Shown piece by piece: positions 1 to 64,000 of a DNA stretch of 64,000 bases. Source of the DNA: Candidatus Uhrbacteria bacterium. GTDB lineage: Bacteria > Patescibacteriota > Patescibacteriia > UBA9934 > GWF2-40-263. The DNA is taken from positions 99,855 to 163,854 of the forward strand of contig JAPLZK010000003.1 of assembly GCA_026395055.1 (NCBI GenBank), given 5' to 3'. The notes under the pieces were generated by a model that was not told the origin of the DNA, made no database searches, and saw only the letters and a program-made list of their open reading frames with translations. Each line of letters opens with the position of its first letter. Positions within the stretch are counted from its first letter, which is position 1. Made by a program: the position numbers and the translations under genes.

Positions 1-813
1 CTCCTTGGGCGCATCTTAATTGCGAAAGAGGGAATCAATGGAACGGTTGAGGGGCTTGTTGAGAATATTCGCGAGTATGAACGTCGCATGCATACATTTG
101 ATGGGAAACCCGGAACATTCGGTGATTTCTCAGATGTCTGGTTTAAAGGAAGTCCTTCGAATGGAGGTGCGTTTGAGAAGCTCAAGGTGAAGGCACGAAC
201 AGAGATTGTGGCAACGGGATTATCGGATGAAGAAGAACTTGATCCAAACCAAATTACGGGAACACATATTGAAGCAGAGGAATTAAAGCAATGGATTGAA
301 CGTGGAGAAGAATTTGAGATTATCGACATGCGTAATGACTATGAACATGCGGTCGGGCATTTCTCCGGATCTCGTGACAGCGGAATGAAAAACTTCCGAG
401 ATCTTCCAAATATTGCTTCGCTTCATGAAGATATCAAAGAGAAAAAAGTCTTAACGGTTTGTACGTATGGAGTGCGCTGTGAAAAAGCGTCTGGGTATCT
501 GAAACAGAAGGGTTTCAAAAATGTGTATCAATTGCACGGGGGCATTGGTACGTATATGAAGAAATACCCTGGCCAAGATTTTCTTGGATCTCTCTATGTA
601 TTTGATGACCGCATGACGGAACAATTCACAGATCACTATCAAAAGATTGGAACATGTGTGGTCTGTGCCGCTACCAGTGAACGATTCGGAAATTGTGCCT
701 GGTCAGACTGTCACAAACAGCTCATTATTTGCGAGGCGTGTGCGCCAAACAAAACGACCATTTATTGCGGAAAAGACTGCGAATTATCGCACATGAAGGG
801 GGTTGCCAAATAA
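1..813 (+). CDS. trhO: rhodanese-domain tRNA uridine(34) hydroxylase TrhO/YceA family (UPF0176), 5' end cut by window edge
   Basis: ORF 88..813 stays open in frame back to position 1 (LLGRILIAKEGINGTVEG... precedes first Met); rhodanese-like core plus C-terminal Cys-rich tail (CVVCAATSERFGNCAWSDCH...CEAC). Confidence 0.65.
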   Translation, partial: LLGRILIAKEGINGTVEGLVENIREYERRMHTFDGKPGTFGDFSDVWFKGSPSNGGAFEKLKVKARTEIVATGLSDEEELDPNQITGTHIEAEELKQWIERGEEFEIIDMRNDYEHAVGHFSGSRDSGMKNFRDLPNIASLHEDIKEKKVLTVCTYGVRCEKASGYLKQKGFKNVYQLHGGIGTYMKKYPGQDFLGSLYVFDDRMTEQFTDHYQKIGTCVVCAATSERFGNCAWSDCHKQLIICEACAPNKTTIYCGKDCELSHMKGVAK

Positions 814-910
814 CCCTTTTTTTGTTACACTTCCGGCGTCCTTGAGGATTGATGTATTTCAACAATCAAGACAATGGCGCCCTTTCTAATTCACCTAACC
901 GATCTCACCT

Positions 911-1159
911 ATGATGCTTTTTTTCATTGGTCTTGTTGAAATGGTCATTGCGACCACTTGGACAAGATTTGTATCACGGGGACAATTGTTCGCAAGTTCG
1001 TTTATTACGTTTGTGAACATCCTGATCTGGTATTATGTCCTGCGACAAATCATTTCTGATTTGGGCGACTGGTCCATTATCGTGCTTTATGCCGCCGGTT
1101 GCGCAACCGGAACCCTCTTGGCCATGTATTTCCTTGACCGAAATCCGCTCAAAGAATAA
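911..1159 (+). CDS. small hydrophobic membrane protein, function unknown
   Basis: 82-aa ORF with two predicted TM helices; no recognised motif. Confidence 0.35.
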   Translation: MMLFFIGLVEMVIATTWTRFVSRGQLFASSFITFVNILIWYYVLRQIISDLGDWSIIVLYAAGCATGTLLAMYFLDRNPLKE

Positions 1160-1248
1160 TCGCTCCAGAAGTGAATACCTGTTGGACACTTTATGAATCC
1201 AGAACAATCTGCAGACCCTGAGCCCACATAAAAAGACCACTTCAAGCG

Positions 1249-1719
1249 TTAGCGATGAGTGGTCTTTTTGTTTTTCTTTGTGCAGGCTTTGCAGATTCCA
1301 AAGAGTTCCATGGCATGTTCGTGAATAGACGCGAACTTTTTTGTTTGTTTCAAAACACGTTTGATGATCTTCTCAGTTTCACATTCTTCAAAATTTTCGA
1401 CGAGGCCGCAAGAGACGCAGACGAGGTGATGGTGATCGTCTTCATCACGAGCGAGTTCGTAATCGATGTGGCCGTGGCGGAGATTCACCTCACGAATGAT
1501 GCCGGCTTCGAGGAAAGATTGGATAATTCGATAAATAGTTGCTTGATTCGCAACCTGATTGTCGATGCTGTCACAAATTTCTTGGGAGCTGATCGGATGA
1601 ACGATTCCTTTTAACAGAGAAAGAACAGCAAAGCGTGGTTGAGTAATCTTAAAACCATGAAGATTTAAGATTTGTGCTTCAATACTGTCCATGTCCAAAA
1701 GTGGGGAAGCTGATTTCAT
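1249..1719 (-). CDS. zur: Fur-family metalloregulator, probably zinc uptake regulator Zur
   Basis: ORF 1249..1818 trimmed to Met34 (MKSASPLLDMDSIEAQILN...); winged-helix N-terminus, HHHLVCVSCG and C-terminal CxxC metal sites; divergent from znuABC. Confidence 0.75.
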   Translation of the reverse strand: MKSASPLLDMDSIEAQILNLHGFKITQPRFAVLSLLKGIVHPISSQEICDSIDNQVANQATIYRIIQSFLEAGIIREVNLRHGHIDYELARDEDDHHHLVCVSCGLVENFEECETEKIIKRVLKQTKKFASIHEHAMELFGICKACTKKNKKTTHR

Positions 1720-1755
1720 AGTTGACGATATCCTATCAACTGCTATCATATTTGT

Positions 1756-1776
1756 AAATGCGAATGATTCGCATTT
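1756..1776. promoter_or_regulatory. candidate Zur/Fur operator
   Basis: 21-bp palindrome AAATGCGAAT-G-ATTCGCATTT, perfect 10-bp arms, about 37 bp upstream of zur start and in the zur/znuA divergent region. Confidence 0.5.
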
Positions 1777-1953
1777 AGAAAAAGTGCTTTTCGAACAAGA
1801 TACACACAACGATCGCATTTAGTCTCCCTCTTTTTCTATTTTTGATCTAAGCAGATACCCGCCGTTTCAGAACAAACGTCATCGACGTAACAACGATTCT
1901 TTTCTTTTATAAGGCTGTGGCCTTCGCCCCTTCTCGTTCACTAAAAATCTCCT

Positions 1954-2892
1954 ATGAAAAAAAATACAATCGTCATCATGATCCTTTTATGTGTTGCCAG
2001 CCTCTTTATCTGGTTGCTTGCGTCACATCCAACTCCAACACAACACCAAACATCTTTAGAGGCAAAAATACACATCGTCGCCAGCTTTTATCCTGTCGCA
2101 GAATTTGCGCGTGCCGTTGGAGGGGAACTTGTTGATGTAACAACCATTACACCGGCCGGGACAGAGCCCCATGACTACGAACCAAATGCGCAACAGGTCT
2201 CCTCTGTTTATTCATCTGATATTTTTCTGTACAATGGTGGGGGAGTAGACGCATGGGCAACACGCATTGCGTCTGATGTTGCATTACACAGGAGTACTGT
2301 TGTTGAGTTAAGCAAAACAATTCCTGTTGTTCAGCCGGCCGCAGGCAGTGAAGATCCAAATGCAGTCTTCGATCCACACTTCTGGCTTGATCCCGTTCTT
2401 GCTCAGAAAGAAGTTTTGTTGATTGAACAAACACTTGCACAGAAAGATGCATTGCATGCAGAACTCTATAAAAAAAATGCGGACGACTACGTGGCAAAAT
2501 TGATCGAACTCGATCAGTCATACAAGACAGGACTCTCTTCCTGTAAAAATAACACGGTTGTCACATCGCACGCAGCATTTGCTTATCTTGCAAAAGAGTA
2601 TGACTTTGAAGTGATTCCCATTAGCGGATTTTCCCCTGAGGAAGAACCGTCTGCAGGGAGATTAGCGGAGATTGCAAAGCTTGCGAAACAAAAGAACATA
2701 AAATATATCTATTTTGAAACACTTGCGAGTCCAAAACTTTCCGAAACAATTGCGCGAGAGATCGGGGCGAAGACCCTTGTCTTTAATCCGCTTGAGGGTG
2801 TGTCTGCGGAAGATCAAGCACTTGGAAAGAATTATCTGACAATCATGCAGGAGAATTTAACAAATCTTAAAACAGGAATGGTGTGCCAGTAA
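1954..2892 (+). CDS. znuA: ABC transporter periplasmic metal-binding protein, ZnuA/TroA family
   Basis: N-terminal signal/TM, conserved HDYEP motif, TroA-like fold signature. Confidence 0.8.
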   Translation: MKKNTIVIMILLCVASLFIWLLASHPTPTQHQTSLEAKIHIVASFYPVAEFARAVGGELVDVTTITPAGTEPHDYEPNAQQVSSVYSSDIFLYNGGGVDAWATRIASDVALHRSTVVELSKTIPVVQPAAGSEDPNAVFDPHFWLDPVLAQKEVLLIEQTLAQKDALHAELYKKNADDYVAKLIELDQSYKTGLSSCKNNTVVTSHAAFAYLAKEYDFEVIPISGFSPEEEPSAGRLAEIAKLAKQKNIKYIYFETLASPKLSETIAREIGAKTLVFNPLEGVSAEDQALGKNYLTIMQENLTNLKTGMVCQ

Positions 2893-3644
2893 AAAAGAAA
2901 TCGCCAATTATCGCCGTGCATAATTTAACGTTTGAGCGTGGACAAGAACATGTCATCCACGATTTTTCGTTTGAGATTCATGCAGGAGATTACGTTGGGG
3001 TCATTGGGCCAAACGGAGGGGGAAAAACAACCCTTCTGCGTTTGTTGCTCGGACTTTTGGTCCCACATCATGGAGAGATTACTATTTTGGGTGGACGCCC
3101 AACAGACAGATCTGTGCGCAGACAAGTTGGGTATGTTGCACAGCGCGGCGGAAGTATTGATCCGCAATTTCCCGCAACCGTTGAAGAAGTTGTTCGTTCA
3201 GGGAGAACGGCACAGCACGGATTGTTTGGACGCATCGGAAAAAAAGACGAGGCTGCCATTCAACACGCCATTAAAATGATGGGAATTGAACCACTCTTAC
3301 ACAGATCCATTGGAAAACTTTCTGGTGGGGAACGGCAAAAGGTTTTACTTGCACGTGCCCTTGCCGGTGAACCAAAGATTTTATTTCTCGATGAACCTGT
3401 GGATGGTTTAGATCCCACTTCACGTGATGAATTTTACGCACTGCTCAGAAAACTCAACAAAGATGGGCTTACAATCATCTCGGTTTCACATGATGTCCAT
3501 ACCGTTTCACAAGAAGCACGATCTGCGATTTGTTTGAAACACCAACTCGTTTGTCATGGATCAAAGGCGTGTCTCATCGGACAAGAAGAATTAAGAGATC
3601 TTTTTCACAAGGATCGCAAAGAGTTGTTACATCATCACCACTAA
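2883..3644 (+). CDS. znuC: zinc/manganese ABC transporter ATP-binding protein
   Basis: Walker A GPNGGGKTT, signature LSGGERQ, Walker B LFLDEP, His-rich C-terminus. Confidence 0.85.
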   Translation: MPVKKKSPIIAVHNLTFERGQEHVIHDFSFEIHAGDYVGVIGPNGGGKTTLLRLLLGLLVPHHGEITILGGRPTDRSVRRQVGYVAQRGGSIDPQFPATVEEVVRSGRTAQHGLFGRIGKKDEAAIQHAIKMMGIEPLLHRSIGKLSGGERQKVLLARALAGEPKILFLDEPVDGLDPTSRDEFYALLRKLNKDGLTIISVSHDVHTVSQEARSAICLKHQLVCHGSKACLIGQEELRDLFHKDRKELLHHHH

Positions 3645-3645
3645 T

Positions 3646-4449
3646 ATGCTCGAAATTCTTACCTTAGAGTTTATGCGTCGAGCATTTGCCGTCGGACTCG
3701 TGGTGGCACTTGTTGCGCCAACGATCGGCTTATTTTTTGTCGTACGCCGTTACAGTGCGATTGCAGATACGCTTGCGCACATGTCCCTTGCGGGTGTTGC
3801 TCTTGCGCTTGTTACCGGTCTTGCAGCAATCCCAACAGCGCTTGTTGTTTCAGTTGTATCCGTACTTGGAATAGAAAAAATGCGTGAACGGAAAACCCTT
3901 CCGGCAGAAACAATCGTTTCTTTGTTTTTATTTGGTGGTTTGGCTGTTGGTGTTGTTCTTCTTGGTCTTGCTCGAGGAAAAAATGTGAACGTCATGAATT
4001 ATCTTTTCGGAAATATCGTAACGGTTACGAACGCGGATATTCTCTCGGTCAGCATGATTGGGGGAGCGGCGTTTTTCATCGCCCTCATCTTGTGGCGATC
4101 CTTATTTGCGGTTTCCATTGATGAAGACACGGCAGAAGCAAATGGAATTCCTGTGAAGTGGTTGAATCGAATTTTGGCAATCTTGGGGGCGGCAACCATC
4201 GCGATCTCCATGAATGTCGTGGGTGTTCTCTTGATTGGTGCACTTATGGTGATCCCCGTCCTTGCAGCCATGCAATTCAAACAAGGATTTCATACAACAT
4301 GGGTTATTTCTCTTTGTGTTTCCATTCTTTCTGTTGTGAGTGGACTTCTTGCCTCGTATTATTACGATCTCGCAAGCGGAGGAACAATCGTTCTTGGAAC
4401 CATTGCGTGTTTTATTCTTGCTTCCATTTTTTCTAAAGCATCGGTATGA
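3646..4449 (+). CDS. znuB: ABC-3 family metal transporter permease
   Basis: 267 aa polytopic membrane protein directly after znuC; ABC-3 permease-like. Confidence 0.8.
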   Translation: MLEILTLEFMRRAFAVGLVVALVAPTIGLFFVVRRYSAIADTLAHMSLAGVALALVTGLAAIPTALVVSVVSVLGIEKMRERKTLPAETIVSLFLFGGLAVGVVLLGLARGKNVNVMNYLFGNIVTVTNADILSVSMIGGAAFFIALILWRSLFAVSIDEDTAEANGIPVKWLNRILAILGAATIAISMNVVGVLLIGALMVIPVLAAMQFKQGFHTTWVISLCVSILSVVSGLLASYYYDLASGGTIVLGTIACFILASIFSKASV

Positions 4450-4853
4450 AATTTCAAACCGCGTTTGTAGCAATCTTGACGGTTTACCTTGTGAACCAGG
4501 TGTTGAACTCCTTTGGGGTGTATGGGTTTTTTCCAAACATCGATATCCCCATGCATTTCCTTGGCGGTTTTACCATGAGCATGCTTGGTTACGCGCTGTA
4601 TCAGAAGGGAATCAAGAAACAAAAATTACCAGAATGGTTCGCATATCTGTTCATTGTCAGCTTTGGTTTGTTCATCGGAGTCTTCTGGGAAATTCATGAA
4701 TGGATTTTGGATCACACGATTCACACATGGCGACATGTGGCGTTTTCACAGAGTTCAAATGATGACACGATGAAAGATCTATTAGATGATTGGCTTGGTG
4801 CGAGTGTTTCCTATCTCACGTTTCGAAAAAGCAAAATACAGAAACAGCCTTGA
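4446..4853 (+). CDS. hypothetical membrane protein
   Basis: ATGA overlap with znuB; 4 predicted TM helices. Confidence 0.4.
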   Translation: MKFQTAFVAILTVYLVNQVLNSFGVYGFFPNIDIPMHFLGGFTMSMLGYALYQKGIKKQKLPEWFAYLFIVSFGLFIGVFWEIHEWILDHTIHTWRHVAFSQSSNDDTMKDLLDDWLGASVSYLTFRKSKIQKQP

Positions 4854-4936
4854 GGGGCTGTTTTAGCCTGGGAATTCTCGATTGCACAGCATAGCTTGTC
4901 AGATGAAGACGAGACCGCTATACTCACCCCGGTTCA

Positions 4937-5299
4937 TTGACGGAGGAGCTCATGCCGCACGCGCTTAATCTTGTTGTGATCTATACGGCAAAGCTTGAGG
5001 AGGTAAAGGCATTTTACGAAAAGCTTGGGATTAAGTTCGTGGCGGAAAAACATGGGAATGGTCCAGAACATTTCTCCGCCACGTTTGCGAATCGTGTTCT
5101 GTTTGAGATCTACCCTGGGAAGAAAAGCAAGGGCGGTATCGGATTTGAGACGATTCGATACAATGAACTCTCGCTTCGCGTCATCACAGAAGCTATGACG
5201 CCAACATTCGAAATCCACCACGGTCGTCGTTATGTGATCTTGCATGATCCAGATGGCCGCCGCGTTCAGATTGTTGAATCAATATCTTCACCGCGCTAA
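4937..5299 (+). CDS. VOC (glyoxalase/bleomycin-resistance) family protein
   Basis: single betaalphabetabetabeta module, ...VILHDPDGRRVQIVE C-terminus. Confidence 0.55.
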   Translation: MTEELMPHALNLVVIYTAKLEEVKAFYEKLGIKFVAEKHGNGPEHFSATFANRVLFEIYPGKKSKGGIGFETIRYNELSLRVITEAMTPTFEIHHGRRYVILHDPDGRRVQIVESISSPR

Positions 5300-5325
5300 C
5301 TCACCCGAAAGGATGAGTTTTTTCT
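5298..5325 (+). terminator. weak intrinsic terminator after VOC gene
   Basis: stem AACTCA/TGAGTT with 10-nt loop followed by TTTTTTC. Confidence 0.3.
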
Positions 5326-5367
5326 TATCTTTTCTTTGAGGAAAAAACGTGTTAGCATTTCCCTAAC

Positions 5368-5700
5368 ATGAAACATCTTACACTCATGATTCTCGCCGCA
5401 ATCCTCTTTGTTGGACTTACCTATGCAGGGAAGTCGCTTTTTGGCATGGATGACGGAATGCAGATGGGGAATATTGAGTGTGTGAATCACTGTATTGATA
5501 CGTCTGTATTTCCAAGTGTTCCCTCAACAGCGCTCCCGGTTCTCTTGTTCGTTCTTGTATTTCTTGCGCGCGAGATTCTTCGCTGCGCTCAGAATGACAC
5601 AAGTGGACGTTTCAATACGGCACAATATGTCCGTCTGACCGAACCAATACGCCTTTCTCTTCGTGGGAACACATTTTCTCCTGTCATGATCCGAGATTAG
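5368..5700 (+). CDS. hypothetical small secreted/membrane protein (doubtful)
   Basis: 110-aa ORF with N-terminal signal-like and one internal hydrophobic segment; no SD; low support. Confidence 0.2.
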   Translation: MKHLTLMILAAILFVGLTYAGKSLFGMDDGMQMGNIECVNHCIDTSVFPSVPSTALPVLLFVLVFLAREILRCAQNDTSGRFNTAQYVRLTEPIRLSLRGNTFSPVMIRD

Positions 5701-5749
5701 ACCAAACATCTGATTTGTTTTAAGTCATGTATTGTTTGGTTTTTGTTTT

Positions 5750-6808
5750 ATGCAAAGTTTTACGTTTATTTCCGCTCTTTTACTTGGGTTTGTTGCAGGA
5801 AGTTCGTCCTGTCTTGCTGTCTCTGGTGGATTGTTGTTATCCATGATTGGAAAGTCACATGACAGACTAGGCGCCATGTCAAAAAGTGCACGCATGCGTT
5901 TTACGTGGTCTTTTGTGATCGGACGTATTGCGGCGTACACCATTCTTGGTGGAGTGATTGGCATCATTGGCTCCTCGTTTACCTTTTCCCCTTGGGTAAC
6001 CGGTGTGATCACCCTTCTTGCTGCGGCGTACATGATTATCGCTGGACTCGAAATGCTGCAGATGGCGCCGAACTGGTTGAAATGCGCGATTCCACGTCCG
6101 CCAAAGTGGTTGTCGAATAAAATTCTGGATAGTGATGGAAACCCAAATCCATTCGCGCCATTCTTGCTTGGTGCCGCAACATTTTTCTTGCCATGTGGAT
6201 TCACACAATCCTTACAAATTTACGCACTGACGACGGCAAGTTTTACAACAGGCGCTTTGATTCTTGGAGCGTTTGCCATTGGAACCGCGCCTGCACTTCT
6301 TGCGCTTGGATTTGCTTCTGGTGCATTGAACGGAAAAACAGGGAAGTTTGTTCTGAAAATTGCGGGTGTCTTTATTTTATATCTTGCGATGGGAAATATT
6401 CAGAATGGACTCACGCTCCTTGGGCACCCAATCTCATTTGCCTCAGCTGCGCCTTCTGCCGGATACCGTGTCACGTCCACTGGAATTGACGCAGGATCTC
6501 CAACCACAAATACCCAAGCACCCATCTTGGAACAAAATGGTGTTCAACAGTTGCGTCTCGCCATAACAGACACAGCACCTTTTTATGCTCCATCAAATCA
6601 ACTGACCGCAACCGCTGGGAAACCGGTTCATCTTGAAATTGATGGTGTTGCAGGTGGTTGCCGTAGTGTCTTTCAAATTCCAGGCGTTGGAGTTCAAATG
6701 TTATTGAATCAAGAAAAAAATGTTGTCGATTTTACTCCAACAAAACCAGGGTCTTATCCCTTTAGTTGTTCCATGGGTATGTATCGTGGAACGTTAAACG
6801 TACTCTAA
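5750..6808 (+). CDS. polytopic permease (TauE/SafE- or CcdA-like fold, family uncertain) with C-terminal cupredoxin-like domain
   Basis: ORF 5732 (TTG) trimmed to ATG 5750; N-terminal ~230 aa multi-TM with LPCGF motif; C-terminal ~110 aa beta-rich domain ending GSYPFSCSMGMYRGTLNV; immediately upstream of copA. Confidence 0.5.
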   Translation: MQSFTFISALLLGFVAGSSSCLAVSGGLLLSMIGKSHDRLGAMSKSARMRFTWSFVIGRIAAYTILGGVIGIIGSSFTFSPWVTGVITLLAAAYMIIAGLEMLQMAPNWLKCAIPRPPKWLSNKILDSDGNPNPFAPFLLGAATFFLPCGFTQSLQIYALTTASFTTGALILGAFAIGTAPALLALGFASGALNGKTGKFVLKIAGVFILYLAMGNIQNGLTLLGHPISFASAAPSAGYRVTSTGIDAGSPTTNTQAPILEQNGVQQLRLAITDTAPFYAPSNQLTATAGKPVHLEIDGVAGGCRSVFQIPGVGVQMLLNQEKNVVDFTPTKPGSYPFSCSMGMYRGTLNVL

Positions 6809-6809
6809 T

Positions 6810-9116
6810 ATGTCCACCAAAAAAACAGTCGCGATTCGCGGCATGCATTGTGCAAGCTGCTCTCTTACGATTGAACGCGCACTCAAAAAAATGGAAGGGG
6901 TTGAATCAGCAGAGGTAAGTTATGGCACAGAAAAAGCCAAGATTGTTTTTGATGAATTGAAGGTGGATATTGCAAAGATGTCCAAAGTTATTGATCCACT
7001 TGGTTACACGCTCGTTGAAGAACAACCAGCTGCCGCGTCTATGAACATGTCTGCGGAATCCATGGGGATGTCGGAGAGTGAACATGCAGCGCATCTTGGA
7101 TTGAATCAAACCAAAAAAGAAAAGCTTGCAGAGCTTCATCAAATGAAGGTCATGTTGTTTTCTGTCATTCCACTTGCGATTGTTAGCCTCTTTCTCATGG
7201 GTTGGGATCTTTTTGCGCAATTGAAACTTGTTGCGGAGATGTCTTATGCAACAAAAGAATTCTTTCATCATCTGATGCCACTTTTTGCTACGTACACACT
7301 GTTCGTAGTTGGAAAGCCCTATCTTCTCGGATTATATCGATTTATCCGATATGGCAAGGCAAACATGGACACGCTTATTGGAATGGGAACGCTCGCGGCA
7401 TTTATTTATAGTTTTGTCGTGACGGCATTTGAAGAACAGTTGCGTCCATTTTTGAATGTGGATGTGACGTATTACGATGTAACGATTGTTGTAATCGCAT
7501 TCATTGCTCTCGGGAAGTATCTCGAGGTTCGATCTAAGTTGAAGACGGGAGATGCGATTGAGGCGTTGCTGACATTACAGGCAAAGACCGCGCTTGTTGT
7601 TCGAGATGGAATGGAAATGGAGCTTCCGCTCGACCAAGTTGTTCACGGAGATATTCTTATTGTAAAACCCGCAGGAAAGATTCCTGTCGACGGCATCGTT
7701 CTTGAGGGAGCATCGTACGTGGATGAGGCAATGATCACGGGAGAACCGATTCCTGTTTCGAAATCTGTAAACGATCGCGTGATTGCGGGAACGATGAACA
7801 CAACCGGATCAGTTACCATGCGCGCCACAAAGATTGGTGCAGAGACCATGCTCGCGAGAATTATCCAAATGGTAGAGGACGCGCAGGGAAGTAAGGCGCC
7901 TATTCAAGCGCTTGCCGACAAGATCTCTGGTGTGTTTGTTCCGATTGTTCTTGTGATTGCATTTGTCTCGCTCGGTCTTTGGCTTATCCTCGGCACGCGT
8001 GCAATTGGATTCTCACAAGCTCTGTCGATCGGCCTTACGTGTTTTGTAGGTGTGCTTGTCATTGCTTGTCCGTGTGCGCTCGGTCTTGCGACACCAACAG
8101 CAATCATTGTTGGTGTTGGCAAAGGTGCACGCGAAGGAATTCTGATTAAGGATGCTGCTACACTCGAGAAACTGCACCAAGTGAATGTGGTTGTGGTCGA
8201 TAAGACCGGAACGATTACAAAAGGAAAACCTGAGGTTGTTGGAGGAACATCTGATCACGATCATCTTTCAATTCTCGCATCTCTCGAATCAAAGTCTGAG
8301 CATCCTATCGCGACCGCAATCATTGCGCATGCGAAGGCGAACAACATTGGTGTTCAAGCTGTGACGGACTTCGAAGTCATAAAGGGGAAAGGACTTCGTG
8401 GACAGATTGTGGGAAAAGAATATTTTGCTGGGAATACAAAGCTGATGGAAGATTTGAAGTTGCTTCTCGAACGACAATTGATCGAAGCAGCAACGCTCGA
8501 GGGAAAGACGCCCGTTATTCTCGCGACACGTTCCGAGATTCTCGGAATCGTTTACGTTGCGGATGCGATTAAGCCTGAAGCGATTGAAGCCGTTCGTGCA
8601 CTGCACAAACGTGGAATCAAGGTTGTTATGCTCACGGGTGATCATCACAACACCGCACAGTTTATTGCAACACAAGCGGGCATTGATGATGTTGTGTCTG
8701 AAGTTATGCCAGCTGATAAACTTGTGAAGATCAAAGAATTGCAATCACTAGGGAACGTTGTCGCCATGGCGGGCGATGGAATCAATGATGCTCCCGCACT
8801 CGCACAAGCAGATGTCGGGATCGCGATGGGAACGGGAACCGATGTTGCGATCGAATCATCGGGAATCACATTGCTCGGCGGCGACCTCTCGAAGCTTGTG
8901 AAAGCCATTCGTCTTTCCGAGATCACGATGCGAGGAATCAAACAGAATTTATTCTGGGCATTCTTTTATAACATTGTTGGCATCCCACTTGCGGCCGGAT
9001 TATTCTACCCATTCTTCGGATTATTACTGAACCCAATTTTTGCAGGTGCAGCAATGGCATTCTCGAGCGTGAGTGTTGTAGGAAACTCCCTTCGACTAAA
9101 AACAAAAAAACTTTAG
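6810..9116 (+). CDS. copA: copper-translocating P1B-type ATPase
   Basis: N-terminal HMA GMHCASC, TM CPC motif (IACPCALGLATP), DKTGTIT phosphorylation site, GDGINDAP. Confidence 0.9.
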   Translation: MSTKKTVAIRGMHCASCSLTIERALKKMEGVESAEVSYGTEKAKIVFDELKVDIAKMSKVIDPLGYTLVEEQPAAASMNMSAESMGMSESEHAAHLGLNQTKKEKLAELHQMKVMLFSVIPLAIVSLFLMGWDLFAQLKLVAEMSYATKEFFHHLMPLFATYTLFVVGKPYLLGLYRFIRYGKANMDTLIGMGTLAAFIYSFVVTAFEEQLRPFLNVDVTYYDVTIVVIAFIALGKYLEVRSKLKTGDAIEALLTLQAKTALVVRDGMEMELPLDQVVHGDILIVKPAGKIPVDGIVLEGASYVDEAMITGEPIPVSKSVNDRVIAGTMNTTGSVTMRATKIGAETMLARIIQMVEDAQGSKAPIQALADKISGVFVPIVLVIAFVSLGLWLILGTRAIGFSQALSIGLTCFVGVLVIACPCALGLATPTAIIVGVGKGAREGILIKDAATLEKLHQVNVVVVDKTGTITKGKPEVVGGTSDHDHLSILASLESKSEHPIATAIIAHAKANNIGVQAVTDFEVIKGKGLRGQIVGKEYFAGNTKLMEDLKLLLERQLIEAATLEGKTPVILATRSEILGIVYVADAIKPEAIEAVRALHKRGIKVVMLTGDHHNTAQFIATQAGIDDVVSEVMPADKLVKIKELQSLGNVVAMAGDGINDAPALAQADVGIAMGTGTDVAIESSGITLLGGDLSKLVKAIRLSEITMRGIKQNLFWAFFYNIVGIPLAAGLFYPFFGLLLNPIFAGAAMAFSSVSVVGNSLRLKTKKL

Positions 9117-9120
9117 AAAC

Positions 9121-9142
9121 AAAAAACCGCATGAGGATGCGG
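9121..9142 (-). terminator. intrinsic terminator for minus-strand gene 9148..9639 (hairpin also follows copA)
   Basis: CCGCAT-GAGG-ATGCGG hairpin with A6 on + side (T-run on minus strand). Confidence 0.45.
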
Positions 9143-9147
9143 ACAGA

Positions 9148-9639
9148 TCAGTGCATGTCTTGCTCCAGAGAGGAGAAGTTCATGAGTTCTGGTTGAAGAA
9201 AGTTCGTAGCGTAGAAGGTGATACAGAAATCATTGGGACGATTCCTGTTTTTGTGATGCGTTGAGACAACAATTGTTAACTGTTGGTTCCACGCGTCTTC
9301 AAGTTCTCGCATGTATGCTTTCAAGCTCGTGAATCGTCCTTGTCCGAATCGTTTTCGAATCATGTACGGCTCTACGAAAACCCGGTTCCCTAAACCTTGC
9401 AAGGTGTTGTCGACGACGTGTGAAAGAAACGGAGGGAGTTGCCACCAATAGTTTGGTCCATCAAATTCAAGCCAGTTCTGAGAACGGGCGAATCGAACGA
9501 GATGTGGTGGCATGGCGAGAAGAAGATCTCGAGCCAGGTTTTCCCAAAGCCGTCTGTCAAAACCGTTGCGTTCACGATAGGTTGCGTCTGTCTCAAGGAG
9601 CGAAAAGGTGCGTTCAAGTGGTCGCGTTGCAAGGAACAT
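9148..9639 (-). CDS. hypothetical protein
   Basis: ORF 9148..10257 trimmed to Met207 so that it does not overlap the ABC-F gene; no recognised domain. Confidence 0.3.
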   Translation of the reverse strand: MFLATRPLERTFSLLETDATYRERNGFDRRLWENLARDLLLAMPPHLVRFARSQNWLEFDGPNYWWQLPPFLSHVVDNTLQGLGNRVFVEPYMIRKRFGQGRFTSLKAYMRELEDAWNQQLTIVVSTHHKNRNRPNDFCITFYATNFLQPELMNFSSLEQDMH

Positions 9640-9705
9640 GAGAACCCCCAAAGCGAGTGTGTCTGTATCGTAAGAACATTCGATTGATTCGTCAATGAAA
9701 AAAGA

Positions 9706-11535
9706 TTGCGGTATGATGTCGCAACAAAACCTATGGCTGTTCCGCTCCTCGAGGTGAACCACCTCAACAAATCTTACGGAAAACAAATCGTCGTAAAAGA
9801 CGTCTCTTTTGTGGTAACAGAAGGCCAAAAGATCGCTCTGATTGGACGAAACGGTTCTGGGAAGACAACGCTCATGAATATGCTTACGGGCGCAGAAGAG
9901 CGAGATTCTGGTGATTTCAAAGTATTCGATCGTACACGCGTCGGCGTTATCCGTCAGCATGAAGTGTTGCCAAGCGACGTCTCGGTCGCGATGTTTCTTG
10001 AACAACGAACCGGCAAGCCTGTTTGGACGATCGCGAAACTTGCATCCGAGTTCGGATTGCACACGGATCATCTCGAGAAAACAGCAGCGCAACTCTCGGG
10101 TGGTTATCAAATGCGTGTGAAGATTGTGGCCATGCTTCTTGAAGAACCAAACCTGCTTCTTCTCGACGAACCAGTGAACTATCTCGACTTGAATACGTTG
10201 CTTCTCCTCGAGCACTTCTTGAAATCGTATAAAGGAAGTTTCATTCTCGTCGCTCACGACCGCGAGTTCCTTGAAAACACCTGTACAACAACGTTCGAGC
10301 TAGAACGTGGCGAACTTACAACATACTCGGGGACGGTCGAGAATTATTTGGTGTTCAAGGAAGAGCAGCGGGAATATGCGCTCAGAACAAACAAGAAGCT
10401 TGCGCGCGAGATTGAACATCACCAAGAGTTCGTTGATCGATTTGGTGCGAAAGCAACAATGGCGTCACGCGCACAAAGCAAATCAAAGCACATTGCAAAA
10501 CTGCGAAAGAAAATTGCGGGTGTACATGCAGATCTTGCAACAACAAAGATTAAAATTTCTTGCCCAATGGTTCCGCCAGGAACGGCTGTGTATGCAGAGG
10601 AGGTTTCGGTTGGATATGGCGAGAAAGTGATCGTCGACAAAATCAATTTCCACATCAATCGTGGAGACAAGGTTGTGATTGCCGGAGAGAACGGTCAGGG
10701 AAAGACGACATTGTTGAAGACGCTCGCAGGAATTCTCGAGCCGCTTTCGGGAAAGTTAAAGTGGTGGCATCACGCGGACATTGGTTACTACGATCAGAAA
10801 GTAGACGCGACATTAATCGCAAACGAGACGGTCTTGAATTACTTGATGCGCATGGCGCCGCATATCTCGAGCGGCGAACGCATTCTCATGATGGCGGGAA
10901 ACTTTTTGTTTCGCGATGACGATCTCGAAAAGCCTACGAGCGTATTATCGGGAGGCGAACGTGCACGATTGTGTCTCGCGGGTATTTTGCTCCACGAACA
11001 TTCCGTGCTGCTTCTCGATGAGCCTACAAACCATTTAGATGTTGAAACGGCCGAAGCTCTTGCGATCGCTCTGAAACACTATGAAGGAACCGTCATCTTT
11101 GTTTCTCACGCTCGTACGTTCGTAAACGCGCTTTGCGATAAGGTTCTCGAAATCCGATTCGGTACGCTCAGAAACTATCCTGGACCGTATGAGGAGTATG
11201 TAGCGGATCTGGCTGAGTTGATGGCGATGGAAGCGGGTGACTCAAGAACCCCCTCCTTCGTCAAGGAGGGGGCAGGGGGTGGTCGTGCGCAGGAACGTAT
11301 CGAGAAGGCGGAGGCTCGCGCAAAGCTCAAAGAACTCCAGCGTGCTGTCGAGCGTCTCGAAAAGCTCATGAAAGTCCTGGACCGTGAGCGCAGTGAGATT
11401 CTCCAGTTCTATTTCGACAATCCAACCGAGTACGCGCCAGAAAAGGCAACGCGCCTTGGTGAACTTGATGAAGAGTACAAACAAAAAGAAGATGAGTGGT
11501 TCAAATTACAGGAACAGATTGAGGGGTTGTCATAA
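9706..11535 (+). CDS. ABC-F family ATPase (two ABC domains, C-terminal coiled coil)
   Basis: two Walker A (GRNGSGKTT, GENGQGKTT), two LSGG signatures, no TM domain; alternative start Met10 at 9733. Confidence 0.85.
   Translation: MRYDVATKPMAVPLLEVNHLNKSYGKQIVVKDVSFVVTEGQKIALIGRNGSGKTTLMNMLTGAEERDSGDFKVFDRTRVGVIRQHEVLPSDVSVAMFLEQRTGKPVWTIAKLASEFGLHTDHLEKTAAQLSGGYQMRVKIVAMLLEEPNLLLLDEPVNYLDLNTLLLLEHFLKSYKGSFILVAHDREFLENTCTTTFELERGELTTYSGTVENYLVFKEEQREYALRTNKKLAREIEHHQEFVDRFGAKATMASRAQSKSKHIAKLRKKIAGVHADLATTKIKISCPMVPPGTAVYAEEVSVGYGEKVIVDKINFHINRGDKVVIAGENGQGKTTLLKTLAGILEPLSGKLKWWHHADIGYYDQKVDATLIANETVLNYLMRMAPHISSGERILMMAGNFLFRDDDLEKPTSVLSGGERARLCLAGILLHEHSVLLLDEPTNHLDVETAEALAIALKHYEGTVIFVSHARTFVNALCDKVLEIRFGTLRNYPGPYEEYVADLAELMAMEAGDSRTPSFVKEGAGGGRAQERIEKAEARAKLKELQRAVERLEKLMKVLDRERSEILQFYFDNPTEYAPEKATRLGELDEEYKQKEDEWFKLQEQIEGLS
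11249..11272. repeat. GC-rich palindromic element CCCCCTCCTT-CGTC-AAGGAGGGGG, in frame inside ABC-F CDS
   Basis: perfect 10-bp inverted arms; encodes ...PSFVKEGAGGG...; near-identical copy at 34286. Confidence 0.5.
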
Positions 11536-11591
11536 ACCGCTCTTTTTGTTAGGGTCACTTTCGCAAACGCGTGTTTGCTTTGGGGTTTGAA

Positions 11592-12299
11592 ATGCAGAAA
11601 CGTATCGTTCTTGCTGCGGATGAGTTGTCTGTCGAACAATTGTTGCCGTTGTTGAAGCGTGTTGCTTCGCGACTGTACGCTGTGAAGATTCATGATTTGT
11701 ACGATGAACATGGTCCGCAGATCGTTGGTTGGCTCAAGAACTATGACGTGAAAGTTTGGGTGGATGCAAAGTTGCACGACATTCCAGCTACGGTTGCACG
11801 TCGAGCGACTGCATTCAAGAAAGCAGGTGCGGATATTCTCAGTGTGCATGCGTCGGGTCATGTTGACATGATGATGGAGGCGGTCGCATTTGGGCCGGAA
11901 GAAATCTTTGCCATCACCGTCCTGACTTCGTTGAATGAAACAAAGACGAAATCTGTTTATGCACGCAGTGTGCAGGAAACGGTTTCAGATCTCGCACAAA
12001 TGGCCGGATTTTTCAACGGGATCAAGGGGATCGTTTGTTCCCCAAATGAACTTGCGTATCTCAAAGGTCATGAGGATCTGGATCCGCACATGAAATTTGT
12101 CACGCCCGGCATTCGTTCGCTTGGAAAAGACGCACACGATCAACAGCGTATTGCAACGCCAGGTCAAGCGATTCTGAATGGCTCGTCACTTCTCGTGATT
12201 GGTCGTCAGATCACGCAGTCGAAGGATCCGTTGCATGAGATCGAACTTATCGAAGCGGAAATTGAACAAGCTCTTCTTCAAAAAGGAGTGTGGTCATGA
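11592..12299 (+). CDS. pyrF: orotidine 5'-phosphate decarboxylase
   Basis: ORF 11571 trimmed to MQKRIVLAAD; DAKLHDIPATV and VTPGIR motifs. Confidence 0.8.
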   Translation: MQKRIVLAADELSVEQLLPLLKRVASRLYAVKIHDLYDEHGPQIVGWLKNYDVKVWVDAKLHDIPATVARRATAFKKAGADILSVHASGHVDMMMEAVAFGPEEIFAITVLTSLNETKTKSVYARSVQETVSDLAQMAGFFNGIKGIVCSPNELAYLKGHEDLDPHMKFVTPGIRSLGKDAHDQQRIATPGQAILNGSSLLVIGRQITQSKDPLHEIELIEAEIEQALLQKGVWS

Positions 12300-13072
12300 C
12301 GATCATGCAACACATGCCAATTCTTGAGGCAGATCTCAACTATTTGCGTAAGATCCGGTTTGTAGAGTTTCCAACAAGTCCGAATCGTCATCGATCCATC
12401 ACAGATGAAGAATTTGATCACATTTTCCGAACATGTGACGCGCTCTGGCTGCATTCGGGCGATCCGAAAGATCCGCATGCGGAACTGACGTCCGGAAAAT
12501 GTTCGAATGGATTCGTGGATACATTGCGCGTGCTTCGGTACACAGCTCTTTGCAAACTCATGGCAGAGCAGCTCAAGCGTCGCATGATTCAGGAAATGGC
12601 AAAGATTGCTCCGCCAAGTTTCCTGGATCTCAAATCGGATTTCACGTTTGATTGGGCAATCGGCTCAGATCATGCGAGCGCCGTCTTCGCATACGAGATT
12701 GTTCGAAATTGGGAATGCCAATACGACTTTACGGAAAAGGGTGATGGCAAAACGCAAGTGTGGCAACGGTTTCTCATTCAGCCGAACGAAGTCGTTTTGC
12801 AGATTGAGGAACTCGTGACGACCTTGAAGACACTTACGGAAGTGCGCAAAGGTATTCGTGCCGGAACGCCGACTCCCGTGAAATTCGCTCCGTTCGTCTT
12901 TGCGCTCGTGCATCGATCACACGAATACGAATTCGAGGGAACGCCGATTCATTACGTCCGCCACTACGACATCAACTCGTGGGACCAAAAGGATTGTCCG
13001 CTCTGCGCAGCTGGTTCAGAGCGCATCAAGCCGAAGGCAAACTGGGCTAAGCTCACAGGCAAAGCCAAGTAA
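12290..13072 (+). CDS. phosphoribosyltransferase-like protein resembling Thermus-type orotate phosphoribosyltransferase (PyrE) with degenerate PRPP motif
   Basis: LHSGDPKDPHAELTSGKCSNGFVD N-terminal motif, IEELVTTLKT in place of VEDVVTTGES, C-terminal CPLC; follows pyrF. Confidence 0.45.
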   Translation: MVMTIMQHMPILEADLNYLRKIRFVEFPTSPNRHRSITDEEFDHIFRTCDALWLHSGDPKDPHAELTSGKCSNGFVDTLRVLRYTALCKLMAEQLKRRMIQEMAKIAPPSFLDLKSDFTFDWAIGSDHASAVFAYEIVRNWECQYDFTEKGDGKTQVWQRFLIQPNEVVLQIEELVTTLKTLTEVRKGIRAGTPTPVKFAPFVFALVHRSHEYEFEGTPIHYVRHYDINSWDQKDCPLCAAGSERIKPKANWAKLTGKAK

Positions 13073-13076
13073 TCTT

Positions 13077-13103
13077 ACAGACACTTCACGTGTCTGTTTT
13101 TTG
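13077..13103 (+). terminator. intrinsic terminator after pyrE-like gene
   Basis: ACAGACAC-TTCAC-GTGTCTGT followed by TTTTTTGTTTT. Confidence 0.55.
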
Positions 13104-13124
13104 TTTTCTGTTTCTGTTACGATG

Positions 13125-13152
13125 GCGCATGGACGGACAGGTCGCGACCTGT
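13125..13152 (+). promoter_or_regulatory. conserved 5'-UTR stem-loop GGACAGGTCGCGACCTGTCC + CTACAGAC immediately upstream of rluB start
   Basis: perfect 20-nt palindrome; near-identical element upstream of ABC-F gene at 19817..19848 (minus strand); preceded by TGTTACGAT extended -10 at ~13107. Confidence 0.45.
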
Positions 13153-13165
13153 CCCTACAGACGTT

Positions 13166-13909
13166 ATGAAAACACGCATCAATAAATACCTCGCTGACCG
13201 CGGGGTCTGCTCACGCCGCAAAGCCGATGATCTTATTTCATCTGGCAAGGTTGTTGTAAACGGAACGGTTGCTGAACTTGGATTGAAAGTAGACGATTCA
13301 GATGATGTTGTGGTAAACGGCAGCAAACTCATCGTCGACAAGCCAAAAGAAGTTTATCTTGCGTATAACAAGCCGGTTGGGATTATCACATCTGTTGATC
13401 CGAATGCGCATGATAACGTCATTCAACAAATCAATTATCCAGAGCGCGTCTTTCCGATTGGACGACTCGACGTTGCATCTTGTGGACTTTTGTTGCTCAC
13501 AAACGACGGCCGTCTCTCTGAGCGCATCACACATCCGCGCTATGATCACGATAAGGAATATGTCGTCACAGTCGATAAGCTAATTGCGGATAAGGATCTT
13601 GAAACCATGCGACGCGGACTTGTGATCCTCGGCTCCATGACAAAGCCTGCGATCGTTACGCGATCTTCGGACGATACGTTTCACATCACGCTCACAGAAG
13701 GACGTAATCGTCAGATTCGCCGTATGTGTGAAGAGCTTGGTTATGATGTTCGAAAGCTGATGCGTATTCGTGTGATGAACATCGAACTTGGCAATCTCAT
13801 CGTCGGACAGTATCGAGAACTCACGAACACAGAAGTTGCTCAACTGAAAAAGAGTGTAAACATGGATAAGCCTCTTGAAGAATCCGAGAAAAGAATTTCA
13901 TTTGAATAA
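13166..13909 (+). CDS. rluB: 23S rRNA pseudouridine synthase, RsuA/RluB family
   Basis: N-terminal S4 domain, catalytic FPIGRLDVASCGLLLLTNDG. Confidence 0.8.
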   Translation: MKTRINKYLADRGVCSRRKADDLISSGKVVVNGTVAELGLKVDDSDDVVVNGSKLIVDKPKEVYLAYNKPVGIITSVDPNAHDNVIQQINYPERVFPIGRLDVASCGLLLLTNDGRLSERITHPRYDHDKEYVVTVDKLIADKDLETMRRGLVILGSMTKPAIVTRSSDDTFHITLTEGRNRQIRRMCEELGYDVRKLMRIRVMNIELGNLIVGQYRELTNTEVAQLKKSVNMDKPLEESEKRISFE

Positions 13910-13918
13910 AATTTTTCT

Positions 13919-15364
13919 ATGCGCTTCCTTCATCCTTCTGACGCAGAAAAAGAGCTGACGTATCAAGATGTCTTTCTCATGCCGCAATATTCGGATGTTG
14001 TTTCGCGCATGAACGTCGATCTTTCACCACAGGACGGAACGGGAATGACATTACCGATCATTGTTTCGAACATGACGGCGGTTGCAGGAAAGCGTATGTC
14101 TGAAGCGGTGACGCGCAGAGGTGGACTTGTAGTGCTTACACAGGATATGTCGCTTGAGCGTATTGAGGAGATTGTAAAGGCAACCAAAGTTTGCCATCCT
14201 GTTTTTGAAACGCCGATTGTTCTCGACGAACAGGAGTCTGTGCAAACCGCACTCAACTTGATTAACAAACGCGCTCATCGCGCGGTGATTATTGTTGATA
14301 AACAAAATAAGCCTGTAGGAATTTTTACGGAAAAGGACGCGTATCGCCGCGATCGCTATAATCGATTGGTGGATGCGATGACGCGTGATCTGATTACCGT
14401 GCCAAGTTCCATGTCCCCAAAAGAAATTTTTAAAACCTTACATGATCGCAGGCTTTCAATCGTTCCAGTAGTGAATCTCGACGGAAGTCTCGCGGGAGTC
14501 ATGACAAAGAAAGGGTGCGTTCGTGCCGTGCAATACAAACCCGCTTTGAACGCAAGTGGTCACTTGCTTACAGCTGTGGCAGTTCGAATTAGATCAGGTC
14601 TCGACGAAACACTTGATCGACTCAATCAGATTGGCGTAGATATGATCGTTCTCGACACAGCACACGGACATCAGAAGATGATGATTGATGCGGTAAAGAA
14701 GGCTCGATCACTGGTCGGTTCTTCAAAACCTATTATGGCCGGCAATATCGTTGGCGAAGCAGCGGCAAAGGATTTGATTGATGCGGGTGCAACACATTTA
14801 AAAGTGGGAGTTGGCCCGGGGGGTGCGTGTAAAACACGTATGACCACCGGAGTTGGACGTCCACAGTTCTCGGCGGTGTCCGAAGTAGCAAAGTATGCGC
14901 GTGCACATGGTGCATATGTTTGCGCAGACGGTGGCGTAAAGCATCCTCGTGATGTTGCGCTCGCACTTGCGGCCGGCGCACACTCGGTCATGATCGGAAC
15001 TTGGTTCGCGGGAACGTACGAGAGTCCAGCCGATGTTCAGTTCGACGAGAGCGGAAGAATGTATAAAGAACAATTCGGAATGGCATCTCGACGAGCTGTA
15101 ACAAATCGCACTGAGAATACGGATCCATTTGAACAGGCGCAAAAAGAATTTTTTGAAGAAGGAGTGAGTCAGACTCGGATGTATTTGAATCTCGGTCAGG
15201 AAAGCGTTGAAGATATTATCGACGAGATTACTGCGGGAGTTCGCAGTGCATGCACCTACTCGGGCGCGCGTACGCTCGATGAGTTTCACGACAAAGCAAT
15301 CATTGGAGTGCAGACCGCGTCAGGGTATGAAGAAGGGAAGCCGGTAACAAAAAGCTGGACGTAA
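13919..15364 (+). CDS. guaB: IMP dehydrogenase family protein with CBS pair
   Basis: TIM-barrel motifs, CBS domains, catalytic-loop GVGPGGACKTR, GGVKHPRDVALALAAGA. Confidence 0.75.
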   Translation: MRFLHPSDAEKELTYQDVFLMPQYSDVVSRMNVDLSPQDGTGMTLPIIVSNMTAVAGKRMSEAVTRRGGLVVLTQDMSLERIEEIVKATKVCHPVFETPIVLDEQESVQTALNLINKRAHRAVIIVDKQNKPVGIFTEKDAYRRDRYNRLVDAMTRDLITVPSSMSPKEIFKTLHDRRLSIVPVVNLDGSLAGVMTKKGCVRAVQYKPALNASGHLLTAVAVRIRSGLDETLDRLNQIGVDMIVLDTAHGHQKMMIDAVKKARSLVGSSKPIMAGNIVGEAAAKDLIDAGATHLKVGVGPGGACKTRMTTGVGRPQFSAVSEVAKYARAHGAYVCADGGVKHPRDVALALAAGAHSVMIGTWFAGTYESPADVQFDESGRMYKEQFGMASRRAVTNRTENTDPFEQAQKEFFEEGVSQTRMYLNLGQESVEDIIDEITAGVRSACTYSGARTLDEFHDKAIIGVQTASGYEEGKPVTKSWT

Positions 15365-15379
15365 TGTCCAGCTTTTTTG
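15353..15379 (+). terminator. intrinsic terminator of guaB (stop codon in loop)
   Basis: AGCTGGAC-GTAAT-GTCCAGCT followed by TTTTTTG. Confidence 0.55.
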
Positions 15380-15381
15380 TT

Positions 15382-15403
15382 CCACTCCTTCACAAGGAGT
15401 GGG
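15382..15403. repeat. palindromic element CCACTCCTT-CACA-AGGAGTGG, intergenic relative of the CTCCTT-N4-AAGGAG family
   Basis: 9-bp perfect arms, same core as elements at 11249 and 34286. Confidence 0.4.
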
Positions 15404-15419
15404 TTAGGAGGTGGTCGCA

Positions 15420-15932
15420 TCACTTCACCTCGAGAATCGTATAAATCAATTCGTCTCCATGCGTCACAACCGAAATCGTTTCGCCGGCTGTGTGGCCAAT
15501 GAGGTGCGAGCCGAGTGGGGAGAGGTGTGAGATTCTTCCGCGCACCGGGTTTGCCTCTTGTGGCCCCACGATCTCAAACGTAAGTGTGTGATCATTCATG
15601 TTCAGCACAACCGTTGATCCGAGTTGAATACGATCTTTATCGTTTTCATCTTTTTCAATCACGACAACGTTTTTCAATTTCTCTTTAATGATGGTCATGC
15701 GCGACGCCAGGTTGCGCATGCGGTGTTTTGCTTCTTGATATTCGGCATTTTCCGAAAAGTCCCCGAGTTCACCCGTTGTCTGTGTGTCTTTTACCGCCTG
15801 TTTGTGTTGAATTTCAAAATCAATCAACTGATGGTTGAGTTTCTCAAGTCCAGCTTTTGTGAGGTAAACAGGCCCGTCATCGCCCTTAAGCTGATTGTTA
15901 TCGAGTTCTTTTTGTCGGGTTGGGAGACGCAT
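15420..15932 (-). CDS. greA: transcription elongation factor GreA
   Basis: GDFSENAEY motif, C-terminal FKBP-like ISHLSPLGSHLIGHTAGE. Confidence 0.85.
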   Translation of the reverse strand: MRLPTRQKELDNNQLKGDDGPVYLTKAGLEKLNHQLIDFEIQHKQAVKDTQTTGELGDFSENAEYQEAKHRMRNLASRMTIIKEKLKNVVVIEKDENDKDRIQLGSTVVLNMNDHTLTFEIVGPQEANPVRGRISHLSPLGSHLIGHTAGETISVVTHGDELIYTILEVK

Positions 15933-15982
15933 ATGCGGGAAGTATAGCAGGGGAACGGGGTTCGGGGCTAGGGATTAGGAAT

Positions 15983-16005
15983 AAAAAAAGACCCAAGATG
16001 GGTCT
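15983..16005 (-). terminator. intrinsic terminator after acidic-protein gene (minus strand)
   Basis: AGACCCA-AGA-TGGGTCT hairpin overlapping stop, A7 on + side = T-run on minus. Confidence 0.45.
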
Positions 16006-16846
16006 AGACGGGAAGGTTGGCGATGAGAGGCTTCGGAGGATCCTCGTAGCTGGGTTTGGCCCAGGTGTCGAAGACGTAGAAGAAGTCTTCTTCCTTATCT
16101 TCTCCATTTGGGGTGAAACTTGCCGGGAAGACCATGATGAAGATGTCTGAACCTTTGCAGTGCTCAGCGCAGTCATAATCACAGCGAGGGAAGTCTGAGA
16201 TGTAAAAACGGACGTTGTTGCCAAATGCGGCAATGATTTTTGCTACGCGTTCGAGAACACGTGTAGGAACAGGTTCGTCGTATAGTCGGCTGCTCCAGTC
16301 ATTTGAATCGTAATCGTCGTTGCCCCATTCTTGTTCGTTCATTCGATCGAAACTACGCAGTGGGCGCCAGTACCAACCGGATGAATCATCGAAGTACATG
16401 TTTTCCGTCAGCCAATCAATGACGTCCTTGCTTTCCGCGACCCCGATTTGTTCTTGGTTGAAGTAATTGACGAGTTTCGGGTATACCTGTTCAGGCGTAG
16501 CGCAACCAATCGACATCGCGAGGGCGGTGTTTGCTTCCGTTCCTGGAACGGTGACATTTTTGACTGGAACAGTAAATTTGGGAAAAGGCAAATTGTCTTC
16601 CACCGTTTCTTCTTCCTCCTCCTCTTCGTCATCGTCGACATTCTCTTCGTCTTCATCCGTTTCTGGCTCATCATCGTCCACAGCGTCTCGAATCGTGGCG
16701 ACGGATTGAACGCGTGGAATTGGATGATGGACAGGTTCGGTGTGTTGAGTCGTGCTTGGTGCCCGCAGTGCGGACGTTGGTTGATACGCCTCGAGTTGCA
16801 GTGGTGCTTTTCGATTATCTCCCCAGGTCCAGAATCTCCAATTCAT
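16004..16846 (-). CDS. hypothetical acidic protein with poly-Asp/Glu tract
   Basis: 280 aa; DDDEPETDEDEENVDDDEEEEEEETVED run then a Trp/Tyr/Asp-rich C-terminal region; no recognised domain. Confidence 0.45.
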   Translation of the reverse strand: MNWRFWTWGDNRKAPLQLEAYQPTSALRAPSTTQHTEPVHHPIPRVQSVATIRDAVDDDEPETDEDEENVDDDEEEEEEETVEDNLPFPKFTVPVKNVTVPGTEANTALAMSIGCATPEQVYPKLVNYFNQEQIGVAESKDVIDWLTENMYFDDSSGWYWRPLRSFDRMNEQEWGNDDYDSNDWSSRLYDEPVPTRVLERVAKIIAAFGNNVRFYISDFPRCDYDCAEHCKGSDIFIMVFPASFTPNGEDKEEDFFYVFDTWAKPSYEDPPKPLIANLPV

Positions 16847-16952
16847 CGTTTCCTCCTCTTGGATGGTTGTTCCAAGAAAAGGATTCTAAGCGAAAATAGC
16901 GAAAATGTCAATATTCGTCCCCAAACAACCCTTGACAGATTTTCTGGAACCA

Positions 16953-16981
16953 TTGACAAATTTCGGTATTTGGTGTATAGT
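16953..16981 (+). promoter_or_regulatory. sigma70-like promoter of csp (TTGACA-17-TGTATAGT)
   Basis: consensus -35, 17-bp spacer, TG-extended -10; leaves ~80-nt 5' UTR typical of cold-shock genes. Confidence 0.5.
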
Positions 16982-17060
16982 GCAGCCAAGCAAAAGTAAG
17001 CCACACAAACGCGGAGATTCGTCGAATTTCGCAAAGCGGCCATATTTGCGGATAAATAAC

Positions 17061-17273
17061 ATGATGTCAAACATTATGATGGGAACCATCAAAACAATGA
17101 CAGAAAAGGGATTTGGATTCATCACACCAGACGATGGTGGTAAGGATCTTTTCTTTCACTCTTCTGCATTAGTTGACGTTCAATACAATGATCTCTCTGT
17201 AGGAGACAAAGTTTCTTTCGAAACTGAAGCTTCAGACAAGGGACCACGTGCTGTAAACGTTCAACAAGCGTAA
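17061..17273 (+). CDS. cspA: cold-shock protein CspA family
   Basis: KGFGFI RNP1 motif, FFHSSAL RNP2-like; start could also be 17076/17079. Confidence 0.85.
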   Translation: MMSNIMMGTIKTMTEKGFGFITPDDGGKDLFFHSSALVDVQYNDLSVGDKVSFETEASDKGPRAVNVQQA

Positions 17274-17290
17274 TAGCTTGAAAACAAAAA

Positions 17291-17320
17291 CACCTGATTC
17301 GTCAGGTGTTTTTGTTTTTG
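17291..17320 (+). terminator. intrinsic terminator after csp
   Basis: CACCTGA-TTCG-TCAGGTG followed by TTTTTGTTTTTG. Confidence 0.6.
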
Positions 17321-17335
17321 TTATACTTTACTCAT

Positions 17336-18301
17336 ATGCCTACTCCAACAAAACATTACACTGCAGCCAAAGATGTGTTTTCCTATTTACTCATGATCAT
17401 CATGCTCTATATTGGTGTCATTAGTTTTACCGCCATGATCTGGCAGTACATCAATGTTGGGTTCCCAGACACACTCAATCAAGCGTACGGAGCGTATGAC
17501 ATTATTCGTAACTTCATTTCGTGTCTGGTCATTGTGTGGCCCGTCCTCATTTTGGTTTCCTGGATGATTGGGAAAGATTTACGTAAGGAGAAAGAGAAAC
17601 AAAATATTTGGGTCAGAAAATGGCTCATGTACCTCACACTCTTTATTGCATCCATGACCATTATTATTGATCTTATTACGCTCTTAAATAGTTTTTTGAG
17701 CGGAGAGGTCACAACACGATTTATTTTAAAAACTTTGGTTATCTTGATTGTTGCCGCTTTCGTTTTTGGATATTACCTTTGGGACCTCAGACGTGATGCT
17801 TGGAAAAAAACAACGATTTGTCTCATTGTTGCGATTGCAACAAGCGTTCTCATCATCGGATCAATCATTGGAGGATTTTTCCTTGTTGGTTCTCCTGCAC
17901 ATCAACGCACCATCCGAATGGATAATCAGCGCGTTTCTGATTTACAAAATATCCAATCGCAAGTGATTAACTATTGGACACAAAAAAGTTCCGTTCCAAA
18001 AGTCCTTACAGATCTGCAAGATCCAATTAGTGGATTCATTGTTCCAACGGACCCTGTCACAAAAAATGCGTACACGTATCGCGTCAAAGATGTGCATGCG
18101 TTCGAGCTGTGTGCCACATTCACAGAAGCATCTGTGAATGAAGTGGGCGCTGGTTATACGACACCATCATATCCATCTCGCGCCGGAGCGACAGATGTTT
18201 GGACACATAATAAAGGCGAAGTGTGTTTTGAACGAACCATTGATCCAGAATTATACAAACCAAATTCTCAACCCGTGCCTGCACCTGTCATGATCAAATA
18301 G
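17336..18301 (+). CDS. DUF5671-like membrane protein
   Basis: ORF 17306 trimmed to MPTPTKHY; N-terminal AKDVFSYLLM...YINVGFPDTL pattern and 4 TM helices resemble DUF5671; C-terminal soluble domain. Confidence 0.5.
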   Translation: MPTPTKHYTAAKDVFSYLLMIIMLYIGVISFTAMIWQYINVGFPDTLNQAYGAYDIIRNFISCLVIVWPVLILVSWMIGKDLRKEKEKQNIWVRKWLMYLTLFIASMTIIIDLITLLNSFLSGEVTTRFILKTLVILIVAAFVFGYYLWDLRRDAWKKTTICLIVAIATSVLIIGSIIGGFFLVGSPAHQRTIRMDNQRVSDLQNIQSQVINYWTQKSSVPKVLTDLQDPISGFIVPTDPVTKNAYTYRVKDVHAFELCATFTEASVNEVGAGYTTPSYPSRAGATDVWTHNKGEVCFERTIDPELYKPNSQPVPAPVMIK

Positions 18302-18310
18302 AAATAAAAA

Positions 18311-18340
18311 ATCCTCGAGTTGAACTCGAGGATTTTTTTG
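18311..18340. terminator. bidirectional intrinsic terminator (DUF5671 gene / ABC-F 2)
   Basis: ATCCTCGAG-TTGAA-CTCGAGGAT flanked by A-run and T-run. Confidence 0.6.
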
Positions 18341-19816
18341 TTACGCAGACAATGCTTTTTTACGAAGGGCTCCGAGGTCCAGTTCATTATTGAATGAAAT
18401 AGATTTGAGAAACTCCGTGTCGTGACTGACCACAATCATGGCTCCCTTATAATTCTGTAAGGCTTGCGCAATGACTGGCAAGTGACGGAAGTTCACATGG
18501 TTTGTTGGCTCGTCCAAGATCAACAGGTTTGGTTTTTGAATGACGAATCGGGCGAAACAGAGAAGGGCTTTTTGTCCTTCCGAGAGGGAGCCAACGCGGT
18601 TTTGCATGGTTTCTCCTCGGAGAAGAAAACGACCAGCCGTTCCGTAAACCGTTTCGTCATCTCCGACCGCCATGACAGACTTCAGGGATTCAAACGTTGT
18701 TTGTGAGAAATCTAATCCAGAAAAATCTTGTTCGTAATATCCAATGATAACGTCAGCTGGAATGAGAACGCCTTCTTCTGTTCTGGTTGCAAGACGTTTC
18801 AGAAGTGTGGTCTTTCCAATTCCGTTCGGTCCTTTCAAGAGTAATCGATCGCCACGACGGAGTTTGAGGTTCACCGGACAATGAATGGCTTCACCTTGAT
18901 TCCAGACACCAACGGAAGAAACATCACAAATTGCGTCTTTGTATTCTGTTGCTTCAATGTCGAAACGTACGATGGTTTTATCATCTTGTTTCACGTCCAC
19001 CATGTTTGATTCGTCTTCTTCGATTTCTTCTTTCAGCTTTGCGGCAAGCTTACGCATTTTTCCTCCTTTGTTGGCAAAGAAGTTTACCTTTTCTTTTCTG
19101 TCCTGAATATTTTTAAGAAGCTGTGCGTTCTTTCGTTCTTCTGCATCAATACGAGCTTTGATCTGTTCTGTCACGTCGTAATAGTCTCCTTGGTATGCGT
19201 CAACTTCTTGTTTTTGCGCATCGAGATATAACACGGAGTCTGTAAACGTGTTTAAGAAATCTGCATCGTGAGAAATGACGATAACGGTTTTCTCATACAT
19301 CATGAGGAACGTAATGAGGTGACCAATTCCGTCTTCGTCCAAATTGTTGGTAGGCTCGTCGAGCAAAAGAATGTCTGGCTTTTGGATGAGGGCGTAGGCA
19401 AGAAGTAATCGAGCTTGTTGTCCGCCAGAAAGACGATTGAGGGTGATTTTGTGATCAAGCGGATAGTTTACTGCCTCAAGAGCTTGATCAATAAGTAATG
19501 GAAGGTTGCGTGGTCGTTCTGCAAAAGCGGTTGCAAAGTAATCCTCGACGGTTAACTCGAGATACGCACGATCCATGACTTGTTTTGCAATTCCAATTTT
19601 TGCTCCCTGCTTTAAGTGAATTTCTCCCTTAACCGGCTTTGCGTCGCCCATGATCAAATGAAAGATGGTGGATTTTCCGGCACCGTTTTGTCCCATGAGC
19701 GTAACTTTTGCGTTTTCACGAATAGAAAAATTCACGTCTTTGAGAAGCGTGTTTTTATCATGATATCCAAATGTGACATTTTGGAATCGAACAATGACGT
19801 TACCGTGTTCTGCCAT
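18341..19816 (-). CDS. ABC-F family ATPase (second copy)
   Basis: two Walker A (GQNGAGKST, GPNGIGKTT), two LSGG/LSEGQ signatures, no TM. Confidence 0.85.
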   Translation of the reverse strand: MAEHGNVIVRFQNVTFGYHDKNTLLKDVNFSIRENAKVTLMGQNGAGKSTIFHLIMGDAKPVKGEIHLKQGAKIGIAKQVMDRAYLELTVEDYFATAFAERPRNLPLLIDQALEAVNYPLDHKITLNRLSGGQQARLLLAYALIQKPDILLLDEPTNNLDEDGIGHLITFLMMYEKTVIVISHDADFLNTFTDSVLYLDAQKQEVDAYQGDYYDVTEQIKARIDAEERKNAQLLKNIQDRKEKVNFFANKGGKMRKLAAKLKEEIEEDESNMVDVKQDDKTIVRFDIEATEYKDAICDVSSVGVWNQGEAIHCPVNLKLRRGDRLLLKGPNGIGKTTLLKRLATRTEEGVLIPADVIIGYYEQDFSGLDFSQTTFESLKSVMAVGDDETVYGTAGRFLLRGETMQNRVGSLSEGQKALLCFARFVIQKPNLLILDEPTNHVNFRHLPVIAQALQNYKGAMIVVSHDTEFLKSISFNNELDLGALRKKALSA

Positions 19817-19848
19817 AGGTTTGTAGGGAAGGGTCGTGACCCTTCCGC
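19817..19848 (-). promoter_or_regulatory. conserved 5'-UTR stem-loop (minus strand GGAAGGGTCACGACCCTTCC + CTACAAAC) abutting ABC-F 2 start
   Basis: near-identical to element at 13125..13152 upstream of rluB. Confidence 0.4.
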
Positions 19849-19867
19849 TTAGAAGATTTGTATTTAA

Positions 19868-19895
19868 ATTCGTTCGAAGTATAACGGAATTCAGC
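19868..19895 (-). promoter_or_regulatory. sigma70-like promoter for ABC-F 2 (minus strand TTGACT-16-TATACT)
   Basis: read on minus strand: cattgacttttcgctgaattccgttatact. Confidence 0.4.
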
Positions 19896-19936
19896 GAAAA
19901 GTCAATGATTGCAGAGAAACAAAAACACAGCCTTTG

Positions 19937-20920
19937 TTAGACTGCGTAAAGAAGTTGAATTTCTGGTCCGTACGTCAATGTGAGTGTTCGAAGTGGTAGT
20001 GCGTCATCCATTGGCGTTGGCCATTTGTGGAGATCACCATCTAAGAGAAGACGAGGATCTTTTGTCTTGATTTCAACACGTTTGGCGTTATCGTTGAACG
20101 TGTGAAGGTCTGTAAGTGGGGAAGCCCAGCCGTTCCAAATCATGGGAACGCTTGCTGCGAGTGCAGCGAAATTACCCCAGTAAACGTAAAGCGGAAACGA
20201 ATCAGTTCCAGGACTCTTGAGAAATGGACGACATTTTGGCAAAAACTCCGGAACTGTTGCTGCCATGAAGGCCGCATATTGGTCAAAGCCAAGCATATTG
20301 CCGTCGATCGCAACCTTCCCATCAATGGGTTTGATGCGTCCGTGCCGTCCCTGAATCATGTTTTTGGCAAAGTCGCCAATAACCGTTCCAATTAGTTTCA
20401 GGACATCAAAGAGATCTCCTTTGCCAGCTTCTTCATACCATTCAACAAAATCACAAAGGATTCCATTTCCGATCACTGCGCCGTAACGGCGCTCGCCTGA
20501 AAGTGAATCGGTGACACAGACGGGGCGCCATGCCTTTGCCTTGAGCGTGACGCGTCCTGAATCGATGGCGGCAAGATTGACCGCAGGGTCTGTGCTTTTC
20601 AGCCCAACGAACTTACACATGAAGTTGAATTGTCCGCCGCCGACAGGAATCAGTTTAGGACGTTTTTCAACGGGCTGTGTGAGCGCCCAGTTCAACATTT
20701 GATTGAATGTACCGTCTCCGCCAACCACGTAGACTTTTGTGTTCGTAAGCGACTTCTGTGATTTTGCAATCAGCTCAAGGGCTTCGATCACATCCGCCAC
20801 AGTGTCTGCCTCAACGATGGTGCGTTTTCTGCGTCTGATAATTGAGATCAATCGTGCTCGAAGGGTTTTGTCTACGCGTAAACTTCTTGCGTATTGGTTC
20901 ATGATGACAATGTCGTTCAC
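19937..20920 (-). CDS. diacylglycerol/lipid kinase catalytic-domain protein (YegS/DAGK family)
   Basis: YVVGGDGTFNQM nucleotide-binding motif. Confidence 0.7.
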   Translation of the reverse strand: MNDIVIMNQYARSLRVDKTLRARLISIIRRRKRTIVEADTVADVIEALELIAKSQKSLTNTKVYVVGGDGTFNQMLNWALTQPVEKRPKLIPVGGGQFNFMCKFVGLKSTDPAVNLAAIDSGRVTLKAKAWRPVCVTDSLSGERRYGAVIGNGILCDFVEWYEEAGKGDLFDVLKLIGTVIGDFAKNMIQGRHGRIKPIDGKVAIDGNMLGFDQYAAFMAATVPEFLPKCRPFLKSPGTDSFPLYVYWGNFAALAASVPMIWNGWASPLTDLHTFNDNAKRVEIKTKDPRLLLDGDLHKWPTPMDDALPLRTLTLTYGPEIQLLYAV

Positions 20921-20975
20921 GTGTGTCTCCTTCAGGAAAGAACTGGTGAGAGGTTAGGTGTTTTTTGTGAATATG

Positions 20976-21461
20976 TCAATGGCGAGGTGCAGGGCAAATA
21001 TCAATTCCGCCATGTTTTTCAACATAGTTTTGATGGTACTCTTCTGCTGGATAAAATGTTTTTGCTGGGACAATCTCGGTTGCGATGGGGTTTTGAAAGA
21101 GGTGTGTATGCTCGAGTGTGTGCCGAGATGATTCCGCGACTTGTTTTTGATCCTCGTTGTGAAAAAAAATAACGGATCTGTATTGAGAACCTACATCAGG
21201 ACCTTGGCGATTCACTTGTGTTGGGTCATGAAGCTTCCAGAATGCGTCCACAAGTTCTGAATACGAAATGTGTTCAGGGTCAAATACAACCTCAACGGCT
21301 TCTGCATGACCCGTGTTTCCACGACAGACATTTTCGTACGTTGGATTCTCGAGCGTCCCGCCGGTATAACCCGCTCGCGTTGAGACGACGCCGGGAAGTG
21401 CATTAAAAATATATTGCACATGCCAAAAACATCCGGCGGCGAAGGTGGCGAGAGAAGTCAT
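20976..21461 (-). CDS. msrA: peptide methionine sulfoxide reductase MsrA
   Basis: ORF 21515 trimmed to Met19; ATFAAGCFWHVQ active site. Confidence 0.85.
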   Translation of the reverse strand: MTSLATFAAGCFWHVQYIFNALPGVVSTRAGYTGGTLENPTYENVCRGNTGHAEAVEVVFDPEHISYSELVDAFWKLHDPTQVNRQGPDVGSQYRSVIFFHNEDQKQVAESSRHTLEHTHLFQNPIATEIVPAKTFYPAEEYHQNYVEKHGGIDICPAPRH

Positions 21462-21462
21462 A

Positions 21463-21547
21463 TCAAGAAGTCGAGTAGTCAAGTTTATTAATCCTGAGTA
21501 AAATAATCGTAGCATTTTTTCTTTAACTCAACTACTCGACTTCTTGA
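21463..21547. promoter_or_regulatory. 17-bp perfect inverted repeat TCAAGAAGTCGAGTAGT ... ACTACTCGACTTCTTGA bracketing the msrA/msrB divergent start region
   Basis: arms at ~21463-21479 and ~21531-21547, 51-bp AT-rich spacer; each arm lies within 10 bp of one start codon. Confidence 0.45.
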
Positions 21548-21554
21548 CTCCTCG

Positions 21555-21941
21555 ATGACTCATATGTCCCAACCTCTCAATCAAAACCTTACACCTGAAC
21601 AAAAGAATATTTGTTTCTTGAAAGGGACAGAGCCGCCATTCTCGGGCAAGTATGTGGACTTCCATGAGAACGGAATGTTTACCTGCGTGAATTGTGGACA
21701 GACGCTTTTTTCCTCGAGTACAAAGTTTGATTCCGGTTCTGGTTGGCCAAGTTTTTCAGATATTGGGGATCAAGGGCATGTGAAATTGTCGGATGACACC
21801 TCAATTGGCATGCATCGAACAGAAGTAACGTGTGCGAATTGCGGAGCTCATCTCGGGCACGTGTTTGATGATGGGCCAACGCCAACAAGAAAGCGTTATT
21901 GTATCAATTCACTCGCGCTCGATTTTAAAAAGAAGGAATAA
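21555..21941 (+). CDS. msrB: peptide methionine-R-sulfoxide reductase MsrB
   Basis: two CxxC zinc motifs (CVNCGQ, CANCGAH) and RTEVTC active-site region. Confidence 0.85.
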
Positions 21942-21947
21942 AACAAA

Positions 21948-21977
21948 ATCCTCAAGCGTGTGCTTGAGGATTTTTTG
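21948..21977. terminator. bidirectional intrinsic terminator (msrB / DEAD-box helicase)
   Basis: ATCCTCAAGC-GTGT-GCTTGAGGAT followed by TTTTTTG. Confidence 0.6.
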
Positions 21978-23486
21978 TTATCCATGATTCATTGGTCTTG
22001 GATTGTGACCTTGATACCCTTGGCCACCGCCTTGGCGCTTTCGGTCGAAAGGCTTTGAAGCGGTACGTGATTGACTAGAGGTAGTTGATGGACTAGATGA
22101 TGAAGCGCCATCCTTTTTGATATCTTTGTATTGGAATACTTTTTCTTTTGGTTTTCCGCCGTAGGAGCTGTCTTTGGATTTTCCGTAAGAGTTTCCTCCA
22201 CGTGAAGTTCCGTAAGAGCCTCCCTGCCTGCCGGCAGGCGAGGCGCTGCGTGATCCACCTCCGCTGCCGTATCCGCCGCTGCGTCCACCTTTTTGATAAG
22301 ATCCACGACCTCCGCGACGATCATCGCGTTCTGGTTCGTAAACTGGTGCTGCACGGTGAGCGGGTAATTCTGGAAGAGGGGAAACGTTAATCTTTGTACG
22401 AATCAAGCGTTCAATGATTTGCAAATCACGCTTTTGATCTGGTGTTGCAAACGAAATAGCTTTTCCGGTTCGTCCTGCGCGACCTGTTCGACCAATACGG
22501 TGAACGTAATCTTCCGCTTGGTCTGGCAAATCAAAGTTGATAACGAGTTCAATATTTGTGACGTCAATTCCGCGAGATGCAATGTCTGTTGCAACGAGGA
22601 CGCGCGTTCTTCCAGATTTAAATCCAGCGAGCGCCATCTTGCGTTGGTTCAAAGATTTGTTTGAGTGAATTTCGGAAACGGTATGTCCCATTTTCTCAAT
22701 CACGGTTGTGATCTTTTTTGCGCCGTGTTTTGTTCGGCTAAAGACCAAAACAGATCCTTTATAATCGCTAAGTATTTTATCAAGGAGACGCAACTTGTCG
22801 CCTTTTCCAACCATGAAGAATTCTTGTTCCACGTTTGCGTTCGCTGTTCCTTGGCGAGCCATTTCAATACGAAGTGGCTTTTTCATGTATTTTTCTGCGA
22901 TTTGAGAAATCTTTTCTGGCATGGTTGCAGAGAACAACATGGTTTGGCGTTCTTTTGGTACTGCCGCAAGAATCTTTTTGATTTGTGGTTCAAATCCCAT
23001 GTCGAGCATTCGATCTGCTTCATCAAGGACCAAAACTTTTACGTTTTGCAAACCAAGAATTTTTTGCTCCATGTGATCAAGTAAACGACCTGGAGTTGCA
23101 ACAATAACATGTGGCTTATTGCGAAGTGCTTTGATCTGCAAACTCATGGCAGCTCCACCAATAAGAACAGCGGTTCTGAGACCAAATGGTTTTGAAAGCT
23201 TTTGAAGGGTTTCTTCAACTTGAAGCGCAAGTTCACGTGTAGGAAGCAAAATAAGCCCCTGACCTTTGTTCACGGAAATTTGCTGCATCATTGGAATAGA
23301 AAACGCAAGTGTTTTTCCGGTTCCTGTTTGGGCGATTCCGATAAGGTCTTCACCTGTTACTCCGATTGGAATCGCTTTTTCTTGAATAGGGGTTGGATTG
23401 TGAAATCCAAGTTTACTCAAGTGGGTAAGAAGATCTGGAAAGATCCCGAGTCCGTCAAAAGACGGTTTTTTTTCTGTCTCTGTCAT
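21978..23486 (-). CDS. DEAD-box ATP-dependent RNA helicase with Gly/Arg/Ser-rich C-terminal tail
   Basis: Q-motif, AQTGTGKT, PTRELA, DEAD, SAT, HRIGRTGRAG; ~120-aa RGG/GS low-complexity tail. Confidence 0.85.
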   Translation of the reverse strand: MTETEKKPSFDGLGIFPDLLTHLSKLGFHNPTPIQEKAIPIGVTGEDLIGIAQTGTGKTLAFSIPMMQQISVNKGQGLILLPTRELALQVEETLQKLSKPFGLRTAVLIGGAAMSLQIKALRNKPHVIVATPGRLLDHMEQKILGLQNVKVLVLDEADRMLDMGFEPQIKKILAAVPKERQTMLFSATMPEKISQIAEKYMKKPLRIEMARQGTANANVEQEFFMVGKGDKLRLLDKILSDYKGSVLVFSRTKHGAKKITTVIEKMGHTVSEIHSNKSLNQRKMALAGFKSGRTRVLVATDIASRGIDVTNIELVINFDLPDQAEDYVHRIGRTGRAGRTGKAISFATPDQKRDLQIIERLIRTKINVSPLPELPAHRAAPVYEPERDDRRGGRGSYQKGGRSGGYGSGGGSRSASPAGRQGGSYGTSRGGNSYGKSKDSSYGGKPKEKVFQYKDIKKDGASSSSPSTTSSQSRTASKPFDRKRQGGGQGYQGHNPRPMNHG

Positions 23487-23763
23487 AAGATAAGGCAGCC
23501 AAAGACGCTTATGGAAACCAAAAGGTGACCAAAGGCCATGGAAGCGTTAAAAAAATTACGACCCGTTTTTCCATCAGGTCGTAATACAGACAAGAGGCCA
23601 CGAGTCATGCTCGAATGATGTCGAGCGAAATTATGTTGAAAGACTATCAGGAAAAGCCCGCTCTGTCAATGAATCGAGGTGAATCCAGAGTAATCATTGA
23701 CATTATGCGCCTTTTGACGTAGGTTCATCTCTTCATCATTGGTGGTGAAGACGTGAGGAACAT

Positions 23764-24153
23764 ATGAAAAAGGCTTGGATTGCTGGTGCGATTGTTCTCA
23801 TCACTGCGGGCGTGAGCCTGTGGAGCTATAATAAAGCGGTCGGACTCGCAGTATTTGTGGGCTCCAAGGCGGATGCCGAGGAGAATTTGGCAACGTACGC
23901 GAAGGACATGAACGTCAAAGTGGTGGGCAAGAGCTGCGCGGAGACGGATTCGGATGGAGATCACTACATTTCCTGCACGGCACGTTTTCAGGAAACCGAT
24001 GGCGGACCTGTGACGGAGCGCTATCTCGAATGTGGTTCTGGCGCATGGGGTGCGCGTACGGGCGGGTGTAAGCCCAAGCTTGGCGCTTACCCAATGATGC
24101 CTGCTCCCGCAGCGGTTGCTCCGGCACCTGTGCCGCCATCCGCGCAGAAGTAA
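23764..24153 (+). CDS. small Cys-rich exported protein, paralog A (TM-anchored), DSDGD motif
   Basis: N-terminal TM; C-x12-C-x18-C-x11-C pattern with TDSDGDHYISC; paralogous to 24592..24939. Confidence 0.5.
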   Translation: MKKAWIAGAIVLITAGVSLWSYNKAVGLAVFVGSKADAEENLATYAKDMNVKVVGKSCAETDSDGDHYISCTARFQETDGGPVTERYLECGSGAWGARTGGCKPKLGAYPMMPAPAAVAPAPVPPSAQK

Positions 24154-24156
24154 GTC

Positions 24157-24462
24157 ATGAGAAGTCTCGTCATTTTTCTTCTCGTTCTCGTAAGTTGCGG
24201 AAAACCTCGGTCTTCGAATGAAACCGCCCATTCAAATATTCACCGTTACGTTCATGGGACCCATCTGCAGATCAACATGATCAACTGTAATGAAGAAGGT
24301 CCAACGAACGATGATCATGTTTACTGTGTTGCGATGGTTCGCGATGAAATCGAAGGAAGCGAATCTGAGGTTCATCTCAAATGTGATCAGACACGCATGG
24401 TCGGATCCAAATATCGTCAACGCCACGAATCAACGGGCTGCGTTCTCAATATGCCGCCTTAG
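24157..24462 (+). CDS. small Cys-rich lipoprotein, divergent paralog B
   Basis: signal peptide with lipobox LVSC; same C-x12-C-x18-C spacing as neighbours. Confidence 0.45.
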   Translation: MRSLVIFLLVLVSCGKPRSSNETAHSNIHRYVHGTHLQINMINCNEEGPTNDDHVYCVAMVRDEIEGSESEVHLKCDQTRMVGSKYRQRHESTGCVLNMPP

Positions 24463-24471
24463 TCTTTCTCA

Positions 24472-24498
24472 ATCGAGCAGATGCTCGATTTTTTGTTT
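24472..24498 (+). terminator. intrinsic terminator after paralog B
   Basis: ATCGAGCA-GA-TGCTCGAT followed by TTTTTTG. Confidence 0.5.
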
Positions 24499-24504
24499 GA
24501 TCTC

Positions 24505-24533
24505 TTGACAATTTGGGATATTTCAGGTATATT
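24505..24533 (+). promoter_or_regulatory. sigma70-like promoter (TTGACA-17-TATATT) for pilin-like gene
   Basis: consensus -35, 17-bp spacer, -10 TATATT; AGGAGG SD 5 nt before GTG start. Confidence 0.5.
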
Positions 24534-24591
24534 CCGACGTCTGAATCGTGAGCAGTTTGCGAGGAGGACGTGGTTTTTTCAGGAGGTTCCC

Positions 24592-24939
24592 GTGAAGAAA
24601 GGTTTTACGCTGATCGAACTCATGATCGTTCTTGCGATCATCTCAATCCTTGCAGTCGTGGTGGGTGGCATGTTCCGTGGCTGTTCGGCTGTTTCCGGTA
24701 GCAAGCAGGAGGCCATGGCCACCATGCGCACCTACGCGACGGAAATGGGTTGGAAGATGGTTGGTGGCACGTGTGCCGACACCGATTCCGACGGTGACGG
24801 TTACATCAGCTGTACCATCAATGTCCAGGAAGTCGAAGGTGCGCCTCCGGTCGCAAAAGCCCTTCAGTGCGCTTCCGGCGCCGCGATTTCTCGTACGGGC
24901 GGCTGTAAGCTGGCCCAAGGTGTCTATCAGCAGCAGTAG
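24592..24939 (+). CDS. type IV pilin-like (prepilin N-terminal methylation motif) Cys-rich protein, paralog C
   Basis: GTG start after AGGAGG; KKGFTLIELMIVLAIISILA class III signal; C-terminal domain TDSDGDGYISC... paralogous to 23764 gene. Confidence 0.6.
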   Translation: MKKGFTLIELMIVLAIISILAVVVGGMFRGCSAVSGSKQEAMATMRTYATEMGWKMVGGTCADTDSDGDGYISCTINVQEVEGAPPVAKALQCASGAAISRTGGCKLAQGVYQQQ

Positions 24940-24971
24940 TTTCTCCGGCGATTCACTTCGCCAAACTCAAA

Positions 24972-24997
24972 ACGAGCTATCAGAGCTCGTTTTTTTC
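24972..24997. terminator. bidirectional intrinsic terminator (pilin-like / cfa)
   Basis: ACGAGCT-ATCAG-AGCTCGT flanked by A-run and T7. Confidence 0.6.
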
Positions 24998-24998
24998 T

Positions 24999-26117
24999 TT
25001 ATCGAATAGATTGATACCCACCAACAACGCCTTTTTTTGAAAGCACAATTTGCCACAACTGATTTCGTCGAGAGCGAAATGAAGCGGCGCATGTGAGGAG
25101 ATAAAATTTCCACATGCGGTAAAAACGTTCGCTGTATTGATCTTTTAGAAGTGGCCACGCGTTCTCAAAGTTCGCAAACCAATGCATGAGCGTCGTGTCG
25201 TAATCCGCACTGAAGTTGTGAATGTCTTCGATGATAAACAAGGGTTCAACGGTTTTTGTGATTTGCGCGAGCGAGGGAAGCATGGAGTTTGGAAAGATGT
25301 ATTTTTCTATCCATGGATCTGTTGATGTGACGGATTGTGTTGCACCAATTGTGTGAAGTAAAAAGAGTCCGTCATCTTTTAAACATCTGTTTGCAACTCG
25401 CATGTAGTCGCGATAATTTTTATATCCAACGTGTTCGAACATGCCAAGAGAAACAATGTGATCAAATTTTTCATCGACTTCACGGTAATCTTGATAGCGT
25501 AATTCAACATCTAGTCCCTCGCAAGATTTTTGTGCAAGGGCGAGTTGTTCTTGGGAAATGGTAATGCCGACTACATGCGCGCCATATTTTTCTGCGGCAA
25601 ATTTTGCAAAGCTGCCCCAACCACAGCCGATATCAAGAACACGATCACCAGCCTTTAATCCAATTTTTCGACAGACGAGATCTAGTTTTGCTTCTTGAGC
25701 AGAGTCAAGATCGGATGCATTTGGCCAGTATCCACAGGTATAGACCATTCGTTTGTCGAGCATGGCCTCATATAATTTATTTCCGACATCGTAATGCACT
25801 TCACCAACTTCGAATGCGCGTTTTTGCGATTGGCGATTGAGAAGAGATGATGCAAGCAAAAGCGCAATCTCTTTTCTGTTTTTTCGTAGTCTAGATTGAA
25901 CATCGATAGAAAAAATTCTGGTAATGAATTCGTCAATGGCTGCACATTCCCACCAGCCGTCCATGTAGCTTTCGCCGAGGCCAAGTGAACCTTGTGACAG
26001 AACACGGTTATAAAATCGTTCATTCAATACGTGAATATCCCAGGGATTATTTCCATTCATGGTAATTCCTGTTCCGAGAAGGAGTGTTTGAATTTGGGAT
26101 TGTGTTTTTGAAGACAT
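24999..26117 (-). CDS. cfa: cyclopropane-fatty-acyl-phospholipid synthase family SAM methyltransferase
   Basis: VLDIGCGWG SAM motif, CFA synthase-like length and C-terminal region. Confidence 0.8.
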   Translation of the reverse strand: MSSKTQSQIQTLLLGTGITMNGNNPWDIHVLNERFYNRVLSQGSLGLGESYMDGWWECAAIDEFITRIFSIDVQSRLRKNRKEIALLLASSLLNRQSQKRAFEVGEVHYDVGNKLYEAMLDKRMVYTCGYWPNASDLDSAQEAKLDLVCRKIGLKAGDRVLDIGCGWGSFAKFAAEKYGAHVVGITISQEQLALAQKSCEGLDVELRYQDYREVDEKFDHIVSLGMFEHVGYKNYRDYMRVANRCLKDDGLFLLHTIGATQSVTSTDPWIEKYIFPNSMLPSLAQITKTVEPLFIIEDIHNFSADYDTTLMHWFANFENAWPLLKDQYSERFYRMWKFYLLTCAASFRSRRNQLWQIVLSKKGVVGGYQSIR

Positions 26118-26211
26118 AAGAATGCTTAGTACAAGTACTCTAGCACATCTTGGCTAAATGCAACCATTCTAGGTAGAATACGATGTAATTGTTGAATGAA
26201 TAATTATTTAT

Positions 26212-27504
26212 ATGTCTTTATTTAAAAAAGAATTATTGAAAGAAGGAGACAATCGATCATTTTTGGTCGGACTCTTGGGTGGCGTCTGCGGAAGCGTTAT
26301 GACGTTTGTGCTTGTATTTATTGTCATGCACACAATGATCTCAAGATTTCAGCCGCTTTTTAACTCTGTCTCAAGACCAATTTCTTCGCTTCCCATGTTT
26401 GCAGGAACAAAAGAGTTGTCAAAGAATGTTTCAAAAAACGTAAAGCAATCACAAGACTCTGCAGGATTTCAGCACTCACCTGATGTGAGCGATATTGTGG
26501 CAAAGGTGAATCCAGCCGTTGTCTCTATTGTTATTTCAAAAGACGTTCCCGTCATGGAGCAATATTTTGTAAACCCGTTTGGAAGCAATAGCCCATTTGG
26601 AAATGTTCAAATTCCACAATACCGACAGCACGGTACACAATCCAAAGAGGTGGGGGGTGGTTCCGGGTTTATTATTTCCACAGATGGATACATTGTAAGT
26701 AATGCGCACGTCGTGAATGATCCAAATGCTAAGTACACCGTCTTTTTAAATGGGGGAAAAAAATATGACGCACAGGTAACGGCGTTAGACGACACGCTTG
26801 ATATCGCTCTTTTAAAAATTGATGCAAAAGATCTTCCGTACGTAGAATTTGGAAATTCAGATCAACTTAAGCTTGGGCAGTCCGTCATCGCAATCGGAAA
26901 TGCGCTCGGGGAATTTCGTAACACCGTCTCAACAGGCGTTGTCTCTGGTCTTGCTCGATCCATCACGGCACAAGACGGACAAGGTTCCGAGAATCTCGAC
27001 AATCTGATCCAAACGGATGCAGCTATTAATCCAGGAAACTCCGGTGGACCATTGTTGAATCTCGATGGCCAAGTTGTTGGGGTGGATGTGGCAATTGCAC
27101 AAGGTTCCGAGAACGTCGGATTTGCATTGCCAATCAACATGATTAAGTCCTCGATTGAATCCATGAAAACAAACGGACGAAGCATTCATCCATTCCTTGG
27201 CATCCGCTATATTCCAATCACGGCTGATTTGCAGAAACAAAATCATTTGAGTGTAGATTACGGAATCCTGGTTGTGCGCGGTGAACAACAAACGGACCTC
27301 GCCGTTGTTCCTGGTTCTCCAGCAAATAAGGCAGGAATTGTTGAATACGATATTATTTTAGAGGCAGATGGAAAAAAGATTGATGCTGATCATCCGCTCA
27401 CAACGCTCATGAGACAAAAGAAAGTGGGAGATCAACTTAAACTAAAAGTGGTCCACGGCGGAGTACAAAAGGATGTCGTGGTTACACTAGAGGAAGCAAA
27501 ATAA
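26212..27504 (+). CDS. htrA: HtrA/DegP family serine protease with PDZ domain
   Basis: N-terminal TM, catalytic H/D/S (GNSGGPLLN), C-terminal PDZ. Confidence 0.85.
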   Translation: MSLFKKELLKEGDNRSFLVGLLGGVCGSVMTFVLVFIVMHTMISRFQPLFNSVSRPISSLPMFAGTKELSKNVSKNVKQSQDSAGFQHSPDVSDIVAKVNPAVVSIVISKDVPVMEQYFVNPFGSNSPFGNVQIPQYRQHGTQSKEVGGGSGFIISTDGYIVSNAHVVNDPNAKYTVFLNGGKKYDAQVTALDDTLDIALLKIDAKDLPYVEFGNSDQLKLGQSVIAIGNALGEFRNTVSTGVVSGLARSITAQDGQGSENLDNLIQTDAAINPGNSGGPLLNLDGQVVGVDVAIAQGSENVGFALPINMIKSSIESMKTNGRSIHPFLGIRYIPITADLQKQNHLSVDYGILVVRGEQQTDLAVVPGSPANKAGIVEYDIILEADGKKIDADHPLTTLMRQKKVGDQLKLKVVHGGVQKDVVVTLEEAK

Positions 27505-27507
27505 AAA

Positions 27508-27532
27508 CCTCCAGATCATGATGATCCGGAGG
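27508..27532 (-). terminator. intrinsic terminator for minus-strand phosphatidyltransferase gene (hairpin also follows htrA)
   Basis: 25-nt palindrome CCTCCAGATCAT-G-ATGATCCGGAGG with T-run on minus side. Confidence 0.45.
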
Positions 27533-27551
27533 TAAGAAGAGAAAAAGCGAG

Positions 27552-28358
27552 TCAGGGTTCTGTTTTGTGAACAGTTCCTTTGCTACGCTTTTTTTCTTTG
27601 CGTGCAAGTCGTTTGGCAACACGCTTCACTTTCATGTCCGCGTATTTTGCGAGAAAGAGATGTGCAGAAAGCGAGAGGAATCCGAAGATCATTGCCCCAA
27701 CCAAGAGCGTGTTTGAGATGATCTGTGTTGTCTCGTTGTGAGGGACAAGGACGATCACCGCAACCACAGCCACTTCGATGAAGATTTTGTATTTGCCTGC
27801 GCGATTCGCGGCAGCATCGCCAATCTTGAAATAGCGTTTGATCGGACGAACGAGCGTGAGCGCAATCGCTGTTACGAAACTGATGATGATGAGTGTGGTT
27901 GAGACATAGCCCCAACCGCGTGTGAAAAGAGCGACGTAGTATTTCACTTTGTCGGCAAAGGGATCCAGTGCCGTACCAAGGTTTGATGAGCCTCTCAGGA
28001 AAAATCGACGCCAAATTGGGATGAGGCGCTCTTCTTCAAGCGAAAGCTTTTTGAGCCCGTACTTTTTGTCTTGATAGCGCGCAAGTGCTCCATCAAGCCA
28101 ATCGCACAGGAAACAGATGATGGTGATGACGGCACCAATCGCGGTCGAGAGCAAGTCTGTCTGGAGAAAGAAGTATGCCATCGGAAGGCATAAAACCATT
28201 CCAGTCATGGTAATGAGATTCGGCCTGGTCCAATCAAACCAGGAAGCTACGCGATTGGAAAATCCACTCACCTGCGAGAATTCAGGTTTTGAGAGCCATT
28301 CGGCAGCTTCGTGGACTTCAGGCGCGTCTAGCAAATCTTCGTTTTCATCTTGGGTCAT
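27552..28358 (-). CDS. CDP-alcohol phosphatidyltransferase family protein
   Basis: DG..AR ... G...D...D motif (DWLDGALAR ... GTALDPFAD), polytopic membrane protein. Confidence 0.65.
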   Translation of the reverse strand: MTQDENEDLLDAPEVHEAAEWLSKPEFSQVSGFSNRVASWFDWTRPNLITMTGMVLCLPMAYFFLQTDLLSTAIGAVITIICFLCDWLDGALARYQDKKYGLKKLSLEEERLIPIWRRFFLRGSSNLGTALDPFADKVKYYVALFTRGWGYVSTTLIIISFVTAIALTLVRPIKRYFKIGDAAANRAGKYKIFIEVAVVAVIVLVPHNETTQIISNTLLVGAMIFGFLSLSAHLFLAKYADMKVKRVAKRLARKEKKRSKGTVHKTEP

Positions 28359-28462
28359 GTTTGCCTCCTACCAAGGTTGGTAGAGTAGCAAAAAAGTGAT
28401 GAATTGTCAATGTTCGAAATCAAAAAAACGGAGTATACTCTGTGTATTCTTAACTTTTTCTT

Positions 28463-29242
28463 ATGTCCTTCTTTCCAATTTGGCAGGAAAACAAATTGTT
28501 TACCACCGTGCTATCGCTTGTGTGTCTCGCCCTGTTTGTTTTTCTTGGGGTCAAAACGTATTCTTCTGTTCAGGCAACGCGTCATCTTGATAAACCGGTT
28601 CCAGTGGAACACACGATCGTCATCGAGGGGCTTGGAAAGGCAAACATGTCCCCAGACATTGCCGTTATGACATTTGGTATTTCTTCAACCGCAAAGTCTG
28701 TTTCTGATGCGCAAAAGCAAAATACAGCGCTTATGAATACGCTGATTGCAAAAATTAAAGATGTTGGGATTGTTGACGCAGATTTGCAGACAAAAGATTA
28801 CAGCGCTTATGAGAAGACTGAGTGGAATGCTCAGACACAGAAATCAGAAAGTGCAGGTTGGATCGTCTCTCAGTCGCTTGATGTAAAGATTCGAGATGTA
28901 CAAAAAGTTTCAACAATCGTCGAGATTGGTGGTCAAAATGGATCAACCTCCATCAGTGGTCCTGTGTTTACCATCGATGACCAGACAGCCTATGAAGCAA
29001 CGGCTCGTCAAAAAGCTCTTGCGGACGCAAGACAAAAAGCAGACAGTATTGCGCAGTCACTTGGGTTGAAGATTGATCACGTTGTTAGTTACAACGAATA
29101 TAATGAAAGTACGGGAGGTCCGATGCCATATCTGAGTGCAAAAGACGTCGGGGGTGGAATCGCTGCCCCAGCCCCTATGATCCAATCGGGAACTCAAGAA
29201 TTACGTCTTCACTCCACCGTCACGTATCTTCTTTCAAACTAG
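28463..29242 (+). CDS. SIMPL/DUF541 family periplasmic protein
   Basis: N-terminal TM then SIMPL-like pattern. Confidence 0.65.
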   Translation: MSFFPIWQENKLFTTVLSLVCLALFVFLGVKTYSSVQATRHLDKPVPVEHTIVIEGLGKANMSPDIAVMTFGISSTAKSVSDAQKQNTALMNTLIAKIKDVGIVDADLQTKDYSAYEKTEWNAQTQKSESAGWIVSQSLDVKIRDVQKVSTIVEIGGQNGSTSISGPVFTIDDQTAYEATARQKALADARQKADSIAQSLGLKIDHVVSYNEYNESTGGPMPYLSAKDVGGGIAAPAPMIQSGTQELRLHSTVTYLLSN

Positions 29243-29251
29243 GTTTAAAAA

Positions 29252-29276
29252 AGACTCCATTTTTGGAGTCTTTTTG
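29252..29276 (+). terminator. intrinsic terminator after SIMPL gene
   Basis: AGACTCCA-TTTT-TGGAGTCT followed by TTTTG. Confidence 0.55.
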
Positions 29277-29369
29277 TTATTCGCATCAAAAACAGGTTGT
29301 GCTATACTGTCGGACACTCGGGAAGGAGACGGTTTGAAAAGGAAGAAATAGAATAAATGAACTATTGCT

Positions 29370-29960
29370 ATGAAACGTATTTCAAAGTGGATCGGATTGT
29401 TCGGACTTATTGCTGTGCTGGGATTTGGATGTGTAAACACGGCAAAACCAACAACAGAACAAAAACAAGTGATTGATCGTTCTCAAATTTTGCTTGATGC
29501 AAAAAGTCAGGGGCTTATTATGGATTCAGGTGAAATTGAACACATGAAAGATCCTTCCATTTTGATTGCAGATGATAAGAAAGAAACTGCCCCTATTTTT
29601 TCAACGTATGCGGCAGCGGATTTTAAAACCTGGCACGCAGCTGCTCTTGCAGATGTGACAGGTGGAACAAGTTATGGTCTCGCGTATCTCAAGCTATCTA
29701 CAGGAACCTTCCAGATTGCTGCAACACTTGGTGATTTACCAAAGACCACAGATGGATCTTCGTATAATGTATGGTTAGTTAAAAGAGGGGATGGAATGAA
29801 AGTCTTGAATCTTGGGCAAGTGACCCCAGCAGATAAACTTATGACATTCACCTATTCATCTAAGACGGATTTAAGTGAGTATGATTTCTTTGTTGTTACG
29901 CTCCAGGCGCCAAGTACAACAACTCCTGGAGAGCATTTACTGGAGGGAATGATTCGTTAA
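29370..29960 (+). CDS. hypothetical exported (possibly lipo)protein
   Basis: signal peptide with Cys at +21 (AVLGFGC); beta-rich; no recognised domain. Confidence 0.45.
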   Translation: MKRISKWIGLFGLIAVLGFGCVNTAKPTTEQKQVIDRSQILLDAKSQGLIMDSGEIEHMKDPSILIADDKKETAPIFSTYAAADFKTWHAAALADVTGGTSYGLAYLKLSTGTFQIAATLGDLPKTTDGSSYNVWLVKRGDGMKVLNLGQVTPADKLMTFTYSSKTDLSEYDFFVVTLQAPSTTTPGEHLLEGMIR

Positions 29961-30007
29961 ATGAATCATGGAAACAAAAAAGCCCGACGTACAGTCAGGG
30001 CTTTTTT

Positions 30008-30120
30008 TATTTTGTTGCGGCAGCCTTTGCAAGACGAACGGCTTTCTGCTTGCGATTGCTTGCAAGTTGAACTTTGCGTTCTGCCTTCCATTTGGTGCGA
30101 ATCATTTTTCGTTTTGCCAT
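30008..30120 (-). CDS. very basic 37-aa protein (ribosomal-protein-like composition), unassigned
   Basis: MAKRKMIRTKWKAERKVQLASNRKQKAVRLAKAAATK; stop abuts bidirectional hairpin+T-run at ~29975-30007. Confidence 0.3.
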
Positions 30121-30240
30121 AGGATGGGTTCAAGGATTGGAAAGGATTGATAACAGGAGAAGGATACGATTTATCAAATAGTTTGTCAAGAAATTGGGGA
30201 TGTGTGCGTAAAGCGGATTGATGATGTATAATTTTTGCAT

Positions 30241-30696
30241 ATGCACGGCTATTTTCTTACCGCACAACCCTTTTTACGTATTTTTTTTCTTGAGCCGGGC
30301 GCAATCCTGTTTGGATGCTTGCTTATGCTCATGAGCGCCACGCTTGTTCTTGCGTTTCTTGTAAAACAAAGTTCCTCTATTACGAGTGCACTTATTGGAA
30401 GTTTAGTCACTGTCCATTTGATTCTAGATGGAATTTTAGCGTTTGATTTGGTGGGAAGCGTGAATCATGTTTATACAGATTCATCGTCAAGTGTGATCTC
30501 AGAACTTTTCTCCACGCATCGTTGGCTTTTGATCCAAGTACCAATTTTGTTTACCTTGATGGCAATTCTTCTTGCGCTTGTTTGTCGCGGTCATGAGCGA
30601 GAGACACACGCAAAGACGTATGTCTTTGCCGTGCAGTTTTGTGTTGTTGTGAGTTTTTTGACTGTTCTCCTCATTGGATACGAATCGCTGATCTAA
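30241..30696 (+). CDS. hypothetical membrane protein
   Basis: ORF 30235 (TTG) trimmed to ATG 30241; 4-5 TM; TGTATAAT -10 about 8 bp upstream (leaderless-like). Confidence 0.4.
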   Translation: MHGYFLTAQPFLRIFFLEPGAILFGCLLMLMSATLVLAFLVKQSSSITSALIGSLVTVHLILDGILAFDLVGSVNHVYTDSSSSVISELFSTHRWLLIQVPILFTLMAILLALVCRGHERETHAKTYVFAVQFCVVVSFLTVLLIGYESLI

Positions 30697-30700
30697 TTAT

Positions 30701-31051
30701 ATGCTTCATCTTTTTTCGAAAAATCGTTTTCATGAATCTGTTGCGTGTGCGGCATTGCTTGCAGGTTCCATCACACTTCAAGTGATGTGGATCGTGAATT
30801 TGCTGGTTGTGCGTATTCCTTTTATCGCGCAATTGTATTCAATCGTTCCTTCTGTTGGACCAATTTCTGGAATGTATCTCAAAGCCGTTTTGACGTTTGT
30901 TCTCGTTTTTCTTATTGCCGCCTTGTATTGGCGAGGGAAAGATTGTTCACATCACAGAACATCTCTCTTGAACTTCTTTCTTTTTTCTACGGTGATCTTT
31001 TTTGTCATGACACTCCCGTTTGTGTATTCGTTTTCTGTGATGTTTGAATAA
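30701..31051 (+). CDS. hypothetical membrane protein
   Basis: 116 aa, 3 TM; follows previous gene by 4 bp. Confidence 0.4.
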   Translation: MLHLFSKNRFHESVACAALLAGSITLQVMWIVNLLVVRIPFIAQLYSIVPSVGPISGMYLKAVLTFVLVFLIAALYWRGKDCSHHRTSLLNFFLFSTVIFFVMTLPFVYSFSVMFE

Positions 31052-31097
31052 TTTAAGGAACACAGGTAAGCTCGGACAAAGCTTATCTTTTTATTTT

Positions 31098-32588
31098 ATG
31101 GAAATACACATCCGAAAATCCGATTTGGTCTCAGAAACAAGTGATGTCCTTGTTTTAAGTGTTTATCAAGAAAAACAAACGTTTGCTTCTTCTGCGGCTG
31201 TGGAAAAACTCGACGCACGTCTTGGAGGTCTTTTGACGCAAATCGCAAAGGAAGAATCTTTCGTTGGAAAGGCGAATCAAACCATGTGGGCACGGATCCC
31301 AGATCAACTCGCCTCAAAGCGCATCTTGCTTGTTGGGCTCGGAAAAAAGGAAGAGTGTGATCTTGAGACTATTCGTTTAGCCGCAGCAACCGTTTTGAAC
31401 AGCATGAAACAAACAACCACACAATCCGTGAGCTGTTTATTGTTCGGTGAAACTTCGGAAGTTCGTGAGCGTGCGCATGCCATGATTGAAGGTGTTCGAT
31501 TGGCAGATTACGGATTTGGACGCTATAAGAAACAAAAGAAAATGCATTTGAAATCATTCGACCTTCTTCTTGAGGATGGACGAGATTTGGTTGCGGCAAA
31601 AAAGGGAGTGGAACAAGCAGAGCAATTTGCAAAAGGAACGCTCTTTGTTCGAGACTTGGTGAATACACCAGGACTTCACATGGCGCCACAACACCTCGTT
31701 GATGAAGCGAATAACATCGCGAAGAATAATAAGCAGATTAAAATAAAAGTTTATAATGAAGAGAAGCTTGCAAAGATGGGAGCTGGCGGAATTCTCGGCG
31801 TCTCACAAGGATCCGATCATCCATCGTTTCTTGTACACATGACGTATACGCCTGTAACGAAGTCAAAGAAACGCATTGCCCTTGTTGGGAAAGGAGTCAC
31901 GTTCGATTCTGGTGGACTTTCGCTCAAACCATCTGCATACATGGCAACCATGAAGTGTGATATGGCAGGAGCGGCTGACGTGCTTGGTGTTTTCTCGGTT
32001 CTTTCTGCGATTGCGCCAAAGGTTGAGGTTCACGGAATCTTCGCTGCGGTCGAGAATATGCCATCCGGAAAAGCCATGCGCCCAGGCGACATCATTGAAT
32101 TCATGAATAAAAAAACAGCAGAAGTGTTGGATACGGATGCGGAAGGCCGACTCATCCTTGCGGACGCACTTGTATACGCGACGCGACAGAAGCCAGATGC
32201 GATTATCGATCTTGCAACGCTCACAGGTGCTTGTGTTGTAGCTCTCGGAGAAGAAATCACCGGAGTCATGTCTAATACACCAGCACTTTCAAACGCATTA
32301 TTGAGTGCGGCCGCATCGGCGGGTGAAAAAATGTGGGAGTTGCCACTCGAGAAAAACTATCGCAAGCAAATTTCTGGAGACTTCTCTGATTTGAAAAATA
32401 TTGGACCACGTTACGGCGGCGCACTTACAGCGGGATTATTTCTCGAAGAGTTCGTCGACAAGACACCATGGGCACACCTAGACATCGCAGGCCCAGCATT
32501 TGCGGAGCGTGATTACAATGCATATGAAAAAAAAGGGGCAACGGGGCATGGGGTGCGCACATTGTTGAAATACCTCCTGTCCTTCTAG
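31098..32588 (+). CDS. pepA: leucyl aminopeptidase (M17 family)
   Basis: ORF 31044 trimmed to MEIHIRKS; NTPGLHMAP, VGKGVTFDSGG, NTDAEGRLILADAL motifs. Confidence 0.85.
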   Translation: MEIHIRKSDLVSETSDVLVLSVYQEKQTFASSAAVEKLDARLGGLLTQIAKEESFVGKANQTMWARIPDQLASKRILLVGLGKKEECDLETIRLAAATVLNSMKQTTTQSVSCLLFGETSEVRERAHAMIEGVRLADYGFGRYKKQKKMHLKSFDLLLEDGRDLVAAKKGVEQAEQFAKGTLFVRDLVNTPGLHMAPQHLVDEANNIAKNNKQIKIKVYNEEKLAKMGAGGILGVSQGSDHPSFLVHMTYTPVTKSKKRIALVGKGVTFDSGGLSLKPSAYMATMKCDMAGAADVLGVFSVLSAIAPKVEVHGIFAAVENMPSGKAMRPGDIIEFMNKKTAEVLDTDAEGRLILADALVYATRQKPDAIIDLATLTGACVVALGEEITGVMSNTPALSNALLSAAASAGEKMWELPLEKNYRKQISGDFSDLKNIGPRYGGALTAGLFLEEFVDKTPWAHLDIAGPAFAERDYNAYEKKGATGHGVRTLLKYLLSF

Positions 32589-32590
32589 AT

Positions 32591-32866
32591 ATGCGATTAT
32601 CAAACATTCAGTTTTCCAAACTCGTGCTGGTCTGCACAAACGAGCGCACGGATGGACGATCTTGCTGTGCGCATAAAGCATCACCTGAGTTTTATCATGC
32701 AATGAAAGTGGCAGTCGCAGGAATGGATCCGACCATTCGTGTGTCAAAGACAGGATGTCTTGGCAATTGTGAGTCTGGTGCAACTGTTGCGATCATGCCA
32801 AAAAATCTGTACCTCGGTGAGGTGAAGGAGAGTGATATTCCAGAGATTCTCGAAATGTTAAAGTAA
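32591..32866 (+). CDS. thioredoxin-like [2Fe-2S] ferredoxin
   Basis: LVCTNERTDGRSCC ... TGCLGNCESGATV Cys pattern. Confidence 0.65.
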   Translation: MRLSNIQFSKLVLVCTNERTDGRSCCAHKASPEFYHAMKVAVAGMDPTIRVSKTGCLGNCESGATVAIMPKNLYLGEVKESDIPEILEMLK

Positions 32867-32872
32867 ACAAAA

Positions 32873-32902
32873 ACATCGCGATCATATCGCGATGTTTTTT
32901 TG
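32873..32902. terminator. bidirectional intrinsic terminator (ferredoxin / peroxiredoxin)
   Basis: ACATCGCGAT-CAT-ATCGCGATGT flanked by A-run and T7. Confidence 0.6.
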
Positions 32903-32904
32903 TT

Positions 32905-33435
32905 TTACGCTTTTCCAAGCGTCTTTCCGCCTTCTGACCATTCTATTGGACAAAGTTCTCCGGTCTGCAGTGCCTTCAGAACGCGAATCGTCTCTGTAAC
33001 CGATCGACCGACCGATCCGGAACTAATCAATGCATATCGAATCACTCCTTCTGGATCAATGATGAAGCTGCCGCGTTCTGCGAGGCCATCGACTTCGTTG
33101 TAGACATCGTAAGCTTTTGCGATGTTGTGTGTGTTGTCAGCTAAGATTGGATAGTCAACATCTGGTAGATCTTTTTCGAACCAGTTTTTGTGTGACCATT
33201 CGGAATCCGTGGAACATGCAAGGACTTCTGCGTTCAAGGCTTCGAACTCTGCTTTATGTTGCGCAAAGCCTTTTAACTCTGTTGGACAGATGAATGTAAA
33301 GTCTCTTGGGTAAAAGAAGAACACGAGCCATTTGCCTTTGTAATCACCAAGACTAATTTTTACGAAATCGGGCGAACTTTTTTTATAAGCCGGCACATTC
33401 TCGAAAGAGGGTGCAAGTTGTGAAATGCGAATCAT
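32905..33435 (-). CDS. peroxiredoxin (AhpC/TSA family)
   Basis: FFFYPRDFTFICPTEL peroxidatic Cys motif. Confidence 0.85.
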   Translation of the reverse strand: MIRISQLAPSFENVPAYKKSSPDFVKISLGDYKGKWLVFFFYPRDFTFICPTELKGFAQHKAEFEALNAEVLACSTDSEWSHKNWFEKDLPDVDYPILADNTHNIAKAYDVYNEVDGLAERGSFIIDPEGVIRYALISSGSVGRSVTETIRVLKALQTGELCPIEWSEGGKTLGKA

Positions 33436-33462
33436 AGAATGACAGTTAATACGGAATCGAGT

Positions 33463-34086
33463 TTAGAGTGTATAGGTTTTTACCTTGTCGAACAAGGTAT
33501 TCGCTGCATCCCAGTTGAGGTTCTTCCAGAAGTCTGCAATGTACACAGGGCGATCTGATCCGTAATCTATAAAGTACGCATGTTCGTAGACATCAAGAAC
33601 AATAAGTGGAACACATCCCCAAATTCCACCTTGGTTATGAGAATCACATCCGTAGATTTTTAAACGACCAAGTTGTATGTCGAATCCAAGGACGACCCAT
33701 CCACGAACAGCCATTCCGGTTGCCGAGAAGAATGCGATGAATTTTTCGAGAGAACCGTATTTCTCGATAAGCGCATCGACAAGTGATCCACTTGCCGCAC
33801 CATCACCGCCGAGAACGTTGAAATAATATTCATGCAAATAAACTCCGTTCGTGGCAAACGATTCTCCCATACGAAGTGCGCGAAGATCAGAGTAGCTTTG
33901 GTTTGCTTTGTCGAGACCAACACCACTTTCATTCATTTCTTTTAGTTTTACCGCGATCTCTTTCATTTTATTTACGTAGCCGACATAAAGCTTGTCATGA
34001 TGAATGGCAATGGTTTTGTCTGAGATGCCTGTAAGCGATTTGTTGAAAGGGAGTGGCTTTGGTTCGTATTCAGTTGCAGAGGACAT
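33463..34086 (-). CDS. sodA: Fe/Mn superoxide dismutase
   Basis: metal ligand motifs incl. DVYEHAYFIDYG. Confidence 0.85.
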   Translation of the reverse strand: MSSATEYEPKPLPFNKSLTGISDKTIAIHHDKLYVGYVNKMKEIAVKLKEMNESGVGLDKANQSYSDLRALRMGESFATNGVYLHEYYFNVLGGDGAASGSLVDALIEKYGSLEKFIAFFSATGMAVRGWVVLGFDIQLGRLKIYGCDSHNQGGIWGCVPLIVLDVYEHAYFIDYGSDRPVYIADFWKNLNWDAANTLFDKVKTYTL

Positions 34087-34134
34087 AGGAAAATGTAAGG
34101 AATTAGGTTTCTCGCTACGAATTTATGGATAAGA

Positions 34135-34143
34135 TGTTACAAT
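34135..34143 (+). promoter_or_regulatory. extended -10 element TGTTACAAT upstream of DUF3179 gene
   Basis: same 9-mer precedes uvrD-like gene at ~59195; ~30 bp before ATG. Confidence 0.35.
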
Positions 34144-34173
34144 ATTATCCGATCAGAAAGGATCAAACAAGCT

Positions 34174-35145
34174 ATGCGAAACAAACGACCATTTCCAAAA
34201 ATTCCTGTGCTTTTGTGCCTGGTCGTCATTGCCGTGGTCGTTTTTCAGTATCGAGCCTATCGTTTGCCGTACGACCACCCCCTAACCCCCTCCTTGATGA
34301 AGGAGGGGGGAGTAGATCTGGTTTCCGGAATGCTGCTTCCAGACTCTGTTCCCGCCATTGATCATCCAAAATTTGAATCAACATCGGTTGCAGATCAATA
34401 TTTGAACAACGACGGGCTTGGAATCTCTGTTGAATCAAATGGAGCCTCACGATTTTATCCGTATCAGATTCTTGTCTGGCATCATGTTGTGAACGATGTT
34501 ATCTCTGGACAGCCTCTTCTTGTTTCATACAATCCGTTTGCGATGAGTGGGGCTGTGTATCAACGAACAACCCAAGGAACGGTTCTTGATTTCGGACTTT
34601 CTGATAAACTCGCAAACAGCAATCTTTTGTTGTATGATCGCGCCACGCATTCGCTTTGGGATCCGATGACGCATTCTGCGATCGATGGTGAGAAAAAAGG
34701 AACAGTGCTCGCGCGATATCCATCGACCGTGATGTTGTGGAATACGTACAAAACAGTTCATCCAGATGGTCAGGTCCTTTCTCGAGACACGGGCTTCTCG
34801 CGTGATTATACACACGACCCTTACGGAGATTATGTTTACAGCGAAAAAATTCTTTTTCCCGTAACACATAAAGACGATCGTCTCGCGTCAAAGGTTCTTG
34901 TGTACGGGATTGAATGGAATCAGAAACAGAAAGCGTATCCAATCATGCTTCTTGAGAAACAAAACACAGTCCGTGATTCGATTGACGGAGCGAATATATC
35001 CGTTGAGTATGATGCAAAGTCGCATGTTGTCCACGCTTATCAGCTCGACGCAAGTGGAAATCACCAAAACGAAATTCCCGTGACCGAATCATTTTGGTTT
35101 GCGTGGGTGGCAGGGTTTCCAAACACAGACCTTTATCATTCCTAA
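34174..35145 (+). CDS. DUF3179 family protein
   Basis: N-terminal TM, conserved ...SRFYPYQILVWHHVVND..., LLLYDRATHSLW, FWFAWVAGFPNTDLY pattern. Confidence 0.6.
   Translation: MRNKRPFPKIPVLLCLVVIAVVVFQYRAYRLPYDHPLTPSLMKEGGVDLVSGMLLPDSVPAIDHPKFESTSVADQYLNNDGLGISVESNGASRFYPYQILVWHHVVNDVISGQPLLVSYNPFAMSGAVYQRTTQGTVLDFGLSDKLANSNLLLYDRATHSLWDPMTHSAIDGEKKGTVLARYPSTVMLWNTYKTVHPDGQVLSRDTGFSRDYTHDPYGDYVYSEKILFPVTHKDDRLASKVLVYGIEWNQKQKAYPIMLLEKQNTVRDSIDGANISVEYDAKSHVVHAYQLDASGNHQNEIPVTESFWFAWVAGFPNTDLYHS
34286..34309. repeat. GC-rich palindromic element CCCCCTCCTT-GATG-AAGGAGGGGG, in frame inside DUF3179 CDS
   Basis: perfect 10-bp arms identical to copy at 11249; encodes ...PLTPSLMKEGGVD...; preceded by CCACCCCCTAACCCC tract. 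Confidence 0.5.
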
Positions 35146-35151
35146 TATTGT

Positions 35152-35835
35152 ATGCTCGGAAAACTTTTTATTGTTGGAACGCCGATTGGAAATCTTTCGG
35201 ATATCACGGATCGCGCAAAGCAGACGTTTGAACTCGTCGACGCGATTTTGTGCGAGGATACGCGTGTTACGCAAAATCTTTTGCGTTCCATCAATGTTAT
35301 AAAACCGCTTGTTGCATACCATCAACATTCGGATGATCTTCGCGTAAAAGATATTTCAAGGATGCTCGAGGAAGGAAAGTCTCTTGCGCTTGTAACGGAC
35401 GCCGGTACGCCAGGTATCTCAGATCCTGGTGGTAAGTTGGTCGAGGCGATGCTGAAGATGTTTGGTGACGAGCTCGAGATTATTCCCATTCCGGGAGCAA
35501 GTGCGGTGATTGCCGCACTCTCGATCAGTGGATTTCCTGCAGATGAGTTTCTCTTTCTCGGATTTCCTCCACACAAGAAGGGAAGACAAACCTATTTCAA
35601 ACGACTCAATACAATCACCTCAACGATCGCGTATTACGAGAGTACACACAGAATCGAGAAATCCATGCAGGAACTCGCAGATGTGATCGGAGATCGATCG
35701 GTTGTTGTCTGTCGTGAGTTGACCAAGATCTACGAAACCATTTATCGTGGGACAGCTCTCGAGATTCTCGCAAAACTTAAATCCACAAGCTTGAAAGGCG
35801 AATTTGTCGTCGTGATTGGACCGAAACGAAAATAA
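35152..35835 (+). CDS. rsmI: 16S rRNA (cytidine1402-2'-O)-methyltransferase
   Basis: LFIVGTPIGNLSDIT ... CEDTR tetrapyrrole-methylase fold motifs. Confidence 0.85.
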   Translation: MLGKLFIVGTPIGNLSDITDRAKQTFELVDAILCEDTRVTQNLLRSINVIKPLVAYHQHSDDLRVKDISRMLEEGKSLALVTDAGTPGISDPGGKLVEAMLKMFGDELEIIPIPGASAVIAALSISGFPADEFLFLGFPPHKKGRQTYFKRLNTITSTIAYYESTHRIEKSMQELADVIGDRSVVVCRELTKIYETIYRGTALEILAKLKSTSLKGEFVVVIGPKRK

Positions 35836-35836
35836 T

Positions 35837-37264
35837 ATGCCAAATAAATATTACATCACGACAACTCTGCCATACGTCAACGCAAAACCGCACATTGGCT
35901 TTGCGCTCGAGATTGTTCAGGCAGATATGATTGCACGTTATCGCCGCACACTTGGCGATGAAGTGATTTTTAATACGGGAACAGATGAGCACGGACAAAA
36001 GATTTATGAAAAGGCGATTGCGGAAGGAAAAGAGCCGCAAGCATACACTGATGAATACGCAGCGCAGTTTGATGATCTGAAGCGATCGCTGAATTTGAGT
36101 TACGATCATTTCATTCGTACAACAAATCCAAATCACAAAGCAGCGGCCCAAGAATTTTGGAAGCGTTGTCTCGCGAATGACGACATTTATAAAAAACAAT
36201 ATCAGGTGAAGTATTGTGTTGGGTGTGAACTCGAGAAAACAGATTCCGAACTTGTGAATGAGAAGTGTCCCATTCATCCAAACATGGATCTGCAATTCAT
36301 TGATGAAGAGAATTACTTTTTTCGTTTCTCGAAGTACCAACAACCTCTTCTTGATCTATATGCAAAGCGCCCAGATTTTGTCATGCCAGATTTTCGTTTG
36401 CACGAAATCAAAAACTTTGTCGAGGGCGGATTGAATGACTTTAGTATTTCAAGATTGAAAGAAAAAATGCCGTGGGGCGTTCCCGTTCCAGATGACGAAA
36501 ATCAAGTCATGTATGTTTGGTTTGATGCGCTCGTGAATTACATCTCAACCTTAGGGTGGCCTGATACTTCCGGTGAATTCTCGTTTTGGCCAGGTGTTCA
36601 GGTTGCGGGGAAAGATAACCTTCGCCAGCAGTCTGCGATGTGGCAGGCCATGCTCATGTCCGCAAAGATTGAACCATCACGACAGATCTTTATTCACGGA
36701 TTTATTACGGCAAATGGTCAAAAGATGAGTAAGAGTCTGGGAAATGTTGTAGATCCATTCGAGGAAGTAAAAGAATATGGAACAGACGCCATTCGGTATT
36801 ATCTTCTTCGCGAGATTCCTCCAGGAGACGATGGTGACTTCTCGCGCACTCGTCTTGAGGAACGCTATACCGAACTCGCAAACCGTTTAGGAAATTTGGT
36901 TGGTCGCGTCGCGGCCATGACGCAAAAATATTTCGCGGGTGATGTCGGATCGTTCGACTTTGAACACGCTTCGATCGAGAAAGAACTCGAGGTTTGCATG
37001 TCGACCTACAATTTTAAAGCGTACATCGATCGCGTGTTCATGATTGTTGACGAAGCGAATGAACTCATTGATAAGAAAGCTCCGTTCAAGTTGATTAAAG
37101 AAGACGAAGCTGCGGCAAAAGCAGTGCTTGCAGAAGCTTCCGAGATGATTCGCTTTGTTGCGCGTTCACTCACGTGTGTTCTTCCACAGGCGTCCGAGGA
37201 AATTTTGCGCCGATATGGTACGATAATCGAAACAGGGGATCCTTTATTTCCCCGTAGAGATTAA
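35837..37264 (+). CDS. metG: methionyl-tRNA synthetase
   Basis: ORF 35816 trimmed to MPNKYYITT; PYVNAKPHIGF (HIGH) and KMSKS motifs; CxxC zinc knuckle. Confidence 0.9.
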   Translation: MPNKYYITTTLPYVNAKPHIGFALEIVQADMIARYRRTLGDEVIFNTGTDEHGQKIYEKAIAEGKEPQAYTDEYAAQFDDLKRSLNLSYDHFIRTTNPNHKAAAQEFWKRCLANDDIYKKQYQVKYCVGCELEKTDSELVNEKCPIHPNMDLQFIDEENYFFRFSKYQQPLLDLYAKRPDFVMPDFRLHEIKNFVEGGLNDFSISRLKEKMPWGVPVPDDENQVMYVWFDALVNYISTLGWPDTSGEFSFWPGVQVAGKDNLRQQSAMWQAMLMSAKIEPSRQIFIHGFITANGQKMSKSLGNVVDPFEEVKEYGTDAIRYYLLREIPPGDDGDFSRTRLEERYTELANRLGNLVGRVAAMTQKYFAGDVGSFDFEHASIEKELEVCMSTYNFKAYIDRVFMIVDEANELIDKKAPFKLIKEDEAAAKAVLAEASEMIRFVARSLTCVLPQASEEILRRYGTIIETGDPLFPRRD

Positions 37265-37270
37265 TCTCGT

Positions 37271-37831
37271 ATGAACTACGCAGATATAGCGCTCATTATT
37301 ATCGTTGGAAGTTTTGTTGCGGGCGGAGTTTGGTATGGATTGTTTCGTTCCCTTGGATCCTTAGTTGGAACCATCGTTGCAGCAATTTTTACCGGGAGTG
37401 TCATTGACTTCATGACACACAAGTTCGGATTTTTATTTGGAGGAGGGGAAATCGCACGTGTGGTCATTTATTTGATCGTGTTCATGATTATCTCCCGTTT
37501 GGTCGGCTTGGTGTTCTGGATTATAAGTAAGTTACTTGGAATTGTTCTCTGGATGCCGTTTCTTAAAACCATTGATCATCTTCTTGGTGGGCTCTTTGGA
37601 TTCATTGAAGGAATCATTGTTGTGGGATTTGTTTTGCTTTACGCATCGCACATCTTCTCGCCAGAGCTCATGCACAAGTTACTCATCGATCATTCCGCGT
37701 TTGCAAAATATGTTTTGCAAACCGTAACAACACTCGAATTATTCTTGCCAGACATCATCCGAAATTTCATTTTCAAATACGCGAACGTGACAACAGACAC
37801 CATTTCAAAAGGAATTCCAAAAATGCCCTAG
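37271..37831 (+). CDS. CvpA family membrane protein
   Basis: 4 TM helices, CvpA-like pattern and size. Confidence 0.55.
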   Translation: MNYADIALIIIVGSFVAGGVWYGLFRSLGSLVGTIVAAIFTGSVIDFMTHKFGFLFGGGEIARVVIYLIVFMIISRLVGLVFWIISKLLGIVLWMPFLKTIDHLLGGLFGFIEGIIVVGFVLLYASHIFSPELMHKLLIDHSAFAKYVLQTVTTLELFLPDIIRNFIFKYANVTTDTISKGIPKMP

Positions 37832-37832
37832 T

Positions 37833-38699
37833 ATGTTTGTAGACTCTCATTGCCATGTGCATTTTCGCGCGTATAAAGATGAACAAGACGAACTCATAAA
37901 AAAAACCCTAGAGAGTGGGGTTTTTATGGTTACGGTTGGAACAGACAAGGAAACAAGTTGTGAGGCAATCGAATGTGCAGAGAAATACAATGGTGTGTTT
38001 GCGACCATTGGATTGCATCCAGAGCACGTCATTGATCAAACGTTTTTTGACGAGAATGAATCTGCCGAACATCATCCAGCCGAAACATTTGATCCAGATT
38101 TTTATCGAACACTCGCAAAAAGCAAAAAGTGTGTTGCGATCGGCGAATGTGGACTCGATTATTATCGCATGCCAGAAGGGATCGATCGGGATGCGGCGAT
38201 CATAAAGCAAAAACAAACGGTACGCGCACACTTTGACTTGGCAGACGAACTCGGTCTCCCTGTTGTCGTCCATTGTCGAGATGCGTACGCCGATCAACTT
38301 GCAATTAATCAAGAATATTTGGACGCAGGAAAATTAAAACGTCGCGGAGTGATTCATTGCTTCGCGGGTACGCTTGAGAATGCGCGAGCGTTTATTGCGC
38401 AAGGGTTTTATTTGGGATTTACAGGTGTGATTACATTTCCCGCTCGAAAAACAGATGTTCTTGTTGATGGACTTACAGAGACACAACAAATTATTCGTGA
38501 AATGCCGATTGATCAAATGTTCATTGAAACAGATTCGCCGTATCTCACACCTATTCCATTTCGTGGAAAACGCAACGAACCATCGTATGTAAAATACGTT
38601 GCGCAAAAGATTGCAGAGATTCGTGGTGTCTCAATAGAAGAAATAGAACATGCAACAACAGACAATGCAAAACGCCTTTTTCGCTTGGCGATAGAATAA
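37833..38699 (+). CDS. tatD: TatD family metal-dependent hydrolase
   Basis: MFVDSHCHVHF start, HxH/E/H/H/D TIM-barrel metal ligands. Confidence 0.85.
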   Translation: MFVDSHCHVHFRAYKDEQDELIKKTLESGVFMVTVGTDKETSCEAIECAEKYNGVFATIGLHPEHVIDQTFFDENESAEHHPAETFDPDFYRTLAKSKKCVAIGECGLDYYRMPEGIDRDAAIIKQKQTVRAHFDLADELGLPVVVHCRDAYADQLAINQEYLDAGKLKRRGVIHCFAGTLENARAFIAQGFYLGFTGVITFPARKTDVLVDGLTETQQIIREMPIDQMFIETDSPYLTPIPFRGKRNEPSYVKYVAQKIAEIRGVSIEEIEHATTDNAKRLFRLAIE

Positions 38700-38702
38700 A
38701 AA

Positions 38703-38724
38703 AACTCGAGAATCTTCTCGAGTT
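38703..38724. terminator. hairpin terminator shared by tatD (+) and hypothetical gene (-)
   Basis: AACTCGAGA-ATCT-TCTCGAGTT with A6 on + side. Confidence 0.45.
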
Positions 38725-39616
38725 AGGGGCCGACGTAGTAACGGATGTAGTCGGTGGATTTTGGATCTGCGCCGTTTAGGAGGTCGTAGATGCATTTCTG
38801 AAGGAGGCTTCCGTGCGGTTTGAATTCAGGACCTGTACAACCTTCTTTCTGTTCACGCGCACGACGTTTCCATCCCTCAAAGTGTTGTTCGCCCCATTTG
38901 CGTGTATCGGGATCTTCATCATCGCACGCGGCAAAGGCTTCTTCCATTTTCTGTCGTATCATTTGATAGTATTCGTCCTTGTGGAGTCTTTGAATCCAAA
39001 TGGGAACATTCAGATTTTTGACTACAGGAGGAACATCGATCACGAGTGGCTCGAAAGGGGGAGGTATCTCAAGATCTGGTGAGGGGCCGTCTGTGTCCTT
39101 ATCCGCCATGGTGGTCTTTTTTTTGCCCCCCGTTTTTGCGGCAGCGAGCATACCTTCCAGATTGGCTGGATTCACGGCACGAATATAGGGAACACGTCCT
39201 TCGTCACGCTCAGCATCTGTTTGAGGTTTGGGTATGACCATTTCAGGAATACCTCTCTGTGCTGCCCTGAGGGCATCAATATTGATTGTTCCTCCGGCGG
39301 GTTTGGCGATTTCCATCGGAATTGGTGGAGGCTCGGCCTCGGCTTCCGGTGGTTCTTCCAGCTCTTCCATAGATTCACTCTCGGTCAAGTCCGCAAGGAG
39401 TGCTTTCTGGGCTGTATGATCGAGGCTGTCGACGTATAGTGAACGATCTTCCGCAAAGGTGCGGTATCGATTTACGGCACTTTCCGCAATACTCATGAAT
39501 TGTTGATCATCCAGAGCATCAATGTTTTGATTTGCTTGGAAAAGCTCGAGAGCCTCCTGGGTTGCAAGACTTGGGTCGTCTCCAAAGAGCTGATTATATG
39601 CTTCTGCGAGTTCCAT
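38723..39616 (-). CDS. hypothetical acidic, Pro-rich protein
   Basis: ORF to 39664 trimmed to MELAEAYNQ; EELEEPPEAEAEPPPIP tracts; no recognised domain; divergent from P1. Confidence 0.4.
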   Translation of the reverse strand: MELAEAYNQLFGDDPSLATQEALELFQANQNIDALDDQQFMSIAESAVNRYRTFAEDRSLYVDSLDHTAQKALLADLTESESMEELEEPPEAEAEPPPIPMEIAKPAGGTINIDALRAAQRGIPEMVIPKPQTDAERDEGRVPYIRAVNPANLEGMLAAAKTGGKKKTTMADKDTDGPSPDLEIPPPFEPLVIDVPPVVKNLNVPIWIQRLHKDEYYQMIRQKMEEAFAACDDEDPDTRKWGEQHFEGWKRRAREQKEGCTGPEFKPHGSLLQKCIYDLLNGADPKSTDYIRYYVGP

Positions 39617-39748
39617 GGAACCTCCTGTAGGTGTGTTTGAGAAGCTTGTGAATATAGCATGCAAAACTCATTTTGTCAACGAAAAGTGACAGGTATTTGG
39701 AAATAATCATTCTGCTCTTTATTTGTCAGGACTTTACATCAATTTTTT

Positions 39749-39852
39749 TGCTAAAATGTCTTGACATTCTTTGAAATTCTTGTTAGTTTACCTCCTCAAA
39801 GTGGCAACGGTGTCGCGGAGAGAAGAGGGTTTTTTCGAGCGAGATCTCTCGC
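39749..39852 (+). promoter_or_regulatory. AT-rich control region of P1: TGCTAAAAT extended -10, TTGACA box and 14-bp palindrome GCGAGATCTCTCGC before SD GAGG
   Basis: 250-bp AT-rich intergenic; palindrome ends ~15 bp before ATG 39868. Confidence 0.35.
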
Positions 39853-39867
39853 TTGCGAGGTTAGACG

Positions 39868-41397
39868 ATGAGTCGTTTGAGCAAATTGCTTGCGGATCTT
39901 GGCATGAACATTCCGATCGTTGATGAAACGACGGGTACGAGTTCGAATACGGGCACGGCGCTTGCCATGCCACAGAAGAACGCTGCCGCAAAGCGCGTCA
40001 TTGACGAAGGGGTCGACATGGCCTCAATAGTATACGCGGACCTCCCTCCGGAGGTGGCGCGTAGCCGCATGCGCGAACGTCTCGTCGAAGTCGGCGAAAT
40101 GGTGATCTTCCCAATCGACTTCACTGCGGGTGTTGTGGAGAAGGAAGATGGTAGCCCGGATCTGAAGATCTATGCCACCATGAACATTCCGGGCGTTGGG
40201 CACGTGGAAGTGCAGCCGCTCATCACGCTTGGCGTGAATTACATCGGTCAGACGAAGGAAGGCAAGTTCCGGACGTTGCAAACGTTCCAGTGCTTGGTCT
40301 TCCGGCCGAGGTTCGTGGATCCGAAGAAGCCGAAGGAAAATCCGTACAAGGCGTTTCCGATCAACTTCCTCAGTCCGAGTGTCCTCGACACCTGGAATTT
40401 CATTGCGACCCAGATGCCGAGCCTGAATTGGCCAACGATTGATCACATTCCGAATACTCTCCGCAAGGCGGGAACGCGGACGCTCACGTTTGCGCCACGG
40501 TGTCTGAAGACGTTGTCGTTCACGAATGACAAGCGTGTGAAGCGCAAGGGTCAGTGGGTGAATGAGCCTGTGACGGATTCGTTCCGGATCGTGGGTTACC
40601 TCTTTGGCCAGATGCTGAAGTTGCACGCGTTGTCGGATGAACCGGTCACTCCCGCGCTCGACGCAGATGGAAAGCAGCGTGAGAACAAGGAAGGCTATCA
40701 GCTGGTCGAGCTCGATCGGCGGGAATACGTCTGGAGCGTGAAGCTTGGCGAAGGTTCGCTCGAGTTGTCGCTCATTGATCTCGCGGAGAACTACAAGGGT
40801 GACGCGCGCGTTCCGATCGTGGAAGTGCGCAATGAAATGGATCCGTTCGCGGTCCTTGGCACGACGCCGCTCAAGATGGACATCAATACGGTTGGTGATC
40901 TCACGCGTGCGTGGGTCATGCGTGTGTACGATGAAACGAATCCGCTGTACGTGTATGCACGTGACGCGGGTCTCGTGAACATTCAGGACTCGCAGGAGAC
41001 CATGCGGCCGATCATCGAAGATCTCGGCCGTACGGCTGTGGAAAAGGGAATTGAGGATATGAAGGCGACCTACGCCGAAGTTACCTCGCGTCTCTCGACC
41101 GCATCGGACAAGCCGAGTATTGAGGAAGTGTTGAATGGGCGCCTGCTCAAGGCGATCCTGTTTCGCATGAACAAGGACGATGCTGCGGCTACGTGGATTG
41201 ATTCCAAGATCGAAGGCAGCTTTGATCCGAAGAGTCCGTTCCACATGGCAGTACGTCGGTACGTGATCGAGATGATCGCGACGAAAGCGAATTACAAGGA
41301 TCCGGAGCCGAAGAAGCCCGAAGCTCCGAAACCTCCTGTGGTCGAAGCGGCAGTTCTGCCTCCTACGACCGAGAACGCGGCGACTCCGCCTGCGTAA
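39868..41397 (+). CDS. large conserved hypothetical protein P1 (paralog of 41519..43300)
   Basis: 509 aa; shared blocks with P2 (QCLVF...KAFP, NPLY, QTM..I.EDL, FDPKSP); Pro-rich C-terminal tail; no enzymatic motif recognised. Confidence 0.55.
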   Translation: MSRLSKLLADLGMNIPIVDETTGTSSNTGTALAMPQKNAAAKRVIDEGVDMASIVYADLPPEVARSRMRERLVEVGEMVIFPIDFTAGVVEKEDGSPDLKIYATMNIPGVGHVEVQPLITLGVNYIGQTKEGKFRTLQTFQCLVFRPRFVDPKKPKENPYKAFPINFLSPSVLDTWNFIATQMPSLNWPTIDHIPNTLRKAGTRTLTFAPRCLKTLSFTNDKRVKRKGQWVNEPVTDSFRIVGYLFGQMLKLHALSDEPVTPALDADGKQRENKEGYQLVELDRREYVWSVKLGEGSLELSLIDLAENYKGDARVPIVEVRNEMDPFAVLGTTPLKMDINTVGDLTRAWVMRVYDETNPLYVYARDAGLVNIQDSQETMRPIIEDLGRTAVEKGIEDMKATYAEVTSRLSTASDKPSIEEVLNGRLLKAILFRMNKDDAAATWIDSKIEGSFDPKSPFHMAVRRYVIEMIATKANYKDPEPKKPEAPKPPVVEAAVLPPTTENAATPPA

Positions 41398-41408
41398 GCA
41401 CATCTCTT

Positions 41409-41434
41409 ACTGATCCTAACCAGGTCAGTTTTTT
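41409..41434 (+). terminator. intrinsic terminator of P1
   Basis: CTGATCCT..AGGTCAG hairpin followed by TTTTTTGTTTTG. Confidence 0.45.
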
Positions 41435-41486
41435 GTTTTGTTCGACAACATCTTTTGAAGCCTCGGTGAAGAAGGATACAAACAAA

Positions 41487-41511
41487 GAAAAAACCGATCA
41501 AGTTGATCGGT
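41487..41511 (-). terminator. intrinsic terminator of P2 (minus strand)
   Basis: ACCGATCA-AGT-TGATCGGT preceded by A6 on + side. Confidence 0.45.
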
Positions 41512-41518
41512 TCGAGCG

Positions 41519-43300
41519 TTATTGTTTGTCTGTCCTGTATGCAACTTTGTATTCACCTCTATTCAGGATGGATCCGTGGTTCACACGCATGGGTGGGCCC
41601 GGATCATCCTCTCCTGCGGGTGGAATGACGCCATTCATTCCTGTCGGATCCCAAACGGTTGGATCAACGAATGGCAGTTCTTCATCGACGATGAGATCGA
41701 CGGTCGTCGCTTCTGCTTCGATGAACTCTTCGAGGTCATCGTCGCCCAAAATGATTTCTTCGTCGGCTGTATGCGGAACCGCTGTAGGTTTTGGCATTGG
41801 GACAAATGCATCGCTTGCGCGAAACGCCGGAGAACTTGATTCGCGATGACTCACGGGAAGTGAGGAGATCGGAATCTGTTTTGGAACGGGGGTGAGCTCT
41901 GGAATCAGGATGCTGACTTGAGAGATTTCTGGAATGGGTGGCGGTGTTACTCGTCCATACGAATTGATGAGCCATGAACGCAAGTGCATGAGCAGCGGAC
42001 TTTTTGGATCAAAGGGCATGTCGAGGACACGACTGATCCAAAGAGACGCAGCGTCTTCTGGTTGATTCATGCGCAGTGCGGCAACACGAATGTCTCTTCC
42101 GCCGAGCATGGCTTCTGCTGTTGGCTTATTTGGCGCAATCGTGAGCATGCGAATCATTTGAACAGAGGCTGCGGAGATTTGCAGTTTGATCTGTTTGATC
42201 GCGTCGAGCATCAGATCTTCAAGGATGGCATGCATGGTCTGCTGCGGATCACTCGGAAAGATCAGTTTCATTTCGATACCCGCAAGATACAACGGGTTTC
42301 GATGATCGAACGCTCGATTGAGATAGCCTCGCGCCGTTTGATCGATCGTTTTCCAATCAACCTTGAGCGGCGAGGTGTTGAGAACGGCGTATGGGTTGAT
42401 TGCGTCATGTACATCAAGAACGGCAAGACGCTGGTCTATTTTGACTTTGCCCTCTGGACCAAGCCAAAACACTTCAAGTGGACCTTCATTCAGTTTCACG
42501 CGGAAGATGTGTTTTGAAACGAATCGTTTTTCTCCATCCACGTCATCCGGTTCCGGAATTTGTGATTTGGAAGAGAGAAACAGCTTTTGTCCAAAGCGTG
42601 TTCCAATCAAGAGGCGTTTGCGAGATCCTCGTTCACGCTTGAACAATGGATCAAACGTTGGAATGAATTCAACAACGCGAACGCCGGGGCGCATCAAATT
42701 GTTGCGGATCACTTCAATGAGTGGCCAAAGCTCGTCTTTGTTTTTCGTAACGGCATTGCGACGTTTTGCAACGTCGTTCCAAACGTGAATTGTGCTTGGA
42801 TCCGCAAGTCCGAGCGGGAACGCTTTGAATGGCCCGGTCTTTGTGTTCGATTTGAAGACAAGACACTGGATGGAACCACCGCTTGTGTATTTCCCATTTT
42901 CGATCGCAATCAAATATTCGGGTCCGACATAGATGAGCGGAACGATTTCTTGTTCCGCGTCATAGCCGGGAAGGGTCGCTTTCGCGAATACGTGAACGTC
43001 CCCATTCGGTTGTTCACGACCTTCGAAGATGAGATTGGCAATATGTGCTCGACCATTCAATTCTCGCACAAGGCGTGCGCGCATGTCTGATCGTGCAGCT
43101 TCACGATTCGGATTTGGATCCACGAGTGCGGCGCGATTGATCGCGTCTGCGATCAATCGATTCGCTCCCGGAACACTGTCTGGGATCGCGGGAAGGTAAG
43201 CGCTTTTTCGGCCAGACAATTCTGGACTGATTTCCTGCACGTGCGGGATCGAAAGCCCGAGTTCGAGCAGGGTGACAGCGCTCAGCTGCGTCTCATCCAT
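41519..43300 (-). CDS. large conserved hypothetical protein P2 (paralog of P1) with long Pro/acidic C-terminal tail
   Basis: 593 aa; ~25% identity to P1 over ~450 aa; convergent orientation. Confidence 0.55.
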   Translation of the reverse strand: MDETQLSAVTLLELGLSIPHVQEISPELSGRKSAYLPAIPDSVPGANRLIADAINRAALVDPNPNREAARSDMRARLVRELNGRAHIANLIFEGREQPNGDVHVFAKATLPGYDAEQEIVPLIYVGPEYLIAIENGKYTSGGSIQCLVFKSNTKTGPFKAFPLGLADPSTIHVWNDVAKRRNAVTKNKDELWPLIEVIRNNLMRPGVRVVEFIPTFDPLFKRERGSRKRLLIGTRFGQKLFLSSKSQIPEPDDVDGEKRFVSKHIFRVKLNEGPLEVFWLGPEGKVKIDQRLAVLDVHDAINPYAVLNTSPLKVDWKTIDQTARGYLNRAFDHRNPLYLAGIEMKLIFPSDPQQTMHAILEDLMLDAIKQIKLQISAASVQMIRMLTIAPNKPTAEAMLGGRDIRVAALRMNQPEDAASLWISRVLDMPFDPKSPLLMHLRSWLINSYGRVTPPPIPEISQVSILIPELTPVPKQIPISSLPVSHRESSSPAFRASDAFVPMPKPTAVPHTADEEIILGDDDLEEFIEAEATTVDLIVDEELPFVDPTVWDPTGMNGVIPPAGEDDPGPPMRVNHGSILNRGEYKVAYRTDKQ

Positions 43301-43396
43301 CCGTTCCTCCTGTCTGATCTTTGGGTCTTCAATACACAGCGCATTGAAGGACAGAGGTTATCATACGATAATTCGGGGGTCAATTCAAAAAAACGA

Positions 43397-43425
43397 TTGA
43401 CCTCTTTTCAAAAAACCTATACACT
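43397..43425 (+). promoter_or_regulatory. candidate promoter of atp operon (TTGACC-17-TACACT)
   Basis: located 14-40 bp upstream of atpZ start. Confidence 0.4.
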
Positions 43426-43438
43426 ATCGGCGTCTTTT

Positions 43439-43678
43439 ATGAATACAGATGCGGCGTATTATCGCCTTGCGCTCCGAATCTTTGCCGACTTTAGCGGATC
43501 CATCGCGGTTCCGGCCGTTTTGGCCGCATTACTCGGTAAATGGCTAGATGATAAGCAGCAGACCGGCCCTAGATTTCTCATCCTTTTTCTTTTATTGGCG
43601 TTGTTGATGACGGCTTGGATGATCGTGAAGAAGGCAAAGAAGTACCAAAAAGCGTATGACGCTTTAAATAAAACGTAG
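43439..43678 (+). CDS. atpZ: AtpZ/AtpI-like small membrane protein of ATP synthase operon
   Basis: ORF 43241 trimmed to MNTDAAYY; 79 aa, 2 TM, first gene of operon. Confidence 0.45.
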   Translation: MNTDAAYYRLALRIFADFSGSIAVPAVLAALLGKWLDDKQQTGPRFLILFLLLALLMTAWMIVKKAKKYQKAYDALNKT

Positions 43679-43681
43679 ACT

Positions 43682-44521
43682 ATGCAATTTTCCATTCCTC
43701 CTGCTGCCGCTGAAACAATTTTCCATCTCGGGGGGTTTTCTGTTACAAATACCATTATCAACAGCTGGATTGCTGTTGTTTTTTTTGTCATCATCGTCAT
43801 GTTGCTTAACCGCAAGCAAACACGTGTTCCAAAAGGATTGCGCAACATTGCAGAAGGGTTAGTTGAGTTCATGCTCGCAGAAATTCAAAAAGTTACAGGA
43901 GATGCAAAGCGCTCACGACAGTTTTTGCCGATCGTGGGAACAATCTTCTTGTTTATTTTATTTTCAAACTGGATCGGACTTTTCCCTGGAGTTGGTTCCA
44001 TCGGAGTGTGGGAAATAAAAGAGGGGACAAAGGAATTTATTCCCTTGTTACGTTCTGCCGCATCTGATTTGAACTTAACGCTCGCGATTGCCGCTTTTGC
44101 TGTTTTTACGTCGCACTTCATTGGTTTGCGGTCCGTTGGGCTTGTGAATCACTTCAGCAAATTCTTTAACATTCGTGGAATTTGGCGTTCGCTTAAGAAA
44201 GGACCGATCGCCATCATTGTTGCGGTGATTGAATTTGGTGTTGGACTCATTGAAATCGTAAGTGAGCTCGCAAAAGTTGTTTCACTTTCTCTTCGTTTAT
44301 TCGGAAATGTCTTTGCGGGAGAAGTGCTCATGACCGTGATGCTCGGATTGTTTTCCTATTTCCTTCCAATTCCATTCATCTTTCTTGAAATTCTTGTTGG
44401 TGTTGTTCAAGCAACCGTCTTTGCCATGCTTACGCTTGCGTATCTCACGGTTGCAACAACTTCGCATGAAGAGCATGAAGAAGAACATCATGAACCAGAT
44501 CACGTCCGTGCCCACGCATAG
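43682..44521 (+). CDS. atpB: F0F1 ATP synthase subunit a
   Basis: RLFGNVFAGE motif with conserved Arg, 5-6 TM. Confidence 0.9.
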   Translation: MQFSIPPAAAETIFHLGGFSVTNTIINSWIAVVFFVIIVMLLNRKQTRVPKGLRNIAEGLVEFMLAEIQKVTGDAKRSRQFLPIVGTIFLFILFSNWIGLFPGVGSIGVWEIKEGTKEFIPLLRSAASDLNLTLAIAAFAVFTSHFIGLRSVGLVNHFSKFFNIRGIWRSLKKGPIAIIVAVIEFGVGLIEIVSELAKVVSLSLRLFGNVFAGEVLMTVMLGLFSYFLPIPFIFLEILVGVVQATVFAMLTLAYLTVATTSHEEHEEEHHEPDHVRAHA

Positions 44522-44613
44522 GTTCGCGCAGGGCGTTGCTCCTCGAGATTCTCGACGATCAACGTTCATCGCGAAACGATGGAATCAATTTATTTATTCT
44601 TAAGGAAACTTTT

Positions 44614-44832
44614 ATGGACGCAGCAAGCATCATTGCCCTTGCAAAAGGACTTACGATTGCGATCGGCGGATTTGGTCCAGCGATCGGAATTGGTTTAATT
44701 GGATTTAAAGCGATGGAAGCGATTGGTCGCAATCCAGAAGCTGCAGGAAAATTGTTCGTGCCAATGCTTCTTGGAATGGCCTTCGCAGAAGCCGTTGCTA
44801 TTTACGCCCTCGTTGTTTCGTTTACCCTTTAA
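44614..44832 (+). CDS. atpE: F0F1 ATP synthase subunit c
   Basis: ORF 44536 trimmed to MDAAS; hairpin GRNPEA loop, carboxylate E in helix 2 (AEAVAIY); no Na+ Q/ES/T signature. Confidence 0.9.
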   Translation: MDAASIIALAKGLTIAIGGFGPAIGIGLIGFKAMEAIGRNPEAAGKLFVPMLLGMAFAEAVAIYALVVSFTL

Positions 44833-44889
44833 ACGACGCATCACGACAGGTTGTCGAGATTCGACGACCTTTGTGAGTTGTTGTTTCGT

Positions 44890-44986
44890 GAGGGGTAAGG
44901 GGCTAGAGGCAAGGGACTAGATTGAAATAATTTTCGTTCTTGTACCACCCTTTGTCTCGTCCCTCGCCCCTTGCCCCTAACCCCTT
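44890..44986. repeat. long imperfect G-rich/C-rich inverted repeat in atpE-atpF intergenic spacer
   Basis: left arm GAGGGGTAAGGGGCTAGAGGCAAGGGAC, right arm GTCCCTCGCCCCTTGCCCCTAACCCCTT (23/28 complementary), ~40-nt loop. Confidence 0.45.
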
Positions 44987-44992
44987 TTCTAT

Positions 44993-45499
44993 ATGTCAGA
45001 ACCTACAGGTGGCATCGCCACACTCGGAATCAATGTGAATATTTTTATCGCGCAGCTCGTCAACTTTCTTGTTGTCTTGCTTGTGCTTTGGAAATTTGCG
45101 TACAAGCCACTCGTCAAAATTTTGGATGATCGATCACAAAAAATTGAAGACAGCCTGAAGCAATCTGATGCGGTTGAGCTTCGTGTGAAACAACTTGAGG
45201 TTGAGCAAAAACAAATTATTGCAACGGCAAAAGGTGAAGCCATGCAAATTCTCGAAACAGCAAAAGCAGATGCAGATGTTCGTAAGCAAGAATTGCTTGC
45301 AGCGGCAAAGAAAGAGGTTGAGCGCGTCGTTGCTCAAGGCAAAGAACAACTTCAGGCAGAGAAAGCACAAATGCTTCATGAAGCAAAAGCAGAACTCGTG
45401 AATATGGCGGTTAGCGCTACAAAGAAAATTCTTGAATCAGAGGTTGATGAAAAAGCATCACATAAGATTGCGACAGACGTTATTCAAAAAATGTCCTAG
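44993..45499 (+). CDS. atpF: F0F1 ATP synthase subunit b
   Basis: N-terminal TM then long coiled-coil (KQLEVEQKQ...). Confidence 0.8.
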   Translation: MSEPTGGIATLGINVNIFIAQLVNFLVVLLVLWKFAYKPLVKILDDRSQKIEDSLKQSDAVELRVKQLEVEQKQIIATAKGEAMQILETAKADADVRKQELLAAAKKEVERVVAQGKEQLQAEKAQMLHEAKAELVNMAVSATKKILESEVDEKASHKIATDVIQKMS

Positions 45500-45503
45500 G
45501 CGT

Positions 45504-45887
45504 ATGAACGTTTCACCTAAACAATTAGCACGCCTGTTCGTTGAATCTGTCGAAGACGCTTCAGAGAAGCATCTCGAAGAAGCCGCGACAGAATTGATTA
45601 CGTGGCTTCACGCTCGTGGTGAGTTGAAGAAGCTGAAGGACGTCATTCGCTCCATTGATCAAATTTGGAAAGAAAAACATGGAATGGCAACGCTTACGAT
45701 TGAAACTGCGCATCCACTTACAAAAACAATGAAAGACGCACTCACGAGTCTTGCGGCTGGCGCAGAGGTTCGAGAGGTTGTTGATCCGACATTGATTGGT
45801 GGCGCAAGACTTCGCATCGACGAGCGCATTATTGACGGATCCTTGAAAGGCGCCCTTGAACAACTTACACAAAAACTTTCACGATAA
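45504..45887 (+). CDS. atpH: F0F1 ATP synthase subunit delta (short, 127 aa)
   Basis: ORF 45432 trimmed to MNVSPKQ; OSCP-like C-terminal GGARLRIDERIIDGSLKG. Confidence 0.65.
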   Translation: MNVSPKQLARLFVESVEDASEKHLEEAATELITWLHARGELKKLKDVIRSIDQIWKEKHGMATLTIETAHPLTKTMKDALTSLAAGAEVREVVDPTLIGGARLRIDERIIDGSLKGALEQLTQKLSR

Positions 45888-45896
45888 TTTTACAAC

Positions 45897-45940
45897 GCGA
45901 GAAAAGATTGCTTCGTCGATGACTCCTCGCAATGACAAAA
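45897..45940. repeat. intergenic repeat AAAGATTGCTTCGTCG..ACTCCTCGCAATGACAA before atpA
   Basis: near-identical copy before atpG (47497..47541). Confidence 0.4.
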
Positions 45941-45944
45941 CTTT

Positions 45945-47447
45945 ATGAATACTAAAACAGATATCGTCGACGCGCTTAAAAAGTCGCTCGAAACATTTCA
46001 AACAAGCACGTCTGAAGAACAAGTAGGAACTGTTCTCTCTGTTTCTGATGGAACCGCTCGCATGAGTGGACTTTCGAATGCAAAATCATCCGAGATGCTT
46101 GAATTTCCTGGCGGAGTCTTTGGCGTGGTGTTGAACCTCGAAGAAGATACGGTCGGAGCTGTTATTCTTGGAGACACAACAAAAATTAAAGAAGGGGACA
46201 CGGTTCGTGCCCTTGGACGTATTCTTTCTGTTCCTGTATCAGATGAGATTATTGGACGCGTCGTAGATCCACTTGGAAATCCCATTGATGGCAAAGGAGC
46301 ATTTCGTGCTTCTACATTTTTTCCGATTGAAAAAGTTGCTCCAGGTGTTATGACACGTAAATCCGTTGGAGTTCCACTTCAAACGGGAATTAAAGCGATT
46401 GATGCCCTTATTCCAATCGGTCGTGGTCAGCGTGAGCTCATCATCGGAGATCGCCAAGTGGGAAAGACGGCAATTGCCATCGACACAATCATCAACCAAA
46501 AAGGACAGGGGGTGAAATGTATTTATGTTGCGATTGGTCAAAAGGAATCTAAGATCGCAAAGATTGTTGCAAAGCTCGAAGAAGCAGGTGCTATGGAATA
46601 CACAACCGTTGTTGTGGCTGGTGCATCTGATCCAGCAGCGCTTTCTTACATCGCTCCGTACACTGGTTGTACGATTGGAGAATACTTCATGGCAAAGGGC
46701 GAAGATGCGCTCGTTGTGTATGACGATTTGTCGAAACACGCTTGGGCTTATCGTGAAATTTCTCTTCTTCTTCGCCGCCCACCAGGACGTGAAGCGTATC
46801 CAGGAGATGTTTTTTATCTTCACTCTCGTTTGCTTGAACGCGCAGCGCGTTTGAATGAAGAGAATGGTGGAGGATCACTTACAGCTTTGCCGATCATCGA
46901 AACACAAGCGGGTGATGTGTCTGCTTACATTCCAACAAACGTTATTTCTATTACAGACGGACAGATTTATCTTGAAAGCGATTTATTCTATCGTGGAATT
47001 CGCCCAGCGCTCAACGTTGGTCTCTCTGTTTCTCGTGTGGGATCCGCTGCGCAAACAAAGGCTATGAAAAAAGTGGCGGGAAAGTTGCGTCTCGACCTTG
47101 CGCAATTCCGTGAGCTCGAAGCGTTCGCACAATTTGCGACGGACCTCGATGCAGGAACGCGTGCACAAATTGAACTTGGACGCCGCACAACAGAATTGCT
47201 CAAGCAATTGCAGTACCAACCACTTCCATTCGAGGAACAAGTTGCGGTGATCTTTTCGGTAACAAACGGGTTCTTGAATGCGGTCGCCATCGAAAAAGTT
47301 GTGCAATGGGAAACAGATTTTCGTTCCTATATGAACTCGGTCGGCGCAGATGTTTTGAAGTCATTGCGTGACGAGAAAGCCCTTACAGATGAAATTGTTG
47401 TATCGCTTAAAGAAGCCATTACAGGATTTAATGAACAGTGGAAATAA
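45945..47447 (+). CDS. atpA: F0F1 ATP synthase subunit alpha
   Basis: GDRQVGKT Walker A, full-length alpha. Confidence 0.95.
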
Positions 47448-47452
47448 GTTTT

Positions 47453-47541
47453 GTGTCATTGCGAGCGAAGCGCGGCAATCTTTCTAGGGAGTTTATCTCA
47501 AGGAAAAAGATTGCTTCGTCGTCGAACTCCTCGTAATGACA
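47453..47541. repeat. intergenic hairpin/repeat before atpG (TTGTCATTGCGAG...GCAATCTTT // AAAGATTGCTTCGTCGTCGAACTCCTCGTAATGACAA)
   Basis: outer and inner inverted arms; right half repeats the element before atpA. Confidence 0.4.
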
Positions 47542-47551
47542 ATAAAAATAT

Positions 47552-49856
<2,305 letters not shown>

Positions 49857-49945
49857 ATAATAAATCCGAATATCGAATAACGAAATTCGAAAACAGAGTA
49901 AGGTTTTCGACATTCGGATTTTGTCTTCATTTCGAATTTTATCTT
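49857..49945. repeat. 7-bp periodic CGAAnnn repeat element between atpD and atpC
   Basis: TCCGAAT ATCGAAT AACGAAA TTCGAAA ... TTTTCGACATTCGGATTT ... ATTTCGAATTTTAT; homologous copy at 62144..62234. Confidence 0.45.
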
Positions 49946-50371
49946 ATGTATTTGAATTTAAAGATCGTCACCCCAGAACGCATTGTCTATGAAGACGATG
50001 TTGATTCTGTTTCTCTCATGACAGAAATGGGTGAAGTCACGATTTTGCCAAATCACGTTCCCTTGGTATCAAATCTTCGCGCGGGTGAAGTTCGATTGAA
50101 AAAGAATGGGGAAGAGTCACATCTTGTTGCGTCAACTGGATTTCTCGAGGTGCGTCCCGGAAATCAGGTCGTGATCCTCGCAGACACAGCAGAACGTTCA
50201 GAAGAACTTGAACTCGAGAAGATTGAGGAAGCAAAGGAACGTGCTCGTAAATTCCTTACGGAAACCAAGCATAAAGACGACGTGGCGTTTGCGGATGCGG
50301 CAGTTCACCTAGAAAGAGAGCTCGCCCGATATCACGTTGCGCTTAAACGAAAGAAATCACATAAAAACTAG
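49946..50371 (+). CDS. atpC: F0F1 ATP synthase subunit epsilon
   Basis: N-terminal beta-sandwich pattern LKIVTPERIVYEDDV, C-terminal helices. Confidence 0.85.
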   Translation: MYLNLKIVTPERIVYEDDVDSVSLMTEMGEVTILPNHVPLVSNLRAGEVRLKKNGEESHLVASTGFLEVRPGNQVVILADTAERSEELELEKIEEAKERARKFLTETKHKDDVAFADAAVHLERELARYHVALKRKKSHKN

Positions 50372-50501
50372 AAAAAGATATCCACCGCTGAACGCGGTGG
50401 ATTTTTATTTAGCCTTGACGGAAAGGATGACTGGAGGTATCATCGTGTTCTCCAAGTGAGTATTTGGAGACGTTCTTTGATCGTAAACCCTTACAAGGAG
50501 T

Positions 50502-51143
50502 TTGCCCATGCCGAATCGTGCAGAAGATGTGCGTCTTATTCGCCTCTTGCGTGAAGCCAATGTTCTCGTCAATGTTGACGGACACAAACTGCATGCGCCA
50601 AATGGTGTCATTCCCGTCGTCTGTCCTGATTGCGATCAAGTCGATGACATCGATAACCATATCCGCAAGTTGCTCGATGAGTCCGGTGGGAGAATTCGTC
50701 CGCACATGCTGAAGCAGCACGGTGGAGGCATGCTCATTTCTGAAGCGTGTCCGCTCGATCGCGAATTCAACATCGACAGGTACCTGTTGAAGCACATCGG
50801 TATCGCGCGCAACTTGAAGGATATCAATACGATCATTCTGTACGTGCACGCGCCGTGTGGTGCTGCACAACTTGAAGGACTGAACGTTGTCGAGATTCTG
50901 TATCACGTTGTGGAAGCAAAGAAGCGCGTCAAGGCCATGTGGCCCACGGATCGCATCAGTTGCTACATCCACGTGGACTACGCAAACGAAAAGAAGCGCA
51001 CGTACTTTCTGAGTCGTGAAGCATTCGAACGTTGGTTTCACGACAACAACGGCGAACAATATGTGAAGCACATGAACAAAGGGAACGGATCCAGTCCTGA
51101 TCACAAGACTGAGTTTGAACCTGCTGCCCCTGCGTCTTCGTAG
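50502..51143 (+). CDS. hypothetical protein P56 (paralog of 58555..59151)
   Basis: shared blocks RLI.LL.EA.VL, L..LHGG, KKRTYFLSREAFERWFHDN vs NRTYTLQINTPEFHAWYNDY; alternative start 50508. Confidence 0.5.
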   Translation: MPMPNRAEDVRLIRLLREANVLVNVDGHKLHAPNGVIPVVCPDCDQVDDIDNHIRKLLDESGGRIRPHMLKQHGGGMLISEACPLDREFNIDRYLLKHIGIARNLKDINTIILYVHAPCGAAQLEGLNVVEILYHVVEAKKRVKAMWPTDRISCYIHVDYANEKKRTYFLSREAFERWFHDNNGEQYVKHMNKGNGSSPDHKTEFEPAAPASS

Positions 51144-51152
51144 ATCCTCTAA

Positions 51153-51175
51153 CCGGACTTACCTCCGGTTTTTTA
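51153..51175 (+). terminator. intrinsic terminator after P56
   Basis: CCGGA-CTTACC-TCCGG followed by TTTTTTATTTTG. Confidence 0.45.
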
Positions 51176-51316
51176 TTTTGCTTCACAGCAAAATAACCAC
51201 CCATAGCTCGCACCGAGCAACGGATGGTCCATCTTGTGAACGCATGTATCTGTGCAAAAAGAACCTTGACGCTCTTTCATGCCAGGAGTAAATTATCCGA
51301 GATCAATTAATATCAT

Positions 51317-51856
51317 ATGAGCTTTCCAAAATTACTGAAGCGACTTTTTCTTGGACCACGTGTTACTGAAAAACAGGAATCTTTTTTAAAAACAGATAAA
51401 GAATTTGAAGCTGTCGGCGCGGAATTAAAATCCATCGTGCAATCTTTATATGGAGGACGATCCCTTCGTATTCGTGCGGTTGATGGAGGTTCAACAAATG
51501 CAGAAGAGAACGAGCTCACCGCTCTTAGCAATGCCTACTACGATATTGATCGTTTTGGGTTGAGTTTCGTTGCGTCTCCACGTCATGCAGACATGGTTTG
51601 GGTAACAGGTTGTGTGACGCGCAACCTTGAGCGTGCGGTGAAAACAACCTATGAAGCCGCACCAGAGCCATGCATTGTTGTCGCCATTGGTGACGGAGCT
51701 TGCACGGGAGGAATCTGGAAAGATTCTTATGCGGTAGTTGGAGCTCTTGAAAATGTTATTCCGGTTCACATCAAGATTCCTGGAGATCCGCCAACGCCAA
51801 CGCAAATCTTGCGTGGAGTTTTAAACGCGCTCAAACAATCATCCTCAAAATCTTAA
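51317..51856 (+). CDS. NuoB/HycG-like small subunit lacking three of four N2 cluster cysteines
   Basis: aligns to NuoB SPRxAD...GxCAxxGG...PGCPP but CCxxE -> GGSTNAEE and PGCPP -> PGDPP; only GDGACTGG Cys retained. Confidence 0.75.
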   Translation: MSFPKLLKRLFLGPRVTEKQESFLKTDKEFEAVGAELKSIVQSLYGGRSLRIRAVDGGSTNAEENELTALSNAYYDIDRFGLSFVASPRHADMVWVTGCVTRNLERAVKTTYEAAPEPCIVVAIGDGACTGGIWKDSYAVVGALENVIPVHIKIPGDPPTPTQILRGVLNALKQSSSKS

Positions 51857-51857
51857 T

Positions 51858-53840
51858 ATGAATCTTTCGTTTTTTGTTGTGCTGTCTTTGTCTGGAGTAT
51901 TCCTTTCTGCACTTATTTCATTTATCAGCGCAAAAGGGCAGGGGCACCGCGCAGTCGTGACGCTCCTCGCGTTGTCTACGGGACTTGGAGCCTTTTCAAG
52001 TGCGGCTTTTTTGTTGAGTGGTCAATCTCAACTCACAATCACTCAATCTGCGTGGCTTTTTGGAACACCATTCGTTTTATCTGTTCTCTCAGCACTATTC
52101 TTTTTTCTTTTAAACACAGTCGCTTGTCTCGCATCTGTTTACGCCATGAAGTATGTGGAACAGTATACGGAAGTCTATAACGTTCGCGTTCTCGATGGTC
52201 TCATGGCTATTTTCGTGCTCGGCATGCAAGGCGTCCTTCTTGCGGGCACACCGTTTGGATTTCTTGTGTTCTGGGAAATCATGTCGCTGTCATCCTTCTT
52301 TCTTGTCATGGCAGACAAAGAAGCGGCATCCGTTCGCGCAGCGCTCTTTTATCTCATCATGACACATCTTGGGGCAGGAGCGATCCTTGCTGGATTTATG
52401 ATCCTCTCGAACGGATCATTACTTGAATCATTCACGCGCCTCGCCATTCTCGCGCAACATCTTCCACCTTCAACACTGTTTGGTGTATTTCTTTTATTTC
52501 TCTTTGGCTTTGGCTCAAAGGCGGGACTTGTTCCGTTTCATGTCTGGCTTCCAGAAGCTCACCCACAAGCTCCATCGCACATTTCCGCACTCATGTCTGG
52601 AGTGATGTTAAAAATGGCGCTTTACGGTTTTTTGGTAATGACCTTCACTGTCCTTCCAATCGGAAGCTCGACCGCAGCCCTTATTGTGATTGCGCTTGGA
52701 CTTCTCTCGGCTGTTTACGGAGTGATTTACGCCGTGATTGAACGTGATGTGAAGCGTGTCCTTGCGTTTAGTAGTATTGAAAACATGGGAATTATTTTCA
52801 CCATGCTTGGTGTTGCCATGCTCACACAATCACAAGGAATGTCTGCATTCTCACACGTTGCCCTCGGCGCAGCGTTGTTGTTTGCCATTGCACACGCCTT
52901 TTTTAAGTCCGGATTGTTTATGGGGGCTGGAGTCATGGTTCATGCCGCACATTCGAGATCGCTCGAAGTGATGGGGGGATTATCAAAGCGTATGCCAGCA
53001 TTTTCTGGCGCAATGCTCATCCTTGCGCTTGCAGCCGCAGCACTTCCTCCATTCTCCGCATTTATGGCGGAATGGACGTTTGTGCAAAATCTCGTTGCAA
53101 ATTTGTCGACCATGTCGCCATTTATTCAGGGTGTTCTTGTCTTGGTTCTTGTGACCATGGCACTTGTTGGGGGTCTCGCGTTATTCGCCATGATCAAGTT
53201 GTTCGGGATCGGATTCCTTGCTGAGCCTCGTTCAGAACATGTTGCACACGCTAAAGCTCCTGGAAAACTCATCGCAATTCCAATTTATCTTCTTGCAGCC
53301 TGTTCCGTTCTGGTCGGACTTCTTGCACCAGCGATTTTAAGAACGATCGGATACGGGGATCTCACGGTTAATTACGACTTGCACACAAACATAGTTCTTG
53401 GAGGAGGATCCATGAATCCAGGTAAACTCCTCGCGCTTCTTGTCGCAACGTTCTTCCTCGTTCTTCTTTTACGTCGTGTGCTCTCGAACGTTAAGCACGA
53501 ACGTGAATATCACACGTGGGACTGCGGACAGCCAATCACTCCAGGAATGGAATTCACCGCAACAGCTTTCTCCGCATCGATTCGATTCTTCTTCCGTGTG
53601 ATTACACGCACAAAAAAGAATGTGATTACAACTCCGATCATTGCAAGTAATCCATGGATTGCAAGCCGAACATTCTCTCTCGAGCTTCGACAAATTTGGT
53701 ACGACGATCTTTACGTGCCAATCCAAAACGCGTGTCTCTGGACGTCTACCCAAGTTCGTAAACTCCAAAACGGTGTCATTCAATTCTATATCGCCCTTAT
53801 CTTCATTGCCCTCGTAGTAACGCTCGCGATCGCCCTATGA
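51858..53840 (+). CDS. NuoL/MrpA/HyfB-like antiporter-type membrane subunit
   Basis: 660 aa, ~16 TM, conserved proton-pumping-subunit core. Confidence 0.75.
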   Translation: MNLSFFVVLSLSGVFLSALISFISAKGQGHRAVVTLLALSTGLGAFSSAAFLLSGQSQLTITQSAWLFGTPFVLSVLSALFFFLLNTVACLASVYAMKYVEQYTEVYNVRVLDGLMAIFVLGMQGVLLAGTPFGFLVFWEIMSLSSFFLVMADKEAASVRAALFYLIMTHLGAGAILAGFMILSNGSLLESFTRLAILAQHLPPSTLFGVFLLFLFGFGSKAGLVPFHVWLPEAHPQAPSHISALMSGVMLKMALYGFLVMTFTVLPIGSSTAALIVIALGLLSAVYGVIYAVIERDVKRVLAFSSIENMGIIFTMLGVAMLTQSQGMSAFSHVALGAALLFAIAHAFFKSGLFMGAGVMVHAAHSRSLEVMGGLSKRMPAFSGAMLILALAAAALPPFSAFMAEWTFVQNLVANLSTMSPFIQGVLVLVLVTMALVGGLALFAMIKLFGIGFLAEPRSEHVAHAKAPGKLIAIPIYLLAACSVLVGLLAPAILRTIGYGDLTVNYDLHTNIVLGGGSMNPGKLLALLVATFFLVLLLRRVLSNVKHEREYHTWDCGQPITPGMEFTATAFSASIRFFFRVITRTKKNVITTPIIASNPWIASRTFSLELRQIWYDDLYVPIQNACLWTSTQVRKLQNGVIQFYIALIFIALVVTLAIAL

Positions 53841-54772
53841 ATTCCTTTCTCCTAACTCTCGTCCAATTCATCGCTGTCATTCTCGTCGCACCATTCGTGA
53901 CGGGGCTGGTTCGCATGTGCAAGGCGCGATTCCAAGGCCGACACGGTGCTTCACCATTTTTGCCGTACATCACGTATGCAACACTTCTCAAGAAACAAAT
54001 GGTTATTTCGAAAAGCACCTCTTGGGTTTTTCGTTTGGTTCCATTTGTTGTTCTTGCGACGACGTTGTTTCTTGTTTGCGTTTTACCACTTCTTGTTTTC
54101 GGCGGAGCCTTTGTATCACTCGGTCACTTCATGATTGTTGCCGGTGTTCTCGCACTCGGTGCGGCATTTCTTGTTATGGGTGGACTTGAAAGTGCAAGTG
54201 CATTCGGAGGAATGGGCGCATCTCGTGAAATGACGTTAGCGTCCCTCGTCGAGCCAGCCATGATCGCAACATTCGCAACATTTTCCATCGTCACCGGCGC
54301 ATTCACCGTCGACGCGATGTTTGCAAACGCGCATATTCTCACTTCACCCGCATTGATTCCAGCAATCGCTGCGCTTATCATGGTCGCGCTTGCGGAGAAT
54401 GCGCGTTATCCGGTCGACAACCCAGCAACACACCTTGAACTTACAATGGTTCACGAGGCGATGGTTCTTGAATACTCTGGACCTTATCTTGCGATGCTTG
54501 AATACGCATCCGCAGTGAAACTCACCATTTTTTCTTTGCTTGTTGCAAACATCTTGTTTCCCATGACTCTTGCGGTTGATGCAACTCTTGTTGCGATCTT
54601 GATTACGATTGCGTACATGATCGTGAAAGTCATCGTTGTTTCATTCTTGCTCGCGCTGCTTGAATCATTGATTGCCAAAATGCGTTTTTATAGAATGCAA
54701 GAATACATGACCATTGCGTTCTTCTTTGCGCTTGCTGGCCTTGTCTTTGCTCTCATCCACATCACCCTATGA
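53837..54772 (+). CDS. NuoH/HycD/HyfC-like membrane subunit
   Basis: GLVRMCKARFQGRHGASPFLPY and AENARYPVDNPATHLELTMVHEA correspond to NuoH conserved loops. Confidence 0.65.
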   Translation: MNSFLLTLVQFIAVILVAPFVTGLVRMCKARFQGRHGASPFLPYITYATLLKKQMVISKSTSWVFRLVPFVVLATTLFLVCVLPLLVFGGAFVSLGHFMIVAGVLALGAAFLVMGGLESASAFGGMGASREMTLASLVEPAMIATFATFSIVTGAFTVDAMFANAHILTSPALIPAIAALIMVALAENARYPVDNPATHLELTMVHEAMVLEYSGPYLAMLEYASAVKLTIFSLLVANILFPMTLAVDATLVAILITIAYMIVKVIVVSFLLALLESLIAKMRFYRMQEYMTIAFFFALAGLVFALIHITL

Positions 54773-55398
54773 TCTCACTTTCTCTTTGGAATAATATCTT
54801 CATGGGCGGAACGCTTTTGTTTGCGATCGTCATGATGGGAATGCCACGGCTCCCAGCGATGCTTCGCTTCTTCGCGTTGTCCTCACTTTGTCTCGCGGGA
54901 CTCATTGTCACGTCATCTCTCATGAAAGGGGATGAACAGCCGTACGCAATCGCGATCATCAATATTGTGTTCAAGGTAATCCTTGCTCCAAGCATTTTGT
55001 TTTTTGCTGCACGCAAGGTTCGCGCATCCATGGCGCTCAAGTTTTATTTGCGTCCAACCGCAACCTACTTCGCTGCGCTCCTCGTGTTGCTCATCTCTGT
55101 ATTCGTTTCGTTGCGCATGCCGGGCGTTCCATATCTTTCGATCGCCCTTGTTCTTCTTGGGCTCGTATTCATGATGGTTCGAAAAGATTTGTACTCACAA
55201 ATCATTGGATTCATGACCATGGAAAATGGAATTGCCGCTTACGGTGTACTCATGATTGGCGGTTTTCCCTTCATGATTGAAACAGGAATCTTGTTCGTTG
55301 TGATCACCGGAGCAATCTTGATGGCAATCTTAAGTCGTCATGTGCAAGAGCTCTACGCAACGGGCGACACGGAATCCTTAACCGAGCTCACCGAATAA
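54769..55398 (+). CDS. HyfE/NuoK-like small membrane subunit
   Basis: 209 aa, 6 TM, C-terminal MENGIAAYG...ETGI NuoK-like segment. Confidence 0.5.
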   Translation: MISLSLWNNIFMGGTLLFAIVMMGMPRLPAMLRFFALSSLCLAGLIVTSSLMKGDEQPYAIAIINIVFKVILAPSILFFAARKVRASMALKFYLRPTATYFAALLVLLISVFVSLRMPGVPYLSIALVLLGLVFMMVRKDLYSQIIGFMTMENGIAAYGVLMIGGFPFMIETGILFVVITGAILMAILSRHVQELYATGDTESLTELTE

Positions 55399-55399
55399 T

Positions 55400-56857
55400 A
55401 TGCCAACTATTTTCATCCTATTTCTTTTTGCAGCCGCAAGCGCATACATTGCTCGAACGGAAAAACAGATTCGTGTAAGCGCACTCGTGTTTGCGATTCT
55501 TGGTGGTGGTTCAAGTCTTTACCTCGCAGTCATGAGACTTCTTGTAAGTCCATACACACCCGTCTCAGGTTGGTTTCGTGCGGACATGTACACCTGGTTC
55601 ATGATTGCGCTTGTTTCATTTGTGTATATCACTGCAACGATTGCGAGCGTTCGCTATACAGGCGAGGAATCTCGCGAAGGATTGCTTACGATCGAGAAAC
55701 TCCGTGTCTACTTTTTCTCCATTCCACTCTTTATCCTTGCCATGCTTGTTTCTGTTCTCGCAAACCACCTTGGTTTGCTTTGGATTGGACTTGAAGGCAC
55801 AACTCTTACGACAACCTTGCTCGTTGCGCTGTATCGTAAGGATGCATCCATTGAGGCGGCTTGGAAGTTCATCATGCTCTGCTCCATTGGTATCGGACTT
55901 GGAATGATTGGAATGCTCATGTTTGTGCACGCCGGAGTTGTCGCTGGACTCAACGTGTTTGATGCGTTCTCATACTCAACGCTTCGAACGAGTGCACATC
56001 TTCTTGACCCAGCATCGATGAAGCTCGCTTTCGTCTTTCTTCTCGTTGGAATTGGAACCAAAGTTGGTTTTGTCCCAATGCACACATGGCTTCCGGATGC
56101 TCACAGTAAAACTCCCTCGCCAATTAGCGCACTTCTTTCAGGGGTACTCTTGAACGTTGCGTTCTTTGTCTTGCTACGTTGCAAAGTTCTCACCGATCTT
56201 TCGATCGGAAGTTCTGCATGGTCTGATCACCTTATGATCGGCTTTGGCGTGCTCTCCGTTGTTGTTGCCGCATTTTTCTTACTCCAACAACGCAACTACA
56301 AGCGCATGCTTGCGTATTCGAGTGTTGAACACATGGGACTCATGGGCTTTGCGTCTGGACTCGGTCCTGTTGGAATGCTGGCACTTACGATCCATGCTGT
56401 CTTTCACACCCTTACAAAATCCGCATTGTTCTTCACATCGGGTGAAATTTTGCTTTCTCAAAAAACAACAAAGATTGCCGGAATCAAAAATTTGATGAAG
56501 AAAACTCCGATCACGGCAACGTTGTTCCTCCTCGGCATTCTTGCGATCATCGCCGTCCCACCATCCGGACTCTTTACGAGTGAGTTCATGATTGTCGGTG
56601 CTGGACTCCAATCCGCTCGCGGGCTCACACTCGTCCTGCTTCTCGCTCTCACCATGATTGCGTTTAGTATGTTGAAGAGTACGACGTCCATGCTTTACAC
56701 AGCAGATGATGGAGTCGTCGAACATACACATAAAGAAAAATGGACGCTCACACACGCGGTCGTCATCGTTCAGTTGATTCTGATCGTTGTGCTCGGACTT
56801 TTCATCACCACCGCGCCAGTCCTCGACTTTTTCAAGTCAATTTCACAATCGATCTAA
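55400..56857 (+). CDS. NuoN/NuoM/HyfF-like antiporter-type membrane subunit
   Basis: 485 aa, ~14 TM, conserved core of complex I antiporter subunits. Confidence 0.7.
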   Translation: MPTIFILFLFAAASAYIARTEKQIRVSALVFAILGGGSSLYLAVMRLLVSPYTPVSGWFRADMYTWFMIALVSFVYITATIASVRYTGEESREGLLTIEKLRVYFFSIPLFILAMLVSVLANHLGLLWIGLEGTTLTTTLLVALYRKDASIEAAWKFIMLCSIGIGLGMIGMLMFVHAGVVAGLNVFDAFSYSTLRTSAHLLDPASMKLAFVFLLVGIGTKVGFVPMHTWLPDAHSKTPSPISALLSGVLLNVAFFVLLRCKVLTDLSIGSSAWSDHLMIGFGVLSVVVAAFFLLQQRNYKRMLAYSSVEHMGLMGFASGLGPVGMLALTIHAVFHTLTKSALFFTSGEILLSQKTTKIAGIKNLMKKTPITATLFLLGILAIIAVPPSGLFTSEFMIVGAGLQSARGLTLVLLLALTMIAFSMLKSTTSMLYTADDGVVEHTHKEKWTLTHAVVIVQLILIVVLGLFITTAPVLDFFKSISQSI

Positions 56858-56858
56858 T

Positions 56859-58415
56859 ATGAACGCACAAGAAATTCTTCACACTATCAAATTGTCCGGC
56901 CACACCCATGGCTCTCTTGTGACGCTTGAGTCTGTTTCACCGGAATGGTTCACCCCGTTGTGCAATCGATTGTCCGCTGAGTTCAAACTTCCGCTTTCTT
57001 TGTTGTATGCAACAGATGATCGCAAAGAGGGAAAGGGGTTCGGTATTCATGTGTTGTTTGCGCTTGATGCGTCACACGAGTGGCTGCTTGTTGAGACAAC
57101 ATTGTCCGAAGAGAACCCAAGTTATGAATCTCTGACAAAAACAATCATGGAAGCGCATTGGTATGAGCGTTATGCCATGGATATGTTTGGCATTAAGGCA
57201 GAAGGTCATCCAGATCCACGTCGTTTGGTTCATCATGAGAACGTTCCGGCAAACACACATCCACTTCGTAAAGATTTTGCGTGGAATACAAAGATGGAGC
57301 ATGCAAATGAACCTTATCCAATGCATCACATTGAAGGCGAAGGAATCTTTGAGATTCCGGTCGGTCCAATTCACGCAGGTGTGATTGAGCCCGGACATTT
57401 TCGCTTTAACGTTGCGGGTGAACGTATTATTACCCTCGAAGGAAAGTTGTTCTTCACACACAAGGGTGTTGAGAAACTCCTTGAAGGAAAGACAGTTGCA
57501 CAAGCACTTCCATTCATTGAACGTATCTCAGGCGACATGTCTGCGTCACACACACTTGCATTTGCTCAAGCGATCGAGCAGATCTCAAGCGTGACGGTTC
57601 CAAAGCGTGCGCAAGAACTGCGTGTACTGATTACAGAACTTGAACGCATTACAATGCATACATTCGACATTGGAAACATGGCGGGAAACGGAACCGGATT
57701 TACGGTTGAAGCAGCTCATGGATTCCGTGTGAAAGAAAAAATCATGCGATTGTCTGAACGTGTGTTCGGAAATCGTTTTTGGCGCGGATTCGTTGTGCCG
57801 GGCGGAGTCTCGAAGACGTTGTCACAAGAAGAACTTCTCGATATTGTAAAAACAACAAAGGAAGTTGTTCAAGAGATGGAAGATCTCTTTCAGCTTGGTC
57901 GACACTCAGATGGACTTCGCGAGCGTCTCGAGACAACAGGTGTCCTCGCAAAAGAAGTCGCCGTAGCATTTGGTGCGCTTGGACTTCCAGCTCGTGGATC
58001 TGGAGTGGATCGTGACGTTCGTCGTGATCATCCTTATGCAGCGTATGCCGAGATGCAACCGGAAGTATTCACCTTTGAGAAAGGCGATGTCTATGCACGT
58101 TGGAAACTGCGCGCACTTGAGATGGTCGAATCAATGAAGCTCATCGAAAAGATTTGTGCCTCAAAGAACGACGGCTCTGTGCGTGTCGACGTACACGTAA
58201 AAGACGGCATGGCGATCGGTGCGGTCGAATCATGGCGTGGTGAGCTATTGAACGTGGTCTACGTCAGGAATGGTGTGATTGCACGCTGCGTTCCACGTGA
58301 TCCATCCTTCTGCAACTGGGCGCTCTTTGGAGCGATTGGCCCTGGAAACATCATTCCGGACTTTCCCTTGTGTAACAAATCATTGAACTTAAGTTATTCC
58401 GGAACCGATTTGTAA
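56859..58415 (+). CDS. fused NuoC-NuoD / HycE-like large subunit lacking NiFe-ligand cysteines
   Basis: ORF 56787 trimmed to MNAQEIL; NuoC-like WYERYAMDMFGI..GHPD; GPIHAGVIEPGHFRF; L1 motif RxCGxCxxxH replaced by RISGDMSASH; C-terminal DPCxxC replaced by DPSFCN. Confidence 0.8.
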   Translation: MNAQEILHTIKLSGHTHGSLVTLESVSPEWFTPLCNRLSAEFKLPLSLLYATDDRKEGKGFGIHVLFALDASHEWLLVETTLSEENPSYESLTKTIMEAHWYERYAMDMFGIKAEGHPDPRRLVHHENVPANTHPLRKDFAWNTKMEHANEPYPMHHIEGEGIFEIPVGPIHAGVIEPGHFRFNVAGERIITLEGKLFFTHKGVEKLLEGKTVAQALPFIERISGDMSASHTLAFAQAIEQISSVTVPKRAQELRVLITELERITMHTFDIGNMAGNGTGFTVEAAHGFRVKEKIMRLSERVFGNRFWRGFVVPGGVSKTLSQEELLDIVKTTKEVVQEMEDLFQLGRHSDGLRERLETTGVLAKEVAVAFGALGLPARGSGVDRDVRRDHPYAAYAEMQPEVFTFEKGDVYARWKLRALEMVESMKLIEKICASKNDGSVRVDVHVKDGMAIGAVESWRGELLNVVYVRNGVIARCVPRDPSFCNWALFGAIGPGNIIPDFPLCNKSLNLSYSGTDL

Positions 58416-58428
58416 AGCTCCAAATCAA

Positions 58429-58471
58429 AAATCCCAAATTCCAAATGATTGGAGCTTGGGATTTTCTTTTT
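58429..58471 (+). terminator. hairpin cluster/terminator after large subunit gene
   Basis: AAATCCCA..TGGGATTT stem followed by TCTTTTTGG; overlapping AGCTCCAA..TTGGAGCT stem. Confidence 0.35.
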
Positions 58472-58554
58472 GGTGCTTTACGCTTGACGCTCGCGTCATT
58501 CTCGAGTAGTCTCTCCACATCGTCACCTCAACTTCGACGATACAAGGATAGCTC

Positions 58555-59151
58555 ATGCCCGTTTCTCCTCTCTCTTTTGGTGATCAACGTTTGATCGAGT
58601 TGCTGTACGAAGCGCGTGTCTTGTACGAAAAGAAATTGGAATTCGATCTTTCGAAAACACTCGTTGTCACAGATCTTGCAAATCCAAATCCGGAAATTTC
58701 CGTAAACACGCAAGTCGAGCCCGCTCAGATCCTGCGGGTTTTGCACGGTGGCTGTGCCTTGCACACCGTGACATCCAACGTGAATCACGAAGAACGGCGT
58801 GAACGCATCATTGAGAGAATGAAGACGTTGTTGTTCGGCTCATTCATTCAGACGATTGCTCTCGTTGCGGCTGCACCTTCCCTTGATCCGCCGCTTTCGC
58901 TCGTCGACACCATCGACTATCTGCGTTCGGCAGAAGAGTACGTCTGTCTGATGTTCGGAAAGAAATTGCAGGTGTACAACTTCATCTGCGTGAAATTTCC
59001 AGACAATCGAACGTACACGTTGCAGATCAACACTCCCGAATTTCACGCGTGGTACAACGACTACGAACGCGATGTGCTTGGACGTGATGACCGCGCTGTA
59101 GAAGACGACAGCGATGGCATCGACGGCCGTAGTGGTATGACGATTCCGTAG
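58555..59151 (+). CDS. hypothetical protein P58 (paralog of P56)
   Basis: 198 aa; ~25% identity with P56 across full length; acidic C-terminus. Confidence 0.5.
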   Translation: MPVSPLSFGDQRLIELLYEARVLYEKKLEFDLSKTLVVTDLANPNPEISVNTQVEPAQILRVLHGGCALHTVTSNVNHEERRERIIERMKTLLFGSFIQTIALVAAAPSLDPPLSLVDTIDYLRSAEEYVCLMFGKKLQVYNFICVKFPDNRTYTLQINTPEFHAWYNDYERDVLGRDDRAVEDDSDGIDGRSGMTIP

Positions 59152-59156
59152 ACCCT

Positions 59157-59183
59157 GACACTCATTTGAGTGTCTTTTTTGTT
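59157..59183 (+). terminator. intrinsic terminator after P58
   Basis: GACACTCA-TT-TGAGTGTC followed by TTTTTTG. Confidence 0.5.
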
Positions 59184-59194
59184 TCCGAAACCCC

Positions 59195-59203
59195 TGTTAC
59201 AAT
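59195..59203 (+). promoter_or_regulatory. extended -10 element TGTTACAAT ~9 bp upstream of helicase-nuclease ATG (leaderless-type)
   Basis: identical 9-mer upstream of DUF3179 gene; TGTTACGAT variant upstream of rluB. Confidence 0.35.
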
Positions 59204-59212
59204 GGCGCCAAT

Positions 59213-62143
59213 ATGAATCTCCTTGAAGACCTGAATCCAGAACAAATCTCCGCTGTAACCCACACGACAGGGCCGCTTATGATTGTGGCTGGGGCCGGAA
59301 CAGGGAAGACAACGGTGGTAACCAAACGTATTGCATGGCTTATCGAACAAGGGCTCGCAAAACCTGAGCAGATTCTTTCGCTTACATTTACGGACAAGGC
59401 GGCCGGTGAAATGGAAGAGCGTGTTGATCTGTTGTTGCCGTATGGGTATGTAGATCTTCAGATATCGACCTTCCACGCGTTTTGTGAACGTCTGCTTAGA
59501 GAATATGGAGCGGAAATTGGACTCGCACGCGACTTTAAGCTTTCGACAGAACTCGACACCTGGCTTTTGATGCGTCAGCATTTTGATAAGTTCATTCTCG
59601 ATTACTATCGTCCACTCGGAAACCCAACCAAGTATCTCAAGGGTTTCCTTTCACATTTTTCGAGATTAAAGGATCAAGCCATTGATCCGGATTTTTATCT
59701 TAAGTTCGTCGAAGAGCATGTTCTCGACAAGGATGACAAACAATCTGATGAAGATATCGAATCGGAAATGAAACGTTTAAGTGAGCTTGCGAATGCGTAT
59801 CAGACACATCAATCTATTCTTCAAGAGCACGATGCGCTCGACTTTGGTGATCTTATTTTGTATGCATTGAAACTCCTCCGTGATCGACCACGTATTTTAA
59901 AACTCGTTCGTGACAAGTTTCGTTTCGTGCTTGTCGATGAGTTTCAGGACACAAACCACGCGCAGTATGAACTCGTAAAACTGATCGCGGCGCCAAGCAA
60001 TAACCTGACCATTGTTGGAGATGATGATCAATCGATCTATCATTTTCGAGGTGCGTCCCTCGAGAATATCTTACGTTTTGAAACAGACTTCCCAGATACC
60101 GTTCGAGTTGTACTAACCAAGAACTACCGATCCACTCAATCTATTCTCGATCACGCGCACACCTTCATCCAGATGAACAATCCATACCGTCTTGAGACAA
60201 GAAGCGGATTAACCAAACGTTTAATCGCACATTCTGAGAAGACGGGAACGATTGAACACATTCATTGCTCAACACTTGAAGACGAAGTTCTCTCTGTTGT
60301 GAAGAAGATCGATGAGCTAAAAGAACAAGATCCCAATTTAGGTTGGGACGATTTTGCGATTCTCGTCCGATCAAACAGTGCTGGCGACGATTTTGCAACC
60401 GCATTTGATCGTCACGGAATCCCATTTCAGTTTCTGGCTCTCTCAGGACTTTATACAAAGCCGGTCATTCTCGACCTGCTCGCGTTCATGCAGGTGATTG
60501 ATCGACCATTTGAGAGCCCAAGCTTCTATCGTGTCCTCACGTCGCCCATGTACGGAATCGATGCGCGTTCAATCGCCGAACTAAATCTTCTTGCTCAAAT
60601 GAAGGGGAAGTCACTTTTCGAGGCATGTGAAATGGCTTCGTCGATCTCTGCGCTTACACCTGAGATTCTCGAGAAACTTCGAACGATCCTCACGCAACTA
60701 AATGAACTTAGAACTTCCTTGAAAGGAAAGCCTGCAACAGAATGTTTTAAACAACTCGTTCGAAAGCTTGGTTATATTGAATATCTGAGCGCACGACCAG
60801 AGGCGGAGAAAATGGAGTCTTTTCGTTATCTCAATCAATTCCTAGAACGTGTAAAATCGTTTGAAACGCGTAACGATCAAAAGACGTTGCACGCTTTTCT
60901 TGAAGAGTTTGCACACGAGCGTGATGCGGGTGAGGAAGGCTCGCTCTCGGTTGATTTTGAAACAGGGCCAGAACTTGTACGCATCATGACGGTTCATGCT
61001 TCAAAAGGTCTTGAGTTTAAACACGTATTCATCGTAAATCTTGTTGACAGAAGATTCCCAGCGCAGGCACGTGGGGAAACGATTCCGATTCCGGATGGGC
61101 TCTTCGAGAACGCAAACGAACATGACGATGCGCACATACACGAGGAGCGCCGGTTATTTTATGTTGCGATGACACGTGCCAAAGAAGGATTGTATTTCAC
61201 TTCTGCGGATGATTATGGCGGATCGAGGGCGCGTAAGCTATCAAGATTCCTTCACGAACTCGGGTACGAGAAACCGGATGGAAAGGATCGCTCGCTCGTG
61301 CACTTGTTTGACGAGGATCGGGGGGAACAAGAGGAGCACATTTCGAAAACCGAGATTTCCATTCCGGTACCAAAACAATTCTCGTTTACACAACTTGCTG
61401 CATTTAAAACGTGTCCGTATCAATACAAATTCGCCCATATTCTGAAAGTGCCCGTCTTTGGTCGCTGGACGTTTTCATTTGGAAAAACCATGCACAACAC
61501 GCTGCAAAACTTTTTTACGCTTTGGCTTGAACGTACGGGGATGAAGCAAGCGTCATTGTTCGGTACAACCTCGAATGCAACAAATCCAATACCTGTCACA
61601 GAAAAGGACCTTCTCGACCTTTATACACATGCTTGGATTGATGATTGGTATGAAGATGATAGACAACGTGAAGAGTATCGCACAAAAGGAAAAGAGTCTC
61701 TGCTTGCGTATTTCCGATCGTTTGCCGAGCATCGACCAAGTCCGCTCTTTCTCGAACAAGGATTCACCCTGAAGTTCGGCGATGTTGTGTTGAAAGGACG
61801 GATCGACCGTATGGATGCGTTTGAAGATGGGGTTGAGATTATTGATTATAAAACAGGTTCACCAAAGACGGAGAAGACGCTGAAACCGGAAGATCGCGAA
61901 CAGTTGTATTTGTATCAAATGGCTGCAATCGACGTGCTCGGACTCAAGCCAATGAAACTCACGTATCACTATCTTGAAGACAACTCAGACGTTTCGTTTA
62001 TTGGAACAGACGATCAGCTTGCTGTTTTGCGACAAAACATTATTGATCGCGTCCAAATGATTCGCAAAAGCCAATTCGAAGCGACTCCGGGTTTTCATTG
62101 TCGTTTTTGTGACTTCGCGGATATTTGTGAATTCAGACAGTAG
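59213..62143 (+). CDS. UvrD/PcrA-type SF1 helicase fused to C-terminal Cas4/AddB-like PD-(D/E)xK nuclease with Fe-S cysteines
   Basis: GAGTGKT Walker A, helicase motifs I-VI; C-terminal ...TCPYQYKF...DRMD...IIDYKTG...CRFCDFADIC (4 Cys). Confidence 0.85.
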   Translation: MNLLEDLNPEQISAVTHTTGPLMIVAGAGTGKTTVVTKRIAWLIEQGLAKPEQILSLTFTDKAAGEMEERVDLLLPYGYVDLQISTFHAFCERLLREYGAEIGLARDFKLSTELDTWLLMRQHFDKFILDYYRPLGNPTKYLKGFLSHFSRLKDQAIDPDFYLKFVEEHVLDKDDKQSDEDIESEMKRLSELANAYQTHQSILQEHDALDFGDLILYALKLLRDRPRILKLVRDKFRFVLVDEFQDTNHAQYELVKLIAAPSNNLTIVGDDDQSIYHFRGASLENILRFETDFPDTVRVVLTKNYRSTQSILDHAHTFIQMNNPYRLETRSGLTKRLIAHSEKTGTIEHIHCSTLEDEVLSVVKKIDELKEQDPNLGWDDFAILVRSNSAGDDFATAFDRHGIPFQFLALSGLYTKPVILDLLAFMQVIDRPFESPSFYRVLTSPMYGIDARSIAELNLLAQMKGKSLFEACEMASSISALTPEILEKLRTILTQLNELRTSLKGKPATECFKQLVRKLGYIEYLSARPEAEKMESFRYLNQFLERVKSFETRNDQKTLHAFLEEFAHERDAGEEGSLSVDFETGPELVRIMTVHASKGLEFKHVFIVNLVDRRFPAQARGETIPIPDGLFENANEHDDAHIHEERRLFYVAMTRAKEGLYFTSADDYGGSRARKLSRFLHELGYEKPDGKDRSLVHLFDEDRGEQEEHISKTEISIPVPKQFSFTQLAAFKTCPYQYKFAHILKVPVFGRWTFSFGKTMHNTLQNFFTLWLERTGMKQASLFGTTSNATNPIPVTEKDLLDLYTHAWIDDWYEDDRQREEYRTKGKESLLAYFRSFAEHRPSPLFLEQGFTLKFGDVVLKGRIDRMDAFEDGVEIIDYKTGSPKTEKTLKPEDREQLYLYQMAAIDVLGLKPMKLTYHYLEDNSDVSFIGTDDQLAVLRQNIIDRVQMIRKSQFEATPGFHCRFCDFADICEFRQ

Positions 62144-62234
62144 AAATAAAGACGAGTATCGAAAGACGAAATCCGAAAACCAGTCTTCGATTTTCGATAT
62201 TCTGATTTCGAATTTTATGTTATCCTTTCTGCGT
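62144..62234. repeat. 7-bp periodic CGAnnnn repeat element (second copy) between helicase-nuclease and DUF721 genes
   Basis: CGAGTAT CGAAAGA CGAAATC CGAAAAC CAGTCTT CGATTTT CGATATT CTGATTT CGAATTT; ~75% identical to 49857..49945. Confidence 0.45.
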
Positions 62235-62558
62235 ATGGGAATGTCTTCAATGAAACAGTTGGTTCGACGACAAATCACAAGAAAACAATTTGGAACTGCC
62301 ATCACTTCGTCACAGATTGTTGGATGGGGGAATGAGTTTTTGCGCGATGTCTTGCCGTTTGATAAAGATGCAGATGCTCGAGTAGTGTCTTACAAAGACG
62401 GCATGCTAAAAATTGTGACAAAGAGCGGTTCCACAACACAATACCTAAAGGAGTTTGAGGAAGAACTCAGAAATCGGATGATGGAAAAATTTCAAGATAC
62501 GAAGCTAGATAAAATTATTTTCCAAATCAATCGCGCTCTCCTAGAAGAATCTCTATGA
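62235..62558 (+). CDS. DUF721 (DciA-like) family protein
   Basis: ORF 62109 trimmed to MGMSSMKQ; pattern ...QIVGWGNEFLRDVLPF...GMLKIVTKSGSTTQYLKEFEEEL... resembles DUF721. Confidence 0.45.
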   Translation: MGMSSMKQLVRRQITRKQFGTAITSSQIVGWGNEFLRDVLPFDKDADARVVSYKDGMLKIVTKSGSTTQYLKEFEEELRNRMMEKFQDTKLDKIIFQINRALLEESL

Positions 62559-62935
62559 GTTTACGTCTGTACCTTATTATCATGGCTCTTGTAAGCATCT
62601 GTGCCTGGATCGCCTGGTTCATTGTGATCCACGCGATTGATCCAACCAAGTCTGGATTTCTTGGATTCTTTTTATTTTTTGTTACGCTTGCCGTCTCTTT
62701 CCTATCAAGTGTAACACTGCTTGGAACGCTTGTTCGTGTCTGGCTCAAAAAAGATCAGGTTGTTTATAGACATGTTATACGTTCCCTTAGACAGGGGATC
62801 ATTCTCACATCGCTCTTTTTAGTTGCAATCATCTTGTCAGGGGTGGGTCTTTTGGTCTGGTGGGTACTCATGCTTCTTGTCCTTATTGCGACGGTTTTAG
62901 AGCTTATCTTTCTTGGTTCCACAGAACCTTCTTGA
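62555..62935 (+). CDS. hypothetical membrane protein
   Basis: 126 aa, 4 TM, ATGA overlap with previous gene. Confidence 0.4.
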   Translation: MSLRLYLIIMALVSICAWIAWFIVIHAIDPTKSGFLGFFLFFVTLAVSFLSSVTLLGTLVRVWLKKDQVVYRHVIRSLRQGIILTSLFLVAIILSGVGLLVWWVLMLLVLIATVLELIFLGSTEPS

Positions 62936-63022
62936 ACACGAAAATTATCGTTGATGTGTCTTGATGGATCCGCCAATATTTTGTAAAATAGATGAACAAA
63001 TGTCATCTTTTTTGTTCTCACT

Positions 63023-64000
63023 ATGTTTGATAAATTCTTCGGACAATTCTCAAGAGATCTTGGAATTGATCTTGGTACATCGCACACACTTGTTTATTCA
63101 AAAGAAGGTGGAATCATTATTAATGAACCATCCATTGTTGCGGTAAACACAAGAACAGATCAAATTTTAGCCGTGGGAAAAGATGCAAAGGACATGCTTG
63201 GAAAAACTCCGCCACACATCTCCATCACAAAACCATTGCAAAAAGGAGTCATCTCAGATTTTGAAGTCACAGAAAAGATGTTGAAGTATTTTATTGATAA
63301 AGCCTACACGGATTCTTTTACGTTCGTTCCGCGTCCACGTATTGTTATCGGTGTTCCTCTTGAAACAACAGAGGTTGAACGCAAGGCTGTTGAAGATGCA
63401 GCGTTGTCAGCCGGAGCGCGTAAAGTGTATCTCGTTGAAAATCCCATGCTTGCAGCTCTTGGTGCGCGTCTCCCACTTTCTGAATCTATCGGAATGATGA
63501 TTGTAGACCTAGGCGGGGGAACAACAGAAATTGCGGTCATGTCGCTTGCAGGAATTGTAACCTGGAAATCTTTAGACATTGCCGGAGACGAGTTGAATAA
63601 AAATATTATTCAATACGCGAGAGACATGTTTAATCTTTTACTTGGAGAACGCGTGGCAGAAAAAGTGAAGATGCGTATTGGTTCTGCAATTCCACAAGAA
63701 ACACCGCTTGTCATGGAAATGCGCGGTCGTGACCTTATTACAGGTCTTCCAAAAGAAATCATCGTGACAGACACGCAGATTCGTGAAGCCATGGATCGTT
63801 CCATTCGCACCATTATTGAACAAATCAAAGCAACACTTGAAAAAACCCCACCGGAACTTGTGGCGGATATTTATGAGCGGGGAATTGTCCTCACGGGTGG
63901 CGGTGCACTTTTGCGGGGATTAGACGTGCTTATTAGTCGTCACGCAGAAATTCCCGTACGTGTTGCAGAAGATCCTGTTACATCTGTTGTTCGCGGAGCG
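63023..64000 (+). CDS. mreB: rod-shape determining actin homolog MreB (3' end beyond window)
   Basis: not in ORF track because no stop in window; ATG ~63023; DLGTSHTLVY, LVENPMLAALGA, DLGGGTTEIAV, LTGGGALL motifs. Confidence 0.85.
   Translation, partial: MFDKFFGQFSRDLGIDLGTSHTLVYSKEGGIIINEPSIVAVNTRTDQILAVGKDAKDMLGKTPPHISITKPLQKGVISDFEVTEKMLKYFIDKAYTDSFTFVPRPRIVIGVPLETTEVERKAVEDAALSAGARKVYLVENPMLAALGARLPLSESIGMMIVDLGGGTTEIAVMSLAGIVTWKSLDIAGDELNKNIIQYARDMFNLLLGERVAEKVKMRIGSAIPQETPLVMEMRGRDLITGLPKEIIVTDTQIREAMDRSIRTIIEQIKATLEKTPPELVADIYERGIVLTGGGALLRGLDVLISRHAEIPVRVAEDPVTSVVRGA

Follow-up and report, generated by a model that had tools for sequence, protein, structure and literature searches.

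A hypervariable three-gene cassette of Candidatus Uhrbacteria encoding an uncharacterised protein family

The locus and its genes

The window, i.e., the whole stretch of DNA analysed, comprises 64,000 nt of a Candidatus Uhrbacteria bacterium (GCA_026395055.1, contig JAPLZK010000003.1, positions 99,855 to 163,854, forward strand); the source habitat is groundwater and the cell is tiny. Three of its genes, P3, P1 and P2, form one cassette that is specific to Candidatus Uhrbacteria and carries the following features (related loci are given L numbers):

38703..38724, minus strand: terminator-like hairpin after P3
38723..39616, minus strand: P3, 297-aa acidic partner protein
38739..43320, no strand: whole hypervariable cassette (P3, P1 and P2), delimited by blastn against L012
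39651..39679, minus strand: P3 promoter TTGACA-17-TATATT, 11 of 12 matches, TG extension
39674..39691, no strand: inverted repeat TGTCA-N8-TGACA overlapping the -35 box of P3, read from sequence and alignment
39761..39789, plus strand: P1 promoter TTGACA-17-TAGTTT, from consensus match and alignment
39801..39854, plus strand: P1 5'UTR with two hairpins (39801-39816; 39837-39854)
39868..41397, plus strand: P1, 509-aa core protein of the family
41409..41439, plus strand: P1 intrinsic terminator-like hairpin (41409-41429) and T-run
41491..41513, minus strand: P2 intrinsic terminator-like hairpin, 10-bp stem
41519..43300, minus strand: P2, 593-aa paralogue of P1
43360..43388, minus strand: weak promoter-like site upstream of P2, 9 of 12 matches, consensus match only

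P1 and P2 are true paralogues: BLASTP aligns them at 31% identity over 472 aa (E=8e-65), far beyond chance, and the four motif blocks quoted in an earlier note on this DNA all lie within the alignment. The longest open reading frame of P3 spans 38723..39664; the start at 39616, which the earlier note had given, is favoured because of its AGGAGG ribosome-binding site, its position downstream of the TTGACA-17-TATATT promoter and the 297-aa NCBI product NTX72_03395. P3 is a divergently transcribed acidic, Pro-rich partner, and all three are real genes, since purifying selection acts on them in comparison with their L001 orthologues (dN/dS 0.145, 0.108 and 0.251, the last value being that of P3). 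A 459-aa antisense ORF inside P1 (40024..41403, minus strand) was rejected as a gene, its frame being interrupted in L001; it stays open because the codon-aligned stops of the antisense frame correspond to the sense codons TTA, CTA and TCA, which P1 leaves nearly unused.

The region upstream of P1 was found to be AT-rich and to contain a promoter, as had been claimed: its 251 bp have 39.8% GC (33.7% for 39617-39800) against 46% for the window, and seven aligned loci share, without variation, the CTTGACA and the TA...T of the -10 box in the P1 promoter. The -35 box of the P3 promoter is likewise invariant across the seven aligned loci, and the overlapping TGTCA-N8-TGACA repeat, conserved or nearly so in six of them, is a possible operator; an additional TGTCA lies at 39724-39728. 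A palindrome reported before P1 is indeed present at 39839-39852, within the second hairpin of the 5'UTR, but is better read as an RNA hairpin, since a hairpin of different sequence occurs at the corresponding site in orthologues. Between the convergent P1 and P2, the gap of 121 bp holds two terminator-like hairpins back to back, in agreement with the same source.

Protein architecture and database searches

P1 begins with a helix that bears a conserved LLxxLG motif, followed by a flexible linker, a helical hairpin, a beta-rich middle (residues 80-305), a helical bundle (317-473) and a tail of 36 aa, which is Pro-rich (28% Pro) and not acidic. P2 combines a basic core (pI 9.5) with a long, disordered, acidic tail of 142 aa (net charge -16), so that the tails are as they had been described. 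This tail carries an EELPF motif, located internally about 50 residues before the C-terminus, and a conserved terminal motif, and P2 ends in ...GEYKVAYRTDKQ. P2-type members carry a (D/E)(D/E)L(P/D)F motif and have core pI values of 9-9.5 with tail charges between -15 and -20; the P2 orthologues of L001, L007 and L012 occupy the equivalent position. Most P1-type members possess a polybasic cluster near the C-terminus, which is absent from P2-type members and from the tail of the window P1, but kept in the 88%-identical orthologue of the latter.

P3 consists of a conserved N-terminal domain, a variable acidic and Pro-rich region, and a conserved C-terminal domain. Its homologues occupy the same divergent position in eight loci, and both ends align, whereas the middle aligns poorly between loci; this variable central region is probably disordered. 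When read by eye, the P3-like protein of L010 appears to contain hydrophobic segments of the membrane type.

At E<=1e-3, the family comprises about 70 representatives among 1.84 billion proteins, and its members are named only “hypothetical protein [Candidatus Uhrbacteria bacterium]” or assigned to Patescibacteria or an unclassified “bacterium.” Searches of Pfam, NCBIfam, PHROGs, PADLOC and PDB sequences returned no match for P1, P2 or P3. Even at E<=1, Pfam and NCBIfam gave nothing for P1 or P2, Pfam gave nothing for 58 family members, and PADLOC gave no family for any of the three proteins. The lack of Walker and signal-peptide motifs in P1 and P2 was borne out by the empty Pfam searches and by hydropathy, the Kyte-Doolittle maxima in 19-aa windows (1.55 for P1, 1.12 for P2) being too low for a signal peptide or membrane helix. 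Moreover, hydropathy and profiles revealed no signal peptide, membrane helix, LPXTG, SLH or CWB2 in 58 to 60 aligned full-length members. Because the near-invariant residues of the family are only Pro, Gly, Trp, Leu and one Arg, none of them of a catalytic type, there is a fairly strong case that none of the cassette proteins is an enzyme; no nuclease, ATPase or other effector domain was found either.

Predicted folds

The AlphaFold models are confident (core pLDDT >90; pLDDT 88 for the P1 model), and Foldseek searches of P1 and P2 against PDB and BFVD gave no significant match, none reaching E<=1e-3. The best match has E=0.013 and a probability of 0.51, with TM values of 0.14-0.34 and large rmsd. 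Sequence-profile and fold searches thus point to no well-characterised family for any of the three proteins, which upholds their uncharacterised status. The weak matches of two independently built models are mostly OB/S1/HIN nucleic-acid binders (RPA, uS12, uS17, HIN-200, exosome Csl4/Rrp, RNase II, NusA and eIF2alpha; viral SSB and Lef-3 in BFVD), and for P2 the top ones are HIN-200 DNA-sensor domains; over the two models, the HIN matches have E=0.07-0.08, probability 0.15-0.18 and TM<=0.22. No fold match being significant, an OB/HIN-like reading of the beta-rich body, weakly indicated by the models, may be wrong.

OB-fold binders with charged tails (SSB, RPA, HIN-200 of AIM2/IFI16/p204, S1) resemble the beta-barrel-rich body of P1 and P2 and are the only recurring fold matches of the two independent models, albeit none is significant (E>=0.013, TM<=0.34). 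A long acidic tail is attached to the basic core of P2, and its EELPF-type motif recalls the acidic DDDIPF tip of SSB, but lies internally and not at the extreme C-terminal tip. The polybasic cluster at the end of most P1-type members is a further likeness. On the other hand, OB-fold binders do not have the 160-residue helical bundle and the N-terminal helical hairpin of the cassette proteins, whose two beta regions are without detectable internal duplication. An identity as HIN-200 DNA sensor is not supported, with no Pfam HIN match and no significant fold match. For SSB/RPA OB-fold proteins, the sequence searches gave no SSB, RPA or S1 profile match for P1, P2 and 58 members and no PDB sequence match.

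The earlier note had also considered a structural or cytoskeletal system. A structural or scaffold role is possible, but capsid, actin and tubulin folds are absent from the top 50 listed Foldseek matches of either model, and with no Pfam match an actin- or tubulin-like protein is not supported. P1 might alternatively be a self-assembling cytoplasmic scaffold, cytoskeleton-like or at the membrane cortex, that is anchored to the membrane by an amphipathic N-terminal helix and the polybasic tail. The LLxxLG helix with its flexible linker, the polybasic C-terminus, a 35-residue helix within the C-terminal bundle of the P1 model, the non-enzymatic conservation pattern and the high-expression signature described below would all fit such a scaffold. 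However, similarity to actin, tubulin, bactofilin and intermediate-filament-like folds is lacking, and hypervariability is unusual for cytoskeletal proteins, which are normally conserved, so that this is an improbable explanation.

Codon bias and expression

The P1-type gene avoids A-ending codons in all nine genomes compared (window, L001, L004, L005, L007, L008, L009, L010 and L012), where its GC3 exceeds that of the neighbours by 0.15 to 0.54. Within the window, GC3 is 0.70 for P1 vs. 0.34-0.53 for other genes; background GC3 across the nine genomes ranges from 0.29 to 0.72, and in the GC-richest one the P1-type gene has 0.95 vs. 0.72. The bias is codon-specific (A at third positions 0.09, AAG 0.91, CAG 0.92; Asn, Asp and Glu codons unchanged), and the pilin gene at 24481..24939 shows the same pattern. 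In addition, P1 has the lowest dS (0.31; neighbours 0.47-1.45). The pilin-like avoidance of A-ending codons and the low dS, combined with consensus promoters, 5'UTR hairpins and a strong terminator, point fairly strongly to very high expression of P1, as judged from codon usage as a proxy and with the 152-codon pilin gene as the sole reference in the window; a scan of window ORFs turned up neither a ribosomal-protein gene nor one for EF-Tu. The P1 product probably ranks with the cell's most abundant proteins, since no other codon-bias signal of the region is as strong. A PGM gene in the neighbourhood of the L005 cassette, probably acquired by transfer, has a high GC3 too, and given this neighbour that locus might conceivably be of foreign origin.

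Conservation and hypervariability

At ten further distinct loci, nine of them read as DNA, the divergent P3-like/P1-like pair adjoins tatD, in most cases immediately upstream of the ATP-synthase operon, and the cassette was found in every Uhrbacteria-type genome recovered in the analysis. P2, a second paralogue, is optional and occurs in four of ten distinct genomes with readable DNA. The locus is fixed between housekeeping genes. In a blastn comparison, the window and L012 align colinearly over 32905-38738 and 43321-48600 with 77-83% identity, whereas within 38739..43320 only two short patches match, both inside P2 (41957-42069 and 42272-42361). At the protein level, MetRS and AtpA are 94% and 97% identical to those of L012, vs. 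32% for P3, 35% for P1 and 49% for P2; compared to L007, identities are 90% for AtpA, 60% for TatD and 56% for P1. In close relatives, flanking genes are 79-97% identical and the cassette 32-49%, and the break points of similarity coincide with the cassette ends. Because the similarity of P1 does not track that of housekeeping genes, divergent alleles must be exchanged or maintained at this single site. Divergence is also seen in CvpA, which lies just beyond the cassette (68% identity, dN/dS 0.18).

Comparison of these loci supports a functional linkage of P1, P2 and P3 as one uncharacterised system, since the P3-like/P1-like pair recurs with conserved synteny in the ten further loci and all three genes lie inside a single block of divergence. 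The three-gene system put forward earlier therefore stands; the cassette-wide hypervariability and the extreme codon bias of P1 had not been part of that account.

The genes might simply be fast-evolving orphans under weak constraint and no special selection, their GC3 excess resulting from repeated uptake of alleles from GC-richer relatives; P3 and P1 do evolve faster than their neighbours, the PGM gene inserted in L005 is similarly GC3-rich, and CvpA, outside the cassette, diverges as well. Several observations make this quite unlikely: the GC3 excess is one-directional in nine of nine genomes, including the GC-richest, the bias is codon-specific and pilin-like, and dS is lowest for P1. Furthermore, dN/dS values of 0.11-0.25 and confident folds indicate real constraint, and the divergence is abrupt at the cassette edges instead of fading gradually.

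A phage- or defence-derived origin, which had also been suggested, was not borne out, and a phage or mobile-element remnant or an anti-phage defence system is very unlikely. Hypervariability is common in defence loci, and HIN-200 DNA-sensor domains are the weak top fold matches of P2. However, no homologue was found in 50,697 phage records (tblastn), 72,556 plasmids and IMG/VR, PHROGs and PADLOC gave no match, and effector domains as well as capsid, portal and tail folds are absent. The 64-kb window contains no tRNA gene, no integrase or transposase was called near the cassette in related loci, and the distribution is not patchy or island-like, as the same chromosomal position is kept in all ten further loci. 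A phage structural protein is not supported, with no PHROGs match for P1 and P2, nothing at E<=1e-3 in BFVD, and nothing in phages and IMG/VR.

Possible roles of the cassette

The best guess, with a probability of roughly 0.35, is that the cassette encodes a binding or scaffold module that is abundant, has no enzymatic function and is subject to diversifying selection. P1, with P2 as heteromeric partner where present, would be an abundant intracellular binding or scaffold protein, whose putative OB/HIN-like beta-barrel and helical-bundle body might bind a polyanion, with nucleic acid as the likeliest ligand. This binding could be modulated by the charged, disordered tails, which are polybasic in most P1-type members and acidic, possibly auto-inhibitory, in P2, while P3 would serve as chaperone or co-evolving partner. 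A phage or host factor that targets the complex or is recognised by it might act as antagonist and drive diversifying selection and whole-cassette replacement. The lack of a polybasic cluster in the window P1 counts against this mechanism. So do two general points: abundant nucleoid- or RNA-binding proteins are normally not hypervariable, and it is rather exposed surface structures that typically combine hypervariability with high expression.

Somewhat less probable is an abundant exported or surface-exposed protein, either S-layer- or adhesin-like or delivered as cargo to a host cell by a non-Sec route, e.g., the patescibacterial type IV secretion system (T4SS), with P3 as acidic chaperone and phages or the host driving hypervariability as in S-layer, pilin and flagellin cassettes. 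Sharp-edged replacement at a fixed locus typifies surface-antigen cassettes, e.g., slpA of C. difficile, and flagellin and pilin loci likewise combine a fixed site, divergent alleles between close relatives and sharp boundaries; here, too, divergent alleles are replaced as a block. Judged by the codon-usage proxy, the main component may be highly expressed, with a signature common to P1 and the pilin gene. In most members a Pro-rich spacer leads into an unstructured polybasic C-terminus, an arrangement that resembles wall-spanning linkers and the positively charged translocation signals of T4SS. T4SS are reported to be widespread in Patescibacteria, including Paceibacteria (PMC12102498), which would favour export, as would the apparent membrane-type segments of the L010 P3-like protein. 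On the other hand, hydropathy and profiles show no secretion signal, wall-binding domain or membrane anchor in the family of P1 and P2, the polybasic cluster is absent from the window P1, and neither VirE2 nor S-layer proteins are matched. Sequence or fold relation to surface cassettes is also missing, and divergence is spread along the whole protein instead of being focused on one exposed domain.

Two other systems offer partial parallels to the cassette. Co-evolving interacting partners diverge together as a block, and in S. aureus agrBDC and Bacillus comQXP adjacent genes do so between otherwise similar genomes; these loci, however, encode a peptide signal, a processing enzyme and a receptor kinase, domains that are not found in the cassette. 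In Agrobacterium, VirE1 is a small acidic chaperone of the secreted ssDNA-binding protein VirE2, a resemblance that serves as a lead only. Like VirE2, P1 is a large, non-enzymatic, possibly nucleic-acid-binding protein beside an acidic partner, and most P1-type members have a positively charged unstructured C-terminus. Yet neither sequence nor fold matches, the window P1 lacks the basic cluster, and P3, with 297 aa and divergent transcription, is not a co-transcribed chaperone of about 7 kDa.

A more far-reaching and rather doubtful idea is that the cassette is a new, Uhrbacteria-wide specificity determinant, in which an abundant P1 of new fold, sometimes paired with P2, is handled by the acidic P3 and exposed or delivered by a non-Sec route (e.g., T4SS via the basic tail) at the host or phage interface. 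If so, the allele type would decide which host or phage partner a strain engages, and this uncultivated lineage would have its first candidate locus for host range or phage range. The Candidate Phyla Radiation makes up a large, mostly uncultivated share of bacterial diversity, and much of its proteome is without assigned function. The cassette is new relative to known families and solved folds, and a replaceable hypervariable block between near-identical flanks is typical of arms-race or partner-recognition loci. It therefore presents a target for studies of cell make-up, host and phage interactions, and strain differences in Uhrbacteria. Located between tatD and the ATP-synthase operon, the locus is easy to find, and its fixed flanks make it a convenient marker for strain typing in metagenomes.

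Genes and Signals of the Cassette

The cassette consists of three adjacent genes, P3, P1 and P2, whose coordinates and promoters in the window are the following:

38723..39616, minus: P3, 297 aa (NCBI product NTX72_03395); the longest ORF, 38723..39664, would encode 313 aa
39679-39651, minus: P3 promoter, near-consensus TTGACA-17-TATATT, overlapping the 5' end of the longer 313-aa ORF
39761-39789, plus: P1 promoter, TTGACA-17-TAGTTT, in the P3-P1 spacer
39839-39852: palindrome, in the P3-P1 spacer
39868..41397, plus: P1, 509 aa (ORF scan; NTX72_03400, "hypothetical protein" of a Candidatus Uhrbacteria MAG)
41519..43300, minus: P2, 593 aa (ORF scan)

P1, P2 and P3 are real genes, since comparison with their orthologues in the related locus L001 reveals purifying selection in all of them (dN/dS of 0.145, 0.108, and 0.251 for the three genes). 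For P3, the start at 39616 is preferred because of an AGGAGG ribosome-binding site just before its ATG, the position of the promoter, and the 297-aa NCBI product; the shorter version chosen in the earlier note is therefore the right one. The paralogy of P1 and P2, proposed there from shared motif blocks, is borne out by BLASTP (31% identity over 472 aa, E = 8e-65), with all four quoted blocks falling within the alignment. The tails are also as described, i.e., Pro-rich in P1 (36 aa, 28% Pro) and long and acidic in P2 (142 aa, net charge -16), and in neither protein is any 19-residue window sufficiently hydrophobic for a signal peptide or membrane helix.

The 121-bp spacer between the convergent genes P1 and P2 carries two terminator-like hairpins, in agreement with the back-to-back terminators noted earlier, and the P3-P1 spacer is indeed AT-rich (251 bp, 39.8% GC vs. 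46% in the window). In an alignment of this intergenic region from seven loci, both -35 boxes are invariant and a TAnnnT -10 box is kept at a distance of 17 nt. The 5'UTRs of P1-type genes (homologues of P1) form two hairpins at equivalent places (window, 39801..39854; L002, 1000-1079; L005, 7920-8003), of which the structure is kept and the sequence is not; shuffling z-scores for these hairpins are mixed (-0.2 to -4.2). The palindrome is present, but since orthologous UTRs fold alike at the same places with different sequences, it is most simply read as a 5'UTR RNA hairpin. In strongly expressed genes, hairpins of this kind often stabilise the mRNA. No RNA family was found by Rfam in 38600-43700. 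A TGTCA-N8-TGACA inverted repeat (39674..39691), followed downstream by a third TGTCA copy (39724..39728), overlaps the P3 -35 box; with a spacing of N8-9 it is kept, or almost so, in six of the seven aligned loci, and may be a candidate operator for some regulator.

A Fixed Chromosomal Locus

A gene of the P1 family adjoins tatD in ten further distinct loci: L001, L004, L005/L006 (one sequence in two records), L007, L008, L009, L010, L012, the short contig L002, and the contig of the family protein P0086, which is known from gene calls alone, without DNA. Wherever the contig extends that far, the family gene is preceded by MetRS-CvpA-TatD, and in all ten loci it stands beside a divergent gene of unknown function (179-437 aa), whose product can be aligned with P3 at its two ends, with a variable, acidic/Pro-rich region in between. 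In L010 and on the P0086 contig, the two genes of the pair are inverted together. A second, convergent copy of the P2 type is found only in the window, L001, L007, and L012. The chromosomal location is thus fixed, with P3 as the obligatory divergent partner and P2 as an optional paralogue of inverted charge layout.

The ATP-synthase operon usually comes next. In L008 and L009, however, the pair is kept without this operon beside it and is followed by a UvrD/PD-(D/E)XK helicase instead, so the link to ATP synthase is positional, and a functional tie was dropped. The fixed locus also bears on a phage or defence origin, which the earlier note had considered: there is no tRNA gene in the window and no integrase among the genes called around the cassette, no match was obtained in PHROGs or PADLOC that would point this way, and 50,697 phage records, 72,556 plasmids, and IMG/VR contain no homologue. 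Such an origin is very improbable indeed, and the earlier suggestion finds no support.

Two of the loci call for a comment on their records. In L002, a 2.7-kb contig with a named coverage of 2, two ORFs, of 90 aa (1077..1349, the N-terminal part) and 387 aa (1425..2588), stand in place of a single P1-type gene; the cause is probably a frameshift from sequencing rather than decay to a pseudogene. L007/L011 (CAYHWG010000031.1, GCA_964360375.1) is titled "uncultured Gammaproteobacteria bacterium", but it corresponds to the Uhrbacteria loci in gene order and in its proteins, with AtpA 90% identical to that of the window; this MAG is probably mislabelled or chimeric. A search of GTDB genomes for related loci returned the L007 contig alone.

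Divergence of the Cassette as a Block

L012 (Candidatus Uhrbacteria, GCA_001791205.1) has the gene order of the window, including the P2-type gene. Its housekeeping proteins closely resemble those of the window, unlike the proteins of its cassette.

Protein identity between the window and L012
AtpA: 97%
MetRS: 94%
TP-methylase: 94%
AtpB: 88%
Sod: 87%
TatD: 79%
P2: 49%
P1: 35%
P3: 32%

In DNA sequence, 32905-38738 and 43321-48600 align colinearly with L012, the identity being 77-83%. Between these flanks there is no similarity save for two short patches, which coincide with the P2 motifs of highest conservation (the NPLY and FDPKSP regions). Similarity breaks off no more than about 20 bp from the outer ends of P3 (38723) and P2 (43300). 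L001, on the other hand, is colinear with the window throughout, at 84%. The cassette as a whole is hypervariable, and its edges are sharp.

Similarity within the cassette does not follow that of its flanks: L007 is farther from the window than L012 (AtpA, 90 vs. 97%; TatD, 60 vs. 79%), yet its P1 is nearer to that of the window (56 vs. 35%), and the P1-type protein of L012 shares no more than 35% identity with any other P1 examined, although MetRS of L012 matches those of the window and L001 at 93-94%. Smoothly accelerated evolution cannot give such a pattern. Either whole divergent alleles must have been exchanged through recombination within the conserved flanks, or old allele classes must have been kept up over the long term. 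Selection on the cassette would appear to be diversifying or frequency-dependent, and divergence as one block suggests that the three proteins are functionally coupled. Across the lineages, and in the same genomes, P2-type orthologues retain 44-49% identity, compared to 23-35% for P1-type ones. For this reason, the placement of P2 as a recent duplicate, suggested by a neighbour-joining tree, is unsafe.

Synonymous-Site Bias of P1

P1 has a third-position GC content (GC3) of 0.70, compared to 0.34-0.53 in 22 other genes of the window, and an excess in the same direction is found for the P1-position gene in nine of nine genomes over a wide range of genomic GC.

GC3 of P1-type genes and of their neighbours
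L001: 0.695; neighbours about 0.40
L004: 0.64; neighbours 0.39
L005: 0.83; neighbours 0.29
L007: 0.50; neighbours 0.35
L008: 0.63; neighbours 0.37
L009: 0.82; neighbours 0.53
L010: 0.95; neighbours 0.72
L012: 0.70; neighbours 0.37-0.54

The excess persists even in P1 alleles that are merely 25-35% identical to one another, and a weakly constrained orphan that took its GC3 from foreign donors is a quite improbable, lower-ranked explanation. The bias is an avoidance of A-ending codons (third-position A, A3, of 0.09 vs. 0.27 in the background), with codon fractions of 0.91 for AAG, 0.92 for CAG, 0.68 for ACG, and 0.67 for CCG, and with Asn, Asp, and Glu codons at background levels. The same avoidance is seen in a type IV pilin gene with an N_methyl motif (24481..24939, plus; A3 0.09, CAG 0.89). 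Synonymous divergence is lowest in P1 among ten syntenic genes (0.31 vs. 0.47-1.45). Codon usage of P2 and P3 is near background, and P3-like genes are moderately GC3-enriched in L005, L009, and L010. P1 thus carries a strong and conserved synonymous-site bias. We infer that its synonymous sites are under selection, the simplest form of which would be translational selection favouring very high expression; among the window ORFs scanned, none that could serve as a codon reference was found to encode a ribosomal protein or EF-Tu.

Avoidance of ACA, the MazF site, was dropped as a cause of the bias, as ACA is not depleted beyond the prediction from codon usage. A 459-aa antisense ORF covering nearly all of P1 (40024..41403, minus) is not a gene but a by-product of the codon bias: it occupies the codon-aligned antisense frame, in which stops correspond to sense TTA, CTA, and TCA, which P1 almost never uses. 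In L001 this frame is interrupted. The trinucleotide TAA occurs once in P1 (sense strand, off-frame), compared to 11.6 expected after synonymous-codon shuffling (z = -4), and TTA, TAT, and TTT are depleted as well; this may simply reflect avoidance of TA across codon boundaries. Near the pilin gene lies a 168-aa ORF (23725..24231, minus) without Pfam match, which is GC3-rich with C-ending codons.

Relatives, Predicted Structure, and Possible Function

When 1.84 billion cluster representatives were searched exhaustively with a profile, a P1 family of 70 proteins emerged at E<=1e-3, almost all of 480-640 aa, including 30 at E<=1e-30; a word-indexed search had returned 3-4 proteins per query and missed P2, probably owing to the low-complexity tails. 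Named members, including those of the most distant clades, are "hypothetical proteins" of Candidatus Uhrbacteria, Patescibacteria, or unclassified "bacterium". P1, P2, and P3 gave no usable match in Pfam, NCBIfam, PHROGs, or PADLOC, the sole PHROGs line being a family of unknown function for P3 (E = 0.014). Pfam searches with 58 family members and nine P3-like proteins yielded isolated chance matches only and no member with a Pfam domain, a 58-sequence profile had no match among PDB sequences, where sequence-profile searches returned noise, and no description of the family was found in the literature. The family is confined to a single lineage, and no relatives of it can be detected.

The AlphaFold2 model of P1, built from the family alignment, is confident (mean pLDDT 88, pTM 0.71) and comprises the following parts:

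N-terminus: short helix and disordered linker
residues 36-71: helical hairpin
residues 80-305: beta-rich middle
residues 317-473: helical bundle including a 35-residue helix, followed by a disordered tail

In the P2 model, the body is that of P1 (core pLDDT above 90), and the tail is disordered from about residue 458. Neither model has a Foldseek match in PDB or BFVD at E<=1e-3. The weak matches are the same in kind for both: RPA of P. abyssi (E = 0.013, probability 0.51), ribosomal uS12 and uS17, HIN-200 domains of p205, IFI16, and p204, exosome Csl4/Rrp subunits, RNase II, NusA, eIF2alpha, a viral SSB, and Lef-3. Capsid, actin, or tubulin-like folds, which the earlier note had proposed to check, are not among the matches, nor is a portal; its reading as an uncharacterised system is partly supported, but its capsid, actin, or tubulin suggestions and its phage or defence suggestion are not. 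A membrane-cortex or cytoskeletal scaffold is unlikely and ranked lower. An internal duplication of two beta regions was dropped (hhalign probability 0.3%, no detectable sequence duplication). As modelled, and with the fold compared by Foldseek against PDB and BFVD only, family and fold would be categorically new. The near-invariant family residues are Pro, Gly, Trp, and Leu, as well as Cys142 and Arg463, and conserved motifs include WN, WP, NPLY, DAAxWI, and FDPxSP; their identity points to structure or binding rather than catalysis, and the cassette proteins are presumably non-enzymatic.

A typical P1-type C-terminus runs from a Pro/Ala/Glu-rich spacer through a polybasic cluster (KPKRGRKTKK type) to small residues (..TPAA, ..SPA); P1 of the window lacks the basic cluster, which its 88%-identical orthologue retains. 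The charge layout is inverted in the P2-type members (P2, P0004, P0009, P0011, and the L012 copy), which have a core pI of 9-9.5, a tail charge of -15 to -20, a (D/E)(D/E)L(P/D)F motif in the tail, and a conserved end, PPxxFFAKxGSxxHxGxLKDGY (PPMRVNHGSILNRGEYKVAY in the window). In many members, the N-terminus is a short helix that closes with LLxxLG(M/V/L); a variable linker and a TALA/NLPALP motif come next.

With a probability of roughly one in three, the P1 family would comprise cytoplasmic proteins with a polyanionic ligand such as nucleic acid: about 60 members have no secretion signal, which suggests the cytoplasmic site, and the weak OB/HIN-like fold matches together with the charged tails hint at the ligand. 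The lack of a secretion signal speaks against an exposed structure, which would have to leave the cell by non-Sec export, e.g., via a type IV secretion system. However, such a system is reported to be widespread in Patescibacteria (PMC12102498), the family has basic unstructured C-termini, and exposed structures such as S-layer, pilin, and flagellin cassettes are classically marked by the pairing proposed here, of a highly expressed product with alleles that are replaced at one fixed site; an exposed structure is therefore doubtful rather than far-fetched. The cassette proteins fit no known family, and among the comparisons made only block replacement at a fixed locus gave a clear agreement: the cassette behaves like known hypervariable specificity or surface cassettes, but is a member of none. 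It is present throughout its lineage, as far as loci were recovered, and P1 is probably among the most abundant proteins of the cell. The evolutionary signature of the cassette yields specific, testable predictions.

Observations on Flanking Genes

A CvpA-like gene (Colicin_V family, 37271..37831), separated from the cassette only by tatD, is 68% identical to its L001 counterpart (dN/dS 0.18), compared to 93-96% for its neighbours, and also 68% identical to the L012 copy. Between CvpA and TatD, the L005/L006 lineage alone carries a phosphoglucomutase gene (4573..5988), which, with a GC3 of 0.67 where the background is 0.29, was probably acquired horizontally. The MetRS proteins of L005 and L009 share 71% identity, but only about 52% with those of the other loci; since TatD does not share this split, there may be two MetRS lineages among these genomes. 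Finally, the complete F-type ATP-synthase operon of the window is followed (51858..58415) by two Mrp/NuoL-M-N-type antiporter-like subunits and a fused NuoC-NuoD/[NiFe]-hydrogenase-large-subunit-like protein, which form a module resembling a respiratory complex or a group-4 hydrogenase in the genome of a CPR bacterium.

Follow-up and report, generated by a model that had tools for sequence, protein, structure and literature searches.

The window, by which we mean the whole 64-kb stretch of DNA analyzed here (46% G+C), comes from an uncultured groundwater bacterium and carries a run of atp genes. A Pfam scan covering 7 window proteins, together with the list of open reading frames (ORFs), places the F1 beta subunit gene atpD at 48471..49856 on the + strand (domains ATP-synt_ab, ATP-synt_ab_N, and ATP-synt_VA_C) and the F1 epsilon subunit gene atpC at 49946..50371 on the same strand (ATP-synt_DE_N); homologues of the latter are named Candidatus Uhrbacteria, and these names assign the window to a genome of that group (Patescibacteria/CPR). 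The atpD stop codon occupies 49854-49856. Because atpD ends at 49856 and atpC begins at 49946, the 89 nt in between (49857..49945) make up the entire atpD–atpC spacer, and directly past atpC stands a canonical terminator with an A-tract, a GC-stem, and a T-tract (50372..50410). No Shine-Dalgarno motif lies upstream of atpC; most window genes lack the motif (it is present in 10/65), so its absence here is no special evidence for translational coupling and the argument for coupling is weakened. A search for tRNA and tmRNA genes returned no match. A public contig (Logan SRR20698644, 15.9 kb) is identical to the window over their overlap and extends about 1 kb past it.

The spacer is filled by an inverted heptameric simple-sequence repeat of the form (CGAAAnn)n, loop, (nnTTTCG)n. 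In this first copy of the element, the left arm (49867..49891, + strand) consists of four CGAA-initiated heptads, CGAATAT CGAATAA CGAAATT CGAA(AAC), with starts at 49867, 49874, 49881, and 49888: a spacing of exactly 7 nt. The right arm (49906..49916, + strand) holds two phased TTCG units, TTCGACA TTCG, starting at 49906 and 49913; beyond them, 49920 holds a degenerate TTTG, and the TTCG at 49931 is out of phase. A 14-mer, ATTTCGAATTTTAT, spans 49929..49942 on the + strand and amounts to two extra right-arm units without partners. Taken as a whole, copy 1 has a 5' arm rich in A and a 3' arm rich in U, after which comes UUUUGUCUU. The preliminary description of this DNA had recognized both the CGAAnnn periodicity and the mirrored second half, and both stand: the four CGAA units keep their 7-nt spacing and phased TTCG units follow the CGAA array, an arrangement that none of 20 shuffles reproduces. 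Its remark that the element is not CRISPR-like also holds, given that the units are contiguous and 7 nt long, not repeats of at least 20 nt with unique spacers.

Another element of this kind occupies the 91-nt spacer at 62144..62234. Upstream of it lies a gene for a UvrD-like helicase with a PD-(D/E)XK nuclease domain (59213..62143, + strand, Pfam), and downstream a small gene that is weakly DciA-like, below the Pfam cut-off (62235..62558, + strand), with a start that is conserved in relatives. The left arm of copy 2 (62160..62177, + strand) reads CGAAAGA CGAAATC CGAA(AAC), with CGAA starts at 62160, 62167, and 62174 and a degenerate CGAGTAT before them at 62153. Its right arm (62186..62210, + strand) has TTCG at 62186, 62193, and 62207 and TTCT at 62200, all in 7-nt phase. 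Here the 14-mer ATTTCGAATTTTAT (62205..62218, + strand) keeps the phase of the right arm and ends 16 nt before the ATG.

Both elements are recovered when no motif is specified. We built a detector for heptad hairpins that calls any 4-mer occurring at least 3 times at 7-nt spacing and accompanied by its reverse complement at least 2 times within 70 nt. Across the 64 kb it returns 2 loci, copy 1 and copy 2 only, and it returns 0 loci in 20 shuffles; run at periods of 5, 6, and 8-11 within the 64-kb window, it finds none. The two copies align with 78% column identity and match exactly over the 14-mer. They also share an AATAAA 5' flank, a ATTTCGAATTTTATNTT 3' end, and the order of unit variants, TATCGAA / ACGAAAT / CGAAAAC. 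The preliminary description had called the second copy homologous to the first. It is indeed a second element of the same type, but the local alignment score between the copies is 36, and elements from other metagenome-assembled genomes score equally or nearly as well (35 for Saccharibacteria and 34 for Acidobacteriota against copy 1; 36 for Armatimonadetes against copy 2). Since cross-phylum scores approximate the score between the copies, the similarity shows membership in a class and does not by itself establish derivation of one copy from the other. An nhmmer profile built from both copies, run on the window and on about 170 kb of Uhrbacteria DNA, finds no third or decayed copy.

We compared the atpD–atpC junction in 14 distinct Candidatus Uhrbacteria relatives whose AtpC proteins are 71-94% identical. 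In 8/14, the junction is a stop codon (TAA/TGA), 2-3 nt, and ATG, for example TAATCTATG; these include the relatives with AtpC at 94%, 93%, and 92% identity. Short unrelated spacers occur in 3/14. Against its closest relatives, the window aligns at 82-88% identity, with the alignments breaking off at 49854/49856 and restarting at 49960. Thus, copy 1 was inserted into an ancestral 2-3 nt junction in one Candidatus Uhrbacteria lineage; that ancestral junction was presumably tight and translationally coupled. At the site of copy 2, two relatives (L120 and L122) have an 18-nt spacer and keep the orthologous start of the dciA-like gene, ATGGGAATGTCTTCAATG. Both copies are therefore lineage-specific insertions. 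Between filled and empty sites, we found no clear target-site duplication and no clear terminal repeats beyond the palindrome itself; the AT-rich AATAAA/TTTTAT flanks are ambiguous.

The remaining 3/14 relatives (L125, L126, and L123) carry long hairpins at the atpD–atpC junction, each unrelated to the others and to the CGAA element. That of L125 is made of units of about 8 nt (AGTCGCGG AGTTATGG ... CATAACTT CACGACT), that of L126 is a GTCATC..GAGCGGAGG.. palindrome, and that of L123 combines AATGTAT AATGTAT AAAGGGAT AAGGGAT with their complements. The hairpins of L125 and L126 have no U-tract. In L123, the atpG–atpD junction holds a further hairpin, with GTAGTTn heptads. Several sister lineages of one genus of the candidate phyla radiation (CPR) have independently acquired unrelated hairpins at the atpD–atpC junction.

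The window itself carries at least 3 further palindromic insertions at intercistronic junctions: a GGGGnnn/nnnCCCC heptad hairpin in the atpE–atpF spacer (44890-44985), a 104-nt palindrome that forms the atpA–atpG spacer (47448-47551), where relatives have 3-4 nt, and a CCAAAnn hairpin (58412-58481). In 6/8 junction hairpins examined, the stem begins 0-5 nt past the stop codon and finishes 4-11 nt before the start codon. The stems of the CGAA elements end farther from the start codon than those of the other junction hairpins, at 24 and 32 nt. They also differ from the ordinary terminators of this genome, which are short GC stems with flanking A and T tracts.

What might these elements do as RNA? 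Both spacers are predicted to form hairpins, in line with the folding anticipated in the preliminary description, and the support differs between them. The predicted imperfect stem-loop of copy 1 (49862..49921, + strand) has an RNAfold energy of -20.8 kcal/mol (z = -3.9), or -24.1 kcal/mol when flanks are included; the stem starts 5 nt past the atpD stop codon, with 24 nt of unpaired, U-rich tail remaining ahead of the atpC ATG. For copy 2, the predicted stem-loop (62154..62202, + strand; inverted repeat I14) reaches -15.9 kcal/mol with z = -0.8, no better than shuffles and not significant alone. There is no sense-strand folding advantage and no G-U bias: the antisense strands fold equally well. 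This symmetry leaves nothing specific to a role at the RNA level, and the element may be purely a by-product of events in DNA. Rfam 15 at the gathering threshold has no match in the window or in 18 element-bearing loci, and a search of the locus at E up to 10 yields matches at chance level only. A + strand terminator scan flags neither copy, calling only inner hairpins on the antisense strand. We rejected an intrinsic terminator (a GC-rich stem of 5-14 bp, a small loop, and a U-tract) on account of the AU-rich sense stem and its large interior. The + strand promoter scan finds no promoter-like site inside copy 1 or copy 2; a candidate promoter in the conserved tail (TTTTAT/TATNTT) was likewise discarded, being too near the atpC ATG, lacking a -35 element, and going unflagged by that scan.

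The element belongs to a sequence class that is found across phyla at gene 3' ends and operon junctions. We defined the class by the pattern CGAANNNCGAAANNCGAAAAC-N(3-30)-TTCGA and scanned a single genome for each species. The class pattern matches at least 118 genome loci, against about 8 expected on a rough uniform-composition estimate. They are distributed over Acidobacteriota/Terriglobia, Planctomycetota, Verrucomicrobiota, Desulfobacterota, Armatimonadota, and others, and in CPR bacteria they include Saccharibacteria (L105) and Peribacter (L023). The pattern was derived from the window copies, so that similarity within the set is partly built in. Among the matches listed, 48/120 have a phased TTCG right array, the same architecture as the window copies. 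Where the intergenic context is clear among these matches (n = 22), the flanking genes are tandem for 15 elements, convergent for 7, and divergent for 0. Intergenic elements among the matches listed usually sit 5-30 nt past the upstream stop codon, and in the convergent cases the element is nearly the sole sequence between both stop codons. In the Saccharibacteria locus, the left arm even encodes the final 13 codons of a PBP gene together with its stop, and a greA-like gene begins 12 nt past the right arm. Viral contigs yield 0 class-pattern matches, a control without power, since a non-complementary partner also yields 0 there. The preliminary description had looked to further copies and to conservation in related genomes; there is no third copy and no conservation in relatives, yet many elements of this kind occur in other phyla.

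It is the period, not the unit, that sets these arrays apart. We took a census of 507 kb that was not motif-selected, counting arrays of at least 3 units and asking which have an inverted partner within 70 nt. At a period of 7 nt there are 48 arrays, 15 of them with an inverted partner. The corresponding figures are 12 and 1 at 5 nt, 16 and 2 at 8 nt, 17 and 0 at 10 nt, and 14 and 2 at 11 nt. A period of 7 is strongly favored for inverted arrays, and the unit sequence is not special: other heptad hairpins use CGTAAnn, CGTGAnn, GTAGTTn, TCAGnnn, GGGGnnn, CGGTTTT, and AATTTTC. At variable positions, the two arms of one element agree better than the arms of different elements (0.69 vs 0.60 +/- 0.02), and 0/200 controls reached 0.69. 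An A-rich arm in first place was considered as a sign of a terminator and rejected: of 31 unselected heptad hairpins, 14 have an A-rich 5' arm and 15 a T-rich one. For unselected CGAAA pairs, the A-rich arm comes first in 5 vs 1, too few to weigh.

Heptamer repeats have been known in bacteria since 1990-2007. As simple-sequence repeats they are over-represented in bacterial genomes, and polymerase slippage has been proposed as their source (PMC4692102; PMC4679880). The closest parallel to the window elements is found in Xanthomonas, where GGGAATC arrays form 70-75 inverted pairs that are potential stem-loops (Rehm et al. 2015, PMC4692102). These intergenic pairs sit about 28 nt away from the 5' ORF, mostly with co-oriented neighbors and rarely between divergent genes, and the arrays are transcribed and variable among close relatives (PMC4692102). 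The window elements share with GGGAATC of Xanthomonas and GGGGA(C/T)T of Nostoc (PMC4692102) the 7-nt unit and short tandem arrays, typically of about 4 units. The likeness extends to the inverted array pairs, the stem-loop potential, the intergenic position near the upstream ORF end, the preference for co-oriented over divergent genes, and differences in length and sequence among close relatives; the GGGGnnn units of the window's 44890-44985 hairpin add to it. Both copies show an array with 3 or more 7-nt units, an inverted partner, and an intergenic place near the upstream ORF end, at 2 copies in 64 kb. Nevertheless, we do not assign them to the GGGAATC/GGGGAYT family, because the unit CGAAAnn has no G-tracts. 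It is AT-rich here, so that G-quadruplex potential is missing, and the setting also differs: the host is a CPR bacterium with a small genome, and the element occupies an operon junction that used to measure 3 nt. For the CGAAAnn type, we found no description in the literature searched and no Rfam family.

Other known repeats share some of these features. TAACTGA direct repeats stand just upstream of start codons (MacGregor 2015, PMC4679880), and a Geobacter genome paper lists heptanucleotide elements (PMC2700814). Like the window elements, the TAACTGA repeats (Beggiatoaceae, cyanobacteria, Bacteroidetes) and the Geobacter elements are heptamers in intergenic positions directly before start codons, in scattered phyla; they differ in their unit and in being almost all direct repeats, with one inverted set reported. 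TCAGnnn, the reverse complement of the TAACTGA unit, also forms hairpins in loci that we retrieved. REP/BIME sequences are imperfect palindromes, transcribed from intergenic DNA at gene 3' ends and within operons and rare between divergent genes, and proposed roles for them include mRNA 3'-end protection and attenuation. However, REPs are 20-40 nt long and GC-rich with a GTAG or CGTC head, whereas the elements here are 60-90 nt long, AU-rich, and headless; REPs also occur in hundreds of near-identical copies and are tied to RAYT transposases. With MITEs and the Rickettsia palindromic elements, the likeness is that of small non-coding palindromic insertions, present or absent among close relatives; unlike those, the elements here have an internal 7-nt period, lack terminal inverted repeats separable from their body, and show no detected target-site duplication. 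Bidirectional intrinsic terminators share the order of A-rich arm, stem, and U-rich arm, but the stem here is long, AU-rich, and mismatched, atpC needs read-through, and canonical terminators are found elsewhere. Finally, palindromic microsatellites of organelles (Fusarium mtDNA, PMC7218506) are palindromic arrays, optional among relatives and suspected to be mobile or slippage-driven; they differ in being mitochondrial and in consisting of (A)n/(T)n tracts without a 7-nt unit.

Our preferred reading, to which we give somewhat better than even odds (about 0.55), is that of a slippage-prone palindromic insertion that is transcribed in the operon as an intercistronic stem-loop and is largely tolerated rather than selected. 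On this account, arrays would grow and change through replication slippage of the 7-nt unit, and the arms would be kept or made complementary. The available strain pairs examined for slippage in unit number show no difference at all or have diverged by more than 10%. Because atpC has no promoter of its own and needs read-through, copy 1 would be transcribed in the atp mRNA. There, about 22 pairs, AU-rich and interrupted by mismatches, would form its stem, 5 nt past the atpD stop. Folding would return the stop and start codons to close proximity and leave an unstructured U-rich stretch before the atpC ATG, so that translation of atpC could go on. Such an arrangement, with the two codons brought together and the stretch before the ATG open, would explain why the element is tolerated and why the insertions seen at junctions are hairpin-forming. 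Any extra effect is likely to be REP-like: the stem might shield the upstream cistron's 3' end or attenuate read-through modestly; a specific regulatory switch is not expected.

Several features of the two copies point in another direction. The elements could be mobile palindromes of a REP- or MITE-like, non-autonomous kind, copied and pasted by a trans-acting enzyme, with the heptads as internal structure. Two copies 12 kb apart show the same unit-variant order, a common AATAAA 5' flank, and the ATTTCGAATTTTATNTT 3' end; both are missing at the orthologous sites of relatives, the profile search finds no element of the CGAA type in about 170 kb of the relatives' DNA, and the distribution at gene ends resembles that of REPs. 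The recurrence of one unit order twice in a genome and 0 times in about 170 kb from relatives favors copying and strains an account by independent slippage. We still regard copying as unlikely. The score of 36 between the copies is no higher than the cross-phylum scores of 34-36, filled and empty sites show no clear target-site duplication or extra terminal repeat, the GTAG or CGTC head is missing, and the comparison rests on n = 2 copies. Moreover, the unrelated hairpins of sister lineages at the same junction suggest a general process, not a single family. A selected role within the message is, in our judgment, slightly more doubtful: copy 1 would serve as an intercistronic attenuator or RNase III site that lowers epsilon relative to beta or lets the two cistrons differ in stability. 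RNase III classically acts on long, imperfect hairpins between cistrons, and the A-rich 5' arm, the U-rich 3' arm, and the UUUUGUCUU that follows would suit attenuation, as would the restriction of the class to tandem or convergent genes near stop codons (22/22 among the matches listed) and the convergent elements that are nearly the only sequence between two stop codons. Yet relatives manage with a 3-nt junction, which argues that the function is not needed. Real terminators in this DNA are short GC stems with A/T tracts, such as that at 50372-50410, and the + strand terminator scan flags neither element. Nor is a U-rich 3' arm a property of the class, given 14 A-rich and 15 T-rich 5' arms among 31 hairpins, and the L125 and L126 hairpins at the same junction have no U-tract.

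The preliminary description had offered two functional guesses, a protein-binding array and a structured RNA leader, and the data support neither. A binding array would present sites to a DNA-binding regulator (TCGA/TTCGAA) or to a single-strand binder with a footprint of about 7 nt, such as a cold-shock-domain protein. A core of 4-5 nt at fixed pitch and its presence across phyla would fit, but sites that recur every 7 bp do not face the same side of the double helix. In work that PMC4679880 cites, cold-shock proteins are reported on heptamer repeats, one protein per heptamer. Against an array stand the 0/22 divergent, promoter-bearing spacers among the matches listed, the absence of the element from close relatives, the fixation of only 4/7 positions in units that are not all TCGA, and the many unrelated units of other heptad hairpins, for which no single protein can account. 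We consider a binding array very improbable, though a single-strand binder with a footprint of about 7 nt may still attach. A conserved structured cis-regulatory RNA, of a riboswitch- or leader-like kind, acting on atpC and the dciA-like gene is scarcely credible. It would draw on the position of both copies just before start codons and on their common 14-mer, but orthologous sites show no conservation: of the 14 relatives, 8 are empty and 6 unrelated, 3 of the latter with unrelated hairpins. The empty sites effectively refute a conserved leader, and the failure of Rfam to give more than chance-level matches at E up to 10, the plain repeat-built hairpin with several possible registers, and the absence of sense-strand bias agree with this. 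A bolder proposal concerns the class as a whole: heptad hairpins might be functional intercistronic and 3'-end modules shared by many phyla, their pitch read by a conserved machine, gained repeatedly at operon junctions with coupling, and tuning the expression ratio of neighboring cistrons. The 7-nt pitch may be read by RNA polymerase, by a ribosome that reinitiates across the stem, by RNase III, or by a protein whose single-strand footprint is 7 nt. The modules would include those of the CGAAAnn kind, which occur here and in Acidobacteriota, Planctomycetota, Verrucomicrobiota, Desulfobacterota, and three CPR lineages. We hold this proposal to be quite improbable.

On these results, the atpD–atpC spacer should not carry an annotation as a riboswitch, leader, or binding array; it is a repeat insertion specific to its lineage. 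The spacer represents a kind of bacterial repeat that is widespread yet has received little study, of which the CGAAAnn unit and the lineages described here are new. For the atpD–atpC locus itself, the significance is modest; it is greater for the 7-nt pitch, to which inverted arrays are strongly tied, for the recurrence of CGAAAnn heptad hairpins in very distant phyla, and for the repeated gain of hairpins at one junction. In tightly packed bacteria with small genomes, clean comparisons of filled and empty sites could make the origin and function of heptamer repeats testable.

The spacer between atpE and atpF carries a heptad hairpin (window 44890-44985), in which a left arm of GGGGTAA, GGGGCTA, GAGGCAA and GGGACTA units is followed by a right arm of TCGTCCC, TCGCCCC, TTGCCCC and TAACCCC; the 160-nt spacer has a folding energy of -73.8 kcal/mol. 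The units of this hairpin are similar to the heptamers GGGGA(C/T)T of Nostoc and GGGAATC of Xanthomonas. The atpA-atpG junction is occupied by a 104-nt palindrome (window 47448-47551; GTCATTGCGAGCGAAGCGCGGCAATC ... GATTGCTTCGTCGTCG..CTCGTAATGAC) with a folding energy of -38.7 kcal/mol and a z of -5.9 relative to shuffles; in relatives this junction measures 3-4 nt. A similar-looking palindrome, GTCATC...GAGCGGAGG, lies upstream of atpC in L126, a locus from a related Candidatus Uhrbacteria.

Sister Uhrbacteria have periodic hairpins of their own at atp operon junctions, and these are unrelated in sequence: L123 carries them at 1565-1647 and 3039-3112, L125 at 2661-2753, and L126 at 1-86 and 510-560. 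One of these junction hairpins is built from GTAGTTn / nAACTAC heptads, and a pure GGAAAGA tandem array is also found 3' of atpC in L126.

Directly downstream of the atp operon lies a seven-gene cluster resembling membrane-bound group-4 [NiFe]-hydrogenases and Mrp antiporters (window 51317-58415), with matches to Oxidored_q6, Proton_antipo_M (twice), NADHdh, Oxidored_q2 and Complex1_30kDa/49kDa. Among close relatives, the cluster is present in L123, L126 and L127 and absent from L120, L122 and L125. Directly 3' of the NiFe-hydrogenase-like large-subunit gene is another heptad hairpin (window 58412-58481; CCAAATC, AAAAATC, CCAAATT, CCAAATG), followed by a promoter-like site, TTGACG-N17-TAGTCT; at the orthologous place, L126 and L127 have a CGGTTTT-type sequence. 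Across all predicted gene starts in the window, an SD-like 4-mer was located 4-18 nt upstream of only 10 of 65 first start codons. A number of transcripts would seem to have a short leader or none: at the helicase gene, TACAAT ends 9 nt upstream of the ATG at 59213.

Palindromes also occur within coding sequence. Two copies of CCCCCTCCTT-N6/7-AAGGAGGGGG, in opposite orientations and with common flanks (window 11249-11290 and 34275-34309), are hosted in frame by long ORFs, one encoding an ABC-F ATPase (local reading ...TPSFVKEGAGGGR...) and the other a 323-aa protein (...PLTPSLMKEGGV...). Their appearance recalls the palindromes inserted in frame in Rickettsia (RPE-like).

Beyond Uhrbacteria, TCAGnnn heptad hairpins are found in three unrelated phyla (L003 99-194, L036 1436-1504 and L116 5034-5110). 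Read on the opposite strand, TCAGTTA becomes TAACTGA, the repeat described in Beggiatoaceae, cyanobacteria and Bacteroidetes, so that a small number of heptamer families may recur among bacteria. The Terriglobia / Acidobacteriota loci L045 and L111 contain composite palindromes of nested design, with outer arms of GATCGGGA-type 8-mers surrounding inner CGAAAnn heptad arms, a nesting which suggests that the hairpins grow via symmetric addition of tandem units.

Follow-up and report, generated by a model that had tools for sequence, protein, structure and literature searches.

Beta-carbonic-anhydrase-like genes around the Ehr module of a Candidatus Uhrbacteria contig

P56 and P58, two genes that flank a six-gene energy-converting-hydrogenase-related (Ehr) module, encode remote paralogues with a predicted beta-carbonic-anhydrase (beta-CA) fold, and Ehr modules of this Candidate Phyla Radiation (CPR) type, in which the NuoB-like gene comes first, adjoin a carbonic-anhydrase (CA)-type gene far more often than chance would give. 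We consider it fairly probable that P56, which is probably paired with the catalytically dead P58, contributes CO2/bicarbonate/proton chemistry that is linked to Ehr and to the ATP synthase. A CA-type gene beside Ehr is a testable clue to what the Ehr module does. CPR Ehr modules without metal-binding cysteines have been described as a monophyletic clade (Jaffe et al. 2020, PMC7304191), which the present module matches in the same lack of cysteines. That paper describes no linkage of Ehr with CA-type genes or with the ATP synthase (atp) operon, and its text has 0 mentions of carbonic anhydrase and 0 of ATP synthase.

Layout of the locus

The window is the whole stretch of 64,000 nucleotides that was analysed, and the following features have been located in it.

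43682..50371, + strand: F1Fo ATP synthase operon (Pfam, ORFs and synteny in related loci)
43682-44521, 44993-45499 and up to 45887, + strand: ATP synthase a, b and delta
45945-47447, 47552-48466, up to 49856 and 49946-50371, + strand: ATP synthase alpha, gamma, beta and epsilon
50380..50402, + strand: intrinsic-terminator-like hairpin (9-bp stem and T run) between atpC and P56, closing the atp operon
50415..50443, + strand: promoter-like site TTGACG-17-TATCAT (10/12 matches), upstream of P56
50508..51143, + strand: P56, 211-aa soluble protein with predicted beta-CA fold and intact Cys-Asp/His-Cys metal motif
50622..50639, + strand: motif C41-P-D43-C-D45-Q46 of P56
50847..50867, + strand: motif H116-A-P-C119-G-A-A of P56
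51151..51170, + strand: terminator-like hairpin 3' of P56
51266..51294, + strand: promoter-like site TTGACG-17-TAAATT, 5' of the Ehr module
51317..58415, + strand: six-gene Ehr module (Pfam and NCBIfam), cofactor-binding cysteines missing
51317-51856, 51858-53840 and 53837-54772, + strand: NuoB-like, HyfB-like and NuoH-like Ehr genes
54769-55398, 55400-56857 and 56859-58415, + strand: HyfE-like, HyfF-like and NuoCD/HycE-like Ehr genes
58555..59151, + strand: P58, 198 aa, remotely paralogous to P56 and of the same predicted fold, all putative ligands replaced
59157..59174, + strand: terminator-like hairpin 3' of P58

A sequence-only reading of this DNA had placed P56 and P58 as open reading frames around the six-gene module, each with its own terminator. 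Both reading frames were confirmed, and a terminator scan returned the hairpins at 51151-51170 and 59157-59174; by consensus promoter and terminator signals, each gene is predicted to form its own transcription unit. The start of P56 is most likely ATG 50508 rather than TTG 50502, because AAGGAG is present 7 nt upstream (50495-50500) and both the database entry and its homologues are 211 aa long with the N-terminus MPN; residue numbers of P56 given here are those of the 213-aa ORF counted from 50502. The real start of the NuoCD-like gene is ATG 56859. The NuoB-like protein has the motifs DGGSTNAEE, GDGACTGG and PGDPP, and the Ehr large subunit has RISGDMSASH and is without a C-terminal CxxC.

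Homology and predicted fold of P56 and P58

From pairwise comparison alone, paralogy of P56 and P58 is marginal: BLASTP gave no significant alignment (E = 15), and a collinear Smith-Waterman alignment (residues 6-179 and 9-169) scored 45 against 29.8 +/- 4.6 for shuffled sequences (z = 3.3), a score reached by 16/2000 shuffles. However, profile-level sequence evidence that the two are real but remote paralogues is decisive. Comparison of the two families with hhalign gave a probability of 96.7% (E 3e-10) for 13 sequences and 98.0% (E 1.8e-13, 175 columns) for 80 sequences, the P56-family HMM matched P58 at E 1.3e-5 and an intermediate P58-like protein (locus L016) at E 4.7e-11, and the MAFFT register agreed with that of hhalign. 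The three collinear blocks quoted in the sequence-only reading align to each other in these profile alignments.

Direct Pfam and NCBIfam scans found no domain in P56 or P58, as that reading had said, but both fall into the beta-CA superfamily in structure prediction and by profile methods. Both AF2 models (pLDDT 92.4 and pTM 0.88 for P56, pLDDT 88.1 for P58) show the beta-CA fold. When PDB was searched with the P56 model by Foldseek, nearly all of the top 50 matches were beta-CAs, with probability up to 1.0 and modest scores (E at least 7.5e-4, TM 0.36-0.48). With P58, the model of which is not independent evidence because it relied on the P56-family alignment, the top four matches were beta-CAs and CsoSCA (2fgy) was also present. 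Among 105 P56-family members scanned with Pfam, Pro_CA_2 and Pro_CA were the commonest weak matches and no member reached the Pro_CA gathering score. The best PDB profile match of the family was the beta-CA 1ddz, aligned on HxxCG, and when the family was compared with Pro_CA_2-type neighbours by hhalign, the result was 95.3% (E 2.4e-8, 116 columns) with CxD and HxxCG in register.

Invariant residues of the P56 family are C41, D43, G74, K106, H116, P118, C119 and G120, and the Cys-x-Asp...His-x-x-Cys site of the beta-CA type is kept. Strand 110-117 carries the H116 motif at its C-terminal end, the place of HxxC in beta-CAs, and the motif is aligned with HYGCGGA of 1ddz; the CxD motif is aligned by hhalign with CxDxR of Pro_CA_2-type proteins. 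About 90% of members carry Asp/Gln (Asp45/Gln46) at the site of the dyad Arg. Because P56 is missing this Arg, on which DabA2 (PMC13144422) and canonical beta-CAs strictly depend, its CA activity is not assured. No transmembrane-like segment was found in P56.

The cysteines are, as had been noted earlier, not mutually conserved: the putative metal ligands are kept in P56 but replaced in P58 (C41 to T39, D43 to L41, H116 to A106 and C119 to S109 in the MAFFT alignment). Judged from its sequence, with a dN/dS of 0.20-0.29, P58 is a pseudoenzyme under purifying selection. Only four database relatives of P58 were found, and more divergent P58-like genes are present in L012, L015 and L016; these comparisons show P58 as a young, narrow and lineage-restricted offshoot, which has lost all four ligands and remained under selection.

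Distribution of the P56 family and history of the locus

The P56 family is large (659 clusters at 50% identity, without annotation) and, by the sequences collected, confined to Patescibacteria/CPR. Co-occurrence with Ehr-like modules, which the sequence-only reading had led us to expect, is not a property of this family: Ehr genes are within 10 kb of a P56-family gene in only 1/19 species-level genome loci. F-ATPase genes are the commonest neighbour (9/19), and at four further loci both Ehr and atp are absent within 5 kb. P56-family genes adjoin atp without Ehr in L015-L017, L019 and L022, are near atp in L023, L025 and L033, and are themselves adjoined by Pro_CA_2 genes in L019, L025 and L032. 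Counted from the Ehr side, a P56/P58-family gene is beside 2/32 modules upstream and 2/17 downstream.

In L016, the atp genes and UvrD of which are 90-96% and 90% identical to those of the window, the order is atpC - X253 - P56-like - P58-like - UvrD without Ehr, and L015 has a similar arrangement. Since the P56-like and P58-like genes of L016 are directly adjacent, the bracketing reflects an earlier tandem pair, between the members of which the module either lies or has been lost, and the side-by-side pair in Ehr-less loci argues that P56 and P58 are not core or dedicated Ehr subunits. In an NJ tree, Ehr-linked and Ehr-less Uhrbacteria P56 proteins form sister clades and all P58-like proteins fall into one clade. 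The P56-Ehr-P58 arrangement is kept in the related contigs L005-L008, L012 and L034, P58 is absent from the otherwise syntenic P56 and Ehr locus L002, and the content of the island between the atp operon and uvrD varies among close relatives. Synteny and the tree thus show a pair older than its split, with the Ehr cassette between its members in one clade only. The protein-level rate of evolution of P56 and P58, the fastest genes of the locus, is 3-9 times that of the Ehr subunits, which is unlike stoichiometric subunits.

CA-type genes beside Ehr modules

A CA-type gene is adjacent in 8/15 NuoB-first Ehr loci with both flanks visible and in 6/7 of the closest, and no CA neighbour was detected in the other 7/15; the metagenome loci in these counts are not phylogenetically independent and have no taxonomic assignment. 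Within 2 kb of NuoB-first modules, 10 beta-CA-like ORFs were found in 97.7 kb, as compared with 0 in 121.9 kb of farther flanks, and NuoB-last modules gave 0.

The adjacent genes belong to four families with two unrelated folds, namely the P56 family, Pro_CA_2, CsoSCA-like proteins and a Cam/CcmM-type gamma-CA. P56-family genes adjoin Ehr in L034, L046, L068 and L024, and CxDxR...HxxC proteins in L052, L060 and L065; a Pro_CA_2 protein with a dead and a live domain is found in L043, and a gamma-CA (CcmM match E 9e-37, Cam E 4e-31) in L041. In L037 and L042 the neighbour is a CsoSCA_cat-like gene above the Pfam cut-off, and the CsoSCA-like HMM was built from flanks already inspected. L041 and L043 share the order atp-Ehr-slot-ParA-ParB with ParA 81% identical, and the slot after Ehr holds a gamma-CA in the former and a beta-type gene in the latter.

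The atp operon is a confounder, since Ehr and beta-CA-like genes each favour its neighbourhood; P56-family genes and CPR-type Ehr modules alike have it as their most frequent neighbour. Ehr directly follows atpC, with no CA-type gene between, in seven loci (L038, L041-L043, L050, L063 and L073), and in L041, L042 and L043 the CA-type gene is at the Ehr 3' end, about 7 kb from atpC. In L052 a CxDxR...HxxC gene follows Ehr with no atp genes in 10 kb upstream. Because the adjacency recurs independently of the CA family, a functional tie is backed, and the earlier idea of a coupling factor is still live.

Interpretation of the P56-Ehr-P58 arrangement

In the reading we prefer, P56 would provide CO2/HCO3-/H+ interconversion in this lineage, and this chemistry may be what is selected beside Ehr. 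P56 and P58 would most likely form an asymmetric dimer with one active site, a split-gene equivalent of the dead and live double domain of L043, DabA and CsoSCA, and the CA activity may serve proton/ion economy at the Ehr translocator and at the ATP synthase next to it.

That Ehr has P56 and P58 as dedicated subunits with an accessory, assembly or structural role, duplicated for its two ends, is very improbable. Both genes directly flank the module on the same strand, several related contigs keep this arrangement, and the C-terminal tails (...NG.D.D...F.P...S in P56, DGRSGMTIP in P58) are conserved within the Ehr-linked clade only; however, this explanation is largely refuted by the distribution of the P56 family, which is CPR-wide and mostly unlinked to Ehr, while most Ehr modules have no gene of either kind. 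L002 has no P58, L016 and L015 carry the pair but no Ehr, and the separate transcription signals and rapid evolution also speak against it. The accessory or coupling role proposed by the sequence-only reading therefore survives as a functional tie and not as a dedicated one. It is rather unlikely, though worth weighing, that P56 and P58 are housekeeping soluble beta-CA-like proteins (e.g., for bicarbonate supply) in the variable atp-uvrD island where Ehr landed independently, adjacency elsewhere being a by-product of a shared atp preference and of small compact genomes. This would agree with P56-family genes beside or near atp without Ehr, with the seven loci in which Ehr directly follows atpC, and with the differing island content of close relatives, but CA-type genes at loci with Ehr abut Ehr and not atp, one slot is filled by unrelated CA types in L041 and L043, the more distant Ehr flanks (122 kb) have 0 CA-like matches, and L052 has the pairing with no atp genes in the 10 kb upstream.

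We regard as quite unlikely a role of P56 other than CA, in which the beta-CA scaffold would have been put to another use, zinc-dependent or zinc-sensing (e.g., small-heterocumulene hydrolysis, or a regulatory or redox-sensing Cys-Zn switch), with P58 as the regulator of P56. The replaced dyad Arg, the Pro_CA scores below gathering and the extra conserved polar residues atypical of beta-CAs (D49, R66, H68, K106, H157, D159 and Y168) would fit such a role. However, other lineages have CxDxR...HxxCG (Pro_CA_2), CMDGR (CsoSCA-like) and Cam/CcmM-type gamma-CA genes in the same slot, and these canonical signatures argue that CA-type chemistry is what is selected.

Comparison with known systems

Canonical beta-CAs (PF00484 Pro_CA; Cab 1g5c, CafC 6jqd and E. 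coli Can) share their alpha/beta fold with P56 and P58 in Foldseek comparisons, and have in common with P56 a Cys after strand 1, HxxCG after strand 3 and an Asp two residues past the first Cys. P56 differs from them in having Asp/Gln instead of the Arg partner of this Asp, in family Pfam scores far below the gathering cut-off and in the low TM-scores, and P58 in having none of the ligands. The nearest sequence family to P56 is Pro_CA_2 (PF20393, "putative carbonic anhydrase"), of which we know no characterised member; seven P56-family members match it weakly, below its gathering score, and its proteins keep CxDxR, unlike P56.

CsoSCA, also of the beta-CA superfamily, is reported by Sawaya et al. 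(2006) to combine a catalytic domain and a degenerate copy of it lacking the zinc site, and its relatives fill the Ehr-adjacent slot in L037 and L042, whereas P56 and P58 are separate genes, have HxxC spacing in place of the longer His...Cys of CsoSCA, and lack a carboxysome context. PDB matches of the L041 gamma-CA include gamma-CA subunits of complex I. CupA is not a beta-CA. NDH-1MS and plant and algal mitochondrial complex I are redox-active, whereas Ehr here has no cofactor ligands. Complex-I-family machines with a CO2-hydration or CA-like module, namely NDH-1MS (CupA/CupS) and mitochondrial complex I with its gamma-CA domain, are described in PMC6981117.

DAB (DabA/DabB) combines a cytoplasmic beta-CA-like protein with a complex-I-type antiporter-like membrane subunit, and DabA2 has two beta-CA-like domains with one zinc and contacts that subunit (PMC13144422); the single zinc of DabA is also reported in a DAB1 preprint. 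DabA is a single chain of about 800 aa in which the Asp-Arg dyad is intact and a helix-loop-helix inserts into the membrane, whereas P56 and P58 are two soluble proteins of about 200 aa that have no hydrophobic segments, both lack the Arg, and no hydrophobic "finger" like that anchoring DabA to DabB was found in either sequence. The DAB partner is a lone NuoL-like protein, whereas a six-subunit Ehr is present here. DAB- or NDH-1MS-like physical docking of the CA on Ehr, as opposed to action only nearby, is possible by analogy, and the one-zinc double domain of DabA mirrors the putatively live P56 and dead P58 beside a module with two antiporter-like subunits.

Layout of the locus

The window comes from a metagenome-assembled genome of Candidatus Uhrbacteria (Candidate Phyla Radiation (CPR)/Patescibacteria), and P56 and P58, the proteins of about 200 aa flanking its energy-converting-hydrogenase-related (Ehr) module, have the same sequences as the NCBI hypothetical proteins NTX72_03455 and NTX72_03490, respectively. 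The start codon of P56 is most likely ATG at 50508, with AAGGAG 7 nt upstream; P56 homologues are 211 aa long and start with MPN. Residues of P56 are numbered from the 213-aa ORF at 50502.

Features around the Ehr module of the window
43682-50371, + strand: complete F1Fo ATP synthase (atp) operon (from ORFs and Pfam)
50380-50402: strong terminator between atpC and P56
50508-51143, + strand: P56, between atp operon and Ehr module
51151-51170: terminator after P56
51317-58415, + strand: Ehr module (NuoB-like, HyfB-like, NuoH-like, HyfE-like, HyfF-like and NuoCD/HycE-like genes)
58555-59151, + strand: P58, 3' of the Ehr module
59157-59174: terminator after P58
from 59213, + strand: UvrD/PcrA-type helicase gene, next after P58

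The terminators that the sequence-only reading had claimed behind P56 and P58 were thus both located. A consensus scan gave promoter-like sites 5' of P56 and of the Ehr module, and such consensus signals suggest that P56, the Ehr module and P58 are each transcribed on their own. The -35 hexamer TTGACG is common to the promoter-like sites of P56 (50415-50420) and the Ehr module (51266-51271), and a third copy is found 5' of P58 at about 58484-58489, where 17 nt separate it from a weak -10 (TAGTCT); its presence at three sites could mean joint regulation or chance. An Rfam scan of the window gave zero RNA families. The G+C content has a peak just 5' of the atp operon (0.54, against about 0.45 elsewhere in the window), where two long ORFs without Pfam match are located (509 aa, 39868-41397, + strand; 592 aa, 41519-43300, - strand), the former overlapped on the other strand by a 459-aa ORF (40024-41403, - strand).

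The module consists of group-4-hydrogenase/complex-I-like subunits without the [NiFe] and [4Fe-4S] cysteine ligands and therefore belongs to Ehr. Its NuoB-like protein has the motifs DGGSTNAEE, GDGACTGG and PGDPP and retains a Cys at one of the four positions that have it in the canonical motif; in the large subunit, which has RISGDMSASH, the C-terminal CxxC is absent. The presence of Ehr in CPR has already been described, and the module agrees with the published monophyletic cysteine-less clade of CPR bacteria (PMC7304191). The function of Ehr has been called unknown (bioRxiv 10.1101/765248; PMC7304191).

Family, predicted fold and active site of P56

Only 13 close relatives of P56 were found by a word-indexed search, and an exhaustive profile search gave 659 cluster representatives (50% identity), 521 of them at E <= 1e-10. 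All representatives with names belong to Patescibacteria/CPR, none has a Pfam domain, and no Pfam or NCBIfam model covers the family. Matches of DUF5864 (E 0.03) and an azoreductase model (E 0.089) in Pfam/NCBIfam scans of P56 and P58 were regarded as noise. Among 80-105 diverse members, C41, D43, G74, K106, H116, P118, C119 and G120 are invariant and D45, Q46, D49, R66, H68, H157, D159 and Y168 nearly so, giving the signature C-[SAP]-D-[GC]-D-Q ... H-A-P-C-G.

The AlphaFold2 (AF2) model of P56 (pLDDT 92.4, pTM 0.88) was compared with PDB by Foldseek, and the top 50 matches were almost exclusively beta-carbonic anhydrases (beta-CAs; probability up to 1.0, E from 7.5e-4, TM 0.36-0.48), so that the alpha/beta fold of this superfamily is predicted for P56. 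In the model, C41 is placed directly behind strand 36-40 and H116 and C119 at the end of strand 110-117, i.e., a putative zinc-ligand pattern Cys...His-x-x-Cys ends strands 1 and 3, and these candidate ligands align with those of Pro_CA_2 and of the beta-CA 1ddz. P56 itself has no Pfam match and stays below the gathering cut-offs of PF00484 (Pro_CA) and PF20393 (Pro_CA_2); among 105 family members, the commonest weak match was Pro_CA_2 (7 members, best E 2.1e-4), and Pro_CA was found weakly in 3 (best E 0.049). A PDB sequence search with a 13-sequence profile gave no match, and the best match with 80 sequences was 1ddz, non-significant and aligned on HxxCG. In hhalign, the family was aligned with the Pro_CA_2 proteins encoded adjacent to P56-family genes (95.3%, E 2.4e-8), with CxD and HxxCG in register.

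This large CPR-specific family can now be placed in the beta-CA superfamily, with an unusual active-site signature, CxDxD-Q in place of CxDxR. Asp43 is invariant, but P56 lacks the Asp-Arg dyad of a competent beta-CA, and the position of the dyad Arg is occupied by Asp45/Gln46 in about 90% of members. This Arg is essential in DabA2 (PMC13144422), and since P56 is without it, CO2/HCO3- chemistry of P56 is uncertain.

Some family members have irregular genes. The P56-like protein P0029 of the Ehr-less Uhrbacteria locus L017 (9935-10876) has 298 aa in a stop-to-stop frame of 314 codons, its length being due to an insertion of about 45 residues ahead of the KRTYF motif, and no P58-like gene comes after it. 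At locus L030, one family gene is present as two in-frame ORFs (9977-10303 and 10307-10591) with a single stop between them, for which gene decay, an error of sequencing and recoding of the stop are all candidate explanations, and at the SR1 locus L033 the family HMM match is also in two pieces.

Paralogy of P56 and P58 and state of P58

The sequence-only reading regarded P56 and P58 as paralogues sharing three collinear blocks. On BLASTP alone this would have been wrongly rejected, because nothing significant was obtained (E = 15), and in a Smith-Waterman comparison, collinear over almost the full length, z was 3.3 and the score was reached by 16 of 2000 shuffles. Whereas this pairwise evidence is weak, profile comparison bears the paralogy out: hhalign of P56 with its 13 relatives against P58 gave 96.7% and E 3e-10, and with 80 relatives 98.0% and E 1.8e-13 over 175 columns, which is decisive. 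The P56-family HMM also found P58 (E 1.3e-5), its orthologue at locus L005 (E 4e-8) and, at locus L016, a P58-like protein of intermediate character (E 4.7e-11). The three blocks are mutually aligned in the alignments of the two families, the N-terminal helix being best conserved between the two proteins.

P58 has only three database relatives, and more divergent P58-like genes are found at loci L012, L015 and L016. Its AF2 model (pLDDT 88.1) was built with the P56-family alignment and is not independent of P56; with this model, the top four Foldseek matches were beta-CAs, with E values from about 6e-3 upwards. The putative zinc ligands and catalytic Asp are lost in P58, which has T39, L41, A106 and S109 instead, and these replacements are consistent across four P58 sequences. 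A decaying pseudogene is ruled out, since no fewer than five lineages have an intact ORF and dN/dS is 0.2-0.3 (0.20-0.29, vs 0.04-0.08 in neighbouring genes), though these ratios are rough because dS is near saturation. The two genes would be a naturally split version of the pairing of a live with a dead beta-CA copy that DabA and CsoSCA show.

Distribution of the pair and of Ehr

From its position around the module, the pair had been proposed to be dedicated accessory, assembly, regulatory or coupling factors of Ehr, an idea that was to be given up if the family occurred widely without adjacent complex-I-like genes. This is what the family distribution shows, together with the loci of close relatives and the fast evolution of both genes, and co-occurrence was rare in both directions. 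Ehr genes lie within 10 kb of a P56-family gene at 1 of 19 species-representative genome loci (L024 only), and F-ATPase genes lie near it at 9, the P56-like gene being usually just 3' of atpC; this sample was found from a 33-sequence subset and is biased by the pattern Y[AVT]HAPCGAA towards that motif. At four further family loci on long contigs, neither Ehr nor F-ATPase genes were found within 5 kb. For the reverse direction, 80 metagenome loci were retrieved by the Ehr NuoB-like protein, 42 of them with the CPR-like gene order of the window (NuoB-first); a P56-family gene was found 5' of a NuoB-first module at 2 of 32 loci with enough upstream sequence and 3' at 2 of 17.

Among close relatives, locus L002 retains P56 and Ehr and P58 is missing. 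Locus L016 (identity to the window 90-96% in atp genes and 90% in UvrD) wholly lacks Ehr, and its P56-like gene is adjacent to its P58-like gene, an arrangement similar to that of L015. In a neighbour-joining tree, Ehr-linked and Ehr-less P56 proteins of Uhrbacteria form sister clades and P58-like proteins are all in one clade. On these sequence relationships, the P56-P58 pair either predates its interruption by Ehr or outlives Ehr deletion.

P56 and P58 are the fastest-evolving genes of the locus, with identities to L012 of 56% and 48%, against 74-92% for Ehr subunits and 98% for AtpD; this could mean rapid divergence or paralogue replacement. Over window comparisons with L002, L009, L012 and L016, P56 identity is 43-56% where AtpD has 91-98% and the NuoB-like protein 86-92%, and the dN values against L012 are 0.38 (P56) and 0.04 (NuoB-like gene).

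Relatives have an FHA-domain and a VWA-domain gene on the - strand between P58 or the Ehr end and uvrD (L005:10671-12481; L012:9733-11546; L002:11757-13540), and the window is without this pair, uvrD at 59213 being directly behind P58. TPA records titled "uncultured Gammaproteobacteria bacterium" (L016, L018, L021, L026, L028 and L032) have typical CPR gene content and share up to 96% identity with the window in atp and uvrD, and these titles look like mislabels.

Carbonic-anhydrase-type genes beside Ehr modules

Inspection of Ehr flanks revealed that CPR-type modules are repeatedly bordered by CA-type genes from different families.

CA-type genes bordering Ehr modules at other loci
L034 (window-like): P56 upstream and P58 downstream of Ehr
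L046: P56-family gene upstream of Ehr
L024, L068: P56-family gene, convergent, after NuoCD
L037 (upstream), L042 (downstream): protein of about 350 aa with CsoSCA_cat match (38.3 bits, cut-off 21.5; TIGR02701) and CMDGR motif
L045: a further, incomplete gene of this CsoSCA-like family, where the contig ends
L043: 318-aa Pro_CA_2 protein; N-terminal copy degenerate with ligands lost, C-terminal copy intact (CMDYR...HHAQCG)
L041: Cam/CcmM-type gamma-class CA (PDB 3kwc, E 9e-37; 1thj, E 4e-31)
L052, L060, L065: small CxDxR...HxxC proteins with weak HMM matches

L041 and L043 have a common order, atp-Ehr-[slot]-ParA-ParB (ParA 81% identical), and the slot holds the gamma-CA in L041 (17653-18255) and the beta-type Pro_CA_2 double domain in L043 (17308-18261), the one CA class having been exchanged for the other at this position. 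Ten beta-CA-like ORFs were found in the 97.7 kb within 2 kb of NuoB-first modules, none in 121.9 kb beyond this distance and none around 27 modules of the other order (NuoB-last). Of the 15 NuoB-first loci at which both flanks could be seen, 8 have a CA-type neighbour, and so do 6 of the 7 among them where the NuoB-like protein has 63% identity or more to that of the window, though the CsoSCA-like HMM was derived from flanks inspected beforehand and the metagenome loci are of non-independent lineages without taxonomic assignment.

The atp operon attracts both Ehr and CA-type genes, and is thus a confounder of their adjacency. CPR-type Ehr modules are very often found just behind the complete operon: Ehr is directly 3' of atpC at no fewer than seven loci (L038, L041, L042, L043, L050, L063 and L073), the distance from atpC to the NuoB-like gene being 17-230 bp in six loci, and at L037, L046 and L067 it is downstream of the operon with a gap; ATP synthase is not mentioned at all in the CPR Ehr paper (PMC7304191). 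In L041-L043, however, the CA gene borders immediately on the 3' end of Ehr and atpC is some 7 kb away, and in L052 the CA-like gene is 3' of Ehr with no atp genes upstream. The role suggested for P56 and P58 is upheld in part: by the family distribution they are not dedicated subunits, but the recurrent adjacency makes it likely that CA-type proteins are functionally linked with Ehr.

Further neighbours were noted. At L067, a GGDEF diguanylate cyclase gene (8919-9749) lies between atpC and Ehr, the position of P56 in the window. P56-family genes often have another beta-CA-type gene as tandem partner, either Pro_CA_2 (above the Pfam cut-off) or another family copy (L019:9350-9895; L025:10631-11227, - strand; L032:957-1466; L001/L018:9104-9790), so that the pairing of beta-CA-like genes is widespread in CPR rather than peculiar to this locus. 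At the Ehr-less Uhrbacteria loci L015-L017, an unannotated family of about 255-280 aa, X253, with motifs LCCIDEG and SH[AVE]GCGAA and no Pfam match, is encoded between atpC and the P56-like gene (L015:9088-9891; L016:9115-9876; L017:9031-9870; also L031:10706-11659). It may be another beta-CA-like offshoot, but hhalign with the P56 family gave 49% over 43 columns, local around HxxCGAA, and homology is not established.

Possible role of the pair

P56 would bind zinc and perform CO2/HCO3- chemistry or a close variant, and its activity might serve the ion/proton economy of Ehr and ATP synthase. In beta-CAs, dimerisation is obligatory and the active sites are close to the dimer interface. P56 and P58 may form an asymmetric heterodimer with a single active site, in which the N-terminal helix could be the dimerisation arm, as in beta-CAs. 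The fused dead and live copies of the L043 protein and the two-domain, one-zinc DabA2 (PMC13144422) are direct precedents. Since P56 and P58 have no hydrophobic segment like the DabA finger and have promoter signals of their own, stable docking on Ehr is only a possibility, at which C-terminal tails conserved in the Ehr-linked clade alone weakly hint.

A wider reading, which we put forward tentatively and think rather improbable, is that redox-dead CPR-type Ehr is a CA-coupled ion translocator, in which a docked CA head couples CO2/HCO3- interconversion to H+ or Na+ movement. The head, docking on the complex-I-like membrane arm, would be the P56-P58 asymmetric dimer here and the Pro_CA_2 double domain, a CsoSCA-like protein or gamma-CA elsewhere. 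In the forward direction, bicarbonate would be trapped at the expense of PMF, as in DAB and NDH-1MS; in reverse, bicarbonate dehydration would drive ion export and feed the adjacent F-ATPase in fermentative, respiration-less CPR cells of bicarbonate-rich groundwater. If this is true, Ehr gains a function and a third, independent union of CA with complex-I-type machinery is found. The atp-Ehr-CA neighbourhood offers a concrete hypothesis for CO2/bicarbonate/proton handling in the membrane energetics of minimal, respiration-less bacteria.

Comparison with known systems

Our literature searches gave no description of the P56 family, of the split live/dead pair or of a CA-Ehr-ATP synthase neighbourhood in CPR, and nothing relevant on PF20393 and CA-Ehr or CA-ATP-synthase linkage in CPR. 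Related unions are known: beta-CA-like heads on complex-I-type antiporter subunits in DAB (PMC13144422; DAB1 preprint), CO2-hydrating modules on cyanobacterial NDH-1 (PMC6981117), and gamma-CA subunits of plant complex I. DabA combines in one long chain two beta-CA-like domains and a pair of helices that inserts into the membrane, and its partner is one NuoL-like DabB. P56 and P58 have no DabA-type Pfam match and do not belong to DAB; in contrast to DabA, they are about 200 aa long with maximum hydropathy of 1.03 and 1.76, respectively, the latter in a predicted core strand, and their membrane neighbour is the six-gene Ehr module, not a single DabB. What is new here in comparison with these systems is a divergent beta-CA subfamily with a split pseudo-dimer, and, more novel, the hypothetical reading of Ehr as a CA-coupled ion translocator.
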